Assembly (NCBI GenBank): GCA_026770705.1
Contig: JANJGN010000041.1
Span: forward strand, 5,766,001 to 5,830,000
DNA: 64,000 bases
Source of the DNA: Isurus oxyrinchus
Taxonomy: Eukaryota
Direction: 5' to 3'
The notes below the pieces were generated by a model. That model did not search any database, had not been told where the DNA came from, and saw only the letters and a list, made by a program, of their open reading frames with translations. Positions 1 to 64,000 of the stretch are shown here, in pieces. The translations under genes and the position numbers were made by a program. Every line of letters starts with the position of its first letter. Within the stretch, counting starts at the first letter, position 1.

Positions 1-745
1 GTTATGAAGCACTAATATAGGTAATATTATCGGAAGTGTTTTTCATTCAGAATGGAGGTTTAGTCTGTGGGTGTGTCTTAACTGGATTAAAGCCAGCTGG
101 TGATCTGCAGTAGTTTTGATACAGAAGTGAGGTAGAGTGAATTTGCATTTTTCTGAATGAAGCATTGAAGAAGTGGAGTGAGAGCTGACACCTGCCCAGC
201 AGCTACAAAGCAATATTGTTTATATTACTGATAAAATCGGCACTATGAAAGGGGTTTTATTTGTTAAAGGAGTTTGGTTCAGATTTTGTTGATGATATAT
301 GAATTCACATTCAATGGGGTGGTGAGTGTAACTTCAGCAGTTTTCGGTTGTGCAGGGCAGAGGTAATGGGAGATGAAAAGGCAGCTGTGAGCCTCCAATT
401 GGCTCCACTGGAAGCAAAGTGAATAGAACATCATTTTGAATTCGCAAGGTGAAAACGTTTTGCCTGTATCTCGTTAATTCTAATGGTTGTTGTTACCTTA
501 TTGGAGATTGGTTTGGGAATTTGCTATAAGTTATGATAGTATTAATTTTTAATCATGTGTTTTAACTAGTGCAAAATAATAAAATGTTTCATTTAGTTTA
601 GTGTGAAATCTCGAAAACTGGTGGTCCAATTCATGAATTTAGTGTCGTATCTTAAACATAACACTTCAAATTGCAGGTAATGACACTTGTTTAAAGTTTG
701 CCGCTGGGATTTTGAAATGAATTCATTTTACCAACTACATCGGTC
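1..745 (+). mobile_element. Probable solo LTR or LTR fragment, truncated by the window start
   Basis: Begins (t)gttatg at position 1, is non-coding, and has AATAAA near 578. Composition resembles the other LTR-like blocks here. The 3' boundary is not clear. Confidence 0.3.
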
Positions 746-779
746 AAAATGAGAGTCCAGCGGTGCAGTACAAGCGGGC

Positions 780-1000
780 TGAAGAAAAGTCGAGGTGGAA
801 AATGAGCAAGCACAAAAAATGCTTGCAGGGTTGAGCAACTTCAGTTCCATGGATCGATTGAAGAATTTGGGACTGTTGTCCTCAGAGATGAGATGGTCGG
901 GAGAAGAGCTGCTCAAAATCATGACACGTCTGGGCCAGAGTGATTCAGGAGAAGCTGTTCACATTGGGGGAAGGAGGAAGAATCAAAGGGGTACAGGTTG
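780..1000 (+). mobile_element. CR1 LINE, end of ORF2 fragment
   Basis: ORF 795-1001 reads RLKNLGLLSSEMRWSGEELLKIMTRL, matching the CR1 C-terminal motif RL..LGLFSLE.RR.RGDL...KIM. Confidence 0.6.
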
Positions 1001-1514
1001 AAGAGTACAGACTCACCCCAAGTCCTTGACATCCCCCCAAACCAAAAGTGCCAGTTATTGACGTGTGCCTTATTGCATGTGTAATGCATAGTTTTCAATG
1101 AACCATAATTCACTTGAAAATTCATGTTTAATTTAGACTCATTTTGCATTGCAGGCTACCAATGGTAGCTACGTCAGTTTTTAGTGTTTCCTTAGCTTGA
1201 TTCTTGTATGGGGCCAAACATCATTGGCTGAAAAAATATTTTTTGGAACTCCTGAGCCCATTAAAGTCTCTTCAAATATGCAGAGCTTGCATTCATTATC
1301 TCTGCCTCGCTATCAGCCTGTGTCTTGATACTTGCTGTTGGAGTGTGTCCTCAGTGAAAAGAGCGGAATTCACCTGCATTCATTTTGAGAGGCGGTCACT
1401 CCTAATAAAACAGTTGTCATGGGCAGATGAACGTGGGTTGGTGAGGATGATGCTATGTAGGTTTTGTTGCCCCTGTCAACAGGAGACACCTGCCCAAATT
1501 TTCGGGACTATCCT

Positions 1515-2480
1515 TTAAGAACAAAGTGCCTAGGAGCAGAAAACGGTCATTAGTTCCATCGATGAGATCATGGCTGACCTGATAATCCTGAAGACCATTT
1601 TCCCGGCCTTTCCCCCATAAAACTTGATTCACTTACTGATTAAAAATCTATCTGTCTCAGCCTTGAATATACTTATCCATCCAACCTCTACATGCCTCTG
1701 CGCTAAAGACTTCCACAGATTGAATACCTTCCTCCTCATCTCTCTTTTAATTTGGCGGCCCATTACTCGGAGTTTATGCCCTCTGACCATAAACTCTCCC
1801 ACAGGGCGATACAACCATCCTGGGCAATGCAGCCCACTTTAATGGCACCACGTCTAAGAACATTCACTTCCTCCACCAGCGAGACACAGTAGCATCAATG
1901 TGTACCATCCAGAAGATACACTGCAACAACTGCCAAAAGCTCCTTCGACAGAGTTGCACAAATCCTCACCCACTACCATCTAGAAGGACTAGGGCAGCAG
2001 CCTCATGGGAAATCCACCAGCTGGAAAATCCCTTGTGAGCAACGCACTATCCTGGCTTGGAAATATACCGGCCATTCCTTCACCACCCCGAATCAAAATC
2101 CTGGAACACCCTCCCTAACAGCACATTGAGTGCACCTACAGGACAGCGACTGCGGCATTTCAAGAAGTTGGCTCATCACAACGTTCCCCAGAGGCAATTA
2201 GGAAAAGGCAATAATTGTTATCCCGGCCAGTGAAGCACATATCCTGTAAATAAATAAAAATGACATCTACCATTTCAAGCACCATATGAAAGTTTTATCT
2301 TGCAATAAGACCGCCTTGAATTCTTCTAAACTGCAGTGAGTACAGGTCCAACCTACTCAACCACTCCTCACAAGAAAATCCCTCCATCCTCAGGATTAGC
2401 CAAGTGTACATTCTCTGGACAACCTCCAATGCCACTATATCTTACCTTAGATAAGGGGGGCAAAACTGTTCACAGTTTTC
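1515..2480 (-). mobile_element. CR1 LINE 3' end, interrupted by a plus-strand LINE 3' fragment at about 1820-2260
   Basis: ORF 1629-1814 (RGHKLRVMGRQIKREMRRKVFNLWKSL...IFKAETDRFL) is the CR1 ORF2 terminus, and CR1 sequence resumes at about 2260. The inner piece ends in ggcaattagg...gccagtgaagcacatatcctgtaaataaataaaaa. Confidence 0.65.
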
Positions 2481-2489
2481 CACGACTCA

Positions 2490-2850
2490 GTCAGCTCACT
2501 CAACGGTGGTGCTAACAATCCTGTCTTCATGCTAGGCATTGACAGCATTGACCCAGATTGCTCTCAGTAATCCTGCTCCCCCGAGTGCTTCTTCCAGCTG
2601 TGCATTAGTGTGGTATATTCATTCATCAGCTGAGGTGGGACCAGGAGGCGTTAGCATGCTGGTGCCACCAATTGCCATATACGCCCTGTTGCTATGTGGT
2701 ATTGGGATCCAGGAGGACTGTTTAGGGTGTCCAGGACCACATACCTGCTGGATGTGGTGGATCTTTCGTGTGGATGGGGGACAAAGGCGGTGATGAATGA
2801 GCCTGGGATGTAGAGCGGAATTAAATCACAACATTGTTGAATCCACCAGT
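2490..2850 (-). mobile_element. Degenerate LINE (CR1 group) endonuclease-region fragment
   Basis: Minus strand reads like decayed APE sequence (WLG...TDRAG.../HVDLPPH). It lies just downstream of defensin-like copy 1, as similar fragments do for copies 2 and 3. Confidence 0.45.
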
Positions 2851-3062
2851 TGGAAAGCAGACTCCGTTGCTCCCTGTCCCCCAATCTCCCCACCACCCTC
2901 TCTGGCCTTGCCTATATGGCAGCACATGCCAGTTCACCCGAGAAATGAGACATGGACAGGAGGCGGTGAGCAATGCAATGAGACGTTATTCACATGGTTC
3001 AGTAAAGCGGTGGGATCGGGTTCAAGGGGATTCTCCACGTCTGAATGAAACAGCAATCAAGA

Positions 3063-3229
3063 TTAGCTTCTGTCGGAGCCTCGGACATAGGTGCATCCTC
3101 CATGGCCTTGGGCCTCATTTAGACATGCATCAGTGAAAGTCTCTGGCGCACTTGTTAGCAATCTCGTCTGATCGCTTTTGTAGGGGCTCGATTTCCAATA
3201 CCCAACATGTATGCATCCGAATGCGAGGG
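3063..3229 (-). pseudogene. Beta-defensin-like copy 1, exon 2 (disabled)
   Basis: Acceptor is ttttcctgcttttttccag|. It reads (A)LAFG C IHVGY W KSSP Y KSDQ, then a 1-nt frameshift, then EIANK C ARDFH * C MSK*. W (TGG), Y (TAC) and * (TGA) sit at Cys2, Cys3 and Cys5, each one base from TGC. The ancestral frame stops at 3115; the shifted frame stops at 3063. Confidence 0.75.
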
Positions 3230-3879
3230 CTGGAAAAAAGCAGGAAAAATCTCATAAGTCATTGTTTGTGGTTCAGGGGTGGTCGTGTTGTGGGGGGATG
3301 GGTAGTTCTGGGTTTGGTAGAGAGAGTGAGCATCGAGTCACCTCCATTAAAAAGTATGAGGATGAACAGTTGGCAGCTACATAACATTCAAGGTATGTGT
3401 GAAGTGTTAGTAAATGGAATTAGGTAGGTAAGGAAAGTTGTTTCTCAAGTGTCGATGCAGACTCGATGGGCTAAAAGATCTCTTCCACACCGTGTGATCA
3501 TATGATAAAGAAGGTAGTTCTGTCTGTCACTCACGGGAGGGTGGTGGACCACATGGTCTTACACGGAATCCCATGTCTCCCGCTTTTCTTTAGTCAATAG
3601 TTCCTTTCAACGTGTTGACACTATTCACCTCAACCCTTCCCCTCTTATAGAAATTCCCACGTCATCACCTCTCTTGTGTGCTGATGTTTATCCTGATTTA
3701 CCTATTCGATCGCCTTTTGCATCTCTTATCCTGTTGGACACCTAGATATGGGTCAGGCAACAGGTGGGAACATCTTCCTACATCTACCCTATCGAATTAT
3801 CCATGTGTCACACAACAAAAACACGAATTATTCATATCTCTGTGACCGAGCGTAGACCCCCAGCGAGCTTCAGAGGAGT

Positions 3880-4480
3880 GTTATCAAATTGCATCAATCA
3901 TCAACTCACAAGGGATACACTGGGGGAGTGACCAAATGCTAGGTCCATGGTAGGATTTTATTGAGTGACTGAAAGTTGGAGAGACGGCGGGGAACATGTG
4001 GAGAGGTTTTGTGAATGAATTTTGGGGTTCGATTCCCAGGCGGGTGGAGACAGGGCCACGAATGTAGCATAGAATGAAATGGGTGAATGTCCAGGGGCCG
4101 GAAATGTGGTAATGGAGAGATCTTGGAGGCTGGATGGTTGGAGGGAATTACAGGGATAGGGAGGGGGCAAGATACTGGAGGGATTTGAAAACCAGAAACT
4201 GACGTCAGAAATAGATAGACCGGTTGTTTAAAGGGGATCAGAAGTAAACCTCCGGGCACAAGGTGATCAGTGAGTGTTAGGACTTAGGCAGCAGAGTTTT
4301 GTGTGCCTTCACTTTATGTAAGGTGGAATGTGGGAGAAACAGCCAGAGTTATATTGGCATACGGAACTCAAGAATAACCAATGTTTGGATGAAAATTTCA
4401 CTGTCAGGTCCGATGAGACTAGGTCACTGTTGGGTGATGTTTCCGTAGTGGATATAGGTAGTCTTTGAGGTGGCAAGGAT
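3880..4480 (-). mobile_element. L2 LINE 3' fragment in the intron of defensin-like copy 1
   Basis: Reverse of the typical L2 end (ccctccctatccctgtaattccctcc; ttcaaatccctcca). Confidence 0.55.
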
Positions 4481-4644
4481 ATATGGCAGGTATCACATTT
4501 TGGGATCAAATCCACACAAGTCTCTGTCTCGGAGACTTCCCAGGAACAGGGATGAAGTAAGCAGCGAGGGAACATTTGTAAGTCCAGGGCTGAAAACAAT
4601 GGTGTGAATCAAAGAGTTCTCAGAGACACACTCAACTCCGCTAC

Positions 4645-4726
4645 CATCAGGCAGGGCTCTTGCTTGGGCAGTGGTGGTCTGCACCAGTAGCAGGCCAACA
4701 AGAGCCAATAGCAGTGCTTTCATCAT
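4645..4726 (-). pseudogene. Beta-defensin-like copy 1, exon 1 (signal peptide)
   Basis: MMKALLLALVGLLLVQTTTAQARALPD followed by G|GTAGCG, a phase-1 donor at 4644. The site matching the copy 3 donor (after codon 21) lacks GT. Paralogous to 12664 and 16210. Confidence 0.75.
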
Positions 4727-4778
4727 CGTCTGCCAATCTCCTCCCAGTCACAATGAGATGATCGGAGTAAGGGTGGTA

Positions 4779-4784
4779 TTTATA
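4779..4784 (-). promoter_or_regulatory. TATA box of defensin-like copy 1
   Basis: TATAAA on the minus strand about 53 nt upstream of the ATG, at the same spacing in all three copies. Confidence 0.7.
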
Positions 4785-5319
4785 CAAATTAAGAAAAAAA
4801 ATTGTAGTTAAAAATAACACACTTCTGGTGGAGATTGGCTAGCACCACGTCGTGTTAAATTCGTCATTCAGAAATTGGAAGCAACAATAAATTGAATCAC
4901 TGATTAAAGGGGTCTCCAAGGCAAGTTTTCATTAATCAGTAGCAGTAAAACCTCAGCAATGATTAAAATGGGGTTAGTTTATAGAATCACTGTGCGGTGA
5001 TTAAACTGAAGACACACAGTAAAGGAAGAGCCCATTGACCAATCACGCCAGTCCTGCCTCTTTAAATGTACCATCCTATTCTAGCCCCTTCCTCCCCGAA
5101 CTTTCCCCAGTTTTGTATCTCCTGATCCACTTCCCCTTGTGAATGATAACATTGAACCTGCTTCAACTGTCGTTTCTGTCAGCGGGGTACAGGGCAAAAT
5201 AACTCGCTGCTGCCAAAGAAATTTCCACATCTACTCACGAGCCCTTGTAAATTCCCTTAAATCTGTTTTCTCTGGATCCATATCCTCCAAACTTCTAAAA
5301 TATCACACACAGAAAGTTG

Positions 5320-5545
5320 GAAGAGGAGTTGAAGTGTTCGCCCCTCGTGCCATTTTTTACCCCTCAAGCAACACAGCTAAAGCTGGTCATCAAAAATTGC
5401 TGTTTGTTGGATCTTTCTGTGCCCTACTTTCAGTGGCAGTCCCCTACATTATGCTTGTAGCTACAACTCAGCACCGTACCACAGGCAGTGGGGCGTGCGT
5501 TCATCTGTCCTTTACTGGTGAACGGTGCTATATAAATGAGTCTTC
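5320..5545 (+). mobile_element. Deu-domain SINE (SacSINE1/AmnSINE-like) fragment
   Basis: ctggtcat...ttgctgtttgttggatct...cctacatt...ggtgctatataaatg resembles the DeuSINE core and tail. Confidence 0.6.
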
Positions 5546-5689
5546 GCCCTTGCTACATTGAATCCACAGCCCATTGGATCTTGTGGAATCAGACGCAATA
5601 GGGCACCGGAAAAAAAAATCCTGCACAATTCCTGCTAACACCATTCCTCGCTCGATGAATCCAAGTTGAACAACATCTGGTGGAGACAC

Positions 5690-6957
5690 TGTTATTCGCA
5701 AAGGCTGTAATCTAATTGAGATAGTCTAAATGAGTTATTTTGTTGAATGTAGGTGTTACAATTGCATATTAGCTTTAAGGTTTAAGTTTGATTTGTATTC
5801 TTGTACCTGTGTGTTAGGAAAATGTCAAACTGAGATTCAGTTTCACTTTAAAATAGTACCAACATTTCTAATGAGGCATTGTCCGACCGTTGCAGCTAAG
5901 GTAATCAAACATGAGTGGAAGATTTGGGCCTCATTGCATTAGAAAGTTAGGCCCGCTCACAGGCACACACACAACAAACCTTGACACAGCAGTTTTAATT
6001 TGGAAGCAGTTGGATTTTAGCAGGTTTTTAAGGTAGCTGCCATGCAGGAACAGCCTAGAGGAGGTCGGATAGCCCAGCCCAAACAGAAAGAACCCTTAAG
6101 AATCCAAGGAAGCGGAACATGAGAAAGCCCCAAACAGAACTTCGTGTTAAAGGGAGGACAGAATCCTGGAAAAGCTCCTGTTAGGTGGCGCTAAGAGTGA
6201 GGGTTTGAGAAGGACTCCATGCTTCAAGTTTAAAGTGTGAAGACACAGAATGCAGATGTAAAGTGAGAACAGCTAGCAAGAGCCAAGAAGGTCAAAAGAG
6301 GCAACTGAGGTTCTGTAAAACTTTGCTCTCGGCAATTGAAGGAGTAGTTCTTTTTTTGGCGGAGTATTTGTGAGACAATTCATTACAACAGTTTGGATGC
6401 ATCTTGTGGCCCAGAGGAGAGGAAGATCAGAAGGAGAGTCACTGAAACGAACATTTGTGGAAGGCTTCTGGTTTAGCAGATGATTCCAAGCAGAGAGAAA
6501 GAGTTTGGAAGCCCTCGTGTGAAAGATGGGGCTCACTGAGACCAGCTTTCTGACTTTGTGACAAGCGTCGGTCCGATTTGAGGAAAGATTCATTGCATCT
6601 GGTTGTGTGGCAACTGCCACATGATTTCAGAGTGTTGTGTACATGACTGCATTTTGCCTACTGGACATTCTACTTACTGTGAAAATTGGAGTGTAAGATA
6701 GCTTTTGTATCTTGTGTTATCTTTACAAACCTTTACATAACTGTAGTTGTGGGTGAAGAAATATTGTAATATATTTGACATTTTATTCTTTAATAAATGT
6801 TGTGCTCTTTTGCTAAACGTTCCTCAGCTGACTCCAGTGACTCTTCAGTAGCCCCATCCACTTATCTTAAGAAACAAATAAAAGTGAGGGTCTATAAAGT
6901 TGGGTTTCAACTTGGTATCACTTTTGTACAGGGGTAAACTCAGCTGGGTTGGCAACA
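5690..6957 (+). mobile_element. Solo LTR-like element
   Basis: About 1.27 kb bounded by TGTT...AACA, non-coding, with AATAAA near 6792 and 6877. No clear target-site duplication. Confidence 0.45.
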
Positions 6958-7259
6958 TAGCACATGATGTAAACTGGGTGTAAAGGGTCTCCAATGCCGA
7001 GGAGTAACAGTGACTGAGCAGCAACATTGTTGAACGAATTTGCTGAGTCTTGATGGATATATCAAACGGGCTGGAAGGGAAGGAAGGTTCCTGTCCTTCC
7101 ATTAACTCGAAAGCATGATTGAGACTTCCTAAATTTCCATTCCCTTCGACTCTTGGAGGCCTTCTTTAGCTTGGAACTGACTATCTGCCCCCTTTTAGGC
7201 TTTTCACACTGGCAAGTATCTTGAAAACTTGCTGAACTCCAACAGCCTCCAAAACTAAC

Positions 7260-7517
7260 TAGTTTTTTTGTTTTTATCTCTGTGTTTAATTGACTGCCAC
7301 TGCTCTTCAAGAAATGCCGACCTCCTTGAAGAAGTTCTGTTCCTCTCTGCGACAAGATTTCCATATCTCTAGTCGAAATCAAGTTCTGTCGAAGGGTCAT
7401 GAGGACTCGAAACGTCAACTCTTTTCTTCTCCGCCGATGCTGCCAGACCTGCTGAGTTTTTCCAGGTAATTCTGTTTTTGTTTTGGATTTCCAGCATCCG
7501 CAGTTTTTTGTTTTTAT
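7260..7517 (+). mobile_element. Young Penelope-type 3' terminal insertion with TSD
   Basis: Contains gaagggtcatgaggactcgaaacgtcaactc...gatgctgccagacctgctgag, the same end type as the GIY-YIG element at 51.4 kb. Flanked by an exact 11-bp repeat ccaaaactaac (7249-7259 and 7518-7528). Confidence 0.75.
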
Positions 7518-9919
7518 CCAAAACTAACCTGCTGTTCCTAGCTTTTGCGTGCGTTTCTGAGAGAGGACCTGCCTTTCTAAGCCCCCATGAGCAGGCAATA
7601 GATAAAAACCTCCATTTTATACCACTTCCATCTCTCAGTGGCAGGCGGTGAGAGAAGCAACAGCAGGGGTTAACTTGCTTGCCCCTGTCCTCACTGATCT
7701 ACCCTGGAGCAGATGAATTTGTCTATGGCAGATATCAGCAGGAGTAACTGGCACAAACTCTTTGTAGAGGCACAGTGCAGTCTTCACTATGATGACACCT
7801 TCCATCGTGATGTCTGTCACTCTCAACTGTGTCCGGCAGCGCAAATGCAGGCATCCTTGGGGCACTGTGGGGCATCTGCTGCAGAGGCAGGATTGAGCAC
7901 AAAGGTAATCTGTAATCTGATGTCCTGGCACAAACTTCACTCTCCCACTGAGCTGTGTGTTTACAGACAAATCATGCAAGGTAGCGGTACAGGGAAATAG
8001 AACGCAAGCAATTTCTCATGGGCAGTTCGGAGTAGTCATGAAATGTTCACATCGCAGGTGGGGCACATTTTCGAAGAATGGAGAGGTGAAGGATATGGAA
8101 GAGGGTGGAATGCCTGTTGGGGTTCACCGTGCACCAATTTTGGATACCATTTTGCCAACCTTCCAAAGTGTAGTGCTGGTGTCGGGCTGCTTATCAGCCT
8201 GTTAAGCATTTGCCTTGATCACAGAACTGACTGGTCATCAGTAGCTGTACCGTATGACAGCCTTGGACATGGGCACCAGGATCTCGAAAACGATTCGCCC
8301 CGGCACAAGGCCCCAGCTGCTTCCCTGCCGTCTGTGTGCAAAATGCACAGGCTGGAATTCCACAAGGTTGTGAAAAATGTGTGATCTGAATCCAGGGGCG
8401 CACCATTGCCCGGGGACCTTAATACCTTTGGGCCACAGAAACCTATCAATTCTACAGTTAAATATTAGAAATAGATCTCGCACCTGTTGCTTTTTAAAGA
8501 AAGGAGTTACCAATGTGTATCACCCCTTGTGTATGGCAGTGTTGTACAGAGCAGCCTGACTAGGCCCTTTGGACTCTGTCACATAGCCTGAGTGTCGTCA
8601 ACCAGTGAATATAATTTTTCTTTATCAGCCTTATATGTTCCACTTAACACCTTAAATACTTCAACTCAACCACTCTGGAACGTTCCAAATTCCAGGGAGT
8701 ACATGGATTATTTTTGTAATCTCTGCCAGCCTATTTTCCCTTGCCGCCCAGGTATCATTTCTGGTAAACGTGTCCTGCATTCCCTTCACGCCTGACAACT
8801 CACATTAGGGAAAATTGTCAATAGTTGATTCGTCTCCATCTCCCTATTTCTCTCTCTCCCTCTCTCTATCTCATTCCATTCTTAAGCAAGAGAGTGGCTT
8901 TCAGAATTACGCAGCCTCAACAAATAATTCTAGTATGGATGGAAATCCGGGGAATTATAGACTGGACATCCGCAATTTATCAGCTGTTTCCTTCAATCGC
9001 TGGCATGAAAACTATCTGACCCTGTGTTTTCGGCATCCAAATGTCCCATTATTTTCTCCACGTCCATTATGTTGCTAATTCTAGGTCTTTATGAGCATTA
9101 TCTTTCAAAAAAAATCAGGCTATATGTTATCTTCACTGGAAGGGCCAGAACATCTCTGCAAACCTTCGTGATTCTCAACCAATTGTAAGAATGCTTCCCT
9201 ACAACATAGCGATCTTAGCTAGTGCCCTAGTCTGACCATTCTCGACCAATAGAGAGAGAGAGTTTGACTTTCCTACAACAATATAGCCTTAACTTGTGCC
9301 AGTTCCTCACAATTCTAGCTCTCAGTCCACAATTCTCGCCATCGGCATCCAGTTTTGGCTTGTGGTGAATGAGAACTCTGGACCCTCTGGAGCCAAAGGT
9401 CAAAATGCTTCCCAGCTCTAACTCAGTTCCATTCTGTGCTGCCTTTTCTCCTTAAAGCTAATTTACAACACTTTGTCATTTATAGAGCTGCCAACTATAG
9501 GTCAACTTAACAACATTCCAAAAGTGAATAGGAATTGCGATCTTACATTCCTCAGCTGATATGAAGCACCGTTCGTAACCTGAGCCTGGACAAATAGAGC
9601 AATACATCAATGCATTGACGGACCAGAAGGTTGGAAACTCAGGTATGCCTGTTGCTGGTCTTGAAATCGTCTTCTGCAGTCTGGAACTGAGTTTGTAATT
9701 GGGAAACATTTTGCTTTTGATCTTTGGAGATTCTAGATTATCATTCAACAGATGCCAAAACTGAATGCCAATTGGCTAAAAGTGTAGACTGAGGTCTAGA
9801 ATTGTAAGGAACGTGCAGAATTTAAGGCTAGATTGTTGCAGAAAAAAACAGATGTTCTCATTCCATTGGCCAAGAACCATGCTTGATTCCTTGTTTTAAA
9901 GGTCATGGTAGGATGAAGA

Positions 9920-10625
9920 GTATGCCGGGCCATGATCTTGCAGATTATGTCTGAATTTAATTTTGCTGCTGCTGATGTCCCAAAGGGCCTCATGGATATT
10001 GAGATTTGAGCTGCGTGAAATGTTTTGAATCTATCCCATTGACAGTAATGCACGTAGCACAACACACTGAAGTGTCTCCCCAGTTTGAAGACAGAGGTCT
10101 ATTGTCACAAGGAGTGTGCGGTGGCCATGCCTACCAGCATCTTCAGAGACAGATGCATCTGCAGCAAGTACATTGGTGATGATGAGATCAAGTACAATAT
10201 TCCCTCTGGTTGGTTCACCTGTCTCAGGTCTATTTTGCCTATCGCAGCTCATCCACCTGGGTCTGTTGTGGTGACCAAGAGCCACTCTTGGTGATGGACA
10301 TGCAGGTCCCACAGTAGAGAACATTCTGTGCCCATGATACGCTCAGTGCTTCTTCCATAAGGTGTTTCGAATTGATCAGATTCTGCAGAGTGATAAGTGG
10401 GTATCAGCAGGAGGTTCTCATTCCCGTGTTAGCCCTCATGCTTTGTCACATAATAGAGACTGTATTTAATGCTGAGCCCTCCCAGTGGGAACCCATACCT
10501 ATTGTATTTCCCTCTGCCGCCATCCTGGTACCTTCCTCCTGTCAGCGGGGCATCATAAACACAAGAATATGGGTGGCAAACCTTTGCCATTGGCTGTGAA
10601 GTTCTGATTCTGATAGCATGACAAT
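9920..10625 (-). mobile_element. LINE (CR1 group) AP-endonuclease fragment
   Basis: ORF 10031-10324 reads EPTRGNIVLDLIITNVLAADASVSEDAGRHGHRT, the PTRG..LDL...SDH motif of LINE APE. Confidence 0.7.
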
Positions 10626-10939
10626 TCAGGAGCTACAAGATCCCAATGAGAAAATGCCGTGTTCTACACGTATGCCTAAATTGGAGCTGAAAGATGACAA
10701 CATGACTCTTGCATTTTCTAACCTCTCCTCCCTGCCTGCTGGTCGATATGGTGACACAGCGATCCGAGTGAGAAATTACACATGGAGAAGAGGCGGTAAA
10801 CAATGCAGCCATTTTTATGCAAATGATTCAAAAAGCAGCGTGGAAGGGGTCATTGGATCCATGCAATGAATGAAAGAAATTAAAGTCAATCTCAGCCAAA
10901 CCCACAGGTTGACCTGGCAGTACGATATATTCACTTTTG

Positions 10940-11047
10940 TCAACCCCATTCAGCCTCACAACACTTAAAAATGAATCAGCACTTCCAGCGCATTAAGGCC
11001 TCTTCATCATTGCATCCTCTCATTCTACTTGCCACTGCTTCATCGCG
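10940..11047 (-). pseudogene. Beta-defensin-like copy 2, exon 2 (disabled)
   Basis: Reads R DEAVA S RMRG C NDEEALMRWK C *FIFK CC EAEWG*. Cys1 is CGC, Cys2 is AGT, and there is a premature TGA at 10976-10978. The acceptor AG and first codons appear deleted relative to copy 3. X4, X10 and X5 spacings are kept. Confidence 0.75.
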
Positions 11048-11169
11048 AAATCCGAAGGTCATAACAGCCAAGCAATTTATTGAACAATCGATTTGAGTGT
11101 CAAGCTTTTGTTTCCTGATGCAGACTGAGAGCTCAACTATGGGCGGTGATGATAGCATGGCGGAACATG

Positions 11170-11720
11170 GGGGCAAGAGCTGTGCACAGTGCATGTACTG
11201 TGGTCTAACCCATCGATAGGAAGGCCACGGCTGCACACAGTGCTCCGGGTGTGGTCTAAACAAGGCATATGGAGAGCAGAGCTGTGCACAGTGCTCCAAG
11301 TGTGATCTAACCAAAGGATATGGAGACCGGAACTGTGCACAGTGCTCCAAGTCTGTTCCAACCAATGGATATTGAGACCAGAATTGTGTGCGTACTCCAG
11401 CCTTCGTCTAAGCAAGGAATATGGAGACCAGAAATGTGCACAGTGCTCTGAGTGCTGTGTAACCGAGTGATATGGAGACCAGGACTGTGCATAGTGCTCC
11501 ACGTGCGGTCCAACGGAGGGATATGGAAACCAAAATACTGCACAGAGCTCCGAGTGTGGTTGAACTGAGGGAAACAGACAACAGAACTGTGCATAGTGCT
11601 CCAAATGTGGTTTAACCGAAGAATACAGACACCGGCACTGCGCACGTTGCTGTGACTGTACTAGAAGTGAGGTTTATGGGTCCAGCCATATTCAGAGTGC
11701 TCCAATTTTGTCAAACCGAG
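11170..11720 (-). repeat. ~48-bp minisatellite derived from a CR1 ORF2 motif
   Basis: About 11 units of gatatggagaccagaactgtgcacagtgctccaagtgtggtctaaccaag. The minus strand translates to repeats of LVRPHLEHCAQFWSPY. Confidence 0.85.
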
Positions 11721-11732
11721 ATGAACAGAAGT

Positions 11733-11859
11733 GAAAAAATAAAAACAAAAAAGCTGCGGAAGCTGGAAATCCAAAACAAAAACAGAACTGCTGAAGGGTC
11801 ATGAGGACCCGAAACGTCAACTCTTTTCTTCTCCGCCGATGCTGCCAGACCTGCTGAGT
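11733..11859. mobile_element. Short Penelope-type terminal insertion with internal inversion
   Basis: 11736-11785 is the reverse complement of the tail at about 7470-7517, and about 11790-11859 is nearly identical to 7390-7458. Flanked by atgaacagaagt and atgaacagaggt. Confidence 0.7.
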
Positions 11860-11959
11860 ATGAACAGAGGTAGCCGTTCTGCCCAACTAGCAGGGTGCAT
11901 CCTTTGTCGCACTTGGAGAGAGAAGAAATGTCCCATCGCACCACACGGGAACCTGATGG

Positions 11960-12340
11960 GGGGAAAATGACAGAAAACCATAGCAAAACATACTAAAGAG
12001 AGAGAACATAAAGTTCACTCAAGAAATGTTGATTCTAGGGATTATCCCAAAGTGGGAGAAAGAGGTGGAGAGGATTATAGATGGAATAACAGATTCGAGG
12101 CTCCAGCAACCAAATGCTGTGCCCCTAATGGCAGATCCTTCAGTCAATGACTGGAAACACAGAGGATGCCAGAATTCAAGAGTTACCAATACCTGGATTA
12201 GTTTTTTGGCTGTGGCTGATTACAGACGTAAGGAGGTGGTGGGCTGGTTCAGGGATTTGGAAACATGGTATATGCATGATGCACGATATCACCGTGTGAC
12301 AACAGATAGATTGGCAGTACAAGGAGACCGGGAATAAATA
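11960..12340 (-). mobile_element. L2 LINE 3' fragment in the intron of defensin-like copy 2
   Basis: ggagaaagaggtggagagg...gattacagacgtaaggagg...agggatttggaaac. Same type and orientation as the fragment at 3880-4480. Confidence 0.5.
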
Positions 12341-12573
12341 CTTGGTGGAATGAGCTTAATTTAGAAAACTAATGCAACATCTTAAAAACTGATTTTGATA
12401 GCTTTCCCTTTGGAAATCCTTTAATGTCACAGCACCAACGTACATTGATGGAGTTCCGACACATATTAGCTACAATCCACTTGAAATGAAGCACAGCATC
12501 GATGGTTTTAATGGCCTCCTTCTATCTCTCTTAATGCTTCTTTGGCTTGTGTACTGAGAGATGAACTATCCAC

Positions 12574-12664
12574 CTAATAAACATCTTGTAATCGCTGCTC
12601 CATCAGCAGTAATGGGGTGTACCAGCACCAGGAACACAAGCAGCAAAAGCGGTGCTTTCCTCAT
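12574..12664 (-). pseudogene. Beta-defensin-like copy 2, exon 1 (signal peptide; not in the ORF track)
   Basis: MRKAPLLLLVFLVLVHPITAD followed by G|GAGCAG, where the expected GT is absent at 12600. An alternative phase-1 G|GTGGAT lies at 12573. Confidence 0.7.
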
Positions 12665-12717
12665 TCTCCACTCATATCATCCCAGGTCACAATGAGATAG
12701 CTGGAGCACAGACAATC

Positions 12718-12723
12718 TTTATA
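12718..12723 (-). promoter_or_regulatory. TATA box of defensin-like copy 2
   Basis: TATAAA about 54 nt upstream of the ATG at 12664, within a conserved block (plus strand gtcacaatgagat). Confidence 0.7.
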
Positions 12724-12959
12724 TGAAGACATTGCATACTGTAGCTAAAACTGTCACACGCACTCCTTCGGAAGACCCCACCTTCGGAAATTTGAAGGGA
12801 CAGTTAACCGAGTCCAATATTAACTGGAAGCAACTAGTTTTTCATTCATCAGCGATGAGACAGATCGGAATAATAATTGAGCTCACAAAGGTTTATAGGA
12901 ATCTTAAAATCAGCCTCGGCCTCTACGGGGAGAAGAGTTGGGAGCTCTCTACCTTGTTA

Positions 12960-13130
12960 CCAGAGGTGAATGTTCATCCATCTATCAACAAAGCGAACAC
13001 ACGTTATCTGGTCAGTATTGCCTTGCTGGTGGTAGCTTGCTGTACACAAATTGGCAGCCACAATTTGTAGATGCTAGCAATGACTGCCGTCAACAATGTC
13101 CTGGTGAAAGGTGACAGAAAAGCTTAATCT
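12960..13130 (+). mobile_element. Deu-domain SINE fragment
   Basis: gttatctggtcagtattgccttgctggtggtagcttgctgtacacaaattggcagcc...gtgaaagg. Confidence 0.6.
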
Positions 13131-13544
13131 CTTTATCAACATTGCTTTCTCTCTCTCACTTTCCTTACTTTGTCCTCTTGTCTGACTGTTCCCCCTCTCT
13201 ATTTCTCAGCCCACTGTTCTAATAGTGGGGCTTACTTAGTCATTATGTTTTGGGTCTATTTATTTTGTTTTATAAGACTGTTAGTGTTTGGGCCAGCCTC
13301 TCTGATTTAAGTGCATGAAGGGAGGTCATGTAATTCATCCTGCCTGACAGTAAATGTGGGTGTGTAATTCTTAGTAAAAGAAAATCTTCCGTTGTTAAGT
13401 GAGAAGGAGGTGCCAGATATTTATAATTGGAGAGAACGACGTCTCTTTTTAATTCTCACGTGAACAGACACTTAGTCTGCAAAGGCCTGGATAGGCTTTT
13501 ATCAATACAAAATGCAACCATTTGTTGGAACTTAGGGACAAAGG

Positions 13545-14530
13545 ACTTTATAGCAGTAGACGTCCATTTAGGCCCTTGAGACTGCTCCACCAATCAATAA
13601 GATCACGGCTCATCTGGTTGTCTCTCAAAGACACTGTGTCACTGGTCCCACCAACATGCTTGAGTCACTTGTCTATCAAAATCCAATCAAGTTCTACCTC
13701 GAATAAATGCAATCACCCAGCCTACACTGTTTTCTTAAGGAGAACATTCCACACATTAATAAGCCTTTGACAGATATGGACAATCTCCTCATCTCTGTCA
13801 TAAACAAAGACCTCTTATTATTCATCTGTCCCTATTGGTTCTAGTCTCCCTCATAAGTGGAAAATCCCTCCCGGTATCTCCCTTATAAAATACACTCCGC
13901 ATACGAAATGCTTTAGTTTAACGTTGTGCTATTCGAAATTCCAATGTTTGTGGGCATACACTGTCCAGACTTACCTCATTAGACAACTTCCTCATCATCA
14001 TGATGTATCCTGTCTCTTCGTTACTAAGATGTAAGGTCATTGTGATCATGGGTCGCTGTTCAACATTTCTACGTTCATACAAAAGTAACGTGCCTTCTGG
14101 AAGAGGGTTAGAGGAAGCCATTTTGTGATCAGGTTACAGGCTTCCCTATGAACCCATTCAAATCAGAGGCAGGCTGTGATTCTTTTTGTTTATTGGCAGA
14201 GTTTGCAGTTTTGGTCTGGTGTGGTCAGTGGACATATGCGAGATACATGGGCAACAAAATAGAGTGAGATAGTGTCTGCCTGGGATGGTCCACGTACATC
14301 TTTAGTATTGTTGTAAACTGTGTTTTCCCTGATGCCATTAGAAATCAACGAATTTGGGGTCATTACAGAACTTCCCCCTCCTGGATGCATGCCACTGTGC
14401 CCTCTCCTCCGCTGGTTCTGTCCTGCCAGCAGTACCAGCTATTCCCAGGGATGGCCATGGGTGAGCGGGGGACATTGGCTCTAAGGTACGATTTTGTGAG
14501 CCGGACTATATTGTAGTTACAATATACCAA
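13545..14530 (-). mobile_element. Mixed decayed CR1 fragments (3' end and endonuclease pieces)
   Basis: CR1 3' tail at about 13550-13990. An APE-like piece at 14330-14530 reads AIPGNSWYCWQDRTSGGEGTVACIQEG. Confidence 0.5.
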
Positions 14531-14630
14531 TATGGTCCTGCCATTCCCCTTCCTCTCTGTCAACGTGGAGATACACATATATGAGTGAGCAATGAGACAT
14601 GGACAAGAGGCGGTGATCAATGCAACCCGT

Positions 14631-14636
14631 TTTATT
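14631..14636 (-). terminator. Polyadenylation signal of defensin-like copy 3
   Basis: AATAAA about 127 nt after the stop, inside a block conserved in all three copies. The matching sites are CATAAA (10814-10819) and AATAAC (2985-2990). Confidence 0.65.
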
Positions 14637-14762
14637 CACAAGATTCAGAAAGGAAATGTTCAGAGGTCATTGGATCCACCAATGTTTCTGAGCCTGAATG
14701 GCAGACATTACAGTAAGAGTCAGTATGAGACTCAGACAGGTGTCACACTGGTAGAGATTCCT

Positions 14763-14890
14763 TCATTGTAGCTCAGGGAGCCAGCAGCACGTGTAAGGCC
14801 AGACACGCTGCCAGGTGACCAGTGTTTCAAGATGGTGACGCTGGTCATTTCTACAGTCTCCTCCTTTTCTGACACATTCGAGGCTCCAAG
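14763..14890 (-). CDS. Beta-defensin-like copy 3, exon 2 (mature peptide, 4-Cys variant)
   Basis: Acceptor is tcttccattctgatttccag|. It reads (A)WSLE C VRKGGD C RNDQ R HHLETLVTWQ R VWPYT CC WLPELQ*. The frame is open, spacing is C-X6-C-X4-[C]-X10-[C]-X5-CC, and both substituted sites are CGT. Confidence 0.7.
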
Positions 14891-14939
14891 CTGGAAATCA
14901 GAATGGAAGAGACAACAGGCAAGGTTTTTGAGCGTTCAG

Positions 14940-15450
14940 CACTGCTCGAACCCACATATAATTAGACATGTAACGCACACAGCTCTGCAATTGTGGACTA
15001 ACAAGGGAATATGAGGGCAAGAACAGCACAATACTCCAACCAGGTCCTAACTGAGGGATATTGAGACCAAAACTGTGGCAATGCCCCAGCTGTGGTCTAA
15101 CCAAGGGATATGATGACCAGAACTGTGCACAGTGCTCCAGCCGTGGTTTAACCAAGGGATATGGAGACCAGAACAGTGCACGATTCTGCAGATGTAACCG
15201 AGGGATATGGAGACCTGAAATGTGCACAGTGCTCCAGAACGTACCAATATATATATTAAACCAGAAATGTGCACAGTGCTCCACGTCTAACAGACGGGTA
15301 TGGAGGCCAGAACTGTGCACAGAGCTCCAGATCTATCCGATGGATATGGAAACCAAAACTGTGCACTGTGCTCCAGATCTATCCGACGATAACGAGAACA
15401 GAGCCGAGCTCAGAGCTCCTATTGTGGATAAACCACGGGATACAAGGAAC
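14940..15450 (-). repeat. ~48-bp CR1-derived minisatellite (second array)
   Basis: Same unit as 11170-11720 (LVKPRLEHCAQFWSSY). It lies just inside the intron of copy 3. Confidence 0.85.
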
Positions 15451-15579
15451 AGAAACTTACGGATTGAGAATTATGCAATTTATAAAAAACATCAAGAAAA
15501 TAAAATCACTCAATTGCCTTTTGGGAGCATCTTACAATATCATTCCACACAGAGTCAAAATAGCAGTTATTTTTGACAG

Positions 15580-15995
15580 GTGACTCAACATGCACCAAAA
15601 GAGGTTGGATTGAATGACCATCTCCAGGCAGCAGAGAAAGGTGTGTATAAGGTTATACTGGAGAATCTCCAGCCTCGGCTCCAGACAACTGATGGCACGG
15701 TCGCTTACAGCAAGTAACTTATAATCTTGGAACGGGTAGAGTGAGAAATTGGTGGAACGCAGGTATCTGGAAGATTTTTTGGGCTCGAGGAGATTGCAGA
15801 GTGTCGGAGGATCGTGATAATGTTGGGATTTAGAAATGATTAATACAAAATATCACCAAGGGACAGCATGTGGATGGGAAATTCGAGGAGAATGAGGATA
15901 GATCTTCGGCGGATAATAGGTGAGGTTGGATTACAAAAAAAACACCCAATTTTTGAAGAAGGCTAAAATAGAGACCGACATCTTGGTCTTTGGAA
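15580..15995 (-). mobile_element. L2 LINE 3' fragment in the intron of defensin-like copy 3
   Basis: Same decayed L2 end as in the introns of copies 1 and 2 (gagattgcagag...gggatttagaaatg). Confidence 0.45.
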
Positions 15996-16149
15996 AAGTT
16001 TATAATGATAATGGAACCAAAATTGTCCAATGGGCTTAAGACATATATCAGCAAAGAGCAAATTGAAATATAAAACTGGCTTGAGGGGCTGAATGGCCTC
16101 CTCCTATGGTAATGACTGCTTCTGAGAGATAACCTCCGTGGATAACAAC

Positions 16150-16210
16150 CGATAAGCATGGACTCCACCACCATCACCAATCCAAATACCAAGAGCAGTG
16201 CTTTCCACAT
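16150..16210 (-). CDS. Beta-defensin-like copy 3, exon 1 (signal peptide)
   Basis: MWKALLLVFGLVMVVESMLI followed by G|GTTGTT, a canonical but weak phase-1 donor. Splicing to 14890 gives an open 62-aa precursor. Confidence 0.7.
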
Positions 16211-16262
16211 CTTCCCCTTAGCTCCCCAGAGTCACAGTTGGATGACTGGTGTACACATGATC

Positions 16263-16268
16263 TTTATA
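16263..16268 (-). promoter_or_regulatory. TATA box of defensin-like copy 3
   Basis: TATAAA about 53 nt upstream of the ATG at 16210. Confidence 0.7.
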
Positions 16269-16819
16269 TGAACTGAGAGAGAATTATGTCGCTAATAATC
16301 GTTGGCACCGTGAGGGCTGGATGTACGTTGGGCAGGTTAAAGGAACATTTCACTAAATGAGGCCGGCTGTAACTGTAATCCCCGGCTAAATGTCTCTCCC
16401 AGGCCGGATTTTATTAATCAACAGATAGACGGATCTGTGTAAAGATTGAGCATGTGAAGGGTTAAAGGAATTGTTCTCTGTGTTTAAAATAAGGAACAAT
16501 CTTCAGATTAAGGGCGCCATTTGGCCCACGGTGTCTCTGTTGGCTCTGTGAAAGGGCTGCTGAATTATGCCCCTTCAATCTCTTCTCTTTCCCGATTGCC
16601 ACGCTATTATTTTTACAGTGCCCCATTTGAAAGTTACCATTGAATATGCTCCAATATCTTTTTGGCAAGCGCATTCCAGATCACAAAAGCTTTCTGTCAA
16701 GAAGACATTCTCTTCACCTTCTCTCCACTTCCTTTGTGAATTATTTTCAAACTATTTGTACTGATTTCCAGATCTGTGCACTGTCTGAAATATCCCAGCA
16801 CATCTATTGGAAGTAGAAT

Positions 16820-17045
16820 TGAGGAGTTCAAGATGCGATTGTCCCAATATTTATCCATTGACCACTATCAAAAAACCAGGTTCGCCAGACATTATGCTGT
16901 TGCTGCTTGTGGGATCTTGCCACGCACATGTTGACATTCATGTTCCCCACTTCACAAAAGTGGGCAAATGTCAACATTATTTCACTTTCTGTGGAAACTC
17001 TGGGATATGCCGGGGCTCTGAAATGTATGATAGACAAGTCTCCCT
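16820..17045 (+). mobile_element. Deu-domain SINE fragment, followed by a CT-rich tract to about 17420
   Basis: gtcccaatatttatccattgaccac...ttgctgcttgtgggatcttgc. Confidence 0.6.
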
Positions 17046-17449
17046 TTCATTTTCTTAGCATTTCCACTCATTTCCCTCTAATCCCCTCCGCCCCCACCCA
17101 GCCCTCTCTCTCTCCCTCCCTCTTTCTCTCTTTCTTTCTATCTCCGTATTTCTCACCCCCAGTTTCTACCTCGATTGCTCCCTCACTCCTTCTTATTCCC
17201 CCTCTCTCCTCCTCTCTCTCTTTCCCTCCCAATCTCTGTCTCTCCCTCTGCCTTCCTCCAACCTTCATTTCTCCATCTTCCCATTGCTGCTTCTAGATTA
17301 ATATTTCTTGCTTGGACAGGTTCTATTAATATTTCATATTATTTGTGTCTCCTTTTCATTCGCTCTATTTCTGCATCTTCCTCCCATCCTATCTTTCTGA
17401 GTCCCTCACCCCTGCCTTATCAGTGTCTTTCTTAAATTGTGTGCGATGG

Positions 17450-18170
17450 GCTCACTGGTTAGGACAACGTTAAATGCAAATTGTTCTATGCTCTTGAGAA
17501 GGTGGTGGTGAGCTGCCTTCTGAAACAGCTGCAGTACATCTGGTGCAGGTGCACCCACATTGCTCTGAGGGTGGGAGTTCTACGATATTGTCCCAGCGAC
17601 AGTGCAGGAACGGAATACATATTTCCATATTAGTGTGGTGAGTGGCTCGGAAGGGGACATAAAGGTTCCCATCTGCCTTTTGCCCTTCCCATTCTAGATG
17701 GTAGGGGTCGTGGGTCTGGGGGCGCCTTCAAAGGACGGTTGGTGGGTTGCTGCAGTGCATCTTCTAGATGGTACATACACTGCTGTTGCTGTGCGTCGGT
17801 GGCGGCGGGAGTTAATGTTTTTGGCTATGATGCTGATCAAGTGGGGCTGCTTTGTCATGAATCGTGTCGACCTTCATGAGTATTGTAGGAGCTGCACTCA
17901 TTCAGGCAAGTGGGAATGATTACGTTGCACTCCTGACTTGTGCCTTTTAAATCTTCTTTTTGTGATGTCAGGAGGTGAGTTACTCCACGCAGCATTCCCA
18001 GCCTCTGACCTGCTCTTGTAGCCACATTATTAAAATGGATGTTCCAGTTCAGATTCTGGTGCATGGTAACCCCTGGATGTTCACAGTGAGGAATTTCGTG
18101 ATGGTAATTGCATTGAAAGTCAAGGAGCGATTGTCAAATTCTCTCTTGTTGGAGATGGTCATTACCTGAC
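17450..18170 (-). mobile_element. CR1-group LINE RT/3' fragment
   Basis: ORF 17855-18064 (LNWNIHFNNVATRAGQRLGMLRGVTHLLT) is a typical LINE RT C-terminal region. Confidence 0.65.
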
Positions 18171-18689
18171 ACACTTAAATACAAGTGTTGGGTACAAAAT
18201 CAGGTGAGGTTTCTCTGAACAATAGTTAATTCCTTTTTAGGCCGTGGCTAGATTAATACATCCATCGCTGATCACCAGACCATTGCCTGTGATTAGGTTG
18301 GGGCGAATGATTTGGTTTTGCTGAGTCTGGAGAAGAGTTACACAGGTGGTTAAATAATTCTAATTTCAGGCCACTGTCGGTTTGTTAGATAATTGCCCCT
18401 AACGCAGAACTAATCTTTCCCCTTTCGCTATCCTGTCTGACTCCTTTTAAGAATGTCCTGTCCCTGGATTTGATCCAGCAGACCACTGCCCACCTGTGGG
18501 GACAATGCACAATCACTCAAGTATTTAGCGTCCACCTATCATCAGATTAATTCATCTAATACTGTGATATACTGTGTGCAGATGCTTCATTAGAAGTGTA
18601 TATATATAGAGACAAAAGTACACGTGCAAAATGTCATCGTAACCTTCGTTAGGGTTGTGAAGATGATGTGGGAATATTGTGGGAAAAGG

Positions 18690-19250
18690 CAAGATTAATT
18701 GCCCATCCCTAATTGCCCCATGAGAACGTGGTGTGTGAGCTGTCTCCTTGAGCCGCTGTCTTCCCGTGTGCTTTAGGTACTCCCAAAGAGCTGATAGGGA
18801 GCGAGTTCCAGGATTTGAGACAGAAGATGTGCAGTAATTGTGGTATAGTTCCAATCAGAATGGTTTGGTGCTTGGAGAGGTACCTTAAATGATTATAATC
18901 CCCTGTGCCCACAACCCTTGTCCTAACAAGCAGTGGGGATCAAGGGTTTGGAAAGCTGTGCTGAAGGATCCTCGGTGTTTTATTGCAGCGCACCTTGGTG
19001 ATGATATACACTGAAGCCATTGAGAGCCATGTGGAGACATCCTCCTCATTTTTGATCAGATGCCACGAGGCTTCACGGGATGTGGAGTGAACGTCGAGTG
19101 CTCCCGGAAACATACCTTCGTGACTCAGGTGAGACTGCCCTGCCGCTGTGGATGATAATTCCCAGGGACAGTGAATTAGAAATCTGGGCTTGTGGCTTCA
19201 AGCTATGATTGGATACGGGATGCTAAGTCAGCCAGTTGATCGATTAGTCT
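18690..19250 (-). mobile_element. CR1-group LINE fragments (3' tail and endonuclease piece)
   Basis: Reverse of the ggcaattagggatgggcaat tail at about 18700. An APE-like piece at 19020-19250 resembles 14330-14530. Confidence 0.55.
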
Positions 19251-19259
19251 GTGGGACAG

Positions 19260-20836
19260 CTCTTTCAATTCAGAGTGGGCTCTGTGTTCAGCGAGGTCTC
19301 TGTGTTCAGCGTGGATCCTGTTTTGAATGTGGGCTCTGTGTTCAGCGTGGTCTCTGTGTTCAGTGTCTGCTCTGTGTTCAAAGTGGGCTTTGTGTTCAGT
19401 GTGGGCTCTGTGTTAAGTGTGTGTTCTGTGTTCTGACTGTGCCCACTTTCAGTGTAGGCTCTATGTGCAGAGTGGGCTTTGTGTTCAGTGGGTGCTCTGT
19501 GTTCAGAGTGTGTCCTGTGTTCATGTGGGCTCTGTGTTCTGTGTGGGTACTTTGTTCAGTGTGAGCTCTTTGTTCATTTTTGGGTTTTCTGTTCACTGTG
19601 GGCTCCGTATTCAGTGTGGTCTCTGCGTTCAGAATGGTCTCTGTGTTCATTGCGATCTCTGTAAGCAGTTAGGGCTCTGTGTTCAGTTTTGGCCCTGTGC
19701 TCAGTTTGGTCTCTTCATTACAATATTTAAACCTGATGGATGTTGATAAACGTAACCACACAGCAGCTGTGGTCAGTGTTTTTGTCAGTATTCAGTGTGG
19801 GCTCTGGATTCAATGTGGGCCTTCTGCTCAGAGTGGGCCCAGTGTTCGAGTTGGCCCTGTGATCAGATTAGCACTTTGTTCAGAGAAGGCCTTGTGTTCA
19901 GAGTGGGCCCTGTGTTCAGCGTGTGCCCTGTGCTCAGATTCAGCCCTTTGTTTAACGTGGACCTGACTTCAGTGTGGGCCCTGTGTTCAGTGTGAGCTCT
20001 GTGTTCAGTGTGGTATGCCTTCAATGTGGGCCCTGTGTTCTGTATTGACTCTGTGTTCGGTGTGGGTATTGTGTTCAGTACAAGGTCTGTGTTCATTGTG
20101 GTCTCTGTGTGCAGAGTGAGGTCTGTTTTCAGTTTTGGGCTCAGTATTCAGTGTGGGCTATGAGTTCATTCTGGAGCTTGTGTTCAGTTTTGGTTCTGTG
20201 TTCAGAGTGGGCCCTGTGTTCAAAGCGGGCCCTTTGTACAATGCGGGCCCATGTTCAGAGTGGACACACTGTTCTGTGTGATCTCTGTGTGCATTTAGGG
20301 CTCTGTGTTCATTGTGGGCTCTGTATTCATCATGGGCTTTGTGTTCTGTGTGGGCCTCGGAATCAGTGTGGGCTCTGTGTTCAGAGTGGGCTCCGTGTTC
20401 AGAATGGCCCCTGAGTCCCGAATGGGCCCTGAGTTCAGAGTGTGCTCCGTGTTCAGTGTGGGCTGCTTCATCAGTGTGGCCTCCATGTTCAGAGAGGACA
20501 GGTGTTCATCGTGGGCTCGGTGCTCAGAGAGGGGTCTGTGTTCTGAGTGGGCTCTGTGTTCAGTGTCTGCTCTCTGTTCATAGTGGGCCCTGTGTTCAGC
20601 GTGATCTCTGTGTCCAGGGTGTGCTCTATGCTCACAGCGGCCCCGTGTTCAATGTGGTCTCTTTGTTCAGAGTAGGCTCTGGCTTCAATGTGGATTCTGT
20701 GTTCATCATGGGCCCTGTGTTCAGAGTGGACCCTGTGTTCAGTGTGGCCCTTGTGTTCAAATTTCATCCTTGTTCAGTGTGGCCTCTGTGTTCTGAATGT
20801 GCTCTGTGTTCAGCGTGGGCTCTGTGTTCAGTGTTC
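19260..20836. repeat. 18-bp minisatellite (tgtgttcagtgtgggctc)n
   Basis: Directly visible tandem array of about 1.6 kb. It generates the spurious Cys-rich ORFs in this interval. Confidence 0.95.
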
Positions 20837-21119
20837 TAAACACGTCTCCCCTGCTTTCCCCACATTGCCCAGATGTTTAATCCTTTCAATTATTTATGCA
20901 CCTGATATTCTGGAACTTCCTACTGAATCGGCTTCCAGGCAGAGCGTTCCAGATCACAACATCTCACGGTGTAAAATTAAATTCACCTCAGCTTCGATAT
21001 ACTTCAGTTTCCACTAACCTAAAATTATCTTCAATGTTCTCCTGTTGATCACCAGATCTCGCAGCCTTGAAAGTTCTCTTTGGATAACGAAAAGCCCTGG
21101 GAAAGATGTACCCCACGTC

Positions 21120-21280
21120 CATAATCAGAAACAGGTTATCCAGTTAGTATTCCTCAGGGCTAAATTGCCAAGGGCAAAGTTTCTCCCTTATGTTACATCA
21201 CTGACAACACTTTAATATTGATGGTGAAACTCTTTGGTATATTCTTACACTTTAAGGGCGCTATGGTAAAGCAAACCGTG
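21120..21280 (+). mobile_element. Decayed Deu-domain SINE, followed by a CT-rich tract
   Basis: caggttatccagttag...aaattgcc...aagggcgctatggtaaagcaa. Same context as 16820-17420. Confidence 0.45.
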
Positions 21281-22021
21281 TTTTGCTCGATTTTTGCATC
21301 CACTTCTCCCTTCATCTCCTTCCTTTCCGTATCAAGCTTGCAATCTATCTTCTCTTTTCATTTCACGCTGTCTTCCCCTCTGTCAATATTTGTATCCGCC
21401 CAGTCCTCAATCACCTTCCCCAGCTTCGTTTCGTTTATTCTCTCTCTTTCTCTAATTCCCTCACCCTCCCTTACTCAGCTGCCCAGGTGGTTAAATAATT
21501 CTAAGTTTTCAGTGTTGTGGTTTTGTGAATAATTTTCCTCTTACACGGAGCTGACCTGTTACCAGTCGCCATCCTGGCTGACATCCTTTAGCTGGTTATA
21601 GAATGAGCTGTCCCTGAATGTGTGCCATCAGAACACTGTCCCTCTATGAGGGCGAAGCCCAAGCTCTCAATTTTTTATTAGCATCAGGTAAGTTCATTGA
21701 ATGCAAATCTTTGCTTGTATAAGCCTTGGTGAAATTTTTATAAACAACTGGCGAAACATTTTCAACGTCCATCATTCATAATAGTGTCCAATGCTTTCAG
21801 CCAAATACTAAATATCCTATGGAGTTAAGTGAAACGTTTGAAGAGCGGCACATGTGCTTTGGTTGGCTTCAGGAGGTGGTTGATACATATCATTCAATCA
21901 GCACGTCTGTCTAAAGATGGTTGCAAATGATTAAGCCTTGCCTTTTGAATATATCCGTATGAACTTACATCGAGTCGCGCCTCAATCTTCCCAAGCAAAT
22001 GTGTGGGAAGATGACATTACT

Positions 22022-22156
22022 CTAGCAGGTGTGCCAGGAGTGGAAGTCACGAGGGATGTCGATCCAGGCGTAAAATGGAGCAGTCGCGTTGACATTACGC
22101 TCCGTTTCTGCCTTTGATGCAAAACATCTGACTCCCATAGGGTACATCCACTTTCC
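22022..22156 (-). pseudogene. Possible fourth, more divergent defensin-like exon 2 remnant
   Basis: A polypyrimidine tract ends in CTG instead of CAG. It then reads (G)KVDVPYGSQMF C IKGRNGA* C QRD C S, a frameshift, then FYAWIDIPRD F HSWHT C *. Several repairs are needed to fit the motif. Confidence 0.35.
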
Positions 22157-22199
22157 CAGAGGAGAAACAGGGAAGCTCATGATTCTCAAGGTGTTGCAC

Positions 22200-23008
22200 T
22201 GACAGACATAAGCACAAACACACACGCGCACAAACACAAACACAGATAAACAGAAACATGCACACACCCACATACACAAACAGAAAGCCTGACACACAGT
22301 GACACCATTAGACATAAACACACACACACACACTGTAGCAAACACAGGAAAACAATCTGAAACGCAGACACATAGACGTTTGCATAGACACATGCAGAGA
22401 CAGACAGGCACATGAAAACATACAGACACGCATACACAGACACACGCAATCACACACAAACACTGGCACACATTCACTTTGATAAACACACACACACAAT
22501 AACACAAACAGGCACACGGATTTAAACACAGGCACACAATTGCATGCAGACACACAGAGAGAGAAACAGACTTGCACACTCACACACGACACACATGCTC
22601 AGGCTCGCATTTACTCGTCCACATACACAGAGACTAAAAGCACAGACACATTCACACAAAGAAACACGCACAGACATGCCAAAAGGGTCTCACACTTTCA
22701 CACTGACACCCAAACAGGGCATGCACAGGCATGTGCACCTAAACACAGATGCAAACACACGCATACACATTAGCACATATTATCACTCTCCGACAATCTG
22801 TCCCTCTCTCTCTCACACACACACCCACTCACAAACACAGAGACACATACACACTAACAAAATCATGCACAGACTGAAACACACATGTGTGCACACAACA
22901 CACATGTCACTCACATGCTGACTTACATATTCACTCATTCACAACTGCTCACAAATTCACACAGACACATCCAGACACCCTCTCTTCTCCACTCTCTCTC
23001 CTCCAATC

Positions 23009-23044
<36 letters not shown>

Positions 23045-23075
23045 ACACACACAGACACAAACATACACTCACAGA
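22200..23075. repeat. Degenerate (CA)n microsatellite-rich tract
   Basis: Visible CA/CAGA repeats, with pure (CA)n at about 23012-23038. Confidence 0.95.
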
Positions 23076-23869
23076 ACCTCACAGTATATACAATGTCTCT
23101 GTTGAGAAGCAGGGCAGAGGACACCTCCCCCAAGAGGAAACTGACACACCCACACAGTCTTAGGTTAGATGTTCCTTGACTAGGTCCCTGAGTAGTTCAG
23201 TGAACAATGCCTGTCGTAAAGAAATTTCTCGAGGTTCTAATCTAATGGGTTTAGAAACGATCAATATTTTAATGAAAAATCATATCTGAAAAAAATTCTG
23301 CAGTTATTTACTAATGAGCCCGCTGTTCAGTGAAGTGAGCTTGATGCCATATATCTTAACGAAGTGTGATCGACTTCTCATTTAAAGGAATTGTTATGCA
23401 ACCTGAAACCTATGGATTAAATACACAGTGACAGGGTGTGTATGATGTTAAAGAAGACACAGAGAGCGGAGCGAAGTTGTGGAGGATGGTTATTTAGGCA
23501 ATCGGGAAGAGCACAATGATGTTCCCTTTGTGTTCATATCATGAGCACTGCAGCTTATGATGCACAAAAACAACATCACTCTCAACATTTCGTCGCAGTT
23601 GACGATTTTCTGAAGATTTTCTCTGATAGATTCCAGGCCGGCCGATGCCTAATCAGGCCTGAGCATGATAAGCAGATTCTCCCACAACGGGTTCTAGAGA
23701 ACATGTAGTCGCAACTGGGGTTTGAGGGAGGGGGGTGGGGATGGTGGGGGATGGGAGGAGCTGCTCTTTCCGTCTCCTCCTCTTCTCTGATATGGTGCCT
23801 TTTTGCTGGATCTCATATGTAACCTTCTGTGCAGAGAGCATTTTTTTCATGTTTGTAGGTAACAGGAAT

Positions 23870-24590
23870 TAAGAAATATAAACGTTGAGGAGGATAGTAG
23901 AAATATTAAGGCAGATATGCATAGACGGGTGAAAGGGAAATACACGGTGCAAATGTAGTGTAATTGAGGATAGTGTGAAGAATACGATTGCGAGAGCAAA
24001 TATAAAATTTAAAATCCATAACTTTAAATCTGTTGAGGGAACAGAGTGGATAGATGTTCAATGATCATCATCACAAGAAGGGCACATCGATAAGATTGTT
24101 AAGAACACACAGAAGGTACTTGACTTTATAAACACTGGGGTATAGTACAATACTAAGGATCTTCTGTTAAAATTTTTCCCATCACTGGTTAGTCCTCAGT
24201 TGAGCTATTGCACCTCATTCGGGTCACTACACAGTAGAAAGGGTGTGTGGGCCTTGGAATGGTTTCAGCAAAGATTTAATTGACTGGTGCCAGCGATGGG
24301 GAATTTCCGTTTTATCTTGAGGCTGGAGAGATAGTATTTTTTCTCCTTAGATCGGAAAAGGTAACAGGGAATTGAATAGATGTTTCCAAATTAACGTGGA
24401 ATTTTGACAGAGTAAGGAGAACCATTTTCATCTCGAGCAAGGAACAGTGGCACGCTTTTCAACAACTTGAACCGGAGAGGATAGAAATAGAAGAATTTTA
24501 CAGAGAGTGGTTGTAATGAGGAATGTACAGGTTGAAGATATGCTTGAAGCCGATTCATTGGACAGTTTCAAAAGGGAACTGGAGAAATGC
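23870..24590 (+). mobile_element. Decayed CR1 LINE RT to 3' region
   Basis: ctggttagtcctcagttgagctattgcacctcattcgggtcac (LVRPQLEYC..FWSP motif) and aggctggagaga...ttctccttag. Confidence 0.65.
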
Positions 24591-25109
24591 GGATAATGGG
24601 GGTGGGGGGGGGGGGGGTGGGGGTTGCGGGGTGCAGAGGGGCACTTTCAGAGCTCTGGACAAAGAGCAGGCAGGAGGGTCCTTAAGGAATAGATGCTTCA
24701 GTGATAGCACACAGGCGCTGGGGCAAATGTGTTCCATGCAGGCTGAATTAATATCCCAGTCTACAATTACAGAAAACATCATGCCCGAGTCTCCTGAACA
24801 GTATTGATGCTCAGTTGCTCGTGGGTGACAGGTTATTCCTCACTTATTCGCTCACAAATACGACAGCAAAACAACAAACACATGTTGAGGCAAGTATTGA
24901 TGGTAATGTGTTTAGTGGAGAATGCTTATGTCTGTTATTACAGGCCTGTTGTCATTCAGTGAGTTACAAACACATTGATTTTATTCATGTTTCTGCATAT
25001 TTGTGTCAGGGTGTGTCTGACACTGACAATGATGCATTTTTGGATTGGTGCTAACCAATGCTTCATCTGTCTGTTCCGGCTGATGTAAAAATACTATGAC
25101 ACTAACTTG

Positions 25110-25310
25110 ATGAAGAGCAAGGGAACTCTCCCTAGTGTCGCTCAATATTCACCCTGCCATCAACGTCAGAATGAAACAGAATATCTGGTCATGAGCACAT
25201 TGCTGTTTGTGGGAGCTGTTGGGTCTAAAGTAGCTGCCTCTTCCACTGCATCACAGTAGTGGCTGCACATCAGGGGCCACTTTTCTGATCACCCAGGTCT
25301 TTGAAAGTTT
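25110..25310 (+). mobile_element. Deu-domain SINE fragment
   Basis: gaagagcaaggg...tatctggtcatgagcacattgctgtttgtgggagctg. Confidence 0.65.
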
Positions 25311-25689
25311 TATCTGTGACCTCACGCTCGATGGAGTCAAATGCCTTTGACTGATGAACAAATCCGCTGCAGAGAAGTTTAATCAGTTCCAGACAGGACT
25401 GTTTGGTTTATCCAGTGACAAAGTTCATGTATGTGGTTCCTCTGCGTGGCTGGTAAACATACTGGGTTTCCAGAAGGATGATTTCACTTATGGATAGGAG
25501 TCGTTCCAGGAGGATTCATGTGCAAAACTCCTGAGGATGGGCCATGAGGGATACGTATCTATAGTTGTAAGAGATTGATTATCATCTTTGTTTAAACGTG
25601 AAATATTGTTGGAATTGCAGATGAATTGAGGTGGGACCTATTCGTCCCAGATTTTTGTAAAAACAAGTGTGCGATTTTGAGCGAGGCCA

Positions 25690-26200
25690 ACCGCCCAGTT
25701 GATGCCCCAACATTTACATATATCACTGGTACTGGGTTAACCTAACAAATACACCACCTGGAGAAATTCCACCAGGGGTATCTCCGCAGGATATTACATT
25801 GCAAGTGGGAAGACAGGTGAACCAACTTTTGTATCCTCCCTGAAATCAGTTCCACAACATTCTTCCCCCGGATCATGTGAAAACAGCTTCACTTGTCTGG
25901 ATGCGACACGCATATGTCAAATTAAAGTCTCCTGGAACAGATCCGCTTTTAACTAATTGAGAGTGAAACCTCATCTCAAGGAGACAGAGTAAATGTTTCA
26001 AGGACACTCTAACATCCTGAGTTAAACAGAGATCAAGAGATATCGCACTTGGGAGGAACTTCTCAATAACTGTGCGATGTGGTAGAACCTCATCCAGCAA
26101 GCCCCACCCCAGTGACCACATCAACTTTGCTGTCGAGACGTGATCAAAATGGAAGGGGAGAAAACCAATCCCAAACTCAGGAAAACAACTTTCCTCATGG
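25690..26200 (+). mobile_element. RTE-clade LINE RT C-terminal fragment
   Basis: Reads HLEKFHQGYLRRILHCKWEDR*TN and later KCFKDTLTS*, matching the RTE motifs LERFHQRCLR.IL.I.WQDR.TN and KRFKDTLK. Confidence 0.65.
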
Positions 26201-27289
26201 AATATACTGCTGGTTTTGCCCAATGACCCGTGGCTTCAGGATTGGTCTGATGAGTGATCTGACGATGCAGACTGACAAACTTGATCCCCCTTTCAAGGGG
26301 ATGACTTTGATGATAATGACGACAAGGATTCAGCTCTATATTTAAATATCTTAATAAATGTAACATTGAGGAATATTTGACTCCAAGATCATGCTTCACC
26401 AACTAGCTGTCGGATGTCTTTACAATAAGTTCACATTAAGGACGCCCTTCATCATGTCGTGTGGCACAAACATCTTGCCGATTAGGATTGATTCTGAAGA
26501 GATCCAGCAAATCAAACTGAGCATCTATGAGGCCCTGAAGCCCAATCGCAACATCACTATTGCATCAAACACAATCTTTAACCTCATGGCCACTCATATG
26601 ACCCAGCAACCACTCCACAGTACTGCAAATCCTAGTTCATTGACGAGTGCAGGTGGCCATGACAGGAGTAACAGACACCAAACCTAAAAATGTTTTGAGC
26701 TCTCTCTGGTGAACTGTGAGATGCAATTTTCACTGATCCATACCAAATCCCAATGAAACTCAATACTCTGAATTATATAGTGAGCTCTCCAGGCAGGGGT
26801 GAAAACCACTGAGTGTATCCCGCCAACGTAGAAAAGCCATATTATGGCATATAAGGTAACCTGGAAAATAATCTGTTTTCAGCAGTGAAATAAGAAAGGA
26901 GCGAACTTAATATATCAATTCGTTTCTGAAATAAACCAGGAAGAGTAAATTCTAAACACGACCTTCCTGTAATTAGATTGGACTATAGGGAGGTACTTCA
27001 AAGTTAGACCAGAATATAAGGAATTGGAAAAGGAACTGAAAATGCGGCTCCTTGAGCCTGCTCCACCATTAGATAAGATAATGGCTGATCCTCCAGTACT
27101 TCCATTTCCATATCCCCTTCTAACCCCAATAACCTTTGATTGTTTCCCTATTATGCCCTATTATGCTATCTTCCAGGAATTACATTCGGGATGTCGTAAA
27201 GAAGATATTAGAAACTGATGAGACAATTGTGTTTAAATAGGACAATTGCGTTGTAACTGATCGTTTTGAAAATAGTTGTAGGATTGGGC

Positions 27290-28070
27290 AGGGTGAGATT
27301 GGGAAAATTGTGTGAATTTATCCACTTCGGTCAGAAAATCAGAAATGCAGAGTAATTACTGCTAAATAGTCATTGTTGATGTGGATGTTGACTTGCATAT
27401 GCTTGTTCATCAGTCACGGATAAACTATGAGGTAAAGCAAGCAATTAGAATTGCAACGGATATCTTGGCTTTCCTTGCAAGTGGTTTTGATTGCAGGAGT
27501 AATTATGGCCTGCAGAATTTGCATTAAACGTTAGTGAGATAACAGCATGAAGATTTTGCGCAGATTTAGCCACTTGAATTGAGGAAGCATATATGTGCCA
27601 TCGAGGGGTGTCAGGAAAGTTCTCCAGGCTGACCTCGTATGGTACGAGTTAAAGGAGACTGGGTCTGTGCCCTCGAGAGTTTAGAAGTATGATAGATTAT
27701 CTTATTCAAGCATATAAGATTCTTAAATTTCTCAGCCAATCAGGTACACAAAGGTTCTAACCCCAGTCTAGGTTTTCAAGATTAAGGGCAAATCCTCAGA
27801 ATATGAGGTCAAACATTTTGCACAGGGTTGCAGAGCTATGCCGTCAATTATACTGTGGTGCACCTCTTGAATTCGCTAACCCAGAGGGCTCTGAAAGCTG
27901 AGTCATTGAGCATTTCTTAAAACAAGAACTGATAAATGTGCTGGTATTATAGTATGCAAGGGTTGCTGATGGCACTGGGCAATGGTGGTGAGGTAGAAGA
28001 TGCCCCATTATCTAACTTAATTTTGGAGCAGATTCAAAGGGCCGAATGACCTGCTACTCTTGTATCCTAA
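27290..28070 (+). mobile_element. CR1 LINE RT to 3' end
   Basis: KCEFIHFG.KN.../L.LYKTLVR/LEFR.M..DLI..YKIL motifs in decayed form, ending ggccgaatgacctgctactcttg. Confidence 0.7.
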
Positions 28071-29539
28071 GTCCCATTGCTCTTTGCTGCATGAGGAATC
28101 TCATTCAGTGATTTATTTTTATCAATGCAGCATTCTAATATTGCAGAATATTGACGGGCGCTGTTCGAAGTCGTTTATTAACAAATAAGTTAGCAGAATG
28201 TCGAAATATTCACCTCAGGTACACTCAGGCCAACATTATTCGAACAGTGAACACAGCAAAAGAAAATATTCTGTAGGCAATATAGGGAAACAGCAATTAA
28301 CAGGATGGATCCAATTGTGTTTATGGCCTGCAGAGACACCATCGGTCAACAGGTGGCCTTCTATGTTCAAATATCCAAATGAAAGAGTGTTCTAAATAGA
28401 TTGACTGGCTGCAGATAAACTGTCTTACCTATGGCTCTATGGGAACTAAAAGGTATTGAGTATCTGAGTAACAATGAAGGATAAATCTGGAATGAATTGC
28501 AATGGAATGAATCAAATTCTTAGAATGATTCTATACCACTATATTCACCAGTGATCTTTTAGAACTTTGTTATGTAACGGAAAGCTCCATCATATCGCAT
28601 ATGTGCCTATACCTACACAATATTATTCCCGTGCTTATGTTCAGTAAATGCTTCATGGTTTTACGCTATTACCACTTGGGTCTGTCTGTATGGATGGACG
28701 AGTCAGCTTTCAATGATATGTTGATATTTCCCAGGTCTAATTTACACGTGGCATGTGAACCCGTTAATTTTTGAATGGCATTCTGAAGCAAACTCGTTCA
28801 ACGCACCCTCTGCATTCCTATGAGTACACAGAGACTCTGTCCAGGGTTTGTTACAGTTCAGTTCCTTTTCCCTTTTTGCAATTTTGAAATGCCTTCTAAA
28901 TGCATAGTTCAGTTAATACATGTTGCAGAGTTTCACTATCTGCGCAACTCTTCACATGTTGTAAATCTCCCCTGACCATTGTAGAGGCCGTTTTAGCCCA
29001 TCTTCACAATGCTGGGAACGATCCATGAGATTCTTAACCCTCCTTCTCGAACGCGAAACCCCTAACACCAGCCTTACGAAATGCAAACAAACACGCAAAT
29101 ACATGGACACATGCACACACTTACATACACACAACTCCAAGGTATTACAATGATAGAGTCCATATTCTCCATCAGCGATGAGGCTGTGTTGCTTGCCTGT
29201 GACAATGACGGTGATACAATATAAGACCGTTCCTAGCCCACAACATGTTTCTAGTCAGAATTCCCTGACACAGGTGAGGGACACAGCTATCAGCGTTGGC
29301 AGCCATGAGGGTCGTGGCGAGGTATTTGAATAACCCCTTTGACATTAGCAGCTAAAAGATCTCCCCTTGAGGTCCAGCTAGGCTGCAGTGTATCACTGAT
29401 TGTCCCTCTTGCTGCAATTCATTCATGGGATGTGGGAACCTTGTGAAAATTTCTAAGGGTTAGTTGTTGTTGTGATCCTAGCTGATGTTTTCACTTGACA
29501 AGTCAGATTGCAGAATGGAACATGGATTGATAGGCCATT

Positions 29540-30460
29540 TGTTATCTTTGTTAACCTTCCAGTTTATTAACTGAAATAGGTTCTGGTTTATGCTGTGTTA
29601 TTTTTGAAACAAAAGATAAAATGTTTACTAAACAGTAAGCATTGAACATATTGCATGAGGAATCAAAGAGTTTGGAAATATTTGAACACAGGCACCAAGA
29701 AGTAACTGGCTCAAAATCAGGATATCCATTTTAACATTACTGCAGTTACGGCCGTAGACTCCATTGAAGAGATGCCATTATTTCCACATCCAGCGTAAAA
29801 CCGGCTCAGTTGAAAAGATGGCTCTTTCCCAGTTGACTTCTGAATAATCACTAGAAGATATTCGACAGTTGGTCTCCCCTTTGGGATGTCTATAAACTAA
29901 GTCCAAATCCAGTATTGTTCTAAATTTAGAGCAATGCATATGAGTTCCTTAACAATCTGGCATGATTTCCCGGAAGACTGAGTCTGAGACATTTTTCCTG
30001 TGTTGACTTTGTTGTATCCACATTGCAATTAACTAAAACAGTTCCTCCCAGTGTCCCAATGCCTCTGTGGGTCTCTCTCCGAACCCCTGTTGCTACAATG
30101 CAGCACAGTTTATTTTTCTCTTACATTTGCTAAATTACAAACCATTTGTCACTGAGATATTCGCTTCAAGAAATATAAACACTTATTATAAATGCATGTA
30201 TGCAAACAGGGCCAGAAGACTGCCACCTCAGCCTCACGTAATCTTAAAATGAAATCAGACGTCGTTATCACCCTTTTTTAATAAACACATATTAAAAAGA
30301 TTATAAATTAAACTGAACTTTATATCCTGTTCCTAACACCCAAAAATAAAAGCAAAACTCACTTAAAACGATACTTGTTCCAAACATTAATTTTCATCAA
30401 ATCCGAAAGTTCGATTTTTTATTATTTAACAATGAGCCCTCGGTTATGCTTGACGTAACA
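29540..30460 (-). mobile_element. Old solo LTR-like element, also present at about 47630-48573
   Basis: About 920 bp bounded by TGTTA...TAACA, non-coding, and shared by both duplication copies. Confidence 0.45.
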
Positions 30461-31359
30461 AATATCAATGACTCATATTGATGAGTTTGGTAGAATTCCT
30501 TAAGTGTGATGTTAAACCTACCTAACAGAAATCAGTGAAGGAAGCATGGAAATCTCCTATCATTCAACAGCCTCAGATTCCTTGAATGCTGACAGCAAAA
30601 TGAAGTCTCCCCTCCTCTGTTTCATAGGGGGCGTTCAACTCCTTCTCTGAAGAACGACAGTGCTGACGCTGTCAAATTCTGTCTGTAATACATCAGAAAC
30701 TCCAAATTGCATTGGTATTTTTATTTCCATTTTTGTTTCTTAGTTGGAAATAGTCCAAATGACCTATTTCCACTGCTTGCAGATGATGGTCATCACGTGA
30801 GCACCACTTTTGCGATTGCTCGCATCTGAGATAGAGTCTGAAAACAATGGATATTACTTACTCAGTACTCAAAAGATTACATTCTATTTTGAACAAATGA
30901 TCTATTACTTTAGATACGGATTACATGTGCAAATGCAATCCAAATCTGCATATCATAAACACAAAATGTCTTTAACAACTGGCATAAACATTCTACGCCA
31001 ATTCCATGCAGCCTAAACCAATTCTCATCAAATATTGACAAAGATCCCAAACAAAATTTGAGGAAAGGAATTGATTCCTCTCAAAATGCAGTTGTTCAGT
31101 CATACAAATATGGAAAATAAATTGTAAGCAGTTAGTCATCCATAACCGAATAATAAATTTTGTTTTTAGTGGCTGTTAGGGATTTACAATAAGTTCAAAC
31201 AGCTGAGTTGAACATCTGGTTTTATTCTTCTCTCAAATAATAAAAATAAATTACAACCACTTTATAACGGGTCCCTTTGCACCTTTTAAGAAATTTGGAA
31301 CGGTTTCTTGGAAGTAGCTACTTTCCTGTTCTCAGATGGCCTAAGTGATTTACAGTCTC

Positions 31360-33840
31360 AATGGCAGAAATTCAACCTTGAATTATTTAAAAGGTGCTTC
31401 AGATAAAATCCATCAATATTAGTTGAAACTAAATGCAAAGCACCTAAGAATTTAATATTAAAATTAAATCCATATAAATGAGACTGAAGCTTCAAGCTAT
31501 TCTCCAGGAGCGGTCTCAGCAAGGCTCTATGCAATTCCAGGAGAGTTCTGTATTCCATTGCACAAATCCGCCTGTGAAAACATCTAATATATCATTTGCT
31601 TCCTGGTTTCTTGCTGCAGCTGCATTTTAGCTTTCAATGACTGAAAAACAACAACGCCCAGGTCAAACTGTACATCAGCAGGTCCTAATATATCCTCGTT
31701 TAAGAAATATGCTGCATTCTGATAGCTACCAATTTGGATAACTTCTCATTTTCCATATTATATTTCGTCTTCCATGCTCTTACCATCTTACATCGGGTGC
31801 ATTAGACCCTTTAAGGCTCTTTGCATCATCCACACAACTTACAACTTGTGTCTTCTGCAAACTTCGAAATGTCAAGTGCAGTTCCCACATTCAATTCACT
31901 GATGCGCATTATGAATGGCAGGGGATACAGGAAAACTCCTTGCACCACGCCACTAGCCACATCCAGCCAACCAGAGAATGGCACGTTTCCTCCTTACTAT
32001 CCGTTTTTTGTTCCTTAACCAATTCTCCATTTTTCAATATAGGCCAGTATATTACCCCAATCACGAGATATCCAATGTTGCATCATAGACTCTTGCATGG
32101 AACTATGTCAAAAACATTTTGAAAATCCGAATGCACCACATCGAATATTCTCTCTTTCTATTCTGATATTTCAATTCTTACAGAAAATCTCTAACACGTT
32201 TGTCAAATACTATTTACCTATAATACATCCATGGAACCTCTTCCCAATCCAGATCCATTTACTAACTGTCCAGCTGAAATGTATTTTCCCATATATTCTA
32301 AGTTTTTCCATACCACTGATGTCAGGCAAAACGGTCTGCAGTTCCCCATTTTCTTCGCCCCTCCTTCTAGGGTTACATTTCTTGACCTTCAGAATTGCTG
32401 GAGCCATTGCAGAGCCCATGGTATTTGGCAAGAATAACTCCACTGCAACTATTATATCTACGGCCACCTCTTTCAACACTCTGGCATGTTGGTCATCAGG
32501 TCCTGGGAATTTCTTAACCTTTAGCCCCACTGCTTTCTTAAGTTTTGCTCTTTGGACGCATTCTGGTTACAGGTGCTTATTCTCACAAGTTCCTTGTCCT
32601 CTGGTAGTTCTGGGAATTTATTTTTCTTTACACCTTCCTCCGTAAAGGGAGAAAAAAATAACGTGCTAATTTTCCCTTCTATTTCCTTTCTCTCCGTCTC
32701 AAATTCTCCTTGTATTTCCTATAATGGACCAATATTTTTTCGCTGCTAGTACTTTAATTTTCTAAGTAAGTATCGAAGTGTATTCATTGTTCTCGCCAAC
32801 GTAGCTACAATTTTGGTTTTCTCTTCCTTATCAATGTTTATTTTTTATGTCATTAATTCTCCTTTGCTGAATTCTAAAAGCCTTCTGCTCCTCAGGGTTT
32901 TTACTTATTTCTCCACTTAAAACACCTCCACCTTTTATGTAAAAAAAATATATCATATCTTTTTAGGTGTAATAGATTTCCTGTTCTGTTTTCCTGTGCC
33001 CCAAATGCATGTTCAATTGTAGTAAACAATTTATTCACTCTTTAAATCTACGCTATTACATGGTTAATTTCATCCAATTTTTGTAACTCCCATATGCCAC
33101 AACCAATTTCCCCTTATATCTTAGTAGTTGCCTTTGTTTAGATTAAAGACCCTAATTTCAGATTTAAATGCCTCACTTTACAACTAAATATAACATTAGA
33201 TTTTATTATGGTCACGCCCCCTTAATGGCCCATTTATAATCAAATAATTAATTTGTTCTTTCTCAATGCAAAGTAGTAGATGTGAACTCTCTGTTCCATA
33301 GTTGGTTCCACAAAGCGATGTCCCAAAATTGCTGATGGATACTACAAGATGAATGCTTTTGTGGCATGGTTAAACAGTAGCATTCTTTTCCCAGTATGTC
33401 CGTATGTTGACCTATCTCATGATGACTGCATTTTGTTGTTATGTCCATCTTCACTTTCCTTATTAACACTGCACCCTCCATTAGCAGTACTCTTTGTTGC
33501 CACCAAGTCCGATCATGCTTGCTGCCCCTTTCTTTTTCTCAGCTGCACCCAATGTGTTTCTGCCTCCTGATCTTAAGTTCTAAGAACCAGTCATTATTAT
33601 TCCTCATCCATTATTAACAGCGCTACCCCAACTCCTTATACTTTTTGTCTATCCAAACAAAATGTCGAAAACCCTTGAGCAATCAGGGCCGAGTCGTGGT
33701 TGCCTGCGTCTATATATCTGAAAAGACAAATAAAAATATCATACCAGTTTACTTCTATGTGTGTTATCATTAATTTACCTCATTGGGAATGTTGTTTGCA
33801 TTCATATAGAGTACATTTAATGATGTATGTCCAGAAGCTA
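31360..33840 (-). mobile_element. Long decayed CR1 ORF2 (endonuclease to RT)
   Basis: LNVLYMNANNIPNEV (APE start, ORF 33770-33967), LKVKKFPGPDDQHARVLKEVA (ORF 32210-32530) and LLELHRALLRPLLE (ORF 31358-31558). Confidence 0.8.
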
Positions 33841-33939
33841 TTGCCGTATCTGCTCGTGCACTCTTAGTTCTGTGCACCCTGACCCTCCCTGCGACATTCA
33901 GATTGTTATTTTCCTTATTGCAAGTGTGAGATATTTTTA

Positions 33940-35790
33940 ACCGAACCAATACTGACATTCGAAACATTAAATATTTAAAAGCTCACTATTTGAGCCAATC
34001 AAAAAATTACATTACATGAAGTAAAAAATAACGGACTTCCATGAAACATTTAAAATCCGACATTTCTAAAACATTATTTAACTGACATCCCTTAAAAATA
34101 AATTTATGTGACTTGTTTTAAGTATTCGTTAACTGACATTTCATAAATGTGGTGCAACAAAAAATTTTGAAACACAATGTGGCCGATGTTTCTGAAATAT
34201 TTTTTGATTGGCATTTTCCAAATTATGATACATTTGTCTATTTTCGAAAGACTCTGGCCCTTACTTTTGAAAATTAAGATATAATTGCCTTTTTAAAACA
34301 AATAAGTAACTGATATTTTAATCAGTTTTCAACTGACATTTTCAGAAATGCTATATTGCTGTTATTTTTCTCCAAAATTCTATAGCTCATTTTTTTTTAG
34401 CAAACAATCTATAACTGTTTCTTTTAAATAATCTAAAATTGTCATTTTTGGAAATAATAAGAACTTCCTGTACCATTAAATAACCGAAATTACTGAAAGA
34501 TTAAATGACTGACATGCTCCAACTGAAATTTTTGAAGCATTGTAACAGTGACCTTTATGCAAACATTCGGAAACTGATATTATTTGAACCATTCTGTTTC
34601 TGTCATTTCTTTCATTTAAATTATAAATGACATTTTGGAAAAGCTGTGCAACATAAATTTTTGAAACATTATGTATCTGACTTTTATTTTAATGTAAGGA
34701 AATTACATTTTTGAACCATCTGTTAATTAGATCTTTGAAAAAGTTAGTAACTGATTTTTTCTGAAACACTAAATAATTGACATTTTTGAAGCAACATATT
34801 AGGCATTATATGAAGCGAACTACACTGAGATTTTTGTGACATTTTGTAACTTATATTTTTGATACATTGTCTGAAATTCTTTGAAGCACTCCGTGACTGA
34901 TATTTTCTGAAAGCGTCTCAAGCTGACCTTTCTTTAAACAATGGACAATTGAGGCTTTTTGCAACATTTTAAAACTGAATTTTTTTAATACATGCTGCAA
35001 CTGATATGTTTTCAAACAAGCTACAAAAGACTTTCATGAAAGCTGCACAGCAGACATTATAGAAACATTAAATAACTGACTTTCATAACATTCAATTAAT
35101 GGATGTTTGTGGAAAAAAGCACTTATATTGATATTTTCTGAATCAAGCAATTGCTGACTTAGAAATAATACTCCACCAGTGATATTTCTCGAAATGTCAA
35201 TTTCCTTGCACTTCTGGCATCTTCTATGGCAGACTTGTTTCAAAAACACTGTAAGTGACATTTTTGCAACATTCACTAAATGACATTATGAAATATTGTC
35301 TAAGCTGAGCTATTTTATACATTCTCTGACATTTTTGAAACGCTCAATTAGTGGGCGTTCTTTGAAAGACTCTATAACAGATATTTTTTGCTTCTAAATA
35401 CTTTGGAATGCACTGCATGGGACTGAGGTGGAGGCAGGTACAATCGCTGGAATCATAGTGTTTTAGATGATTAATTGAATCCAAACAATGTGCAGGGGTA
35501 CGGGAAAAGGCAGGGCAGATGAACGAGGTCATAATGCAGATTTTGAGAGTTGGAGCAGAAACGCAGGAACAAATGGCCTCTTTCTGTCTCATAAACATTC
35601 TGTGTTGCAGTAATTGACATTTATTTTAAGCATTCTAAAACTGACATTGTTTGAAACTTTAAATAACGGATATTTTTAAATTTGTACACCCAATTTTTTT
35701 TTAAGAATGTTTAACTGACATTTTTAAAACCTTAAATAACTGACATTTTTAAAACAAGCTGTAAATGAAATTTTTGGAATGCTAATTTAT
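33940..35790. repeat. AT-rich degenerate tandem repeat (~29-bp unit, core aactgacatttttgaaac)
   Basis: Dozens of recurring actgacattt/ttgaaaca cores, interrupted by a short CR1 3' piece at about 35410-35600. A paralogous array lies at 50790-51365. Confidence 0.8.
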
Positions 35791-36866
35791 CTAAGTTATT
35801 TTCCTTCCAGTGATGACATCAAATATGGAATCATCATTCAGAGAAATAGTCTGTTTTTGTCTTTCTAGATTATTAAAATCAAAATCCAAATAATGTCAGT
35901 CGAAGTTTTCAGTTGTTAAGCCACATCCTGAATTAGAACCTGGCTTGATAGACCCTAACATTCTTTAAACAGTGAAGGAAAGTGACTGAACACATTCACA
36001 AGAGTCTACTGATACTCTTTGAATGCATTGACAAAATTACTTATTTGACAAAATAAAATAGACCAGACAAAAAAATTGAAAAATCACAATATGCAGCACA
36101 GGAACATGATTCAAATATACAATCTTCCGAGTATGGGCAACAGCTTTAAACACACATACAGATTATGAATGATTTTAAATAAATCACAGAATCACACAGG
36201 GCATAAGAGGCCATTCGGCCCATTAATTCTAAGTCCAATCATGAGAAACACCTGACCTAACTACCTAATCCCATTTACCAGCACTTGGCCAATCGCCTTG
36301 AAAGTCATAATCCTAATACTCTTGCTAAGTATGAGTTTTATGTGAATTGGCAGGCGAAATATGATCAGGCACACTGAAGTAATTTATTTACCTTTTCTGC
36401 AGACTTTTGGTTTTGGAAATATTCTGGCTGAACCATATGTTCCTGCGTGATTAAGGGGTTGTGACTGCTGGTCCCAGGTCAGAGCGCAGCGATAAAGCAT
36501 CAATTTCTGAGAGTTAGCAGACCGGGCAGTTTGCAGACCGTCATCCCGTTCAATGAGTGCTGCAGCCTGGGTTGTCCTGTCTGGGAGGCTGCAGGCAGCA
36601 ACTCAGAAAAAGGGGTGGTATCTTAAGACAAGTGGATTTTATGGTCGCACTGAACTTAATGGAGCTAAAAAGGGTCGGCGCATTTTTTGCCTCATTTCCT
36701 GCCATTCCAGCCCCCCACCCAACCACGCAGTCCCGCCCCGTCATGAGGTCCTCAATTTCAGCCAAGGTCACGGTCAGCATTTTAAAGACCCCCTCCCAAG
36801 GGACAGTTTTAGATGACCAATCAGGTGACCAATCTCGTGGATTAACTGTGCAGAGAGAAGTTTGCA

Positions 36867-37220
36867 GGGAGGCGTTGGGATATTATCACTGGAATAGTAA
36901 TCCAGAAGACCAGGGTAATGTTCTGGGGATCTGGATTTTACAGATGGTGGACTCAGGCACAGCAGACTGGAATTTGAATTCAATACAAATCTGGAATTGA
37001 AAGTCTGATGCTGACCTTGGAACATTGTGGATTATTGCAGATATACATCTGGTCATTAATGTCCTTTAGGAAGGGAAATAAAGCTGTCCTTAACTGGTCG
37101 GGCATCTATGTGATTCCAATGTATTTTACTGTACACTGTCCTCTGAACAGCATCAATTAGGGATGGATAATAAATATTGACCTGGCCAGCGACGGCCAGA
37201 TCCATTGAAGTAAAAGAAAA
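36867..37220 (+). mobile_element. tRNA-derived SINE with a CR1-type tail
   Basis: Decayed tRNA-like head (tatcactggaatagtaatccaga), body gaatttgaattcaat...aatctggaattgaaagtct, and tail caattagggatgg...ctggccagcgacg shared with the LINE at 1820-2260. Confidence 0.65.
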
Positions 37221-37259
37221 TCAGTCTGGCTCGGCAGCCCCTTTAAATTGCAGATATTA

Positions 37260-39150
37260 TGTGCAAAGTGTGTTAAAACCTCATGGATACGTCATGACTA
37301 GATCTCAGGCCCAATGCAACTTCGAAAAGAAGCGAAGAAGCCATAAAGGAGGGAAATAGCTTAGAAAGGCAATACTTCTCACTAATTTTTGAGAACTAAA
37401 GTAAAACGATGAATGTAAAGAGAATATAAATGATATCTTCACCCCCATCTTCTTTAATCAAAATTCAACAGGCTGATACGAAGTTAAGAAAACTTTATCA
37501 AACAGCCCACTCGGAGACTGAATCAATACAAAACACCTGAGTGTTGTTATTTAAAATACAATGTGCTAATGAGGAAATAGATACCACCTCAAATACCAGC
37601 CAATGAGCAATGGGTCTTTTTCATAAGCTTCCATCTGGGTGTCATAATGTCATTTTACGAGAGGCTCACTGGTTTCCAATGGCACTTCATTTGGTTATTA
37701 CGAAAACACAGGCCAGCGCACCGAAAATTTTATGTATTTACCCTAATGCCAAGGCTAAAGTCTGCCTGACATGTCATACATGTCAGGTAGTGGGGAAACA
37801 CCGATCAACAATTAAACATGCACCTTGGACAGCGGAAGAATGTCTTTTGCCTTGCATGGTGTAAGGTACGTGGTGTATCACCCATAAAGTAACATTATTA
37901 GAGGTTTAATGCAGGGAAATTAGACCTAGTGAAGGAAGAGGTCAGGTTCATGATGGGAGATGGCATTATTAAAACGAGTCACAGCGCATGGAGCACACTC
38001 CTTGTAATGGTACCAAAACCAGTTGTGGCACAATGATTGTTTACAGTCGATGGCAAAGTTAATACTGTCACATATGCTAATCAATTTCCAATTCCCCATT
38101 CCAAAACCGTATTGCGAATATTTGAAAAGCAAATTTAATGACAGATATTGACTTTATTGAAGGAATATTGGCAATCTCTTTGACGGATATGGCCAAAGAA
38201 ACATCAGATGTGCAAACCAAGAATTTACTTTTTTCAACATTATGTCATGACATTCGGAATGAATAAAGCAGCAGACAAGTTTCAACGATTAACCAACAGG
38301 GTTATTGAAGGATTATTGAACTCTGCTGTATCTATTTTGGAGTTTGTTCTGTTAAGCTAAGCTTGGGAGGAACATTTGCAACACTCGACTGAAGAGTTTC
38401 ATCGGTTACAAAGAGACAATTTAGTCATTAATTTGCACGAAGTGAATTTGCCAAAGTGAAAGTGACTTTTTGGGCCACACTGTGGGGAAGGCAAAGTGAT
38501 GCCCAAATAAGCAAAAACAGGGGCCAACCAGGAATGACAGTGCTTACGACTAAATGAGAGATTTAGGGCTATCAACATCAGTGGATTTCATCAGAAGTTT
38601 TTTTCTCAATATAAGCATTGCAGTGGTTGCCCTAAAGAAAATATGCTAAAGAAAAACATTAAAACTAAATGGACAAAGGATTGTCAAAGCGCATTTGAAA
38701 CTTGAAAACTGTATTGACCAGTGCAACTGTTTTAGGGGCATCAACTTGTGTAAAGCCATTTCAACAGTCTTTTGATGTTAGTGAGTGTTGGCTCAGTTGT
38801 ACCACAGGGTGGCAAAATGGGGATCGAACGGCCAACCAGTTACTTCGCTGGAAAGATAAATTATTGCCAGAGGCAATACCACGGTGTGAGAAGGATACTC
38901 TGAATTTAGTGCTGGCTATCAAACATTTTGACGTATAGTTATGAATACATTCTGCAGATATGGTTTTGAATACTGACTGGGTTCCTTTATCCGTTCTGAC
39001 AAAGATTCAAAACAATGATCTGCGACTATTTTGGTGGGGTTCAATGATCCCTGATAAATTAAAACTCAGCCATGTAGCGGGGAGTTACAATATAATAGCA
39101 AATGCTTTATCAAGCGCAAATATGGCAGGAGAACAATATTGTGAGTAATA
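37260..39150 (+). mobile_element. Decayed Ty3/Gypsy pol with Gmr1-type domain order (INT zinc finger, RT, RNase H)
   Basis: In order: VMTRSQA; ILREAHWFPMALHLVITKT...CLTCHTCQVVGK (H2C2); MTFGMNKAADKFQRL and TFLGH (RT); WTKDCQSAFENLK, EKDTLNLVLAIKHF and NIIANALS (RNase H). Many stops and frameshifts. Confidence 0.85.
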
Positions 39151-39324
39151 TGGACTTGTATAGAATATGATTCTTATGGATGATTTTTGTGTATTTAATG
39201 TAAGTGCATTGTTAGAGCTATAGTAAAGCTGTGCATGTATTTTAGCTGTAGCGATGAGAGGAGATGGTAAGAGCACATGCAAATTCCTCTTCAAATTAAC
39301 TTTTAATTTATTTTTCTTTTGCGG

Positions 39325-40290
39325 GTGAATTTATGGCAAGCAAAAATAATTTTAAGTAAGCTACATTTGTATTTGAAGTGTAAAGCCTGCGTCTGATGTC
39401 AGTTTGGATTTTTGCGAAAATCAGCTGGGAAGACTGGTGCCCTCTATGAACGCTTGCATTTTACCGAGGTTTGAGGACGATTGCATTGAAGACATTGCCC
39501 ACCAATGAGATTGGTCATTAAGTGAACAGAAAAAAAGAAGTAGAAAAGAAAACTGTGCTGTCCACTCGCAACAGGAGCTCAGAGAGAGAGATGCACAGAA
39601 GACAGAGAGACAAGAGGGCAAGCACTTTTTAGCTTGAGTTGGTATGAAAATACGTCCGAGTAATGGCTGGAAGAAAAGGCCAAAGGCTGTCACTCACTGG
39701 GCATGGTGACAGATTATTACGAAACTCATGGATCATGCTCTAAATTTAAAGTGGTGGTGCATTTAAAGAGAGTTTTCTGGATATCTCAAGAGTGATACCA
39801 ATTATGAAAGGCTTTCTGACGAATGTTGAGATGCCCACTGGAAAATAAACTTCTTTACCAAGGAAGGAGCTTTAGTTTTGCCCAAAATTCCTGGTACCTG
39901 TTCACTTGCGACAGATCTGGACCTGTAAGTGTGTTCCTAGGATAGAATGGATAACGAGAGTTTCAAACAATTCGGTCGGTGTTTCTGTGTTGAAACATTC
40001 CCTCCCTTTTTGTTGTTAAGTGTAATATGGCCATGATTATTATCAATTATTTTTGTGTTACAGAGGCAAAGCATACTCCTGTGAATTTGTTTGCCTAAGC
40101 AATCTCCACGCATTAAAATAAAATGTTTTTAATATTGCTCATCAAGCAAAGCCCCATTCTGCTTTGGAGATCCATTGTTCCTCCCTCTCTGCTTTTAAAG
40201 AGGGCTTGAAGACTTACAACCTTCCAAACCTCAGATAATACCTTGAGGTAGAATTAAATATAGTGGTCAGTCCGATCACCATTCGCATCG
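39325..40290 (+). mobile_element. Probable 3' LTR of the Gypsy remnant
   Basis: About 1 kb of non-coding sequence following pol and a T-tract with a decayed purine run (gcgggtg). AATAAA near 40117. Boundaries approximate. Confidence 0.45.
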
Positions 40291-40566
40291 TTCCTTCCCT
40301 CAGTGAACTGCATACTCCCCATCCAGACCAGGTCAATGTTATAATTTATAGTGACATAATAACTGTTGGATCAAAAGACGATCACAGAATCAATTTGTTC
40401 ACTGTGTAACTCATGTCAATCTCCATGGATGCTAATTGTGTCACTGGACGATTTCCCTCTTCCATTAATACAGGGCTCAATACAATGCATTATGCAAAAG
40501 TGTTAGCAGCAGAATCGCATCCAGCAGTCACAAGGATCAACGGCCCCTGAGAAATCGAGTGGGAGT

Positions 40567-40864
40567 GAACAGAATCTGAGAACAACAGATTGTAATGTTA
40601 CAACAATGGAGCAGTATAGGAGAATATTGAATTCGAATGTTGAAACAATGAATTAGATTGTGAGGACAATATAATTGGATGTTACAACAATGGATCAGAA
40701 TCTGAGAACAATATATTGGGATGTGACAACAATGGAAAAGACTTTATCCTCCGGACTTCACTATCTTTCTCAAGATTGGATATTGTTAGCTGATTGGAGC
40801 AATGGTGTTCTTGCCGTGATTCAAGTGAGTTATTACCCCATCCAAACCATTGTTGGTGTCTCAG
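40567..40864 (+). pseudogene. GPR139-like GPCR copy 1, exon 1 (repetitive N-terminus and start of TM1)
   Basis: ...MDQNLRTIYWDVTTMEK...VIQVSYYPIQTIVGVS followed by a strong phase-1 donor CAG|GTAAGA at 40865. YYP....GV is the TM1 entry of GPR139-like receptors. Confidence 0.7.
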
Positions 40865-40899
40865 GTAAGACGCTCTATTCAGCAGTCCAATCCCTAAAG

Positions 40900-41430
40900 C
40901 ACAGATAACTGCATTACCGTTACTGTCTTTAACATTTATGCAACACTGCAGCCACATTCAACTGTTACCAGCATAAAGTCTGTTCCCTATCCAGAGTCTG
41001 CACTGCCCCCTGGCACAAATGTCGAAGCCTGAACCAAACTGTTACCCACCTCCAAGCTCCTTTAATACTGATCTGATTTCTGAGCCCAGATCCTCTGCAT
41101 TCTAAATTTTGTCTGCTACCAGTTCCTTTACACCAACCACCATCACCCCTGCCTCAGTCCAACAGCAGAGTAACACGCCGCTGTGCCTTGGTTAAGGCCA
41201 GACTCGACTAATGTTAATCTCTCCACACAATTCCTGTTACAAACCTTCAAGAACCAGAGCCCACCAAAAACTCGAACGTCTGTCAGGTAACTTACACAAA
41301 ATCCCATTTGTCCGTCATCCATGTGCTCACAGATCAACGTTGGTCGTGGGTCTGCAAGCTCCTCAACTTCAATAATCCTAATCCTGTGATTATATCACTC
41401 CATAGCCTCACTCCTCCAATTAATCCAATT
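40900..41430 (+). mobile_element. L2 LINE RT C-terminal fragment
   Basis: Decayed SRLD.NV, QNS....LT..K, PVL.D..W and KSLH.L.P motifs. Confidence 0.6.
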
Positions 41431-41769
41431 GCCAGTATCTGGTGCTTCATGGTTGACAGGGGGCTTACATAGGTTTGATGAATGCCTTTAAATCTCGGCT
41501 TTTATCTTTCCACTGAAAGCCTGTGTTACTCATTCCAAGCTAGATATGTATTGAGCAACAGTTGGAACCCTCTGCAGTTTCATTTGAATGAGCAAGGCAA
41601 AGCGGTTATAATTGATTAATTTCATTGGAAAGTTCATTGCGGTGCTGTGGATCTTTTTCTAGGTGTTGAGCTGTGAGGGGCTGCGTACATTCAGGGTGGA
41701 AAAATAATTTCCCATCCCGGCTCTGGAGGCTGCTGTTGCAGTGCATTTGGATCTGCACGTTCACCAGCA

Positions 41770-42720
41770 AACGTAGCAGAGGGCGCAAAGAGTGAAATCT
41801 CTGTGAACATGGTGGAGGAGAAGTGGTGACCTGCACTACGCCTCCCGGAATTTCCAGGAACACTAAGAAATCTACAACGAACACAGGCAAAGTGGCTGAA
41901 GTAAGTCTGATGCAGCGAGGAGTTGGCTGCATATATGTGTCACGTCCTTCAATATGTGCAGGAGCCTCACATCAGGGTGAGGGAGGTGCTGCCAGTGGCC
42001 GTTCAGGTCAGAGGATAATGGAAAGTTTCAAACAAGGAACAAATGACATGTTCATTTTTCAACACAATTTTTTCTAATGATGTATCCAATACTTGAGAGG
42101 GAACATAAATGCTGGGAGAAGCATTTGCACCGTTGGGTCCCTCCAAAGGGAAGTGTGGTCCCATGGCTTCCCAGGATAGCAGCATTCCGTTGGTGTACAT
42201 GGCTCTGCCATGTCTCCATTTCAATTGGGACAGTTACAGGATATGAAAGGTTTCTCAGTCCTTTAACGTGCAGTTGATGTGCGGGTATGCACAGTGTGTC
42301 ATGCTGGTGACTGTCCCATATCCTCGCTGCAGACACGATACCTTCATTCTGAAGCAGTTGGTGATTTCCAACACATTCAGCTCTCCTGAGAGAACCATAA
42401 TGTGGCTCTTACGTGATGAAAACAGCCCCGCAGATAATTGGATCAACAAAACAAAACACGCCCTCAATGCTCCCTGATGTCCACCGAACAAGTAAACACA
42501 ACACCTGAAGAGTGACAGCAATGGAGCTGCACCGAACATTGTGGATCAAGCCGTGAGTGTGATGAAGCAATGCTTCGGATGCCGGAGCCATGCAGTGTGA
42601 GCACTCATTCTGGAGCGGGTGGTCATGCTCATAATGTTCTAATTCTCTCTTCATATCATCACCATCATGAGGACATGGGCATTGACACCAGAAACCCGAG
42701 GAAAACCACAGGAAGAGGAG
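41770..42720 (+). mobile_element. PIF/Harbinger DDE transposase remnant (HARBI1-like)
   Basis: KGFSVLNVQLMCG...YPRCRHDTFILKQ...WLLRDENSP..NW...IVDQAVSVMKQCFGC matches the Harbinger motifs NRKGFHS.NVQ.VCD, PGS.HD, LLGD.GYP and IE...G.LK.RF. Frameshifts and stops present. Confidence 0.8.
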
Positions 42721-43738
42721 TAGAGTACAGTTACGGTATACCCTGGATGCATTTGAATTTGAGAGGTTGCCGGATTTGCTTCCTTAGACTCTAGTTCTGA
42801 TAACATCGTATTCTGAGCTTGTTCGCAATGGAATGTCAATGTGTGGACAATGGGAATCGGACAACATGTTTACAGGGCAGGGACGCTATTAATGATGAAA
42901 GAAACACTTCAAAATAACATTCGTTAGGAAACATTTTGAGGTATTCGTGCAGTAAAAATGGCTAATTCGTGTTACATGTCATTGCATTTATTCACAAGAG
43001 AGGGTCAACCGCACTGTCGATTAAAAGACAGATTTTCCCCAATTCCATTTGTCTTGAAGCAATGAGGAGAGAATTCTTCGGGTCTGCAACACTTTCAACG
43101 AACAGCTTAAGCATTGTAAATAATCTACCCGTGTATTTTATACTGTCGTATTTATCTAATCGCATGTTACATATTTGGGTATCATATTTTATTATGTGTG
43201 TGCTTGCGATTTTTAGAGGCAAGTGTTCGTTATGTTTTTTTTTATTTTGGACTTTGTAATAAATGAATGTTTACCCTTTCATTTGATGTTAACATTCCCA
43301 AGAACGCCTGTTTATGAGACTAATCTCGAAATTACATGAGTCGATGGGGGAATCTCTCTTTCTCATTAGTACATGATCTTCTGCTCGGCAGAGAGGTTGG
43401 GAACAAAGATAAATCAGCCCATACCTTTTCTCTGTCATTTACCCAACCATCACCGTTGGTTGCTCCCTTTCAACACCAGCTCCCCTGTCACTCCTGAGTT
43501 TTTCTCCCCAAAAATCTGCCTCCCCCGCCTCTCTTGTCTCCTCTGCCCCTACAGCTCTGTTCTTCTTTTATTCACTCTTACCTCCCTTCCACTGTGTCAC
43601 AGACCTTCTTGGTTCTCCTTTCAGGACCATTCATTTCAATACATCAGAGGATGCTCGAACACATCTCAATAACACCACGATCTTGCTGGCAACTTTGATG
43701 CCAGAGTCACTCTCATTGTTTATTTCCCTGCTTTGCAC

Positions 43739-44634
43739 TAACCCTAATCGCGATTATGATCCTCAAGCGCAAGAGGTGTGGTCTCGCCGATTGTGTTACC
43801 CATTACCTGGTTGCCATTGGCAGTGTCTGATCTACTTGTCATTATCCTGGACCTGACTTTGAGGCATATTCCAATTGTGTTAGATAAGTATTTTGTTTTC
43901 ACGAAATCAATCCCCATGTTTAATATCCATGCCATCCTGCTTTATGCAGCCAATGACTCTTCTGTCTGGTTCACTGTTGCTTTCACCTTTGAGCGATTTG
44001 TGGGTATTTATTGCCTAAAGCTGAAAATCAAATATTGCAGCGAAAAAAAACGGCAGCTCTGGTTTTTGGCACCGTGAATGTGCTGAGCTGTTCAAAGAAC
44101 ATTTTCTGCTGTTTTATGCTCACAGGTTAGTGTTGGCTCATAAACTTCCTCCGGTTTTGTGGTTACACAAAGGAAGTTCTGTTGTCACGGTTCTGGGTAA
44201 CAATCTAGTTTACCCATCACATGCAAATACCGCGTGTCGCATTTGTGTGGATTGTGCTGCTCAATATTTTGACAGGAAGGTACATTTTACTGGCCAGCAG
44301 CGGACACCTGAGGCTCCATGCTCGCAAAAATTGGAAATCTCCCGGAGAACAAGATATGGAGAGTCAAAATAAATCGATCATTTTACTGATCTCAACCAAT
44401 TTCATACTGTTATGGGCAACGTAAATCGTTTATTCTATATGGACCCGGCTGTATGAATTTGGGGACAATTCTCTGTATCTGCCTAATATGGTTCTGGAAT
44501 TGGGTTTCATGCTGCAGCTCCTGAGTAACTGCATAAGCACTGGGATTTACACTGTGACCCAGCTGAAATTCACGGAACATATGTGGAGTATGGTAAACTA
44601 TCCCTTTAATCACATTATTCAATTAGATCAATGA
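43739..44634 (+). pseudogene. GPR139-like class A GPCR copy 1, exon 2 (disabled)
   Basis: Acceptor is mutated (ttgcAC|). Pieces read LIAIMILKRKRCGL, AVSDLLVII, DSSVWFTVAFTFERFVGIYCLKLKIKYC, VLLNILT, KSIILL..NFILLW and ISTGIYTVTQLKF. There are at least two frameshifts and several stops. Confidence 0.9.
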
Positions 44635-45339
44635 TTAGACCATCTGAATCATTAGTATCTCTAGAATTATTCCATGTAATTTATCATTTCAAGAGCGAGG
44701 ATGGGCCTTTCACTGGAGGGGATGGAACAATGGGAGATTCCTGATTTTTCACATTGAATTCCACATTTCCTGCGTGGGGTGGGTGATGGCACTGGGCTGC
44801 GAATGAATCTCTGCTTGTTTTTGGAACTTTCACCTTGATTTTCACATTTCTAGTGCGGGTAGGTGTCTGTGACAAAGCACAGTTTCAAAGCAGGGGCTTC
44901 ACTCAGTAATATGTATTCCTGAAATCGAGTAGGAGCTCGCAGCATCTGGGCACGCTATTTCATTATTCCCGGTATTAATATTCAAGTAAATTGAAGTAAA
45001 CTCTCTGGTGCCTCGCTGGTTAATTAGCTGAAGACATGTAACTGATTGGAACAGGCAGTTATCTCATGTTCCAAACTGAACTTATATCCTCTAAATTAAA
45101 CAGGCCCATTCCCTAGAAAGTGATCAAATAATTCAATGTTCTTCCATTTTTCAAAAATTAAAAAAAGTTTGGCGTTATATATCCATAACAGCTGGAAATG
45201 AACAAATGTCACCACAGTTTATAAGAATACATGGAGACTGAATAATCTCTGTAGATCTGTAAGCTTAACATCAGTAGCAGGGGAAATTCTGCAACCTATT
45301 ATAAAACCTAATTGTTTTGAAAATAGTGGTAGCATGGCG

Positions 45340-48300
45340 GAGAGTGAGATTTGGAAGAATGTGTGAATTTATCCACTTTGTTCAGAAAATCAGAAATGCA
45401 GGGTAGTTAATAAATGGTAAGTAGTGATGTCGAAATTGAGCTAAATATCCTTCTTCATCAGTCACTAATAAACTATGTGTTGAAGGAAGCAATTAGAAAT
45501 TCAAAAGGTGCCTTAGCATTTCAAGCAAGTGAATTTGATTGCACGAGTAATAATATAATGTTGCAATTGCGTCAAACATTTGTGAGAAGGCAGCAGGATA
45601 TTTTGCACAGTTTTAGCCAATTTAACCAAGGAAGGTTGTAGGTGTCTCAGAAGGATTGTAAGGAAAGTACTCCATGTTGATGACCTATGGGGAGAGTTTG
45701 AGGAGTTTGTGTGTATGTTCTCTAGAGTGTAGAAGAATAAGAGATGATCTCAATGAAGCATACATATTTCTTACATTGTTCAACCGTTTAGACACGTAAA
45801 TATTATTGATACACTCTAGGTGTTCTAGATTAAAGACTCAGTCTCAGAATATGAGGTAGAACATTTTGGACTGAGATGCGGAGGAAATCAGTCACTTATA
45901 GGGTGGTGAATCACTGGAATTCCCAACGCCAGTGGGCTGTGAAAGATGAGTCATTGAGCATGTTTAAAACAAAAATCGATAAATTTCTTGTTACTAAAGT
46001 GTGCACGGTTTTGTGGATTTTGCTAGGAAATTGTGTTGATGTAGAAGAACCGCCATTATCTAGTTTAATGTTGGAACGGGTTAAACGGCCCAAATGACCT
46101 AGTCCTCTCGTTCCCTAATTCCATTGCCCCTTGCAACATGTGGAATCCCATTCAGTCATGTATTTTTTATAATTGTACATTCAAATATGCAGAAGAGTGA
46201 AGGGCGCTGTTCAACGTCGTTTATTAAATGATGAATTATTTGAATGTGGAAATATTCAATTCTTGTACTGTCAGGCCAACAGGATTCGAATAAAGAGCAG
46301 GGCAAAATAGATGACCCTGGAGGCCAATCCAAGGAAATAACATTTCACTGTATTGATCCTATTGAGTTTTAGGCCAGCAGAGGCATCTCTGGTAGACAGG
46401 CTGCAATCTGCGTTGAAGTAGACAAATGAAAGAGTTTTCTAAATAGCTTGATTGGCTGCCAGCTGAACTGCCACATCTGTGGATCATAGTTACTCAATGG
46501 TGTTGAGTGTCTGAGGAAATATAAATAATAAGATGTTTTAATTCTGCTAAGAATTGCAATGGAATAAATCATATTTGTATAATTAAACAGTTCCACTTGT
46601 GATCTTTTAGACCAGTGCTTTCTATTCGAAATCGCCTAGATGTCACATATGTGGCTATGACTACCTGATTTTATTCCTGTCTTTATTTTCTGAAAGCACT
46701 TAATGGTTTTACGCTATTAACCAAGGGGTCGGTCTGGGTGGATGCAAGAATCAGCTTGGACTGATGTGTCTCAGATCTTATTTACACATGGCTTGTGAAG
46801 CTTGTTATTTTGAATAGCTTTCTGAAGTAAACTCATTCAGCATACCCCCTGCATTCCCATGAGTTCATGGAGATCCTGTCCAGGGCTTGTTAAAAGTCAG
46901 TCGGATTCCATTTTTTAAATTTTTGAAATGACATCAAAATGCATCGTTCACATAACGTATTAATGAATCAGTTGCAGAGCTGGACTGTTGCGCTGGTGTT
47001 GAATTGATGGTGCTCATTGTTGTGCTTTGTTTCAATACTTATTTTCCGCTCAACTCTCAACATGTTATAAATCTCTCCCCATCATTGAAGAGGACAATTT
47101 AGCGCATCTTCACACTACTGGAATGGATCAGTGAGATACTTAACCCTCCTTCTCGCACACGCACAACGTACTACAAGCCTACCCGAACCCATACAAACAT
47201 ATACACACACACACGCACACACACACACACCTCCAATTAAAGGGTTACAATGATTGTCTGGATTGTCCTTCATTGATCAGGCTGATTTGCTTGCCGGTGA
47301 ATATGATAAATGGCATTCCGTTCCTATCTCGCGACATTTTGCAGGTCGGAACTCACTGTCCTAGCTGAAAGAAACAGCTATCAGCGATGGTAGCCATGAG
47401 GGGTCATGGCGATTTACATAAATAAACCATCTGATGTCAGCAGCACGTAGTTCTTCCCTTGAGATCAAGCAGGCTCCAGTGAATGCAGCCGAGCGTCGTT
47501 TTTGCTATAATTCATTCATGAGATGCGGGAATCAAGTGAATAGTACTTGGGGTTAGAGTTTTCTGTGATCCCAGCTGATGTTGTCACGTAACAATTCAGA
47601 CTTCAGAATGCATCATGGATTGATAGGCCATTTCATATCTTTTATAACCCTTAGAGGGTACTTATTTAAACAGATTCACAATTATCTGACCTTGCTGTGT
47701 TATTTTTTAAACAAAAGATTTAAAATAATACTTTACACAAGCATTGACTATTTTCCATTCGGCAACAAACACTTTGCATAGGTTTCAACACAGGCGCCAA
47801 GATTTAAGTGGCTGAAGTTCAGACTACTCTTTTATCACTGCAACAATTACAGACCAAAGACTCTTGTGAAGAGGTTCCACTATTCCACATTCAGGGTAAA
47901 GCTAGTTCAGTTGCAATGACTGCACTTTGCCAGTGGACTTCTGAACATTCGCCGAACATATTCTGCAATTGGTAGCCCCGTTGGGATGTCCATTAACTAA
48001 CTGTAAATTCACTATTGTTTTAAGTTCAGGGCAACGTATTTGATTTTCTTAACTATCTGGGATCATTTGTAGCAAGGCAGAGTCTGAGATTTTTTTTTTT
48101 TGCATTGACTAAGTTGTTTCCTATTAATAATTAACTAAAACTGCTTCTCTCCTTGTCTCCATATCACTGTGGGTCTCCTTCTAATACCCTGCTGCTAAAA
48201 AAAAAGCACAGTTTATATTTATCTACCATTTATTTTTGTTGTAACTTCATTAAATTATCTCTTTGCTTCAATAAATATAAAAAAAATATTAAAAATGCAT

Positions 48301-51300
48301 ATATGCAAACAGGTCCATAGATCTGCAGCCTTAGTCTCACAGATACTTAAACTGAAATCCAACCTAGGTTTCAAAAACTGCTTAACGCACAGGAGTAAAA
48401 AAAATAATTAAATTAAACGTAAAGCTATATCTTTTTCCAGAACCCACAAAAACAAACAAAACTCAATTAAAATACTTGCGCCAAACATAGGTGTTAAAGA
48501 TTTTCAATTAAATCTCAAAGTTGGAATGTTTATTTTTTTAACAATGAACCCTCGACTGAGCCTAACTTATCACATATGAATTGCTATAATTGATTAGTTA
48601 AGTGGAATTCCTTAAGTGTGATGGTAAAATAACATAACGGGAATCAGAGAACGAAGTTGGGAAATGTACGATTATCCAAGGACCTCAGATTCCTTGAAGA
48701 CTGACAGCAAAGTGAAGTCTCTCTTCTCTTTCAGAAAAGAAGTTTAGTTGTATCTCCAAACCATGACACCACTGACACAATTGTCAAGCTGTGCCAATTT
48801 ACAACTCAGTCCACAAATTGCATTTCTAACTTTATTCCCACTTTTGTCCATGACTCAGAAAGAGACCGTATTACCTAATCCGACTGGTTATTGTGAGGTC
48901 GGACCACTTTTGTACACCTCGCATGTGAGTTACAATCTGAGGAAAATTATTTATTACTTCATCAGTCCTGAAAATGTTGCATTCTACAGGTGTAGATGCA
49001 AGTCACATCTTCTTATGAATAATTCAAAGTATCTCAAATAACTGGCATACAAATCATTTCCATGGATACTAAAGCAATTAGCAATGCATGTTGATAACGG
49101 TTCTACCAAAATGTCAGGCAAGGAATGTTTTCCTTTTAACAAATAGCTCTTCAGTCCTACAGATACAGTAAATTATTTATTGTTTGGTGAGCGATAAGAT
49201 TTTATACTAAATTCATGGAGATGAATTTAATATTTTTTTCTTTATCTTCCAAATAATAAAAACACATTAAAACCACTTCCAAAACGATTGGCATTATATT
49301 TCTTGCTCTCTAATCTACAGAGGCGATTGCAGCATCCATATAATTTTGCGAGATGAAGTTTAATGCATTTATTATATCTAAAACCAGCTCTTTCAAAACT
49401 CTTGGATTTCGTTAACTTTCAGTCCCGTTGATTTCTTCAGTATGAAACATTATTTTCTTCAGATTCACATTCTCACCAGTCCCTTGTTGTCTCCTATTTC
49501 TGAGATTGTTATTTCTCCCTTCCTCCATGAAGAGAGACAAAAAATTATGGCTATTTTCCATTCTGTTTCCTTTTTCCCCGTTATAAATTCTTCTTTCACT
49601 TCCTGCTATTTTCACGGTTATTATTTTCCTTGTCTATGCAACCATTGAATTGTGCTCATTGTTCTCGACAACGTAGCTTCAAACTTGCTTTTCTCTTTTT
49701 ATCACTTTTTTTTTTTTGCCTTTCGTTCCTCTTTGCCGAATTCTAAATATCTTCCAATGCTTAGGGTTATTACTTATTTCTCAAAGTTATGCTCCTCTTC
49801 CTTTTATTTAAAAGAATAAATAAGGACTATTATTTGCCTTGGATGGATTAGGTTTCTTGCTGTGATTTCCTGTACCTCAAATCAATGTTTAGTTTTTGTA
49901 AACAAGTAATTTATTGTTTAAATCGATCTTTAAAACCATTCCTTGTCTACCGTCATATATTTTAACGTAATTACCCATATGCAACAGTAAATTGTCGCTT
50001 ATACCTTCGTAGTTCTCAATGGTTTGACTTATGACCCTTGTTCCGGCTTGCATTACATCACTTTATACGCAAATATAGAATTTTATCATATTATTGTCAC
50101 GCTCTCTTAATGCTCTTTTCTAACAAGAATATTAATTAGCCATTACTCAATGCAAAAACCAGAGGTGAACTCTCCATTCCATAATTAGTTCTACAAAGCA
50201 CTGTTCCAGCCCAGTAAATCCTTATATTGCCGTCTCTCATCATTACTGCATTATTTTGTTACATGCATCACTATTTTCCTTTTCTATACCTCTCCCTCCA
50301 TTAGCAATACTGTTTGGTGCCTCCCATTCCCACCATACTTCTCCCCCTTTTTTTTGCTGCACCCAAACTGTTTCTGCTTCTTGATATTAAGATCTAAGAT
50401 CCACTCATCATTGTACCTCATCCTTTATTAACAGCGCTTCCCAACCTTCCTTATTTTTTGCCCATTCTTGCAAAGTGTTGAAAACCCATGAGCAATCAAT
50501 TCCAAGGCTTGATCACCTGCAGTTAGATCTCCGAAAAGGCAAAGAAAAATAGCATACCTGTTTACTTCTATTTGCAATGTCATTCGTCTACATTGCTGGG
50601 AATGTTGTGTGTATTCATGTAGAGTGCATTTAGTTATGTTTTTTTTAATTAATTTCACAACCTATTGCTGTATCTGCTTGTGTGCTCGAAATTTAGTGTG
50701 CCCTGTCCATCCCTACAACAATCAGAATTTTGAACCAATACAATAATGAGCTTCTAAAGAGTAAATTTTTAAACTCAGACGACTGGATCCATTCGAAAAA
50801 TGACATTTTGTGTCCCAATTAATAACGGAATTCCATGTAACATCTAAATTACGACATGTAAAAAACATTTTAAAACTGATATATCTTTAAATACTCCTTA
50901 GGTGAATTGTTTTAAAATATTCTATAACTGACATTTCTTAAATGATGTGCAACTCAATTTTTTGAAAGACAACGTGAGTGATGTTTCTGAAACAATTCAT
51001 GAAAGGCAATTTCCAAAACATGAGCTTTTGCTGACTATTTTTTCCAAAGACTTATTTTTGAAAAGAAACGCATAATTGGCTTCTTGAAAAATTAAGTAAC
51101 TGATATTTTCGTTACAGACTTTAAATGGCGTTTCCAGAAATGCCACATTACTTTTTTACAAATAAACTATAACTCATTTTTTGGAAAACAATCCATTACT
51201 ATTTCTTAAACAATCTAAAATTGATATTTTTTGGAAATAATATGACCTCCTTGAAGCATTAAACAGCGCATATTTCTGAAGCATTCGGTGACTGACAGTC

Positions 51301-51365
51301 TCTAACTGACATTTCTGAAAGATTGTAACACTGACCTTTGTTCAAACACCCGGAAACTGTCACCA
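45340..51365 (+). repeat. Segmental duplication, copy B (CR1 + unique DNA + LTR-like + CR1 minus + AT-rich array)
   Basis: Collinear with 27290-34600, but lacks about 1.1 kb of the minus-strand CR1 present in copy A (31.36-32.55 kb). Confidence 0.85.
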
Positions 51366-51369
51366 TTTA

Positions 51370-52410
51370 AAACAAAAAATGAAATAAATATACCTGCAAA
51401 AAGTCAGCAGGTCTGGCAGCATCTGCGGAGAGGAAAATAATTAACGTTTCGAGTCCGTATGACTCTTCAGCAGAACTTATAAAAAATAGAAAAGAGTTTA
51501 ATTATAAGCTGGTAATAAGGGGGACAGTGTAGAGCTGTATACAGAGCAAGTGATAGGTGGCGATAGCCAAGTGATGACATCGACATAAGGACAAAGAAGT
51601 GTTGAAGGCGGTGATATTATCTAAGGAATGTGCCAATTAAGGATAGAAATCAGGACAATCAAGGTACAGGTAGCCCTTGTGGGGCTGGGCTGGGGTGAAG
51701 GGAAGGGATCGAAACAGCCTAACAGGTAGAGATTAAACAATGGATGAAAATGCGTTTAAAAATAAAGGAAATAGGTGGGAAAAGAATTTTTTTAATAAAC
51801 TATTCGGAAAAAGAGGGGGGGAAGGGGGGGCGATGGTTGGGATCGGAAAGGGGTGGGGATGGAGTAGAGAGTTCCGGACCTTAAATTGTTGAACTCAGTA
51901 TTCAGTCTGGAAGGCTGTAAAGTGTCACGTCTAAAGATGAGGTGCTGTTCCTCCAGTTTGCGTTGAGCTTCACTGGAACAATGCACCAGTCAAACGACGG
52001 ACATCTGGTCATGAGCGCAGGGTGGAGTTTGGAAATATCAAGTGACAGTAAGGTCGGGTCATGCATGCGGGCAGACCAAAGGTGTGCTGAAAAACGGTCA
52101 CCCAGTCAGCTTTTGTCCCTCCAATGCAGAGGAAACATGCACTTGAGCAACAAATGCAGTAGATTAATGCAGTAGGCAGCCTTCCGCAGGGATATTTCCC
52201 TTCGGGATACCCTGGACCACTCCTCCATCACCCCCTACACCTCAGCCCCCTCCCACGGTACGTTCACATGCAACCACAGAAGTTGCAACACCTGCCCCTT
52301 CACTTACTCTCTCCTCAGCGTCCAAGGGCTAAAACAATCCTTCCCATGGAAGCAACATTTCACCTGCACTTCCCTCCATTTTGTCTAATGGATTCGTTTC
52401 TCCCAAGTCC
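51370..52410 (-). mobile_element. Penelope-like retroelement 3' part (GIY-YIG endonuclease) with an inverted 5' segment
   Basis: Minus strand: IYCICCS...CIG.T...LGDRFSAH and QRKLEEQHLIFR.DTLQPSRLNTEFNN, then the terminal gactcgaaacgttaa...gatgctgccagacctgctga. Plus strand 52175-52405: AFRRDISLRDTL...GTFTCNHRSCNTCP. Confidence 0.85.
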
Positions 52411-53349
52411 ATTTTGGTCGAGGCTCTGGTAAGAGGAATTGAAAAGCGGTGCGGGTTGGTGAGGAAATTAGGAAGCTTTTCGGCAGGTCAAGAGCCACCA
52501 GTGTGGGGGGACAGTTAGGGTGTTTGGGGGAGGTATTGCTGTGGAGTGAAGTGTAGATAGGGGCTAGTGGGGTGGACGGAGCCTCGATAAAAAAATAAAA
52601 GAACTACCGATGGTGAACATAGAGTCAGCAACGAATACCAGGAATAATTTATAGGTACATGGCTGAAACTTCCTCAACCACCCTGCATTTGTCCCTAAAT
52701 CATATCGACTGCAGTGTTTCAGGAAGCCGGCTGACCACCAGGTTCCCATGGGCAATTAGTTATTATCAATCTAATAAGTGGTCCTAGCCAGCGTCGCTAA
52801 CTCTGCATGACTGAGAAAACATTAATAGGCTCGCTAACGTGTTCACATATTTGATTCTGTATATTTATCTGTGTGTATATTTTGACAGTCAGGAGTTGAC
52901 TATTTGTGCTTTGATCCCACAGACAGAGAGGGAACTGGTGCTTTATATTCAGTGGCAGCTCATTCTCCAGACCTTGCTGAACGGTGCAAGATAGGAAAGC
53001 GAATGGTGACTGCGCAGTTCCTTTTCGGAACGAAATATTTAAGAAAAATACAACGTATTAAAATTAGAAATATTTACCTCTCCGTGCAAATTTATAATAC
53101 ATGACAGAAGGAAACTGAAATGAAGATGGAGAATGAGAACGCGAAAGGTGGATAAAATAAACATTGCAAGAAAAGAAACGAGTGAGACAGAGCAAGAGAA
53201 AATCATCGAGACATAGAGAGTGAGTGAACGAAGAGGGAGAGACAGGGCAGAGGGGGAGATGCAGAGACAGAGAGCGAGAGATTACGAGAGAGAGAGGATG
53301 TACTGATAGATATAGAGGCAGAGAGACTGATCTGGAACCGGACACAGAA

Positions 53350-53625
53350 ATAAAAGGACGGGGAACATATCCACTTGTTCTCCCTATCTATGCTGCAAAG
53401 CGCATCCTTAATAAGCTTCAATAGATTTGTCAGAAGTGACCTCGCTTTGATCAGTTGACTTTGAACCTGCCAAATCAGATAATTTCCTACATAACCTGTA
53501 ATCGAACCCTTTATAATAGTTTCAAACAATTTCCCGAGTACTGAATTCAAACACTGAAGGTTTATTTCTGCCTCCCGTCATAAATACTGGTGTTACATTG
53601 CCTACTTCACATCCGGTAATTTTAA
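53350..53625 (-). mobile_element. CR1 RT fragment
   Basis: ORF 53203-53550 reads SVLGKLFETIIKGSITGY...ARSLLTNLLK. Confidence 0.7.
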
Positions 53626-53760
53626 CCTTCACAACTATCAGTCATCACCCTCCCCACCACACGCAGTTTTGTGGCTGAAAAACTTTCTTCACCATGTGAT
53701 TGAGCCACAGGGAATATTTGAACAGAAAGTTTTATCAGTTTCTCCTTCTCTCTACTCCAG

Positions 53761-54664
53761 TTGCATTACTGGGGATGGGCATCCTGTACCGGGGTAAGTG
53801 TGGCATCACTACCTTCACCACTCGATACCTGGTGGCTATAGGAACGGCAAATCTTCTGCTCATTATCACTGACGTCATAATGAAACACATCAAATTTTAT
53901 TATTTTTCAGTACGCTACATGAGCATCACCCCTGTGTGTAGTGTTCAAGCTATTCTGATGGGTGCGGCCAGAGACTGTTCTGTCTGGTTTACCGTCGCTT
54001 TCTTCTTTGATTGATTTGTGACCATCTGTTGCCAGAAGCTGAAAACAAAATATTGCACCCGGAAAACTGCGGCGGTGTTTGCAGCAATAATCTGTGTTCT
54101 GTTCTATTTAAAGAACATCCCCAGGTACTTTACATTTGACCATGAACTGATAATCAACAATGTGTCTTTATTATGCATTACAAAGGTAAACACTGTAACT
54201 GAAAACGGATGGCTGGCATGTACCTGGCTTGATAACGTTTTATCCCATTGCTCCCAATCACATTAATTCTGTTGCTCAACACACTGACCGTCGGACGGAT
54301 TTTAGTGAGCTGTCGAGCCCGTAAGGTGCTGAGGGGTGAGAGTAAGGGAGAGAAGCGCAGTGACCCAGAGATGGAGAACAGAAGGACGTCTGTGATTTTA
54401 CTCTTCACGATACCCGACAGCTTCATTCTCCTGTGGTTGCTGACTGTTAAATTATTCTTGTATTCTAAAATTAGTGGACTTGTTTTTACAAGCCAACCTG
54501 AGATAGTTTTTCAATACGTTGGATGGATGCTGCGTAATTTAAATTGCTGCACAAACACATTAATTTATGTGGTGACTCTGTCAAAATTCTGAGAGCAGAT
54601 CAAGAGTGCTGTGAATTATCCGGTACCATCAATTATACAATTAATGAATGTACAGAGGAGCTGA
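53761..54664 (+). pseudogene. GPR139-like class A GPCR copy 2, main exon (disabled)
   Basis: Acceptor tctctactccag| is intact. It reads ILYRGKCGI..TTRYLVAI..ANLLLII, DCSVWFTVAFFFD*FVTICCQKLKTKYC, LILLLNTLTV, DPEMENRRTSVILL and NCCTNTLIYVVTLSKF*EQ. Stops at 54012 and 54590 and a frameshift near 54245. Exon 1 was not identified. Confidence 0.92.
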
Positions 54665-54829
54665 TAAAAAAGTCCAGAGGTCGCTCCCAATGTCTCCAGT
54701 CCAGTAATGGAACTCCCAATTCATGACCGGCAAATAGCAGAGAGACATTGGCTAAGAGATGAAGGCTGGGAGAGGGAAACTAAAATTCCATCTGTCCAGG
54801 ATCTATTCTCATCAGAGAGGCGAATTCGA

Positions 54830-55400
54830 TGAATGACAGCTGCATCTGCCAATCAGGAATCAACTTCTGTTGATTCACTGCTGCCCACACAAATCATTGA
54901 GATCTACTTGGTGATTGGCTGTTGCATCGACAAATTAGCCAATTCAACAGTTCACCCACAGCTGCCAATTTGTGATCTCACCTCGTGAATGATAACATAT
55001 CAGCCAAGCTGGTAAACCAACCAGGTGACGTATATCATTTCAGCCAATCGGCAAGATAGCAGCCTGGCAGACAGCTGCATTCACCAAACAGGGAAACATT
55101 CTTGTTAATTAACAGCGACCTCTGTAAATGATCAACCTCCGACTGGGGAAAGACAGAGATTTCATCCAATCAGGCAGCATCACCTTGTGACTGAGAGTAC
55201 CCCTCAACAATCAGAGAGTTCCGCGCGGTAAATGCAATGGCCTCTTTTATTCAGGAACTCCTGTATGGACAAAGCAGAGCTACAGAGATGTGACTGTCAT
55301 CTCAAATAACTAATCGAAATTTATGAAAGAACGATCATCATCCACAATCCTTAACGGAAACTTTGCACTGTCCGACTCACAGTTGCCTTATCCAATCACA
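54830..55400. repeat. Degenerate CCAAT-rich tandem repeat
   Basis: Recurring gacagctgc...ccaatcag units about 40 bp apart. Confidence 0.45.
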
Positions 55401-58060
55401 GATGGAGTAACAGGCACGGCCCGCACTCTGACAATTGATTAGCAGGTCCCGGCTCCGCTCTGACAATGAAGGAACAGGCCCCGCCTCCACTCTAATATTG
55501 TGGCCACAGGTCCCACCTCAGCTCTGTCAAAAGGGCATCAGACCCGCCCCCGAACTGGCAAAACATCACCAGGCCCCTCCTCCACTCTGACAATTTTTGC
55601 AAAACTCACCGCGCCAGCTTGGCGAATGCATCAACAGGCTCCGCCTCCACTCTGACAGTGTAGTATTAGGCAACACCCCCTCTCTGACAACAAAGTAGAA
55701 GATCATGCCTCCCCTCTGAAAATCTAGGAACAGGCCATGGCTCCGGTTCAACAATGGAGCAACAGGACCCGCTGCAGTTTCGAAAATGGATCAAAAGGCC
55801 GCAGCTCTGCTCTGAGAACAGGCCCCACCTCCGCTCCGACCATGGAGCACCTGGCCCAGCATCGGATCTGACAAAGGAGCAACAGGCTCTTGCGCTGCTC
55901 TGACAATGGAGGAAAAAGCTCTGCTCTGCCTCTGACAATGGAGCAACAGGCCTCGCTCAAGCGCTCTCGGTGGATAAACATGTTCCGCCGTGGCTCTGAT
56001 GAAAGAGCAGTGGGCGCAGCCCCGGTTCTGACTATCGGTCAACATAAAGTATGACAATGGACTAACAGACCCCACTCCTTCTCTGACAACGGAGCAACAG
56101 GACCTGCCTCCTCCCTGACAATGGAGTAACAAGCATCCCTTCCGCTCTGAAAATGGAGTAACAGGCAAAGCCCCCGCTCTGACAAGTAATCAACAGGCCC
56201 CACCTCCTCTCTGAAAATGTAGCAACAGAAACCTCCCCTGCTCTGTCAAAGGAGCAACAGGCCCCACCTCCGCTATGAGAAGAAGGAATAGGCACCGAGT
56301 ACGCTCCGAGCAGGGAGCAGCTGGCCCAGCCTCAGGTCTGACAATGGAGCAACAGGACCCGCCCCCGCGCTGTGAATGGAGGAAAAGGCACTGCATCGCT
56401 CTCAAAATGGATCATTGGATCCCGCATCTGCTATGGCAATGGAATAACAGTCCCTGCTCCTGCTCTGTACCTGGAGCAACAGGCCCTGCCTCCTCTCTGA
56501 CAATATAGCAACAGGTCCCGCCCCAGCTCTGTAAAAAGAGCATGAGGCCCCACGCCTGTTCTTACAAAAGAGCATCGGGCGCAGCCTCGGCTCTGACAAT
56601 GAATCAATAGATGCCACCTCCGCTATGACAATGCAGAAAACAGACTCCTCTCACTCTCTGACAATGGAGCAACAGGCCCTGCCTCCGATCTGACAATGGA
56701 GGAACAACCCAGCCCCCTCTCTGACAATGAAGTAACAGGCCATGCCTCTGCTCAGACAATTGATCAACAGGCCTCTCCTCCGCTGTGACAATGGAATAAC
56801 TGGCCACGCCTCTGCTCTTTCAATTGATCAACAGGCCACGCCCTGACTCTGACAATGGAGTAACAGCCACAAACCCCGCTCTGATAATTGATCAACAGGC
56901 CACGCCTCCGCTCTGACATTGGGGTATCAGGCACTGCCACCAATCTGGCAATTGTTCAGTTGGACCCGCCTCTGCTCTGACAGTAAAGGAACAGTTCCTG
57001 CTCCCGGGCTGACAATGAAGGAACAGGCTCTGCCTCCCCACTCAGAATTCAGCAATAGGTTCCGCCCCAGCTCTGTCAAAAGAGCATGAGTCCCCACCCC
57101 CGCACTGGCAGAAGATCAACAGGCCCAGCCTGCACTCTGGCAATGGAACAAATTGCCCCACGACAGACTTCACAATGCATCAACAAACCCCACCTCTGCT
57201 CTGACAATGAAATATCAGGCAACACGCACTCTCTGACAACGCAATAACAGGCTATGCCTCCACTCTGATAATCCAGGTAAAGGCCCCGCCTCCGCTTCGA
57301 AAATGGAGCAACAGGCCCAGCCTCGAGAATGGCAATGGAGCAAAAGAACCATCCCCCACCCTGACAATGGAGTAACAGGCCTCGCCCAAGCTCCCTCATT
57401 GGATCAAAATGTCCCGCTCCTGCTCTGACAAATGAGCATCAAGCCCCACCCCTGTTCTGTCCAAAGACCATCGAGGTCAGCCCCAGCTCTGACAGTGGAT
57501 TAATTGACGCCGCCCCCGCTATGTCAATGAAGTAACAGTCCCCGCTCCCGCTCTGCCAATGGAGCAAGTGGCCCTGCCTCCCTCCCTTCTGACAATGTAG
57601 CAATGGGTCCCGCCCCCGATCTGTCAAAAGAGCATCAGGCCCTGCACCCGCAGTGGCAAAAGAGCAACAGGCCCCACCTCCGCGCTCGCAATGAAGGAAT
57701 AGGCCCCGCCCACGCAGCGGCGAAAGAGCAACAGGCCCCGCCCCCGCAGTAGCAAAAGAGCAAAAGACCTCGACTCCACTCTGACAATGGAGTAACAGGC
57801 ATTGGACTCGAACGGGGAATGGATAAACAGGCCCTGATCCGTGGCTGACAATGGGGTAACAGGCACAGGCCGCGCTCAGGCAGTGGATAAACAGGCCCCG
57901 CCTCCGCTTTGACAATGAAGGAACAGGCCCCGCCCCCACAGCGGCAAAAGAGGATCATGTCCCGTCCCTGCTCTGAGAAAAGAACATCGGGCGCAGCCAA
58001 GGCTCTGACAATGGATCAAAAGATCCCGCCTCAGCTATGACAATGGAGTAACAGAACTCG
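55400..58060. repeat. GC-rich ~32-34-bp minisatellite (ctctgacaatggagcaacaggccccgcctccg)n
   Basis: Directly visible array of about 2.6 kb. It is the source of the LLLHCQ.GG ORFs. Confidence 0.95.
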
Positions 58061-58084
58061 CTCAGCTTTCATCATGTGTCATGA

Positions 58085-58240
58085 CAGCACGCCTTCAGTA
58101 CTGAGACTCCGACATTGCGGCACTCGCTCAGTACTGACCCTCCGACGGTGCAGCACTCCCTCATTACTGACCCTCTGACATTGCAACACCGCCTCAGCAG
58201 CCACCAGGTGACAGTGCAGTGCTCCCTCAGTACTGTCCAG
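58085..58240. repeat. 33-bp tandem repeat (cactccctcagtactgaccctccgacagtgcag)n
   Basis: Four to five visible units. Resembles SINE-derived repeats common in shark genomes. Confidence 0.75.
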
Positions 58241-58289
58241 TGATGACTTCAGAAAGCCATATTGAAAAGCCAGGGATTTGTATTAAAAG

Positions 58290-60432
58290 CATTTCTCCTC
58301 TAGTTGCACATTGACCTCAATCACACCATGTTATGAAATGCATTCGTTATCTACTTGAACGCTGCATTGCGCTCTCTCCAACTGTATTTGTTTAACTGGA
58401 TTAGTCCTTAATTTGCACACGGCATCCCTCCCTCACTCTCTAATGTATTACTTGTATTACCATTCTATTTGTACACTGGGTTGCTCTCTCTCTCTCTCTC
58501 TCCAATTATATAATTGCTTCCAACTTCCATTTGCAGATTGGGTTGCTCTCTCTTTCATTTGTTAATTATATTCTTCTTCTATTTGCGACCTGTTCTTCTT
58601 TGCTTTTCTTCCTAATTGCTCAACTGCATTCGTCCTCTCGTTGGGAACATGTTTGCTCTCAATCTCTCTCTATTAATTGAATTCTTCCTACATTTGCACA
58701 CTGGGTTCCCTCATTCTCTGTCCGTCATATATTAATAATATTCCTCCTCTCTTTGCACACTGGGCTTCTCTCTCACTCGTAGTTATTAATTGCATTCCGT
58801 GTGTATTTGCACACGGGCTTAACCCCTCTATCTCTCTCACTAATTATTTGTATTACTTTTCTATTTGCACACTTTTTTTTTCTCTCTCTCTCTCCCAGAT
58901 TTTTAAATTACATTCCTCTATTTGCACATTGATTTGCTCTCTCTCTATCTAATTTATTAATTGTATTTCTCTTCTATTAGGACACTGCTCCTCTCTAATT
59001 GAAAATTTACATTGCTTCTGTCTTTGCACAGTGGGTTGTTGTTCTCTCGTTTTCTCTCTAATTTATGAATCACATTGCGACTTTAATTGCACACTGTGTT
59101 CCTCTCTCTAATTTGTTAATTACAGTTCTCCCCTTTTTGCACATATTTCTCTGTCTACTTTTTTATTCACAATCCTCCTCCATTTACACACCGTGTTGTT
59201 CTATTTCTAAATTATTAATTGCATTCCCCCTCTATTTGCACACTTGTTTGCTCTCTTTCCAATTGATAAATTATATTCTTCCTCCATTTTCACACTGGGT
59301 TGTTCTCTATCTCTATCTAATTTAGTAATCGCATTCTCCCCTATTTGCACAATATTTTGCCCTCTATCTAGTCCGCTATTTGGATTCCTCTTCCATTTGC
59401 ACATTGGTTTGATCTCTCTCTCTCTCTCAAGTTTATAAATACATTATTCCTCCGTTGCACACTGGCTTGCTCCATCTCACTCGCTAATTTATTATAGGCA
59501 TTCCTGCTCTATTTTGAAAAAGGCTGGCTCCCTCTCTCACTTTCTCTCTCTCAAACTTATAAATTACATTCCTTCTCTATATGCACACTGGTGTGCTCTA
59601 TCCCTCGCTAACTAATTTTTTAATAGTAGTTCTCTTCCATTTGCACAATGATCAGCGGTCTCTCTCTTTATCAAATTCATAAAATACATGGCTCCTCTCT
59701 TTTCATACTGGGTTCCTGCCTTGCTCTCTCTAATTTATTAATCACGCCCCACCTCTAATTGCACACTGTCTAGCTGACTCTCTAATTTATGAATTACAAA
59801 CTTCTTCTGCTTGCAAACATGGTTGCTCTCTCTCTCTCTCTTTCTCTCTCTCTCAATTTTTTAAAATTACAATCATCCTCTATTTGCACACCATGTTGTT
59901 CTCTTTCTAATTTATTAATTGCAATCCCCTTCTCTTTTCATGCTGGTTTGTTCTCTCTGTAATTTATTAATTGCATCCCCCCTCTATTGGCAAACTGGGT
60001 TGTTCTCTCTCTAATTTATTAATTACAATCCCCCTCTATTTGCACGCTGGGTTGTTTTCTCTCTAATTTCCTAATTGCATCCCCCCTCTATTTTCACGCT
60101 GGATTGTTCTCTCTGTAATTTATTAATTGCATCCCGTCTCTATTTGCACACTGGGCTGCTGTCTCTCACATTTATAAATTACTTTCCTCCTCCGTTTTCA
60201 CACTGGTTTGCTCTCTCCCTCCTTCTCTCTCCTTCATTTTTTGCTCACATTCCTCCGCTATTTGCACAATGGGTTGACCTCTCTCCAACCAGCTAATAGG
60301 ATTCCTCTTCTATTTGTACACCGGTTTGCTATCTCTCTCTCAAATTTATAAAATGCATTCCTCCTCTATTAGCACACAGGCTTGCTGTCTTCTCTAATTT
60401 ACAAATTAACCTGCTTTCCATTTGCACTCGGA

Positions 60433-60472
<40 letters not shown>

Positions 60473-62420
60473 TATTAATTGTATTCCTCATCTATTTGCT
60501 TACTGGATTGCTTTCTCCCTCAAAATAATAAATTGCATTCCTCCACTGTTTGCACAGTGTGTTGCCCTCTCTCTAATTTACTAATCACATTCCTCCTCTA
60601 TTAGCACACTGGTTACCCTCCATTCCATTAATCGCATTCCTCTTCCATTTGAACACTAGGTAGCTCACTCCAAATTATAAATTGCATTCCTGTATTTGAA
60701 CAGTGGGCCTTTCTCTCTCTCTCTAATTTATTAATTGCATTCATTCCCTTTTGGCACACTGTGATGCTCTCTCTACCCTTCTCCAGCTCATTAACAATTT
60801 ACATTACTCCTTTACTCTTGGTTGTTCTCTTTGTCTTTAAATTAATAATTATTTCCATCACTTTGCAAACTAGATTGCTCTCTTTCGAATTTATTAATTT
60901 ATTTGCTTCTCTGATTGGACATTGGGTTTCTTTCTCTCTCAAAAAATTATTAATCACTTTCCTCCTCTTTTTGAACACGGTATTGCTCTCTCCTTCTCGC
61001 ATTTATAAATTTTGCTTCTCCTCTATTTGCAAACTCTTTTGCTCTCTCTCTCCCTTTAATTTATGAACTTCCTTCCTCCTCTATTTGCACAGAAGGTTGC
61101 TCTCTTTCTCTCTCCGTAATTTATTGATTCTTTTCCACCTCTGCTTGTGCATAGAGTTGATCTCTTTCTCTCTTTCTTATTTATTAATTGTATTCCTTCT
61201 AGGCGTGCACATTATGAGGCCCTCTGTCTCACGCGCTCTAATTCAAAAATTACATTCCCCCTCTCATTGCTTACTTTGCTGCTGCCTCTCTCTCTCTAAT
61301 TTATTAACCTATTCCTAATTTTTTGCATACTGGGTGCTGTCTCTGTTATTTATTAATTAAATACAAAGAACAAAGAACAAACAAAAGTACAGCACTTTGA
61401 CAGGTCCTTTGGCCCGCCAAGCCTGCGCTGATCATTTTTCCTGTCAAACAATAATATTTTGCACTTCCAGAGCTCGTATTCCTATATTCGCAACCTACCT
61501 GTGTTTGTCAAGCTGCTTCATAAACACGACTATCATACGAGCTTCCACCACGTCCTCTGGCAGCGAATTCTAGACACTCACTGCCCTCTGAGTAAAAAAC
61601 TTGCCCTTCACATCTTCTCTATAGTTTTCTCCTCACACCTTGAATCTATGCCCCGTAGTAATTGAATCTTCGACCCAGGGACGACGGTTCTGACTATCTA
61701 CTCTGTCCATGCCACTCATAATTTTGTAATCTTCTATCAACTCGCCCCTCAATCTCCGTTGCTCTAGCGAGATCAAACCGAGGTTTTCCAACCTCACATC
61801 TTAGCTAATAACGTCAAGACCAGGCAGCATTCTGGTAAACCTCCGCTGCACCATGCATATGCTGCTGCTAATGTGCAAATCGAGGCGGAATGGTATTAAT
61901 AAAATAGAGAGGGAGGGAGAGAAACCAGTGTGCAAATAGAGGATAAAAGAAATTTAAAAATCCAATCTCCATTGACGCACTGTGTTGCTCTCTCTCTCTA
62001 ATGTATTAATTACACCCCTCCTCTCTTTTTCTGCTGGTTTCCCTCTCTCTGGAATTTATTAATAACACTCCTCCTCTATTGTCAAACTGGTTTGATCTCT
62101 CTCTCTGCTCGGTGATTTAATTATTACATTCGTCCTTAATTTTGAAAAAGGTTTGCTCTCTATCTCTCTCTCTCTAAATGATAATTTACATTCCTCGGGC
62201 ATTTGCACAATGGTTTGGTCCAAGTCTCTCGCTGGTTTAGGAATTTCGTTGCCCCCGTTTATTAACATAATGGGTTCTCCTCTCTCTCTCTCTCTCCCTG
62301 TATTTCTCTAATGATTTTAATGATATCACCCTCTATTTCACACTGGGTTACTGTCTCTGGAATGGATTAATTAAGTTTTTCCACAATTTGCACATTGGGT
62401 TACTCTCTCTATTTTTTATG
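58290..62420. repeat. ~50-bp pyrimidine-rich minisatellite (atttgcacactgggttgctctctctctaatttattaattgcattcctcctct)n
   Basis: Array of about 4 kb with variable (CT)n inside each unit. A short inverted stretch lies at about 61865-61950. Confidence 0.95.
61365..61855 (-). mobile_element. CR1 LINE 3' end inserted in the minisatellite
   Basis: Starts with the tandem tail aaagaacaaagaacaa, followed by reverse CR1 3' UTR/ORF2 sequence (ctcataattttgtaatcttctatcaactcgcccctc). Confidence 0.75.
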
Positions 62421-62454
62421 TATTAGTCATATGATTTAAGAATCATTTTCCAGT

Positions 62455-63142
62455 TAAGCAGTATGGAGATACTGTATCACCACATAGCAGGAAATAATCC
62501 ATATTGGGGAAAACAGATATGCCCCATCCACAATCATTCGGCTTGTCTAAACCCAGCAAGTGTGGGGATGGAGGAACTGATTGAAATATACAAGAGAGGA
62601 ACAAATATTATTCAGGTCGTGGAAAGCATTAAAGATAACCTGACACAGTATCAGACCTGTTCTCCTATGAAATTCCCCTATTACCAGAGCATCTAACCAC
62701 GATTTGAAGACAGAATCAGCAGATATACACTGCAGCAACTAATTTGATACTTACAGACGGGTATTGAGCAAATAGATGCTTCCAGATGGTGGGAGGATTG
62801 GTAGAATTGAGGCTCAAAAGTACAGATACACCCCTTGATTCGGATTATCTCTCATGTTCTAGCCATGCTTTAGCTAATATTAATTGTTTATCTAACATAT
62901 TGAATATAACACACCGGAGGTCACAAAAAAGGTGGTGTTTGGAGTTTGACTAGGTGGAGCAGGAATGTGATAAGCCAGAGGTACGGAATAAAGGACCAGA
63001 TGATACAGATGGTGTGACCAGTACAATTTGAACCCCTTTACTTGTCAGTATCGATGGGCGGTGGTATGTTAAAGAGTAGGGGGATGGACAACCCCACTGT
63101 ATATGGCTGCCTTGGGCTACGCCAACGACCTAAAGGGGGGAC
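62455..63142 (+). mobile_element. 3' internal region of an LTR element or ERV, env-like remnant ending in a polypurine tract
   Basis: The interrupted frame gives a heptad-like stretch (YTLQQLI*YLQTGIEQIDAS), then WWEDW, then a hydrophobic run (HPLIRIISHVLAML). The PPT aaagggggg is at 63132-63140. Confidence 0.5.
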
Positions 63143-63987
63143 TGTTAAGGTGGAAATATAACGATGCATTAGAAATATAAGGATATAGTGATAAGTATAG
63201 GGATGCAGTAAGAATCTATTGAAAGTCTCTGGGATTACTTAAACTACCATGCATGCAAAGCCTGCAATTAACATTTAAAGGTCAGGATGGATACAGGTAG
63301 ACTTGAACCTTGCACACTCTCAGGCCTTGTGATTACCAGCAAAGCTATACTCGATAAGGAAGAATGCAACTGTGATAGATTAGGTGTTCAGGGAACCAGA
63401 CTGGAGCCTTACTTTGCAAAAACAACCAAGATTGGGTTTGCTTGTAGTGATAAGGGAAGAACAGATGCTGATAGTGGAGCTAGGGGAAAGATCGCCAGGG
63501 TGAAAGTAGGGGCAGATGACGCATGTACCTTTGTACCATTTATTACCAGAGATATGACTGTTTCATGTAAGAAATATATGTTCACGATATCGGAATTTGG
63601 AGGGCGTTCTTGTATGTGACAAATAATGTAAAAATGGTCAATTGTAGCATTGCAGAGTACTGTCTCAAGCCGTACTGGGAAGAAGCTCTCTTTGCAATTG
63701 CTCGTAAAGATGATCGTAACCTATACCTGAGACTCCTTTGGTCCGTTCATCAAAGATACCACATCACCCTCCATCGTGTTTTCTGGCACTCTCACCGTGT
63801 TTAATGGTACACATTTCGAATTGTTCTAGCCAGTTAGTATGGACATCGATGAGGCGCTATCAGCTACCAGCAGCAGAATTGTACTCGAACACAATCCATA
63901 GCCTCATGAAAGTTCATATACCACACTCCATGATTGCCATCAAGCCAAGCGATCAACCGTAGTTCAGTGAGGAGTGCAGGATCAGCA
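63143..63987 (+). mobile_element. LTR
   Basis: Starts TGTT two nucleotides after the PPT (aaaggggggac|tgttaagg). A plausible end is ...gatcagCA at 63987, less certain. Confidence 0.65.
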
Positions 63988-64000
63988 CCAGATATACGGG

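What the first reader, a model, noticed from the sequence alone, without database searches (positions are those of the whole stretch)
2900..16420. Hidden tandem cluster of two-exon beta-defensin-like genes in a probable shark genome
Seen in sequence: three minus-strand units share TATAAA about 53 nt before a signal-peptide exon (MMKALLL..., MRKAPLL..., MWKALLL...). Each has a 1.3-1.6 kb phase-1 intron, a short second exon and a conserved poly(A) block. No copy has six intact Cys, yet all keep C-X5/6-C-X4-C-X10-C-X5-CC spacing, and every missing Cys codon is one substitution from TGY. The copies lose mostly different cysteines, so together they reconstruct the motif. Established knowledge: this spacing and a signal exon plus phase-1 intron are typical of mammalian beta-defensins, whereas teleost beta-defensins usually have three exons. 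Inference: this is a cartilaginous-fish beta-defensin family under birth-and-death evolution, easily missed by annotation. I cannot verify whether it is already described.
Basis: partly seen in the sequence, partly recalled or inferred. Interest (0 to 1): 0.88.

Follow-up and report, generated by a model that had tools for sequence, protein, structure and literature searches.

The report
Decayed beta-defensin-like gene trio
Three neighbouring, broken copies of a small secreted-peptide gene together show the cysteine pattern of beta-defensins, so they look like relics of an immune-peptide family rather than working genes.

Summary
The three minus-strand units are real paralogues. Promoter plus signal exon and a 3' block match between units at E 1e-8 to 1e-18, and there are no other copies in the window.

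Exon 2 of units B and C aligns without gaps: 51 of 126 nt are identical, a value reached by 1 of 10,000 shuffles. In that register the Cys codons fill exactly six columns, spaced C-X6-C-X4-C-X10-C-X5-CC. Across the three units, 11 of 18 motif codons are Cys and the other 7 are all one step from TGY. None of 102 other codons is Cys.

All three copies are damaged:
- **A** has a 1-nt frameshift and TGA at the fifth Cys.
- **B** has lost its acceptor AG and has an in-frame TGA.
- **C** has Arg at the third and fourth Cys and only a weak in-frame donor.

The beta-defensin label rests on the motif and gene structure alone. Pfam, PDB sequence search, ESM Atlas, AlphaFold plus Foldseek/VIA and three protein-database searches gave nothing. 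No RNA evidence was found.

First-reader notes of this scan, all unchecked, report similar clusters elsewhere in the same genome. Verdict: a pseudogene trio of a beta-defensin-type family, of moderate interest.

The parts
4779..4784 (-). Unit A TATAAA box
   Evidence: Sequence read, coordinates. It is part of the promoter block shared by the three units (family D11).
4645..4726 (-). Unit A exon 1 coding part (82 nt, phase 1): signal-like peptide, donor ATG|gtagcg
   Evidence: A 4822-4668 matches B at 66% over 156 nt, E 3.5e-14 (1.5e-14). A 4815-4675 matches C at 66% over 143 nt, E 6e-13 to 7e-13. extends this match into a longer 59% alignment, A 5012-4675, E 6.9e-16.
3230..4644 (-). Unit A intron (1415 nt), with a good acceptor (pyrimidine tract then cag)
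3115..3229 (-). Unit A exon-2 coding remnant. First Cys TGC, then TGG, TAC, a 1-nt frameshift, fourth Cys TGC, TGA at the fifth, sixth Cys TGC. In the spliced frame it is instead a 54-codon ORF with 3 Cys (3227-3066).
   Evidence: The 3' segment matches B at 23 of 48 nt without gaps.
2940..3005 (-). Unit A 3' block, including the hexamer AATAAC at 2990-2985
   Evidence: (82% to C over 66 nt, E 2.5e-11)
12718..12723 (-). Unit B TATAAA box
   Evidence: family D11
12574..12664 (-). Unit B exon 1 coding part (91 nt, phase 1), donor TAG|gtggat
   Evidence: WGS reads of another sample that carry 10 consistent differences (9 substitutions and one 1-nt deletion) pile up here, which suggests further B-like copies in the genome (tables 3 and 4, places 12605-12715).
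11065..12573 (-). Unit B intron equivalent (1509 nt). It ends in GCTG where A and C have CCAG. An upstream AG at 11138-11137 would give 1437 nt in the same frame. It holds a 51-nt minisatellite (11138-11689) and a very high-copy SINE-like element (11655-12036).
   Evidence: families D6, D7, D10; table 2 (depth about 12,000 per orientation, against mostly about 0-4 on unique parts)
10940..11064 (-). Unit B exon-2 remnant. The motif columns read TTT, AGT, TGC, TGC, TGT, TGT. There is an in-frame TGA at 10978-10976, just after the fourth Cys. The final TGA is at 10942-10940.
10749..10868 (-). Unit B 3' block, including the hexamer CATAAA at 10819-10814
   Evidence: 74% to C over 120 nt, E 3e-18
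16263..16268 (-). Unit C TATAAA box
   Evidence: family D11
16134..16210 (-). Unit C exon 1 coding part. The in-frame (phase 1) model ends at 16150, donor TCG|gttgtt. The alternative ends at 16134, donor GAG|gttatc, phase 2, with a stop 12 codons into exon 2.
   Evidence: That there is no GT at the place that aligns with the donors of A and B is my reading of the alignment.
14891..16149 (-). Unit C intron (1259 nt, or 1243 nt from the other donor), with a 46-51-nt minisatellite at 15030-15380 and a dispersed repeat near 16074-16105
   Evidence: families D6, D7; tables 2, 3, 5
14763..14890 (-). Unit C exon-2 coding part: a 41-codon ORF plus TGA. The motif columns read TGT, TGT, CGT, CGT, TGC, TGC, that is C-X6-C-X4-R-X10-R-X5-CC.
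   Evidence: It is the only C-X6-C-X21-CC in the six-frame translation of the window.
14587..14651 (-). Unit C 3' block, including the canonical AATAAA at 14636-14631

Best explanation
The region holds three tandem, same-strand paralogues of a small two-exon gene. The gene's layout is a TATA box, a short 5' UTR, exon 1 for a signal peptide, an intron of about 1.2-1.5 kb, exon 2 for a peptide of about 40 residues, and a short 3' UTR.

The last common ancestor of units B and C encoded six cysteines spaced C-X6-C-X4-C-X10-C-X5-CC, the beta-defensin type of framework. By analogy, that ancestor made a secreted host-defence peptide held together by three disulfides. This function is inferred, not shown.

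The copies arose by tandem duplication; B and C are sisters 3.5 kb apart. All three have since decayed:
- A is dead: a frameshift, a stop at the fifth Cys, and three Cys lost.
- B is dead: its acceptor AG is gone, it has an in-frame stop, and two Cys are lost.
- C keeps TATA, ATG, acceptor, an open exon 2 and AATAAA. But it has Arg at the third and fourth Cys and lacks a good in-frame donor, so it is most likely a recent pseudogene too.

Shown here: the paralogy, the in-register motif and the lesions. Inferred: beta-defensin ancestry, secretion, antimicrobial role, and that the units are not expressed.
For: - **Paralogy.** Promoter plus exon 1 pairs are 66-69% identical at E 1e-13 to 1e-14, and 3' blocks match at E 1e-8 to 1e-18. 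No further copy is in the window. B and C align over their whole units; A aligns only at its two ends.
- **Exon 2 of B against C, ungapped.** 51 of 126 nt are identical. The best of 120 offset controls gave 40, and 1 of 10,000 shuffles reached 51.
- **Motif table.** 11 of 18 motif cells are Cys and 7 of 7 others are one step from TGY. Among 102 non-motif codons, 0 are Cys and 23 are one step away.
- **Ancestral state.** With A as outgroup, site-by-site parsimony on the codons gives Cys at all six columns in the B/C ancestor (my inference).
- **Chance.** 71 of 1,000,000 random codon-window pairs gave exactly six fitting Cys columns.
- **Published motif.** The spacing lies within the ranges given in PMC12278569 (passages read).
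- **Signal peptides.** All three have n-, h- and c-regions.
- **Structure model.** The AlphaFold model of C exon 2 has three strands, with the CC doublet in the last one. This is weak support.
- **Other copies.** Reads of another individual carry 10 consistent differences (9 substitutions and one 1-nt deletion) over B's exon 1 and promoter. This points to further copies elsewhere.
Against: - No present copy has the six-Cys motif.
- Pfam gave 0 families for 4 of 4 peptides at E <= 10.
- The PDB sequence search gave only two chance-level hits, E 1.1 and 1.7, to potassium-channel subunits.
- The ESM Atlas best score was 0.83, to chromo-domain clusters, which is below the useful range.
- The AlphaFold model has mean pLDDT of only 65.8. 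Foldseek gave 0 matches at E <= 0.001, and the best VIA-align Z was 3.0 with no defensin listed.
- No relative was found in two searches of the 5.8-billion-sequence protein collection or one of the 1.84-billion-representative library.
- Net charge of each exon-2 ORF is 0, not cationic.
- All four candidate donors match the MAG|GTRAGT consensus poorly. The consensus is recalled, not taken from a call.
- A's motif model was fitted after the fact.
- The amount of Cys loss is compatible with neutral decay since duplication, so nothing here shows past selection on the cysteines.
- No RNA data bear on splicing.
Confidence: 0.7

Rival explanations
1. Unit C is still a working gene. It would be transcribed from its TATA box and spliced through the weak phase-1 donor at 16150|16149. 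The product would be a secreted, uncharged, four-cysteine (two-disulfide) derivative of the family. A and B are dead.
For: C alone keeps TATAAA, ATG, a pyrimidine-rich acceptor, an open 41-codon exon 2 and a canonical AATAAA. It lost two cysteines, so the number left is even. In the beta-defensin pairing (C1-C5, C2-C4, C3-C6; PMC8231796, passage) the second and sixth Cys would be left free to pair with each other. The AlphaFold model gives a three-stranded sheet.
Against: The only in-frame donor is TCG|gttgtt. The neighbouring GT gives phase 2 and a stop after 12 codons. No GT stands where the donors of A and B align (my reading). No run on record as RNA holds the stretch, and no exon1-exon2 joint was seen. 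But those RNA runs are small and their kind is only a guess. A 41-codon open frame is not rare by chance: about 0.14 from (61/64)^41, my own estimate.
Confidence: 0.2
2. The units belong to a different, lineage-specific family of small secreted cysteine-rich peptides. The match to the beta-defensin spacing would then be convergent or coincidental.
For: There is no HMM, sequence or fold link to any defensin. The peptides are not cationic. The conserved Gly before the fourth Cys, reported for lizard beta-defensins (PMC12278569, passage), is missing in B and C.
Against: The terminal CC doublet with 6/4/10/5 spacing falls inside published beta-defensin ranges. A signal-peptide exon followed by a single mature-peptide exon is the mammalian and proposed ancestral beta-defensin gene plan (PMC8231796, passages). 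Tandem clustering with differential decay is typical of the family. Decayed peptides that lack two cysteines are not expected to pass HMM or fold tests.
Confidence: 0.1

Closest known systems
Vertebrate beta-defensin genes
   Same: The inferred ancestral six-Cys spacing, C-X6-C-X4-C-X10-C-X5-CC, lies within the published range (PMC12278569). Other shared features are a signal peptide on exon 1 with the whole Cys domain on exon 2, tandem clusters, a mature peptide that evolves fast beside a better-kept signal exon, and frequent pseudogenes.
   Different: No present copy has six Cys. There is no HMM or fold match. Net charge is 0. The host lineage is probably cartilaginous fish (not verified), where I found no description in the open literature searched.
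Teleost beta-defensins
   Same: They belong to the same peptide class and are the nearest non-tetrapod group in which the class is described.
   Different: Teleost genes have three exons and two short introns of about 90-200 nt (PMC8231796, passages). These units have two exons and one intron of 1.2-1.5 kb, like the mammalian and proposed ancestral plan.
Big defensins of invertebrates (C-terminal domain)
   Same: The C-terminal domain has a beta-defensin-like six-Cys framework. A phase-1 intron is discussed as the link to beta-defensins (PMC7203481, one passage read).
   Different: Big defensins carry a hydrophobic N-terminal domain. No such domain is encoded between the signal peptide and the Cys domain here.
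Ovodefensins of birds and reptiles
   Same: They are two-exon genes with the signal peptide on exon 1, introns of 1.3-2.3 kb, and a terminal CC (PMC12278569, passage).
   Different: Ovodefensins have eight Cys with a different spacing. Here there are six Cys columns.

Membership tests
beta-defensin | Six cysteines in the encoded peptide, spaced about C-X(6-7)-C-X(3-7)-C-X(8-14)-C-X(4-7)-CC (PMC12278569) | tested here: not met
   0 of 3 present copies have six Cys: A has 3, B has 4 and C has 4. No intact motif occurs in the six-frame translation of the window.
beta-defensin | The same motif in the inferred ancestor of the copies (derivation from a six-Cys gene) | tested here: met
   B and C are in ungapped register (51 of 126 nt). 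The Cys codons fall in exactly six columns at 6/4/10/5/0 spacing. 7 of 7 non-Cys motif codons are one step from TGY, and 0 of 102 other codons are Cys. The chance control gave 71 of 1,000,000. Parsimony with A as outgroup is my inference.
beta-defensin | Match to the family's sequence profile (Pfam) | tested here: not met
   0 families for 4 of 4 exon-2 peptides at E <= 10. Little can be expected from peptides that lack two or three cysteines.
beta-defensin | Signal-peptide exon and mature-peptide exon separated by one intron (two-exon plan; that the intron is phase 1 is recalled, with one passage in PMC7203481) | tested here: inconclusive
   The sequence fits for A: GT..AG, phase 1. B lacks the acceptor AG at the homologous place. 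C is phase 1 only through a weak donor. No RNA evidence exists for any splice.
beta-defensin | Three-stranded antiparallel beta-sheet fold | tested here: inconclusive
   The AlphaFold model of C exon 2 has mean pLDDT 65.8 and strands at residues 2-6, 25-29 and 32-37. Foldseek against PDB gave 0 matches at E <= 0.001. The VIA-align wide search gave a best Z of 3.0 with no defensin listed.
beta-defensin | Cationic mature peptide | tested here: not met
   Net charge (K+R-D-E) is 0 for the exon-2 ORFs of A, B and C.
beta-defensin | Genes arranged in tandem clusters | tested here: met
   Three same-strand units lie within 13.4 kb. Unchecked first-reader notes report more clusters on the same sequence.
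beta-defensin | Disulfide pairing C1-C5, C2-C4, C3-C6, and antimicrobial activity | not testable with these tools
   This needs peptide chemistry and assays on an intact family member.
beta-defensin | Synteny with the conserved vertebrate defensin neighbourhood (for example MTMR9 and XKR6 in lizards, PMC12278569) | not tested
   Only 10 of the 26 ORFs of at least 110 aa in the window were scanned against Pfam, and none showed such a gene. The window is too small to judge.

The most novel reading that the evidence does not exclude
These units are relics of a large beta-defensin family of a cartilaginous fish that has not yet been described. The family would be spread in several clusters over megabases of one chromosome and would keep the two-exon, phase-1 gene plan. 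That would place this plan before the split of cartilaginous and bony vertebrates and make the teleost three-exon plan derived. Unit C might survive as a new uncharged, four-cysteine, two-disulfide offshoot.
Probability: 0.3. Interest if true: 0.6.

Novelty: new member of a known kind. Interest (0 to 1): 0.4.

Why it matters
Beta-defensins are the most widespread vertebrate host-defence peptides. A 2019 review of fish immunity (PMC6795676, passages read) lists no defensin among the antimicrobial peptides known from sharks and rays. The ancestral gene plan has been proposed to be two exons and one intron (PMC8231796, passage).

A two-exon, six-Cys family in a cartilaginous fish would support that proposal and fill a gap in the family's distribution. 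This window adds only three dead or dying copies. Its value is as a marker of the family and as a clear example of differential decay, not as a source of a working peptide.

Tried and rejected
- **Promoter motif.** A 14-nt promoter motif with up to 3 mismatches gave 9 matches against 4.9 expected, so it was not informative. blastn of whole segments replaced it.
- **Pfam.** The four natural exon-2 peptides gave nothing.
- **Protein-database searches.**
  - C exon 2 shared too few words with any candidate.
  - A's 77-aa read-through ORF, residues 1-40, was used so that candidate lengths would include 42-135 aa precursors. Two candidates shared words and none scored.
  - B's 32-aa exon-1 ORF by phmmer against 1.84 billion representatives gave 0 hits.
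  - These blanks have little power. The queries are very short, and small two-exon genes are often not annotated.
- **Other sequence and structure searches.** The PDB sequence search and ESM Atlas gave noise only. AlphaFold on C exon 2 without an alignment, followed by Foldseek and VIA-align, found no defensin.
- **Family profile.** I tried to build one from the five natural pieces of the three exon 2s. MAFFT misaligned them, so I dropped the profile search and the profile-based fold.
- **Reads.**
  - The two runs guessed to be RNA covered only repeats.
  - Depth of the two WGS runs over the exon 2s was about 1-2, too low to confirm or deny the lesions in a second individual.
- **Selection on the cysteines.** I considered arguing that the cysteines had long been under selection. 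I rejected this because 8 of 12 intact Cys codons in B and C is close to what neutral decay at the intron's divergence would leave (my estimate identities).
- **Left out on purpose.**
  - Any joined exon1+exon2 model.
  - Any comparison with defensin sequences from memory.
- **Literature.**
  - Searches found no paper describing beta-defensins of cartilaginous fishes.
  - In search 57, 22 papers hold both 'defensin' and 'chondrichthy'. I saw the listing of 21 and read passages from three of them (PMC6795676, PMC10707392, PMC9363672). Neither the listed titles nor those passages describe such genes.
  - Subscription journals are not covered.
  - Supplements are closed. The tables of intron positions in PMC12278569 could bear on the intron-phase claim.

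Full report
**What is there.**
Reading the minus strand of 2,800-16,800 shows three units with the same layout.
- TATAAA lies at 4784-4779 (A), 12723-12718 (B) and 16268-16263 (C).
- An ATG follows 53-54 nt after the end of each box, at 4726, 12664 and 16210.
- Each ATG opens a peptide with a basic start, a hydrophobic core and a polar end: MMKALLLALVGLLLVQTTTAQA.., MRKAPLLLLVFLVLVHPITADG.., MWKALLLVFGLVMVVESMLIG...
- About 1.2-1.5 kb downstream lies a short second coding stretch, then a poly(A)-type hexamer and a conserved block.

The window has no N and no intact six-Cys beta-defensin pattern in any frame.

**Are the units related beyond chance?**
Yes.
- blastn of the six segments against the whole window found only the three units.
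- Promoter plus exon 1 pairs are 66-69% identical over 140-156 nt, at E 3.5e-14 to 6.8e-13.
- The 3' blocks are 66-82% identical, at E 2.5e-8 to 1.4e-18.
- A 34-letter pattern from the 3' block hit A and C exactly, against 0 expected.
- B and C align over their whole length, intron included, at 56-63% identity in long gapped alignments. They share a 46-51-nt minisatellite in the intron.
- A aligns to B and C only at the promoter/exon 1 and at the 3' block.

So B and C are sister copies 3.5 kb apart, and A is the outgroup.

**The cysteine pattern.**
I started at the first full codon after the acceptor (14888 in C) and at the place that aligns with it in B (11062).
- The two exon 2s match without any gap at 51 of 126 nt.
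- 120 offset controls gave a mean of 31 and a best of 40. 1 of 10,000 shuffles reached 51.
- Only 6 of 42 residues are identical, and the three codon positions are about equally conserved (15, 16 and 20 of 42).

In this fixed register C reads C-X6-C-X4-R-X10-R-X5-CC. B reads F-X6-S-X4-C-X10-C-(TGA)-X4-CC.

The codons at the six motif columns are:

| Column | A | B | C |
|---|---|---|---|
| 1 | TGC | TTT | TGT |
| 2 | TGG | AGT | TGT |
| 3 | TAC | TGC | CGT |
| 4 | TGC | TGC | CGT |
| 5 | TGA | TGT | TGC |
| 6 | TGC | TGT | TGC |

- 11 of the 18 cells are Cys codons.
- All 7 others are one substitution from TGY.
- Among the 102 codons outside these columns, none is Cys and 23 (22.5%) are one step away.
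- As a chance control, 2,594 of 1,000,000 random ungapped pairs of 42-codon windows had a union of Cys columns that fits a broad defensin expression. Only 71 did so with exactly six Cys columns.
- C-X6-C-X21-CC occurs once in the six-frame translation of the window, in unit C itself.
- With A as outgroup, site-by-site parsimony on these codons gives Cys at all six columns in the B/C ancestor (my inference).

One caveat applies to A. Its entries need a first loop of five residues, a 1-nt frameshift between the third and fourth Cys, and TGA read as the fifth Cys. I fitted this model after seeing B and C. Its only independent support is 23 of 48 identical nt between the 3' segments of A and B.

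**State of each copy.**

| Feature | A | B | C |
|---|---|---|---|
| Donor | ATG\|gtagcg, phase 1 | TAG\|gtggat, phase 1 | TCG\|gttgtt (phase 1, weak) or GAG\|gttatc (phase 2) |
| Acceptor | good | GCTG in place of CCAG | good |
| Exon 2 | frameshifted, TGA at the fifth Cys | TGA right after the fourth Cys | open, 41 codons |
| Cys kept | 3 | 4 | 4 |
| Hexamer | AATAAC | CATAAA | AATAAA |

- **A.** In the frame set by splicing, exon 2 reads on for 54 codons with three unrelated Cys.
- **B.** An AG 72 nt upstream of the lost acceptor would keep the frame.
- **C.** Its third and fourth Cys are Arg (CGT twice).
  - The phase-1 donor is the only in-frame one. The phase-2 donor leads to a stop after 12 codons.
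  - No GT stands where the donors of A and B align (my reading).
- Introns are 1415 nt (A), 1509 or 1437 nt (B) and 1259 or 1243 nt (C).
- Net charge of each exon-2 ORF is 0.

**Independent tests of the beta-defensin label.**
All were blank or weak.
- Pfam gave 0 families for 4 of 4 peptides at E <= 10.
- The PDB sequence search gave two chance-level hits.
- The ESM Atlas best score was 0.83, to chromo-domain clusters.
- AlphaFold on C exon 2 gave mean pLDDT 65.8 and a three-strand sheet.
- Foldseek gave 0 matches at E <= 0.001.
- VIA-align against 48,161 chains gave a best Z of 3.0, with no defensin among the rows shown.
- Three protein-database searches found no relative.

Peptides that lack two or three of six cysteines, and queries of 32-41 residues, give these tests little power. 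So they do not refute the label, but they add nothing to it.

Three steps were left out.
- I did not search or fold any joined exon1+exon2 model.
- I could not search chondrichthyan genomes, because no such collection is on hand.

**Expression and reads.**
- Of 23 runs listed for unit C, 4 hold it. All four are DNA (a guess) from one study and one sample, and none is on record as RNA.
- I laid two WGS runs of another sample and two small runs guessed to be RNA on 10,700-16,400.
- The RNA-guess runs covered only repeats, and no exon1-exon2 joint appeared.
- WGS depth on unique parts was mostly about 0-4 per orientation (under 1 to about 2 over the exon 2s). So the locus exists in a second individual, but the lesions could not be checked.
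- Over B's exon 1 and promoter (12605-12715), 9 of 10 reads in X5 at 12605 carry the other letter. The same reads show 10 consistent differences in all: nine substitutions and one 1-nt deletion.
- The simplest reading is that further B-like copies, about 90-95% alike, lie elsewhere in the genome.

**Comparison with what is known.**
- Published spacing for lizard and other reptile beta-defensins is C-X(6-7)-C-X(3-7)-C-X(8-14)-C-X(4-7)-CC (PMC12278569, passages). B and C (6/4/10/5) fall inside it.
- Fish beta-defensin genes have three exons with introns of about 90-200 nt, and mammalian ones have two exons. A two-exon ancestor has been proposed (PMC8231796, passages). One passage in PMC7203481 deals with the phase-1 intron.
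- These units follow the two-exon plan.
- A 2019 review lists transferrin, squalamine and kenojeinin as antimicrobial agents of sharks and skates, and no defensin (PMC6795676, passages).
- My seven searches found no description of chondrichthyan beta-defensins. Subscription journals and closed supplements are not covered, so 'undescribed' is not established.
- That the genome is a shark's could not be checked. Organism names are coded, and Rfam found nothing in the window.

**Earlier notes of this scan.**
First-reader notes, all unchecked, report similar clusters on the same sequence.
- They lie from about 4.58 Mb before the window to about 0.91 Mb beyond it. Some are said to hold an intact gene.
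- One cluster abuts the window's start.
- One note suggests that unit C is a live four-Cys variant.

I used these notes as leads only. The paralogue-like reads are the one piece of my own evidence that more copies exist.

**Verdict.**
The best reading is a trio of decayed tandem paralogues of a two-exon gene whose ancestor had a beta-defensin-type six-Cys framework (confidence 0.7). Membership in the beta-defensin family rests on motif and gene plan only. The present copies fail the motif, profile and charge criteria, so I file them as relics of such a gene, not as beta-defensin genes. Interest is moderate (0.4). The family could matter for the origin of the vertebrate defensin gene plan, but this window holds only its wreckage.

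Noticed in passing
window 11655-12036 (intron of unit B) and 7386-7457: A SINE-like dispersed repeat. WGS depth is about 12,000 per orientation, against mostly about 0-4 on unique sequence (table 2). A 72-nt piece recurs at 96% identity between units A and B (family D10). Many reads show inverted joints at 11787/11859.
   Followed up: partly
window 11138-11689 and 15030-15380: A minisatellite with units of 46-51 nt lies in the introns of both B and C, so it predates their duplication (families D6, D7, D9). Read depth is about 30-100 per orientation, so related arrays exist elsewhere.
   Followed up: partly
window 2940-3005, 10749-10868, 14587-14651: The best-conserved piece of the units lies just downstream of the poly(A) hexamer: 82% between A and C over 66 nt, more than the signal exon. 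It is not a high-copy repeat by read depth. Why it is conserved is unexplained. It could be a downstream polyadenylation element, a regulatory element or gene conversion.
   Followed up: partly
window 12605-12715: Reads of another individual carry 10 consistent differences (nine substitutions and one 1-nt deletion) over B's exon 1 and promoter, and they outnumber reference-like reads (9 of 10 in X5 at 12605). This probably reflects further B-like copies elsewhere in the genome, or a divergent haplotype (tables 3 and 4).
   Followed up: partly
window 53450-54619, + strand: A decayed seven-transmembrane receptor-like frame. The ORF at 54248-54589 matches Pfam 7tm_1 positions 165-260 at E 8e-4, below the curated cut-off. 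The same frame upstream is broken by many stops. It is probably a GPCR pseudogene.
   Followed up: partly
window 19240-20850: A long array of diverged 18-nt tandem repeats (families D1-D3, D5).
   Followed up: no
window 22190-23083: A CA-rich, low-complexity stretch (families D4, D8).
   Followed up: no
window 56001-62000: A composition shift. GC reaches 0.56 at 56-58 kb, followed by strongly negative GC skew (-0.37) and AT skew (-0.25 to -0.31) at 58-62 kb.
   Followed up: no
window 16074-16105 (intron of unit C): A short dispersed repeat just downstream of C's exon 1. It has raised depth in the WGS runs and in both small RNA-guess runs, and a 'goes back 32' joint in the WGS reads. It explains the only signal of the RNA-guess runs near an exon.
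   Followed up: partly

Follow-up and report, generated by a model that had tools for sequence, protein, structure and literature searches.

Beta-defensins and the locus under study

The disulfides of beta-defensins join cysteines 1-5, 2-4 and 3-6, and the six-cysteine motif of the family has been defined as Cx5-7(G/A)xCx3-4Cx9-13Cx4-7CC (PMC2883079). Departures from this pattern are on record: Defr1, a five-cysteine allele of mouse Defb8, is active through a covalent dimer (PMC2883079), and in the Komodo dragon, for which 66 beta-defensin genes are predicted (33 in human), 13 of the 66 products are predicted to be neutral or anionic and VkBD80b has arginine where its twin VkBD80a carries Cys1 (PMC6716921). 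Birth-and-death evolution is known for the family (PMC4255768). In a 2019 review, section 14 deals with the antimicrobial peptides of sharks and no defensin is named there (PMC6795676), and the titles and abstract openings of the open literature yielded neither a description of shark beta-defensin genes nor a natural beta-defensin lacking both Cys3 and Cys4.

The window analysed here is a stretch of 64,000 nt of Isurus oxyrinchus DNA (G000:C41:5766001-5830000) from an assembly of 4.98 Gb. Three defensin-like genes, termed copies 1, 2 and 3, lie on its minus strand (Table 1), with copies 1 and 2, both broken, downstream of copy 3. The sequence comparisons suggest, with a probability of roughly 0.7, that copy 3 is a pseudogene with an open frame, from which Cys3, Cys4 and the greater part of the donor consensus have gone.

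Table 1. Positions within the window of the elements of copy 3 and of its broken neighbours
Feature	Position	Strand	Observation
TATA box TATAAA, copy 3	16268-16263	-	sequence; paralogues carry the motif in the same place
Exon 1 coding part, copy 3	16150..16210	-	ATG 16210; 61 nt, phase 1; 20 hydrophobic signal-peptide-like codons and 1 nt
Splice donor GTTGTT, degraded	16144..16149	-	alignment; U1 pairing -2.8 kcal/mol
Short piece of high-copy repeat inside copy 3 intron	16074-16105
Intron, copy 3	14891..16149	-	1259 nt, GTTGTT...CCAG, phase 1
51-bp minisatellite inside copy 3 intron	about 14975-15454
Exon 2 coding part, copy 3	14763..14890	-	four Cys and stop (14765-14763)
Cys3 position, CGT (Arg)	14838..14840	-	7/7 copies of clade
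Cys4 position, CGT (Arg)	14805..14807	-	5/7 copies of clade
Poly(A) signal AATAAA, copy 3	14631..14636	-
Copy 2, broken paralogue of C45 type	10766..12727	-	ATG 12664; family donor GTGAGT absent; exon 2 with stop and cysteines missing
Copy 1, broken paralogue	2940..4815	-	ATG 4726; exon 2 from 3229, frameshift and TGA at Cys5

Organisation of the copy 3 gene

An initial annotation, made from the DNA letters alone, described copy 3 as a possibly live four-cysteine defensin variant with its TATA box, ATG, GT and AG splice sites, open frame and AATAAA all intact. Each of these elements is found in the sequence, but the donor is a twice-damaged version of that of the family. Joining 16150 to 14890, at splice positions homologous to those of the relatives, reproduces the annotated frame of 62 codons and product of 62 aa. 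Exon 1 encodes a putative signal peptide, while the cysteines occupy codons 26, 33, 55 and 56 of the spliced frame and the CGT codons 38 (14840) and 49 (14807) align with Cys3 and Cys4 of the six-cysteine relatives. The composition of the exon 2 peptide, counted again (5 K/R, 5 D/E, 4 W and 2 H), agrees with its earlier description as near neutral. Many paralogues match exon 1, and the same holds for exon 2 and for the 3' UTR; the gene pattern is thus not due to chance.

Several other features were observed in the window. Tandem arrays of 18, 32, 52 and 51 bp are located at 19240-20850, 55400-58050, 58400-62400 and 11138-11689, with the 51-bp array present in the introns of both copy 2 and copy 3. 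A duplicated block of 2.7 kb (27257-29996 and 45308-48096; 72% identity), which holds no open frame of 120 aa, is possibly the GPCR pseudogene of the initial annotation. A short repeated element, likely a young mobile element, occurs at 7381-7515, 11742-11859 and 51369-51478, with 81-98% identity between the copies, and is also found just after the donor in L068.

Relationship of copy 3 to the beta-defensins

The six-cysteine motif is present in exon 2 of the related loci L009, L010 and L019, while copy 3 has four cysteines and arginine at the positions of Cys3 and Cys4. These two cysteines fall in different disulfides, so that the lost pair are not partners, and the sequence of copy 3 leaves 1-5 alone possible of the pairs 1-5, 2-4 and 3-6. 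Its ancestry is nevertheless that of a six-cysteine gene: it is 61% identical to the six-cysteine L009, while exon 1 (about 72%) and the 3' UTR show 72-76% DNA identity to the intact genes on contig C45, homologies which bear out the annotation of copy 3 as a beta-defensin-family gene. The layout for phase-1 splicing of a signal exon to a mature exon is present, but with a degraded donor. Net positive charge, which is usual and not universal in the family, is absent from copy 3, and several intact C45 genes also have charges of 0 to +2. By these sequence comparisons copy 3 descends from a beta-defensin gene, yet its predicted product is not classed as a beta-defensin, as it lacks two of the six cysteines.

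Profile and structure searches gave a mixed picture. The exon 2 peptide of copy 3 matched no Pfam family (including PF00711 and PF13841) at E<=10. Only one of five exon 2 peptides scanned was matched, that of the C45 gene L029 (22.2 bits, above the PF00711 cut-off of 21 bits), and because the six-cysteine relatives L009, L028 and L006 were missed as well, the blank for copy 3 says little. The fold of the family is a helix with a three-stranded sheet; one of five AlphaFold models of copy 3 is defensin-like (pLDDT 68.7) and the other four reach 48-53; the best model, which is driven by the alignment of six-cysteine relatives, has 7lzl as its top Foldseek match (probability 0.99, E 0.11), with none at E<=0.001. 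Beta-defensins are also the top Foldseek matches of the L009 model (pLDDT 72.5), again with none at E<=0.001, and a profile of nine peptides matched mallard AvBD3 alone (E 0.11). The Atlas neighbours of the copy 3 peptide include no defensin, unlike those of L029; the chromo domains among them (0.83) were set aside as noise, the recognition being below threshold. Protein searches by shared words with exon 2 of L009, alignment A1 and the C45 exon 1 read-through produced no candidates, and the single HMMER match among 1.84 billion representatives, a Lys/Cys repeat protein, was judged spurious.

Arginine codons at the Cys3 and Cys4 positions

The two CGT codons are real and are repeated across paralogues, as annotated. 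At Cys3, CGT is found in copy 3, in its twin and in five copies on C39 and C56 (7/7; three contigs), while at Cys4 it is found in five of the seven close copies, the other two carrying TGT and forming one group in the tree of non-coding DNA (support 87), where the TGT is most simply read as a CpG reversal. The five C39/C56 copies are dead, having ATT in place of the start codon, Ser at Cys2 and a TAA stop at codon 29, and retain CGT at Cys3 (5/5) and Cys4 (3/5). Copy 3 differs from them by about 15% in non-coding DNA and, on the paralogue alignment, the change of Cys3 to Arg is older than this split, as is probably that of Cys4. A coincident double loss also occurs in L008, which has no exon 1 coding match and in which Cys2 and Cys3 have both become Gly.

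It had been argued that these T-to-C changes, each creating a CpG, run opposite to the CpG decay of a neighbouring pseudogene. In the non-coding DNA, loss of CpG is fast (5/10) and gain is rare (2/131 TG/CA sites), and two such gains are indeed uncommon, but the dead copies retain CGT too, so that the retention of these CpG sites in copy 3 is no sign of selection and the argument for a live gene falls. A contig of the X1 run that covers Cys4 has one other letter in 336 nt, with no difference at Cys4 among the rows listed, and ends at 14835, short of Cys3. Raw DNA reads from a second sample (4% of each of three runs) cover exon 2 at a depth of 0-2.

Stepwise decay of the splice donor

Positions +3 and +5 weigh most in a splice donor after the GT itself. 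The homologous donor reads G/GTAGGT in the sister subfamily, G/GTTGGT in the outgroup copy on C82 and, with one base lost, G/GTTGTT in copy 3 and its clade. Pairing with U1 falls along this series from -9.0 through -5.0 to -2.8 kcal/mol, against -7.1 in the intact C45 genes, this energy being a crude donor score calculated against the motif at the U1 end. By the same measure the copy 3 donor ranks 26th of the 93 GT sites in the gene, and within exon 1 it is surpassed by three out-of-frame GT sites of phase 0, at 16177, 16171 and 16168 (-5.2 to -5.4). The best alternative phase-1 donor within the open frame, at 15945 (-4.9), would add about 68 intron-derived codons and was rejected, not being the family donor. 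Unspliced RNA of copy 3 has a frame of 126 codons that excludes the defensin exon. As the five dead copies share the donor loss, it is older than their split from copy 3, as far as the alignment of these paralogues indicates. When contigs of four runs guessed to be RNA were compared at 80% likeness, none covered the bins 14596-14988 or 16168-16400 and none spanned an exon junction, which is no evidence on expression either way.

Relatives of copy 3 in the genome

DNA and protein searches of the genome returned the same full-length exon 2 matches, at least 13 each with copy 3 included, and a search with exon 1 added a third twin and the sister subfamily; as these searches score the best 30-40 candidates, the family counts are minimum values. 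Further copies of the block around copy 3 occur with 95-99% identity on C41 and 80-87% on C39 and C56. None of the 13 other members found in the subfamily is unbroken. Three recent duplicates, including copy 3, are 97-98% identical, and two of the three have been lost: codon 6 of the twin at C41:1.26M is hit by a 1-nt deletion, seen also in an X1 contig and in one of three X5 reads, and the twin at C41:4.62M (L062) has no exon 2 of its own. The latter is a deletion chimera, in which the copy 3 exon 1 and start of the intron are fused to a copy 2 exon 2 remnant. Elsewhere, the copy at C56:2.84M has lost the GT and contains two TGA codons, while the outgroup copy at C82:0.61M has lost the AG as well as Cys2 and Cys3. 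Four subfamily copies have no exon 1 coding match within the 5-6 kb fetched upstream. None of the 12 loci fetched for the sister subfamily (L063-L075; L074 and L075 without an exon 2 match) shows, in the translations, both a six-cysteine exon 2 and an open exon 1; exon 1 of L082 contains a stop, and no intact exon was found in the translations of L083. A premature stop in copy 3 was considered and discarded, since the outgroup copy at C82:0.61M has the same TGA and a 1-nt gap accounts for the longer tail seen in the L009 group.

Further six-cysteine exons were observed elsewhere in the genome. L006 (690-800) and L076 (G000:C39 near 1.305M) have an intact six-cysteine exon 2 of the copy 1 type, with no exon 1 near it within the fetched stretch. 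L048-L051 have an exon 2 with six or seven/eight cysteines, and a simple repeat after the promoter where exon 1 would be; promoter-plus-repeat units of this type recur at a spacing of about 3.7 kb on C56 near 1.90-1.92M. A cationic six-cysteine exon 2 with a tail occurs in L084 (2180-2330; G000:C41 near 1.476M). At G000:C30:8949942-8950022 there is a PF00711 match above the cut-off, with no six-cysteine motif in the fetched stretch.

The intact array on contig C45

One 28-nt exon 1 start has at least 128 exact matches in the genome (0 for the reversed control); of the 100 listed, 97 lie on contig C45, which is 5.3 Mb long. All 20 C45 loci picked by likeness of the 3' UTR (L028-L047) have a six-cysteine exon 2, and the 19 parsed genes (L035 left out) all predict intact six-cysteine precursors of 70-71 aa with GAA/GTGAGT and AG splice sites, the donor being assigned from the phase. 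Two of four further loci picked by exon 1 (L078-L081) are intact; in L080 (about 4050-4170, minus strand) another, different six-cysteine exon 2 lies beside a C45 gene with an interrupted exon 1. The net charges of the C45 genes range from 0 to +6, and word-based searches found no relative of the array in the protein collection. In six C45 pairs exon 1 shows no differences while the dN of exon 2 is 0.10-0.29 and exceeds dS in 5/6, a pattern which suggests diversifying selection or gene conversion. With at least 128 exact exon 1 starts in the genome, most of them on C45, and with identical signal exons and fast-changing mature exons, this family is of more note than copy 3 itself.

Selection on copy 3 and chance survival of its frame

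Neutral dN/dS was among the results that the initial annotation named as speaking against a live gene. Pairwise values between copy 3 and its five nearest non-twin relatives are indeed near neutral, at 0.69-0.95, but those to two outgroup copies are 0.52 and 0.63. Only 186 coding nt enter these small counts, made from pairwise and outgroup site patterns; as all the partners are broken genes, the values are pulled towards 1. Copy 3 differs from its twin by two non-synonymous and no synonymous changes; codons 6, 32 and 39 tell the two apart. The changes that outgroups place on the copy 3 branch are four non-synonymous and one synonymous, in keeping with the site ratio (p=1.0), besides an ambiguous site at Cys4. 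Coding changes (5-6 of 192) have accumulated at about half the rate of non-coding ones (64 of 1125; Fisher p 0.08-0.17), and with a tree branch length of 0.080 the 4-5 non-synonymous changes compare with 11.4 expected (p 0.011-0.029).

In simulations, the frame and the GT/AG survive by chance in 12-31% of cases at the 0.057-0.08 substitutions per site of the branch alone, and in 1-8% at 0.136-0.19, the range for an earlier death of copy 3, with the stem added in part or in full. When the four cysteines, TATA and AATAAA are also considered, survival is 3-10% for the branch alone and under 1% with the stem included. Choice of copy 3 as the best-looking among dozens of broken copies softens these low odds and does not remove them.

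The nature of copy 3

The initial annotation named an early pseudogene as the alternative, on account of the weak donor, and this proves the better reading, given the stepwise decay of that donor, the broken paralogues that share its lesions and the near-neutral dN/dS. Copy 3 would be a duplicated beta-defensin gene whose open frame likely survived by chance, in a birth-and-death process in which defensin blocks of two or three genes were presumably duplicated segmentally onto C39, C41, C56 and C82 and decayed there, with intact genes remaining in the C45 array. A transcript of copy 3 would stay mostly unspliced, giving the 126-codon read-through without the defensin exon, or the stronger out-of-frame GT sites in exon 1 may be used; either way little or no mature peptide would be expected. 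This reading is preferred despite the low survival odds because the best-looking of dozens of broken copies was picked and because the state of the donor speaks against a live gene.

The live variant first proposed now appears unlikely. It supposes that the weak donor is still used and that a secreted, near-neutral, Trp-rich peptide keeps Cys1-Cys5; Cys2 and Cys6 could enter a new bond or a covalent dimer, as the five-cysteine Defr1 does. The retention of frame, ATG, GT, AG, TATA, AATAAA and four cysteines over at least 0.057-0.08 substitutions per site argues for it, as does the coding deficit (p 0.01-0.17, dependent on the baseline). The activity of the five-cysteine Defr1 as a covalent dimer (PMC2883079) and the neutral or anionic beta-defensins predicted in the Komodo dragon (PMC6716921) are consistent with it too, and so is the one defensin-like model, though driven by the six-cysteine alignment. 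However, the donor has been damaged twice, all other subfamily members found are broken, non-synonymous changes exceed synonymous ones 4:1, the lost cysteines are not disulfide partners and four of the five models remain at pLDDT 48-53.

Slightly less probable still is a late death, in which a weakly spliced four-cysteine form lingered under some constraint on part of the branch before falling silent, wholly or almost so. This would account for the coding deficit and explain why two of the three recent duplicates have been lost, but the donor was in its present state before the copy 3 branch began, and the scarcity of changes extends to the synonymous ones (1, beside 4 non-synonymous), a pattern that chance fits as well as constraint. 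The notion that the CGT codons are TGT misread in the assembly has next to no credibility, as CGT stands at Cys3 in seven copies on three contigs and at Cys4 in five.

If copy 3 is a pseudogene it is ordinary, one step of birth-and-death evolution. As a live gene it would put disulfide rewiring in the defensin fold to a natural test, with a new topology, a Cys2-Cys6 bond or a covalent dimer, in a family whose copies number well over a hundred.

Comparison with described systems

With the beta-defensins (PF00711, PF13841; AvBD3 7lzl, hBD-1 2nlq, hBD-2 1fd3) copy 3 shares the two-exon layout of signal and mature parts and a similar spacing, C-x6-C-x4-[C]-x10-[C]-x5-CC with G-x-C before Cys2, the bracketed cysteines being those replaced. 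Weak sequence and fold matches to 7lzl, 2nlq and 1fd3 come from its six-cysteine relatives. It differs in keeping Cys1, 2, 5 and 6 only, in a charge near zero, in its degraded donor and in that the canonical three disulfides are impossible. Defr1 is likewise a beta-defensin with a missing cysteine (PMC2883079), but it lacks Cys1 only, has a charge of +6 and measured activity, whereas the predicted peptide of copy 3 lacks two non-partner cysteines and is neutral. The Komodo dragon clusters resemble the shark loci in being large, with duplicates, some neutral or anionic members and one cysteine-to-arginine change (PMC6716921), although VkBD80b has lost one cysteine and copy 3 two. Against the 66 Komodo genes, one exon 1 start recurs in exact form at least 128 times in the shark genome, which also carries dozens of decayed copies on other contigs.
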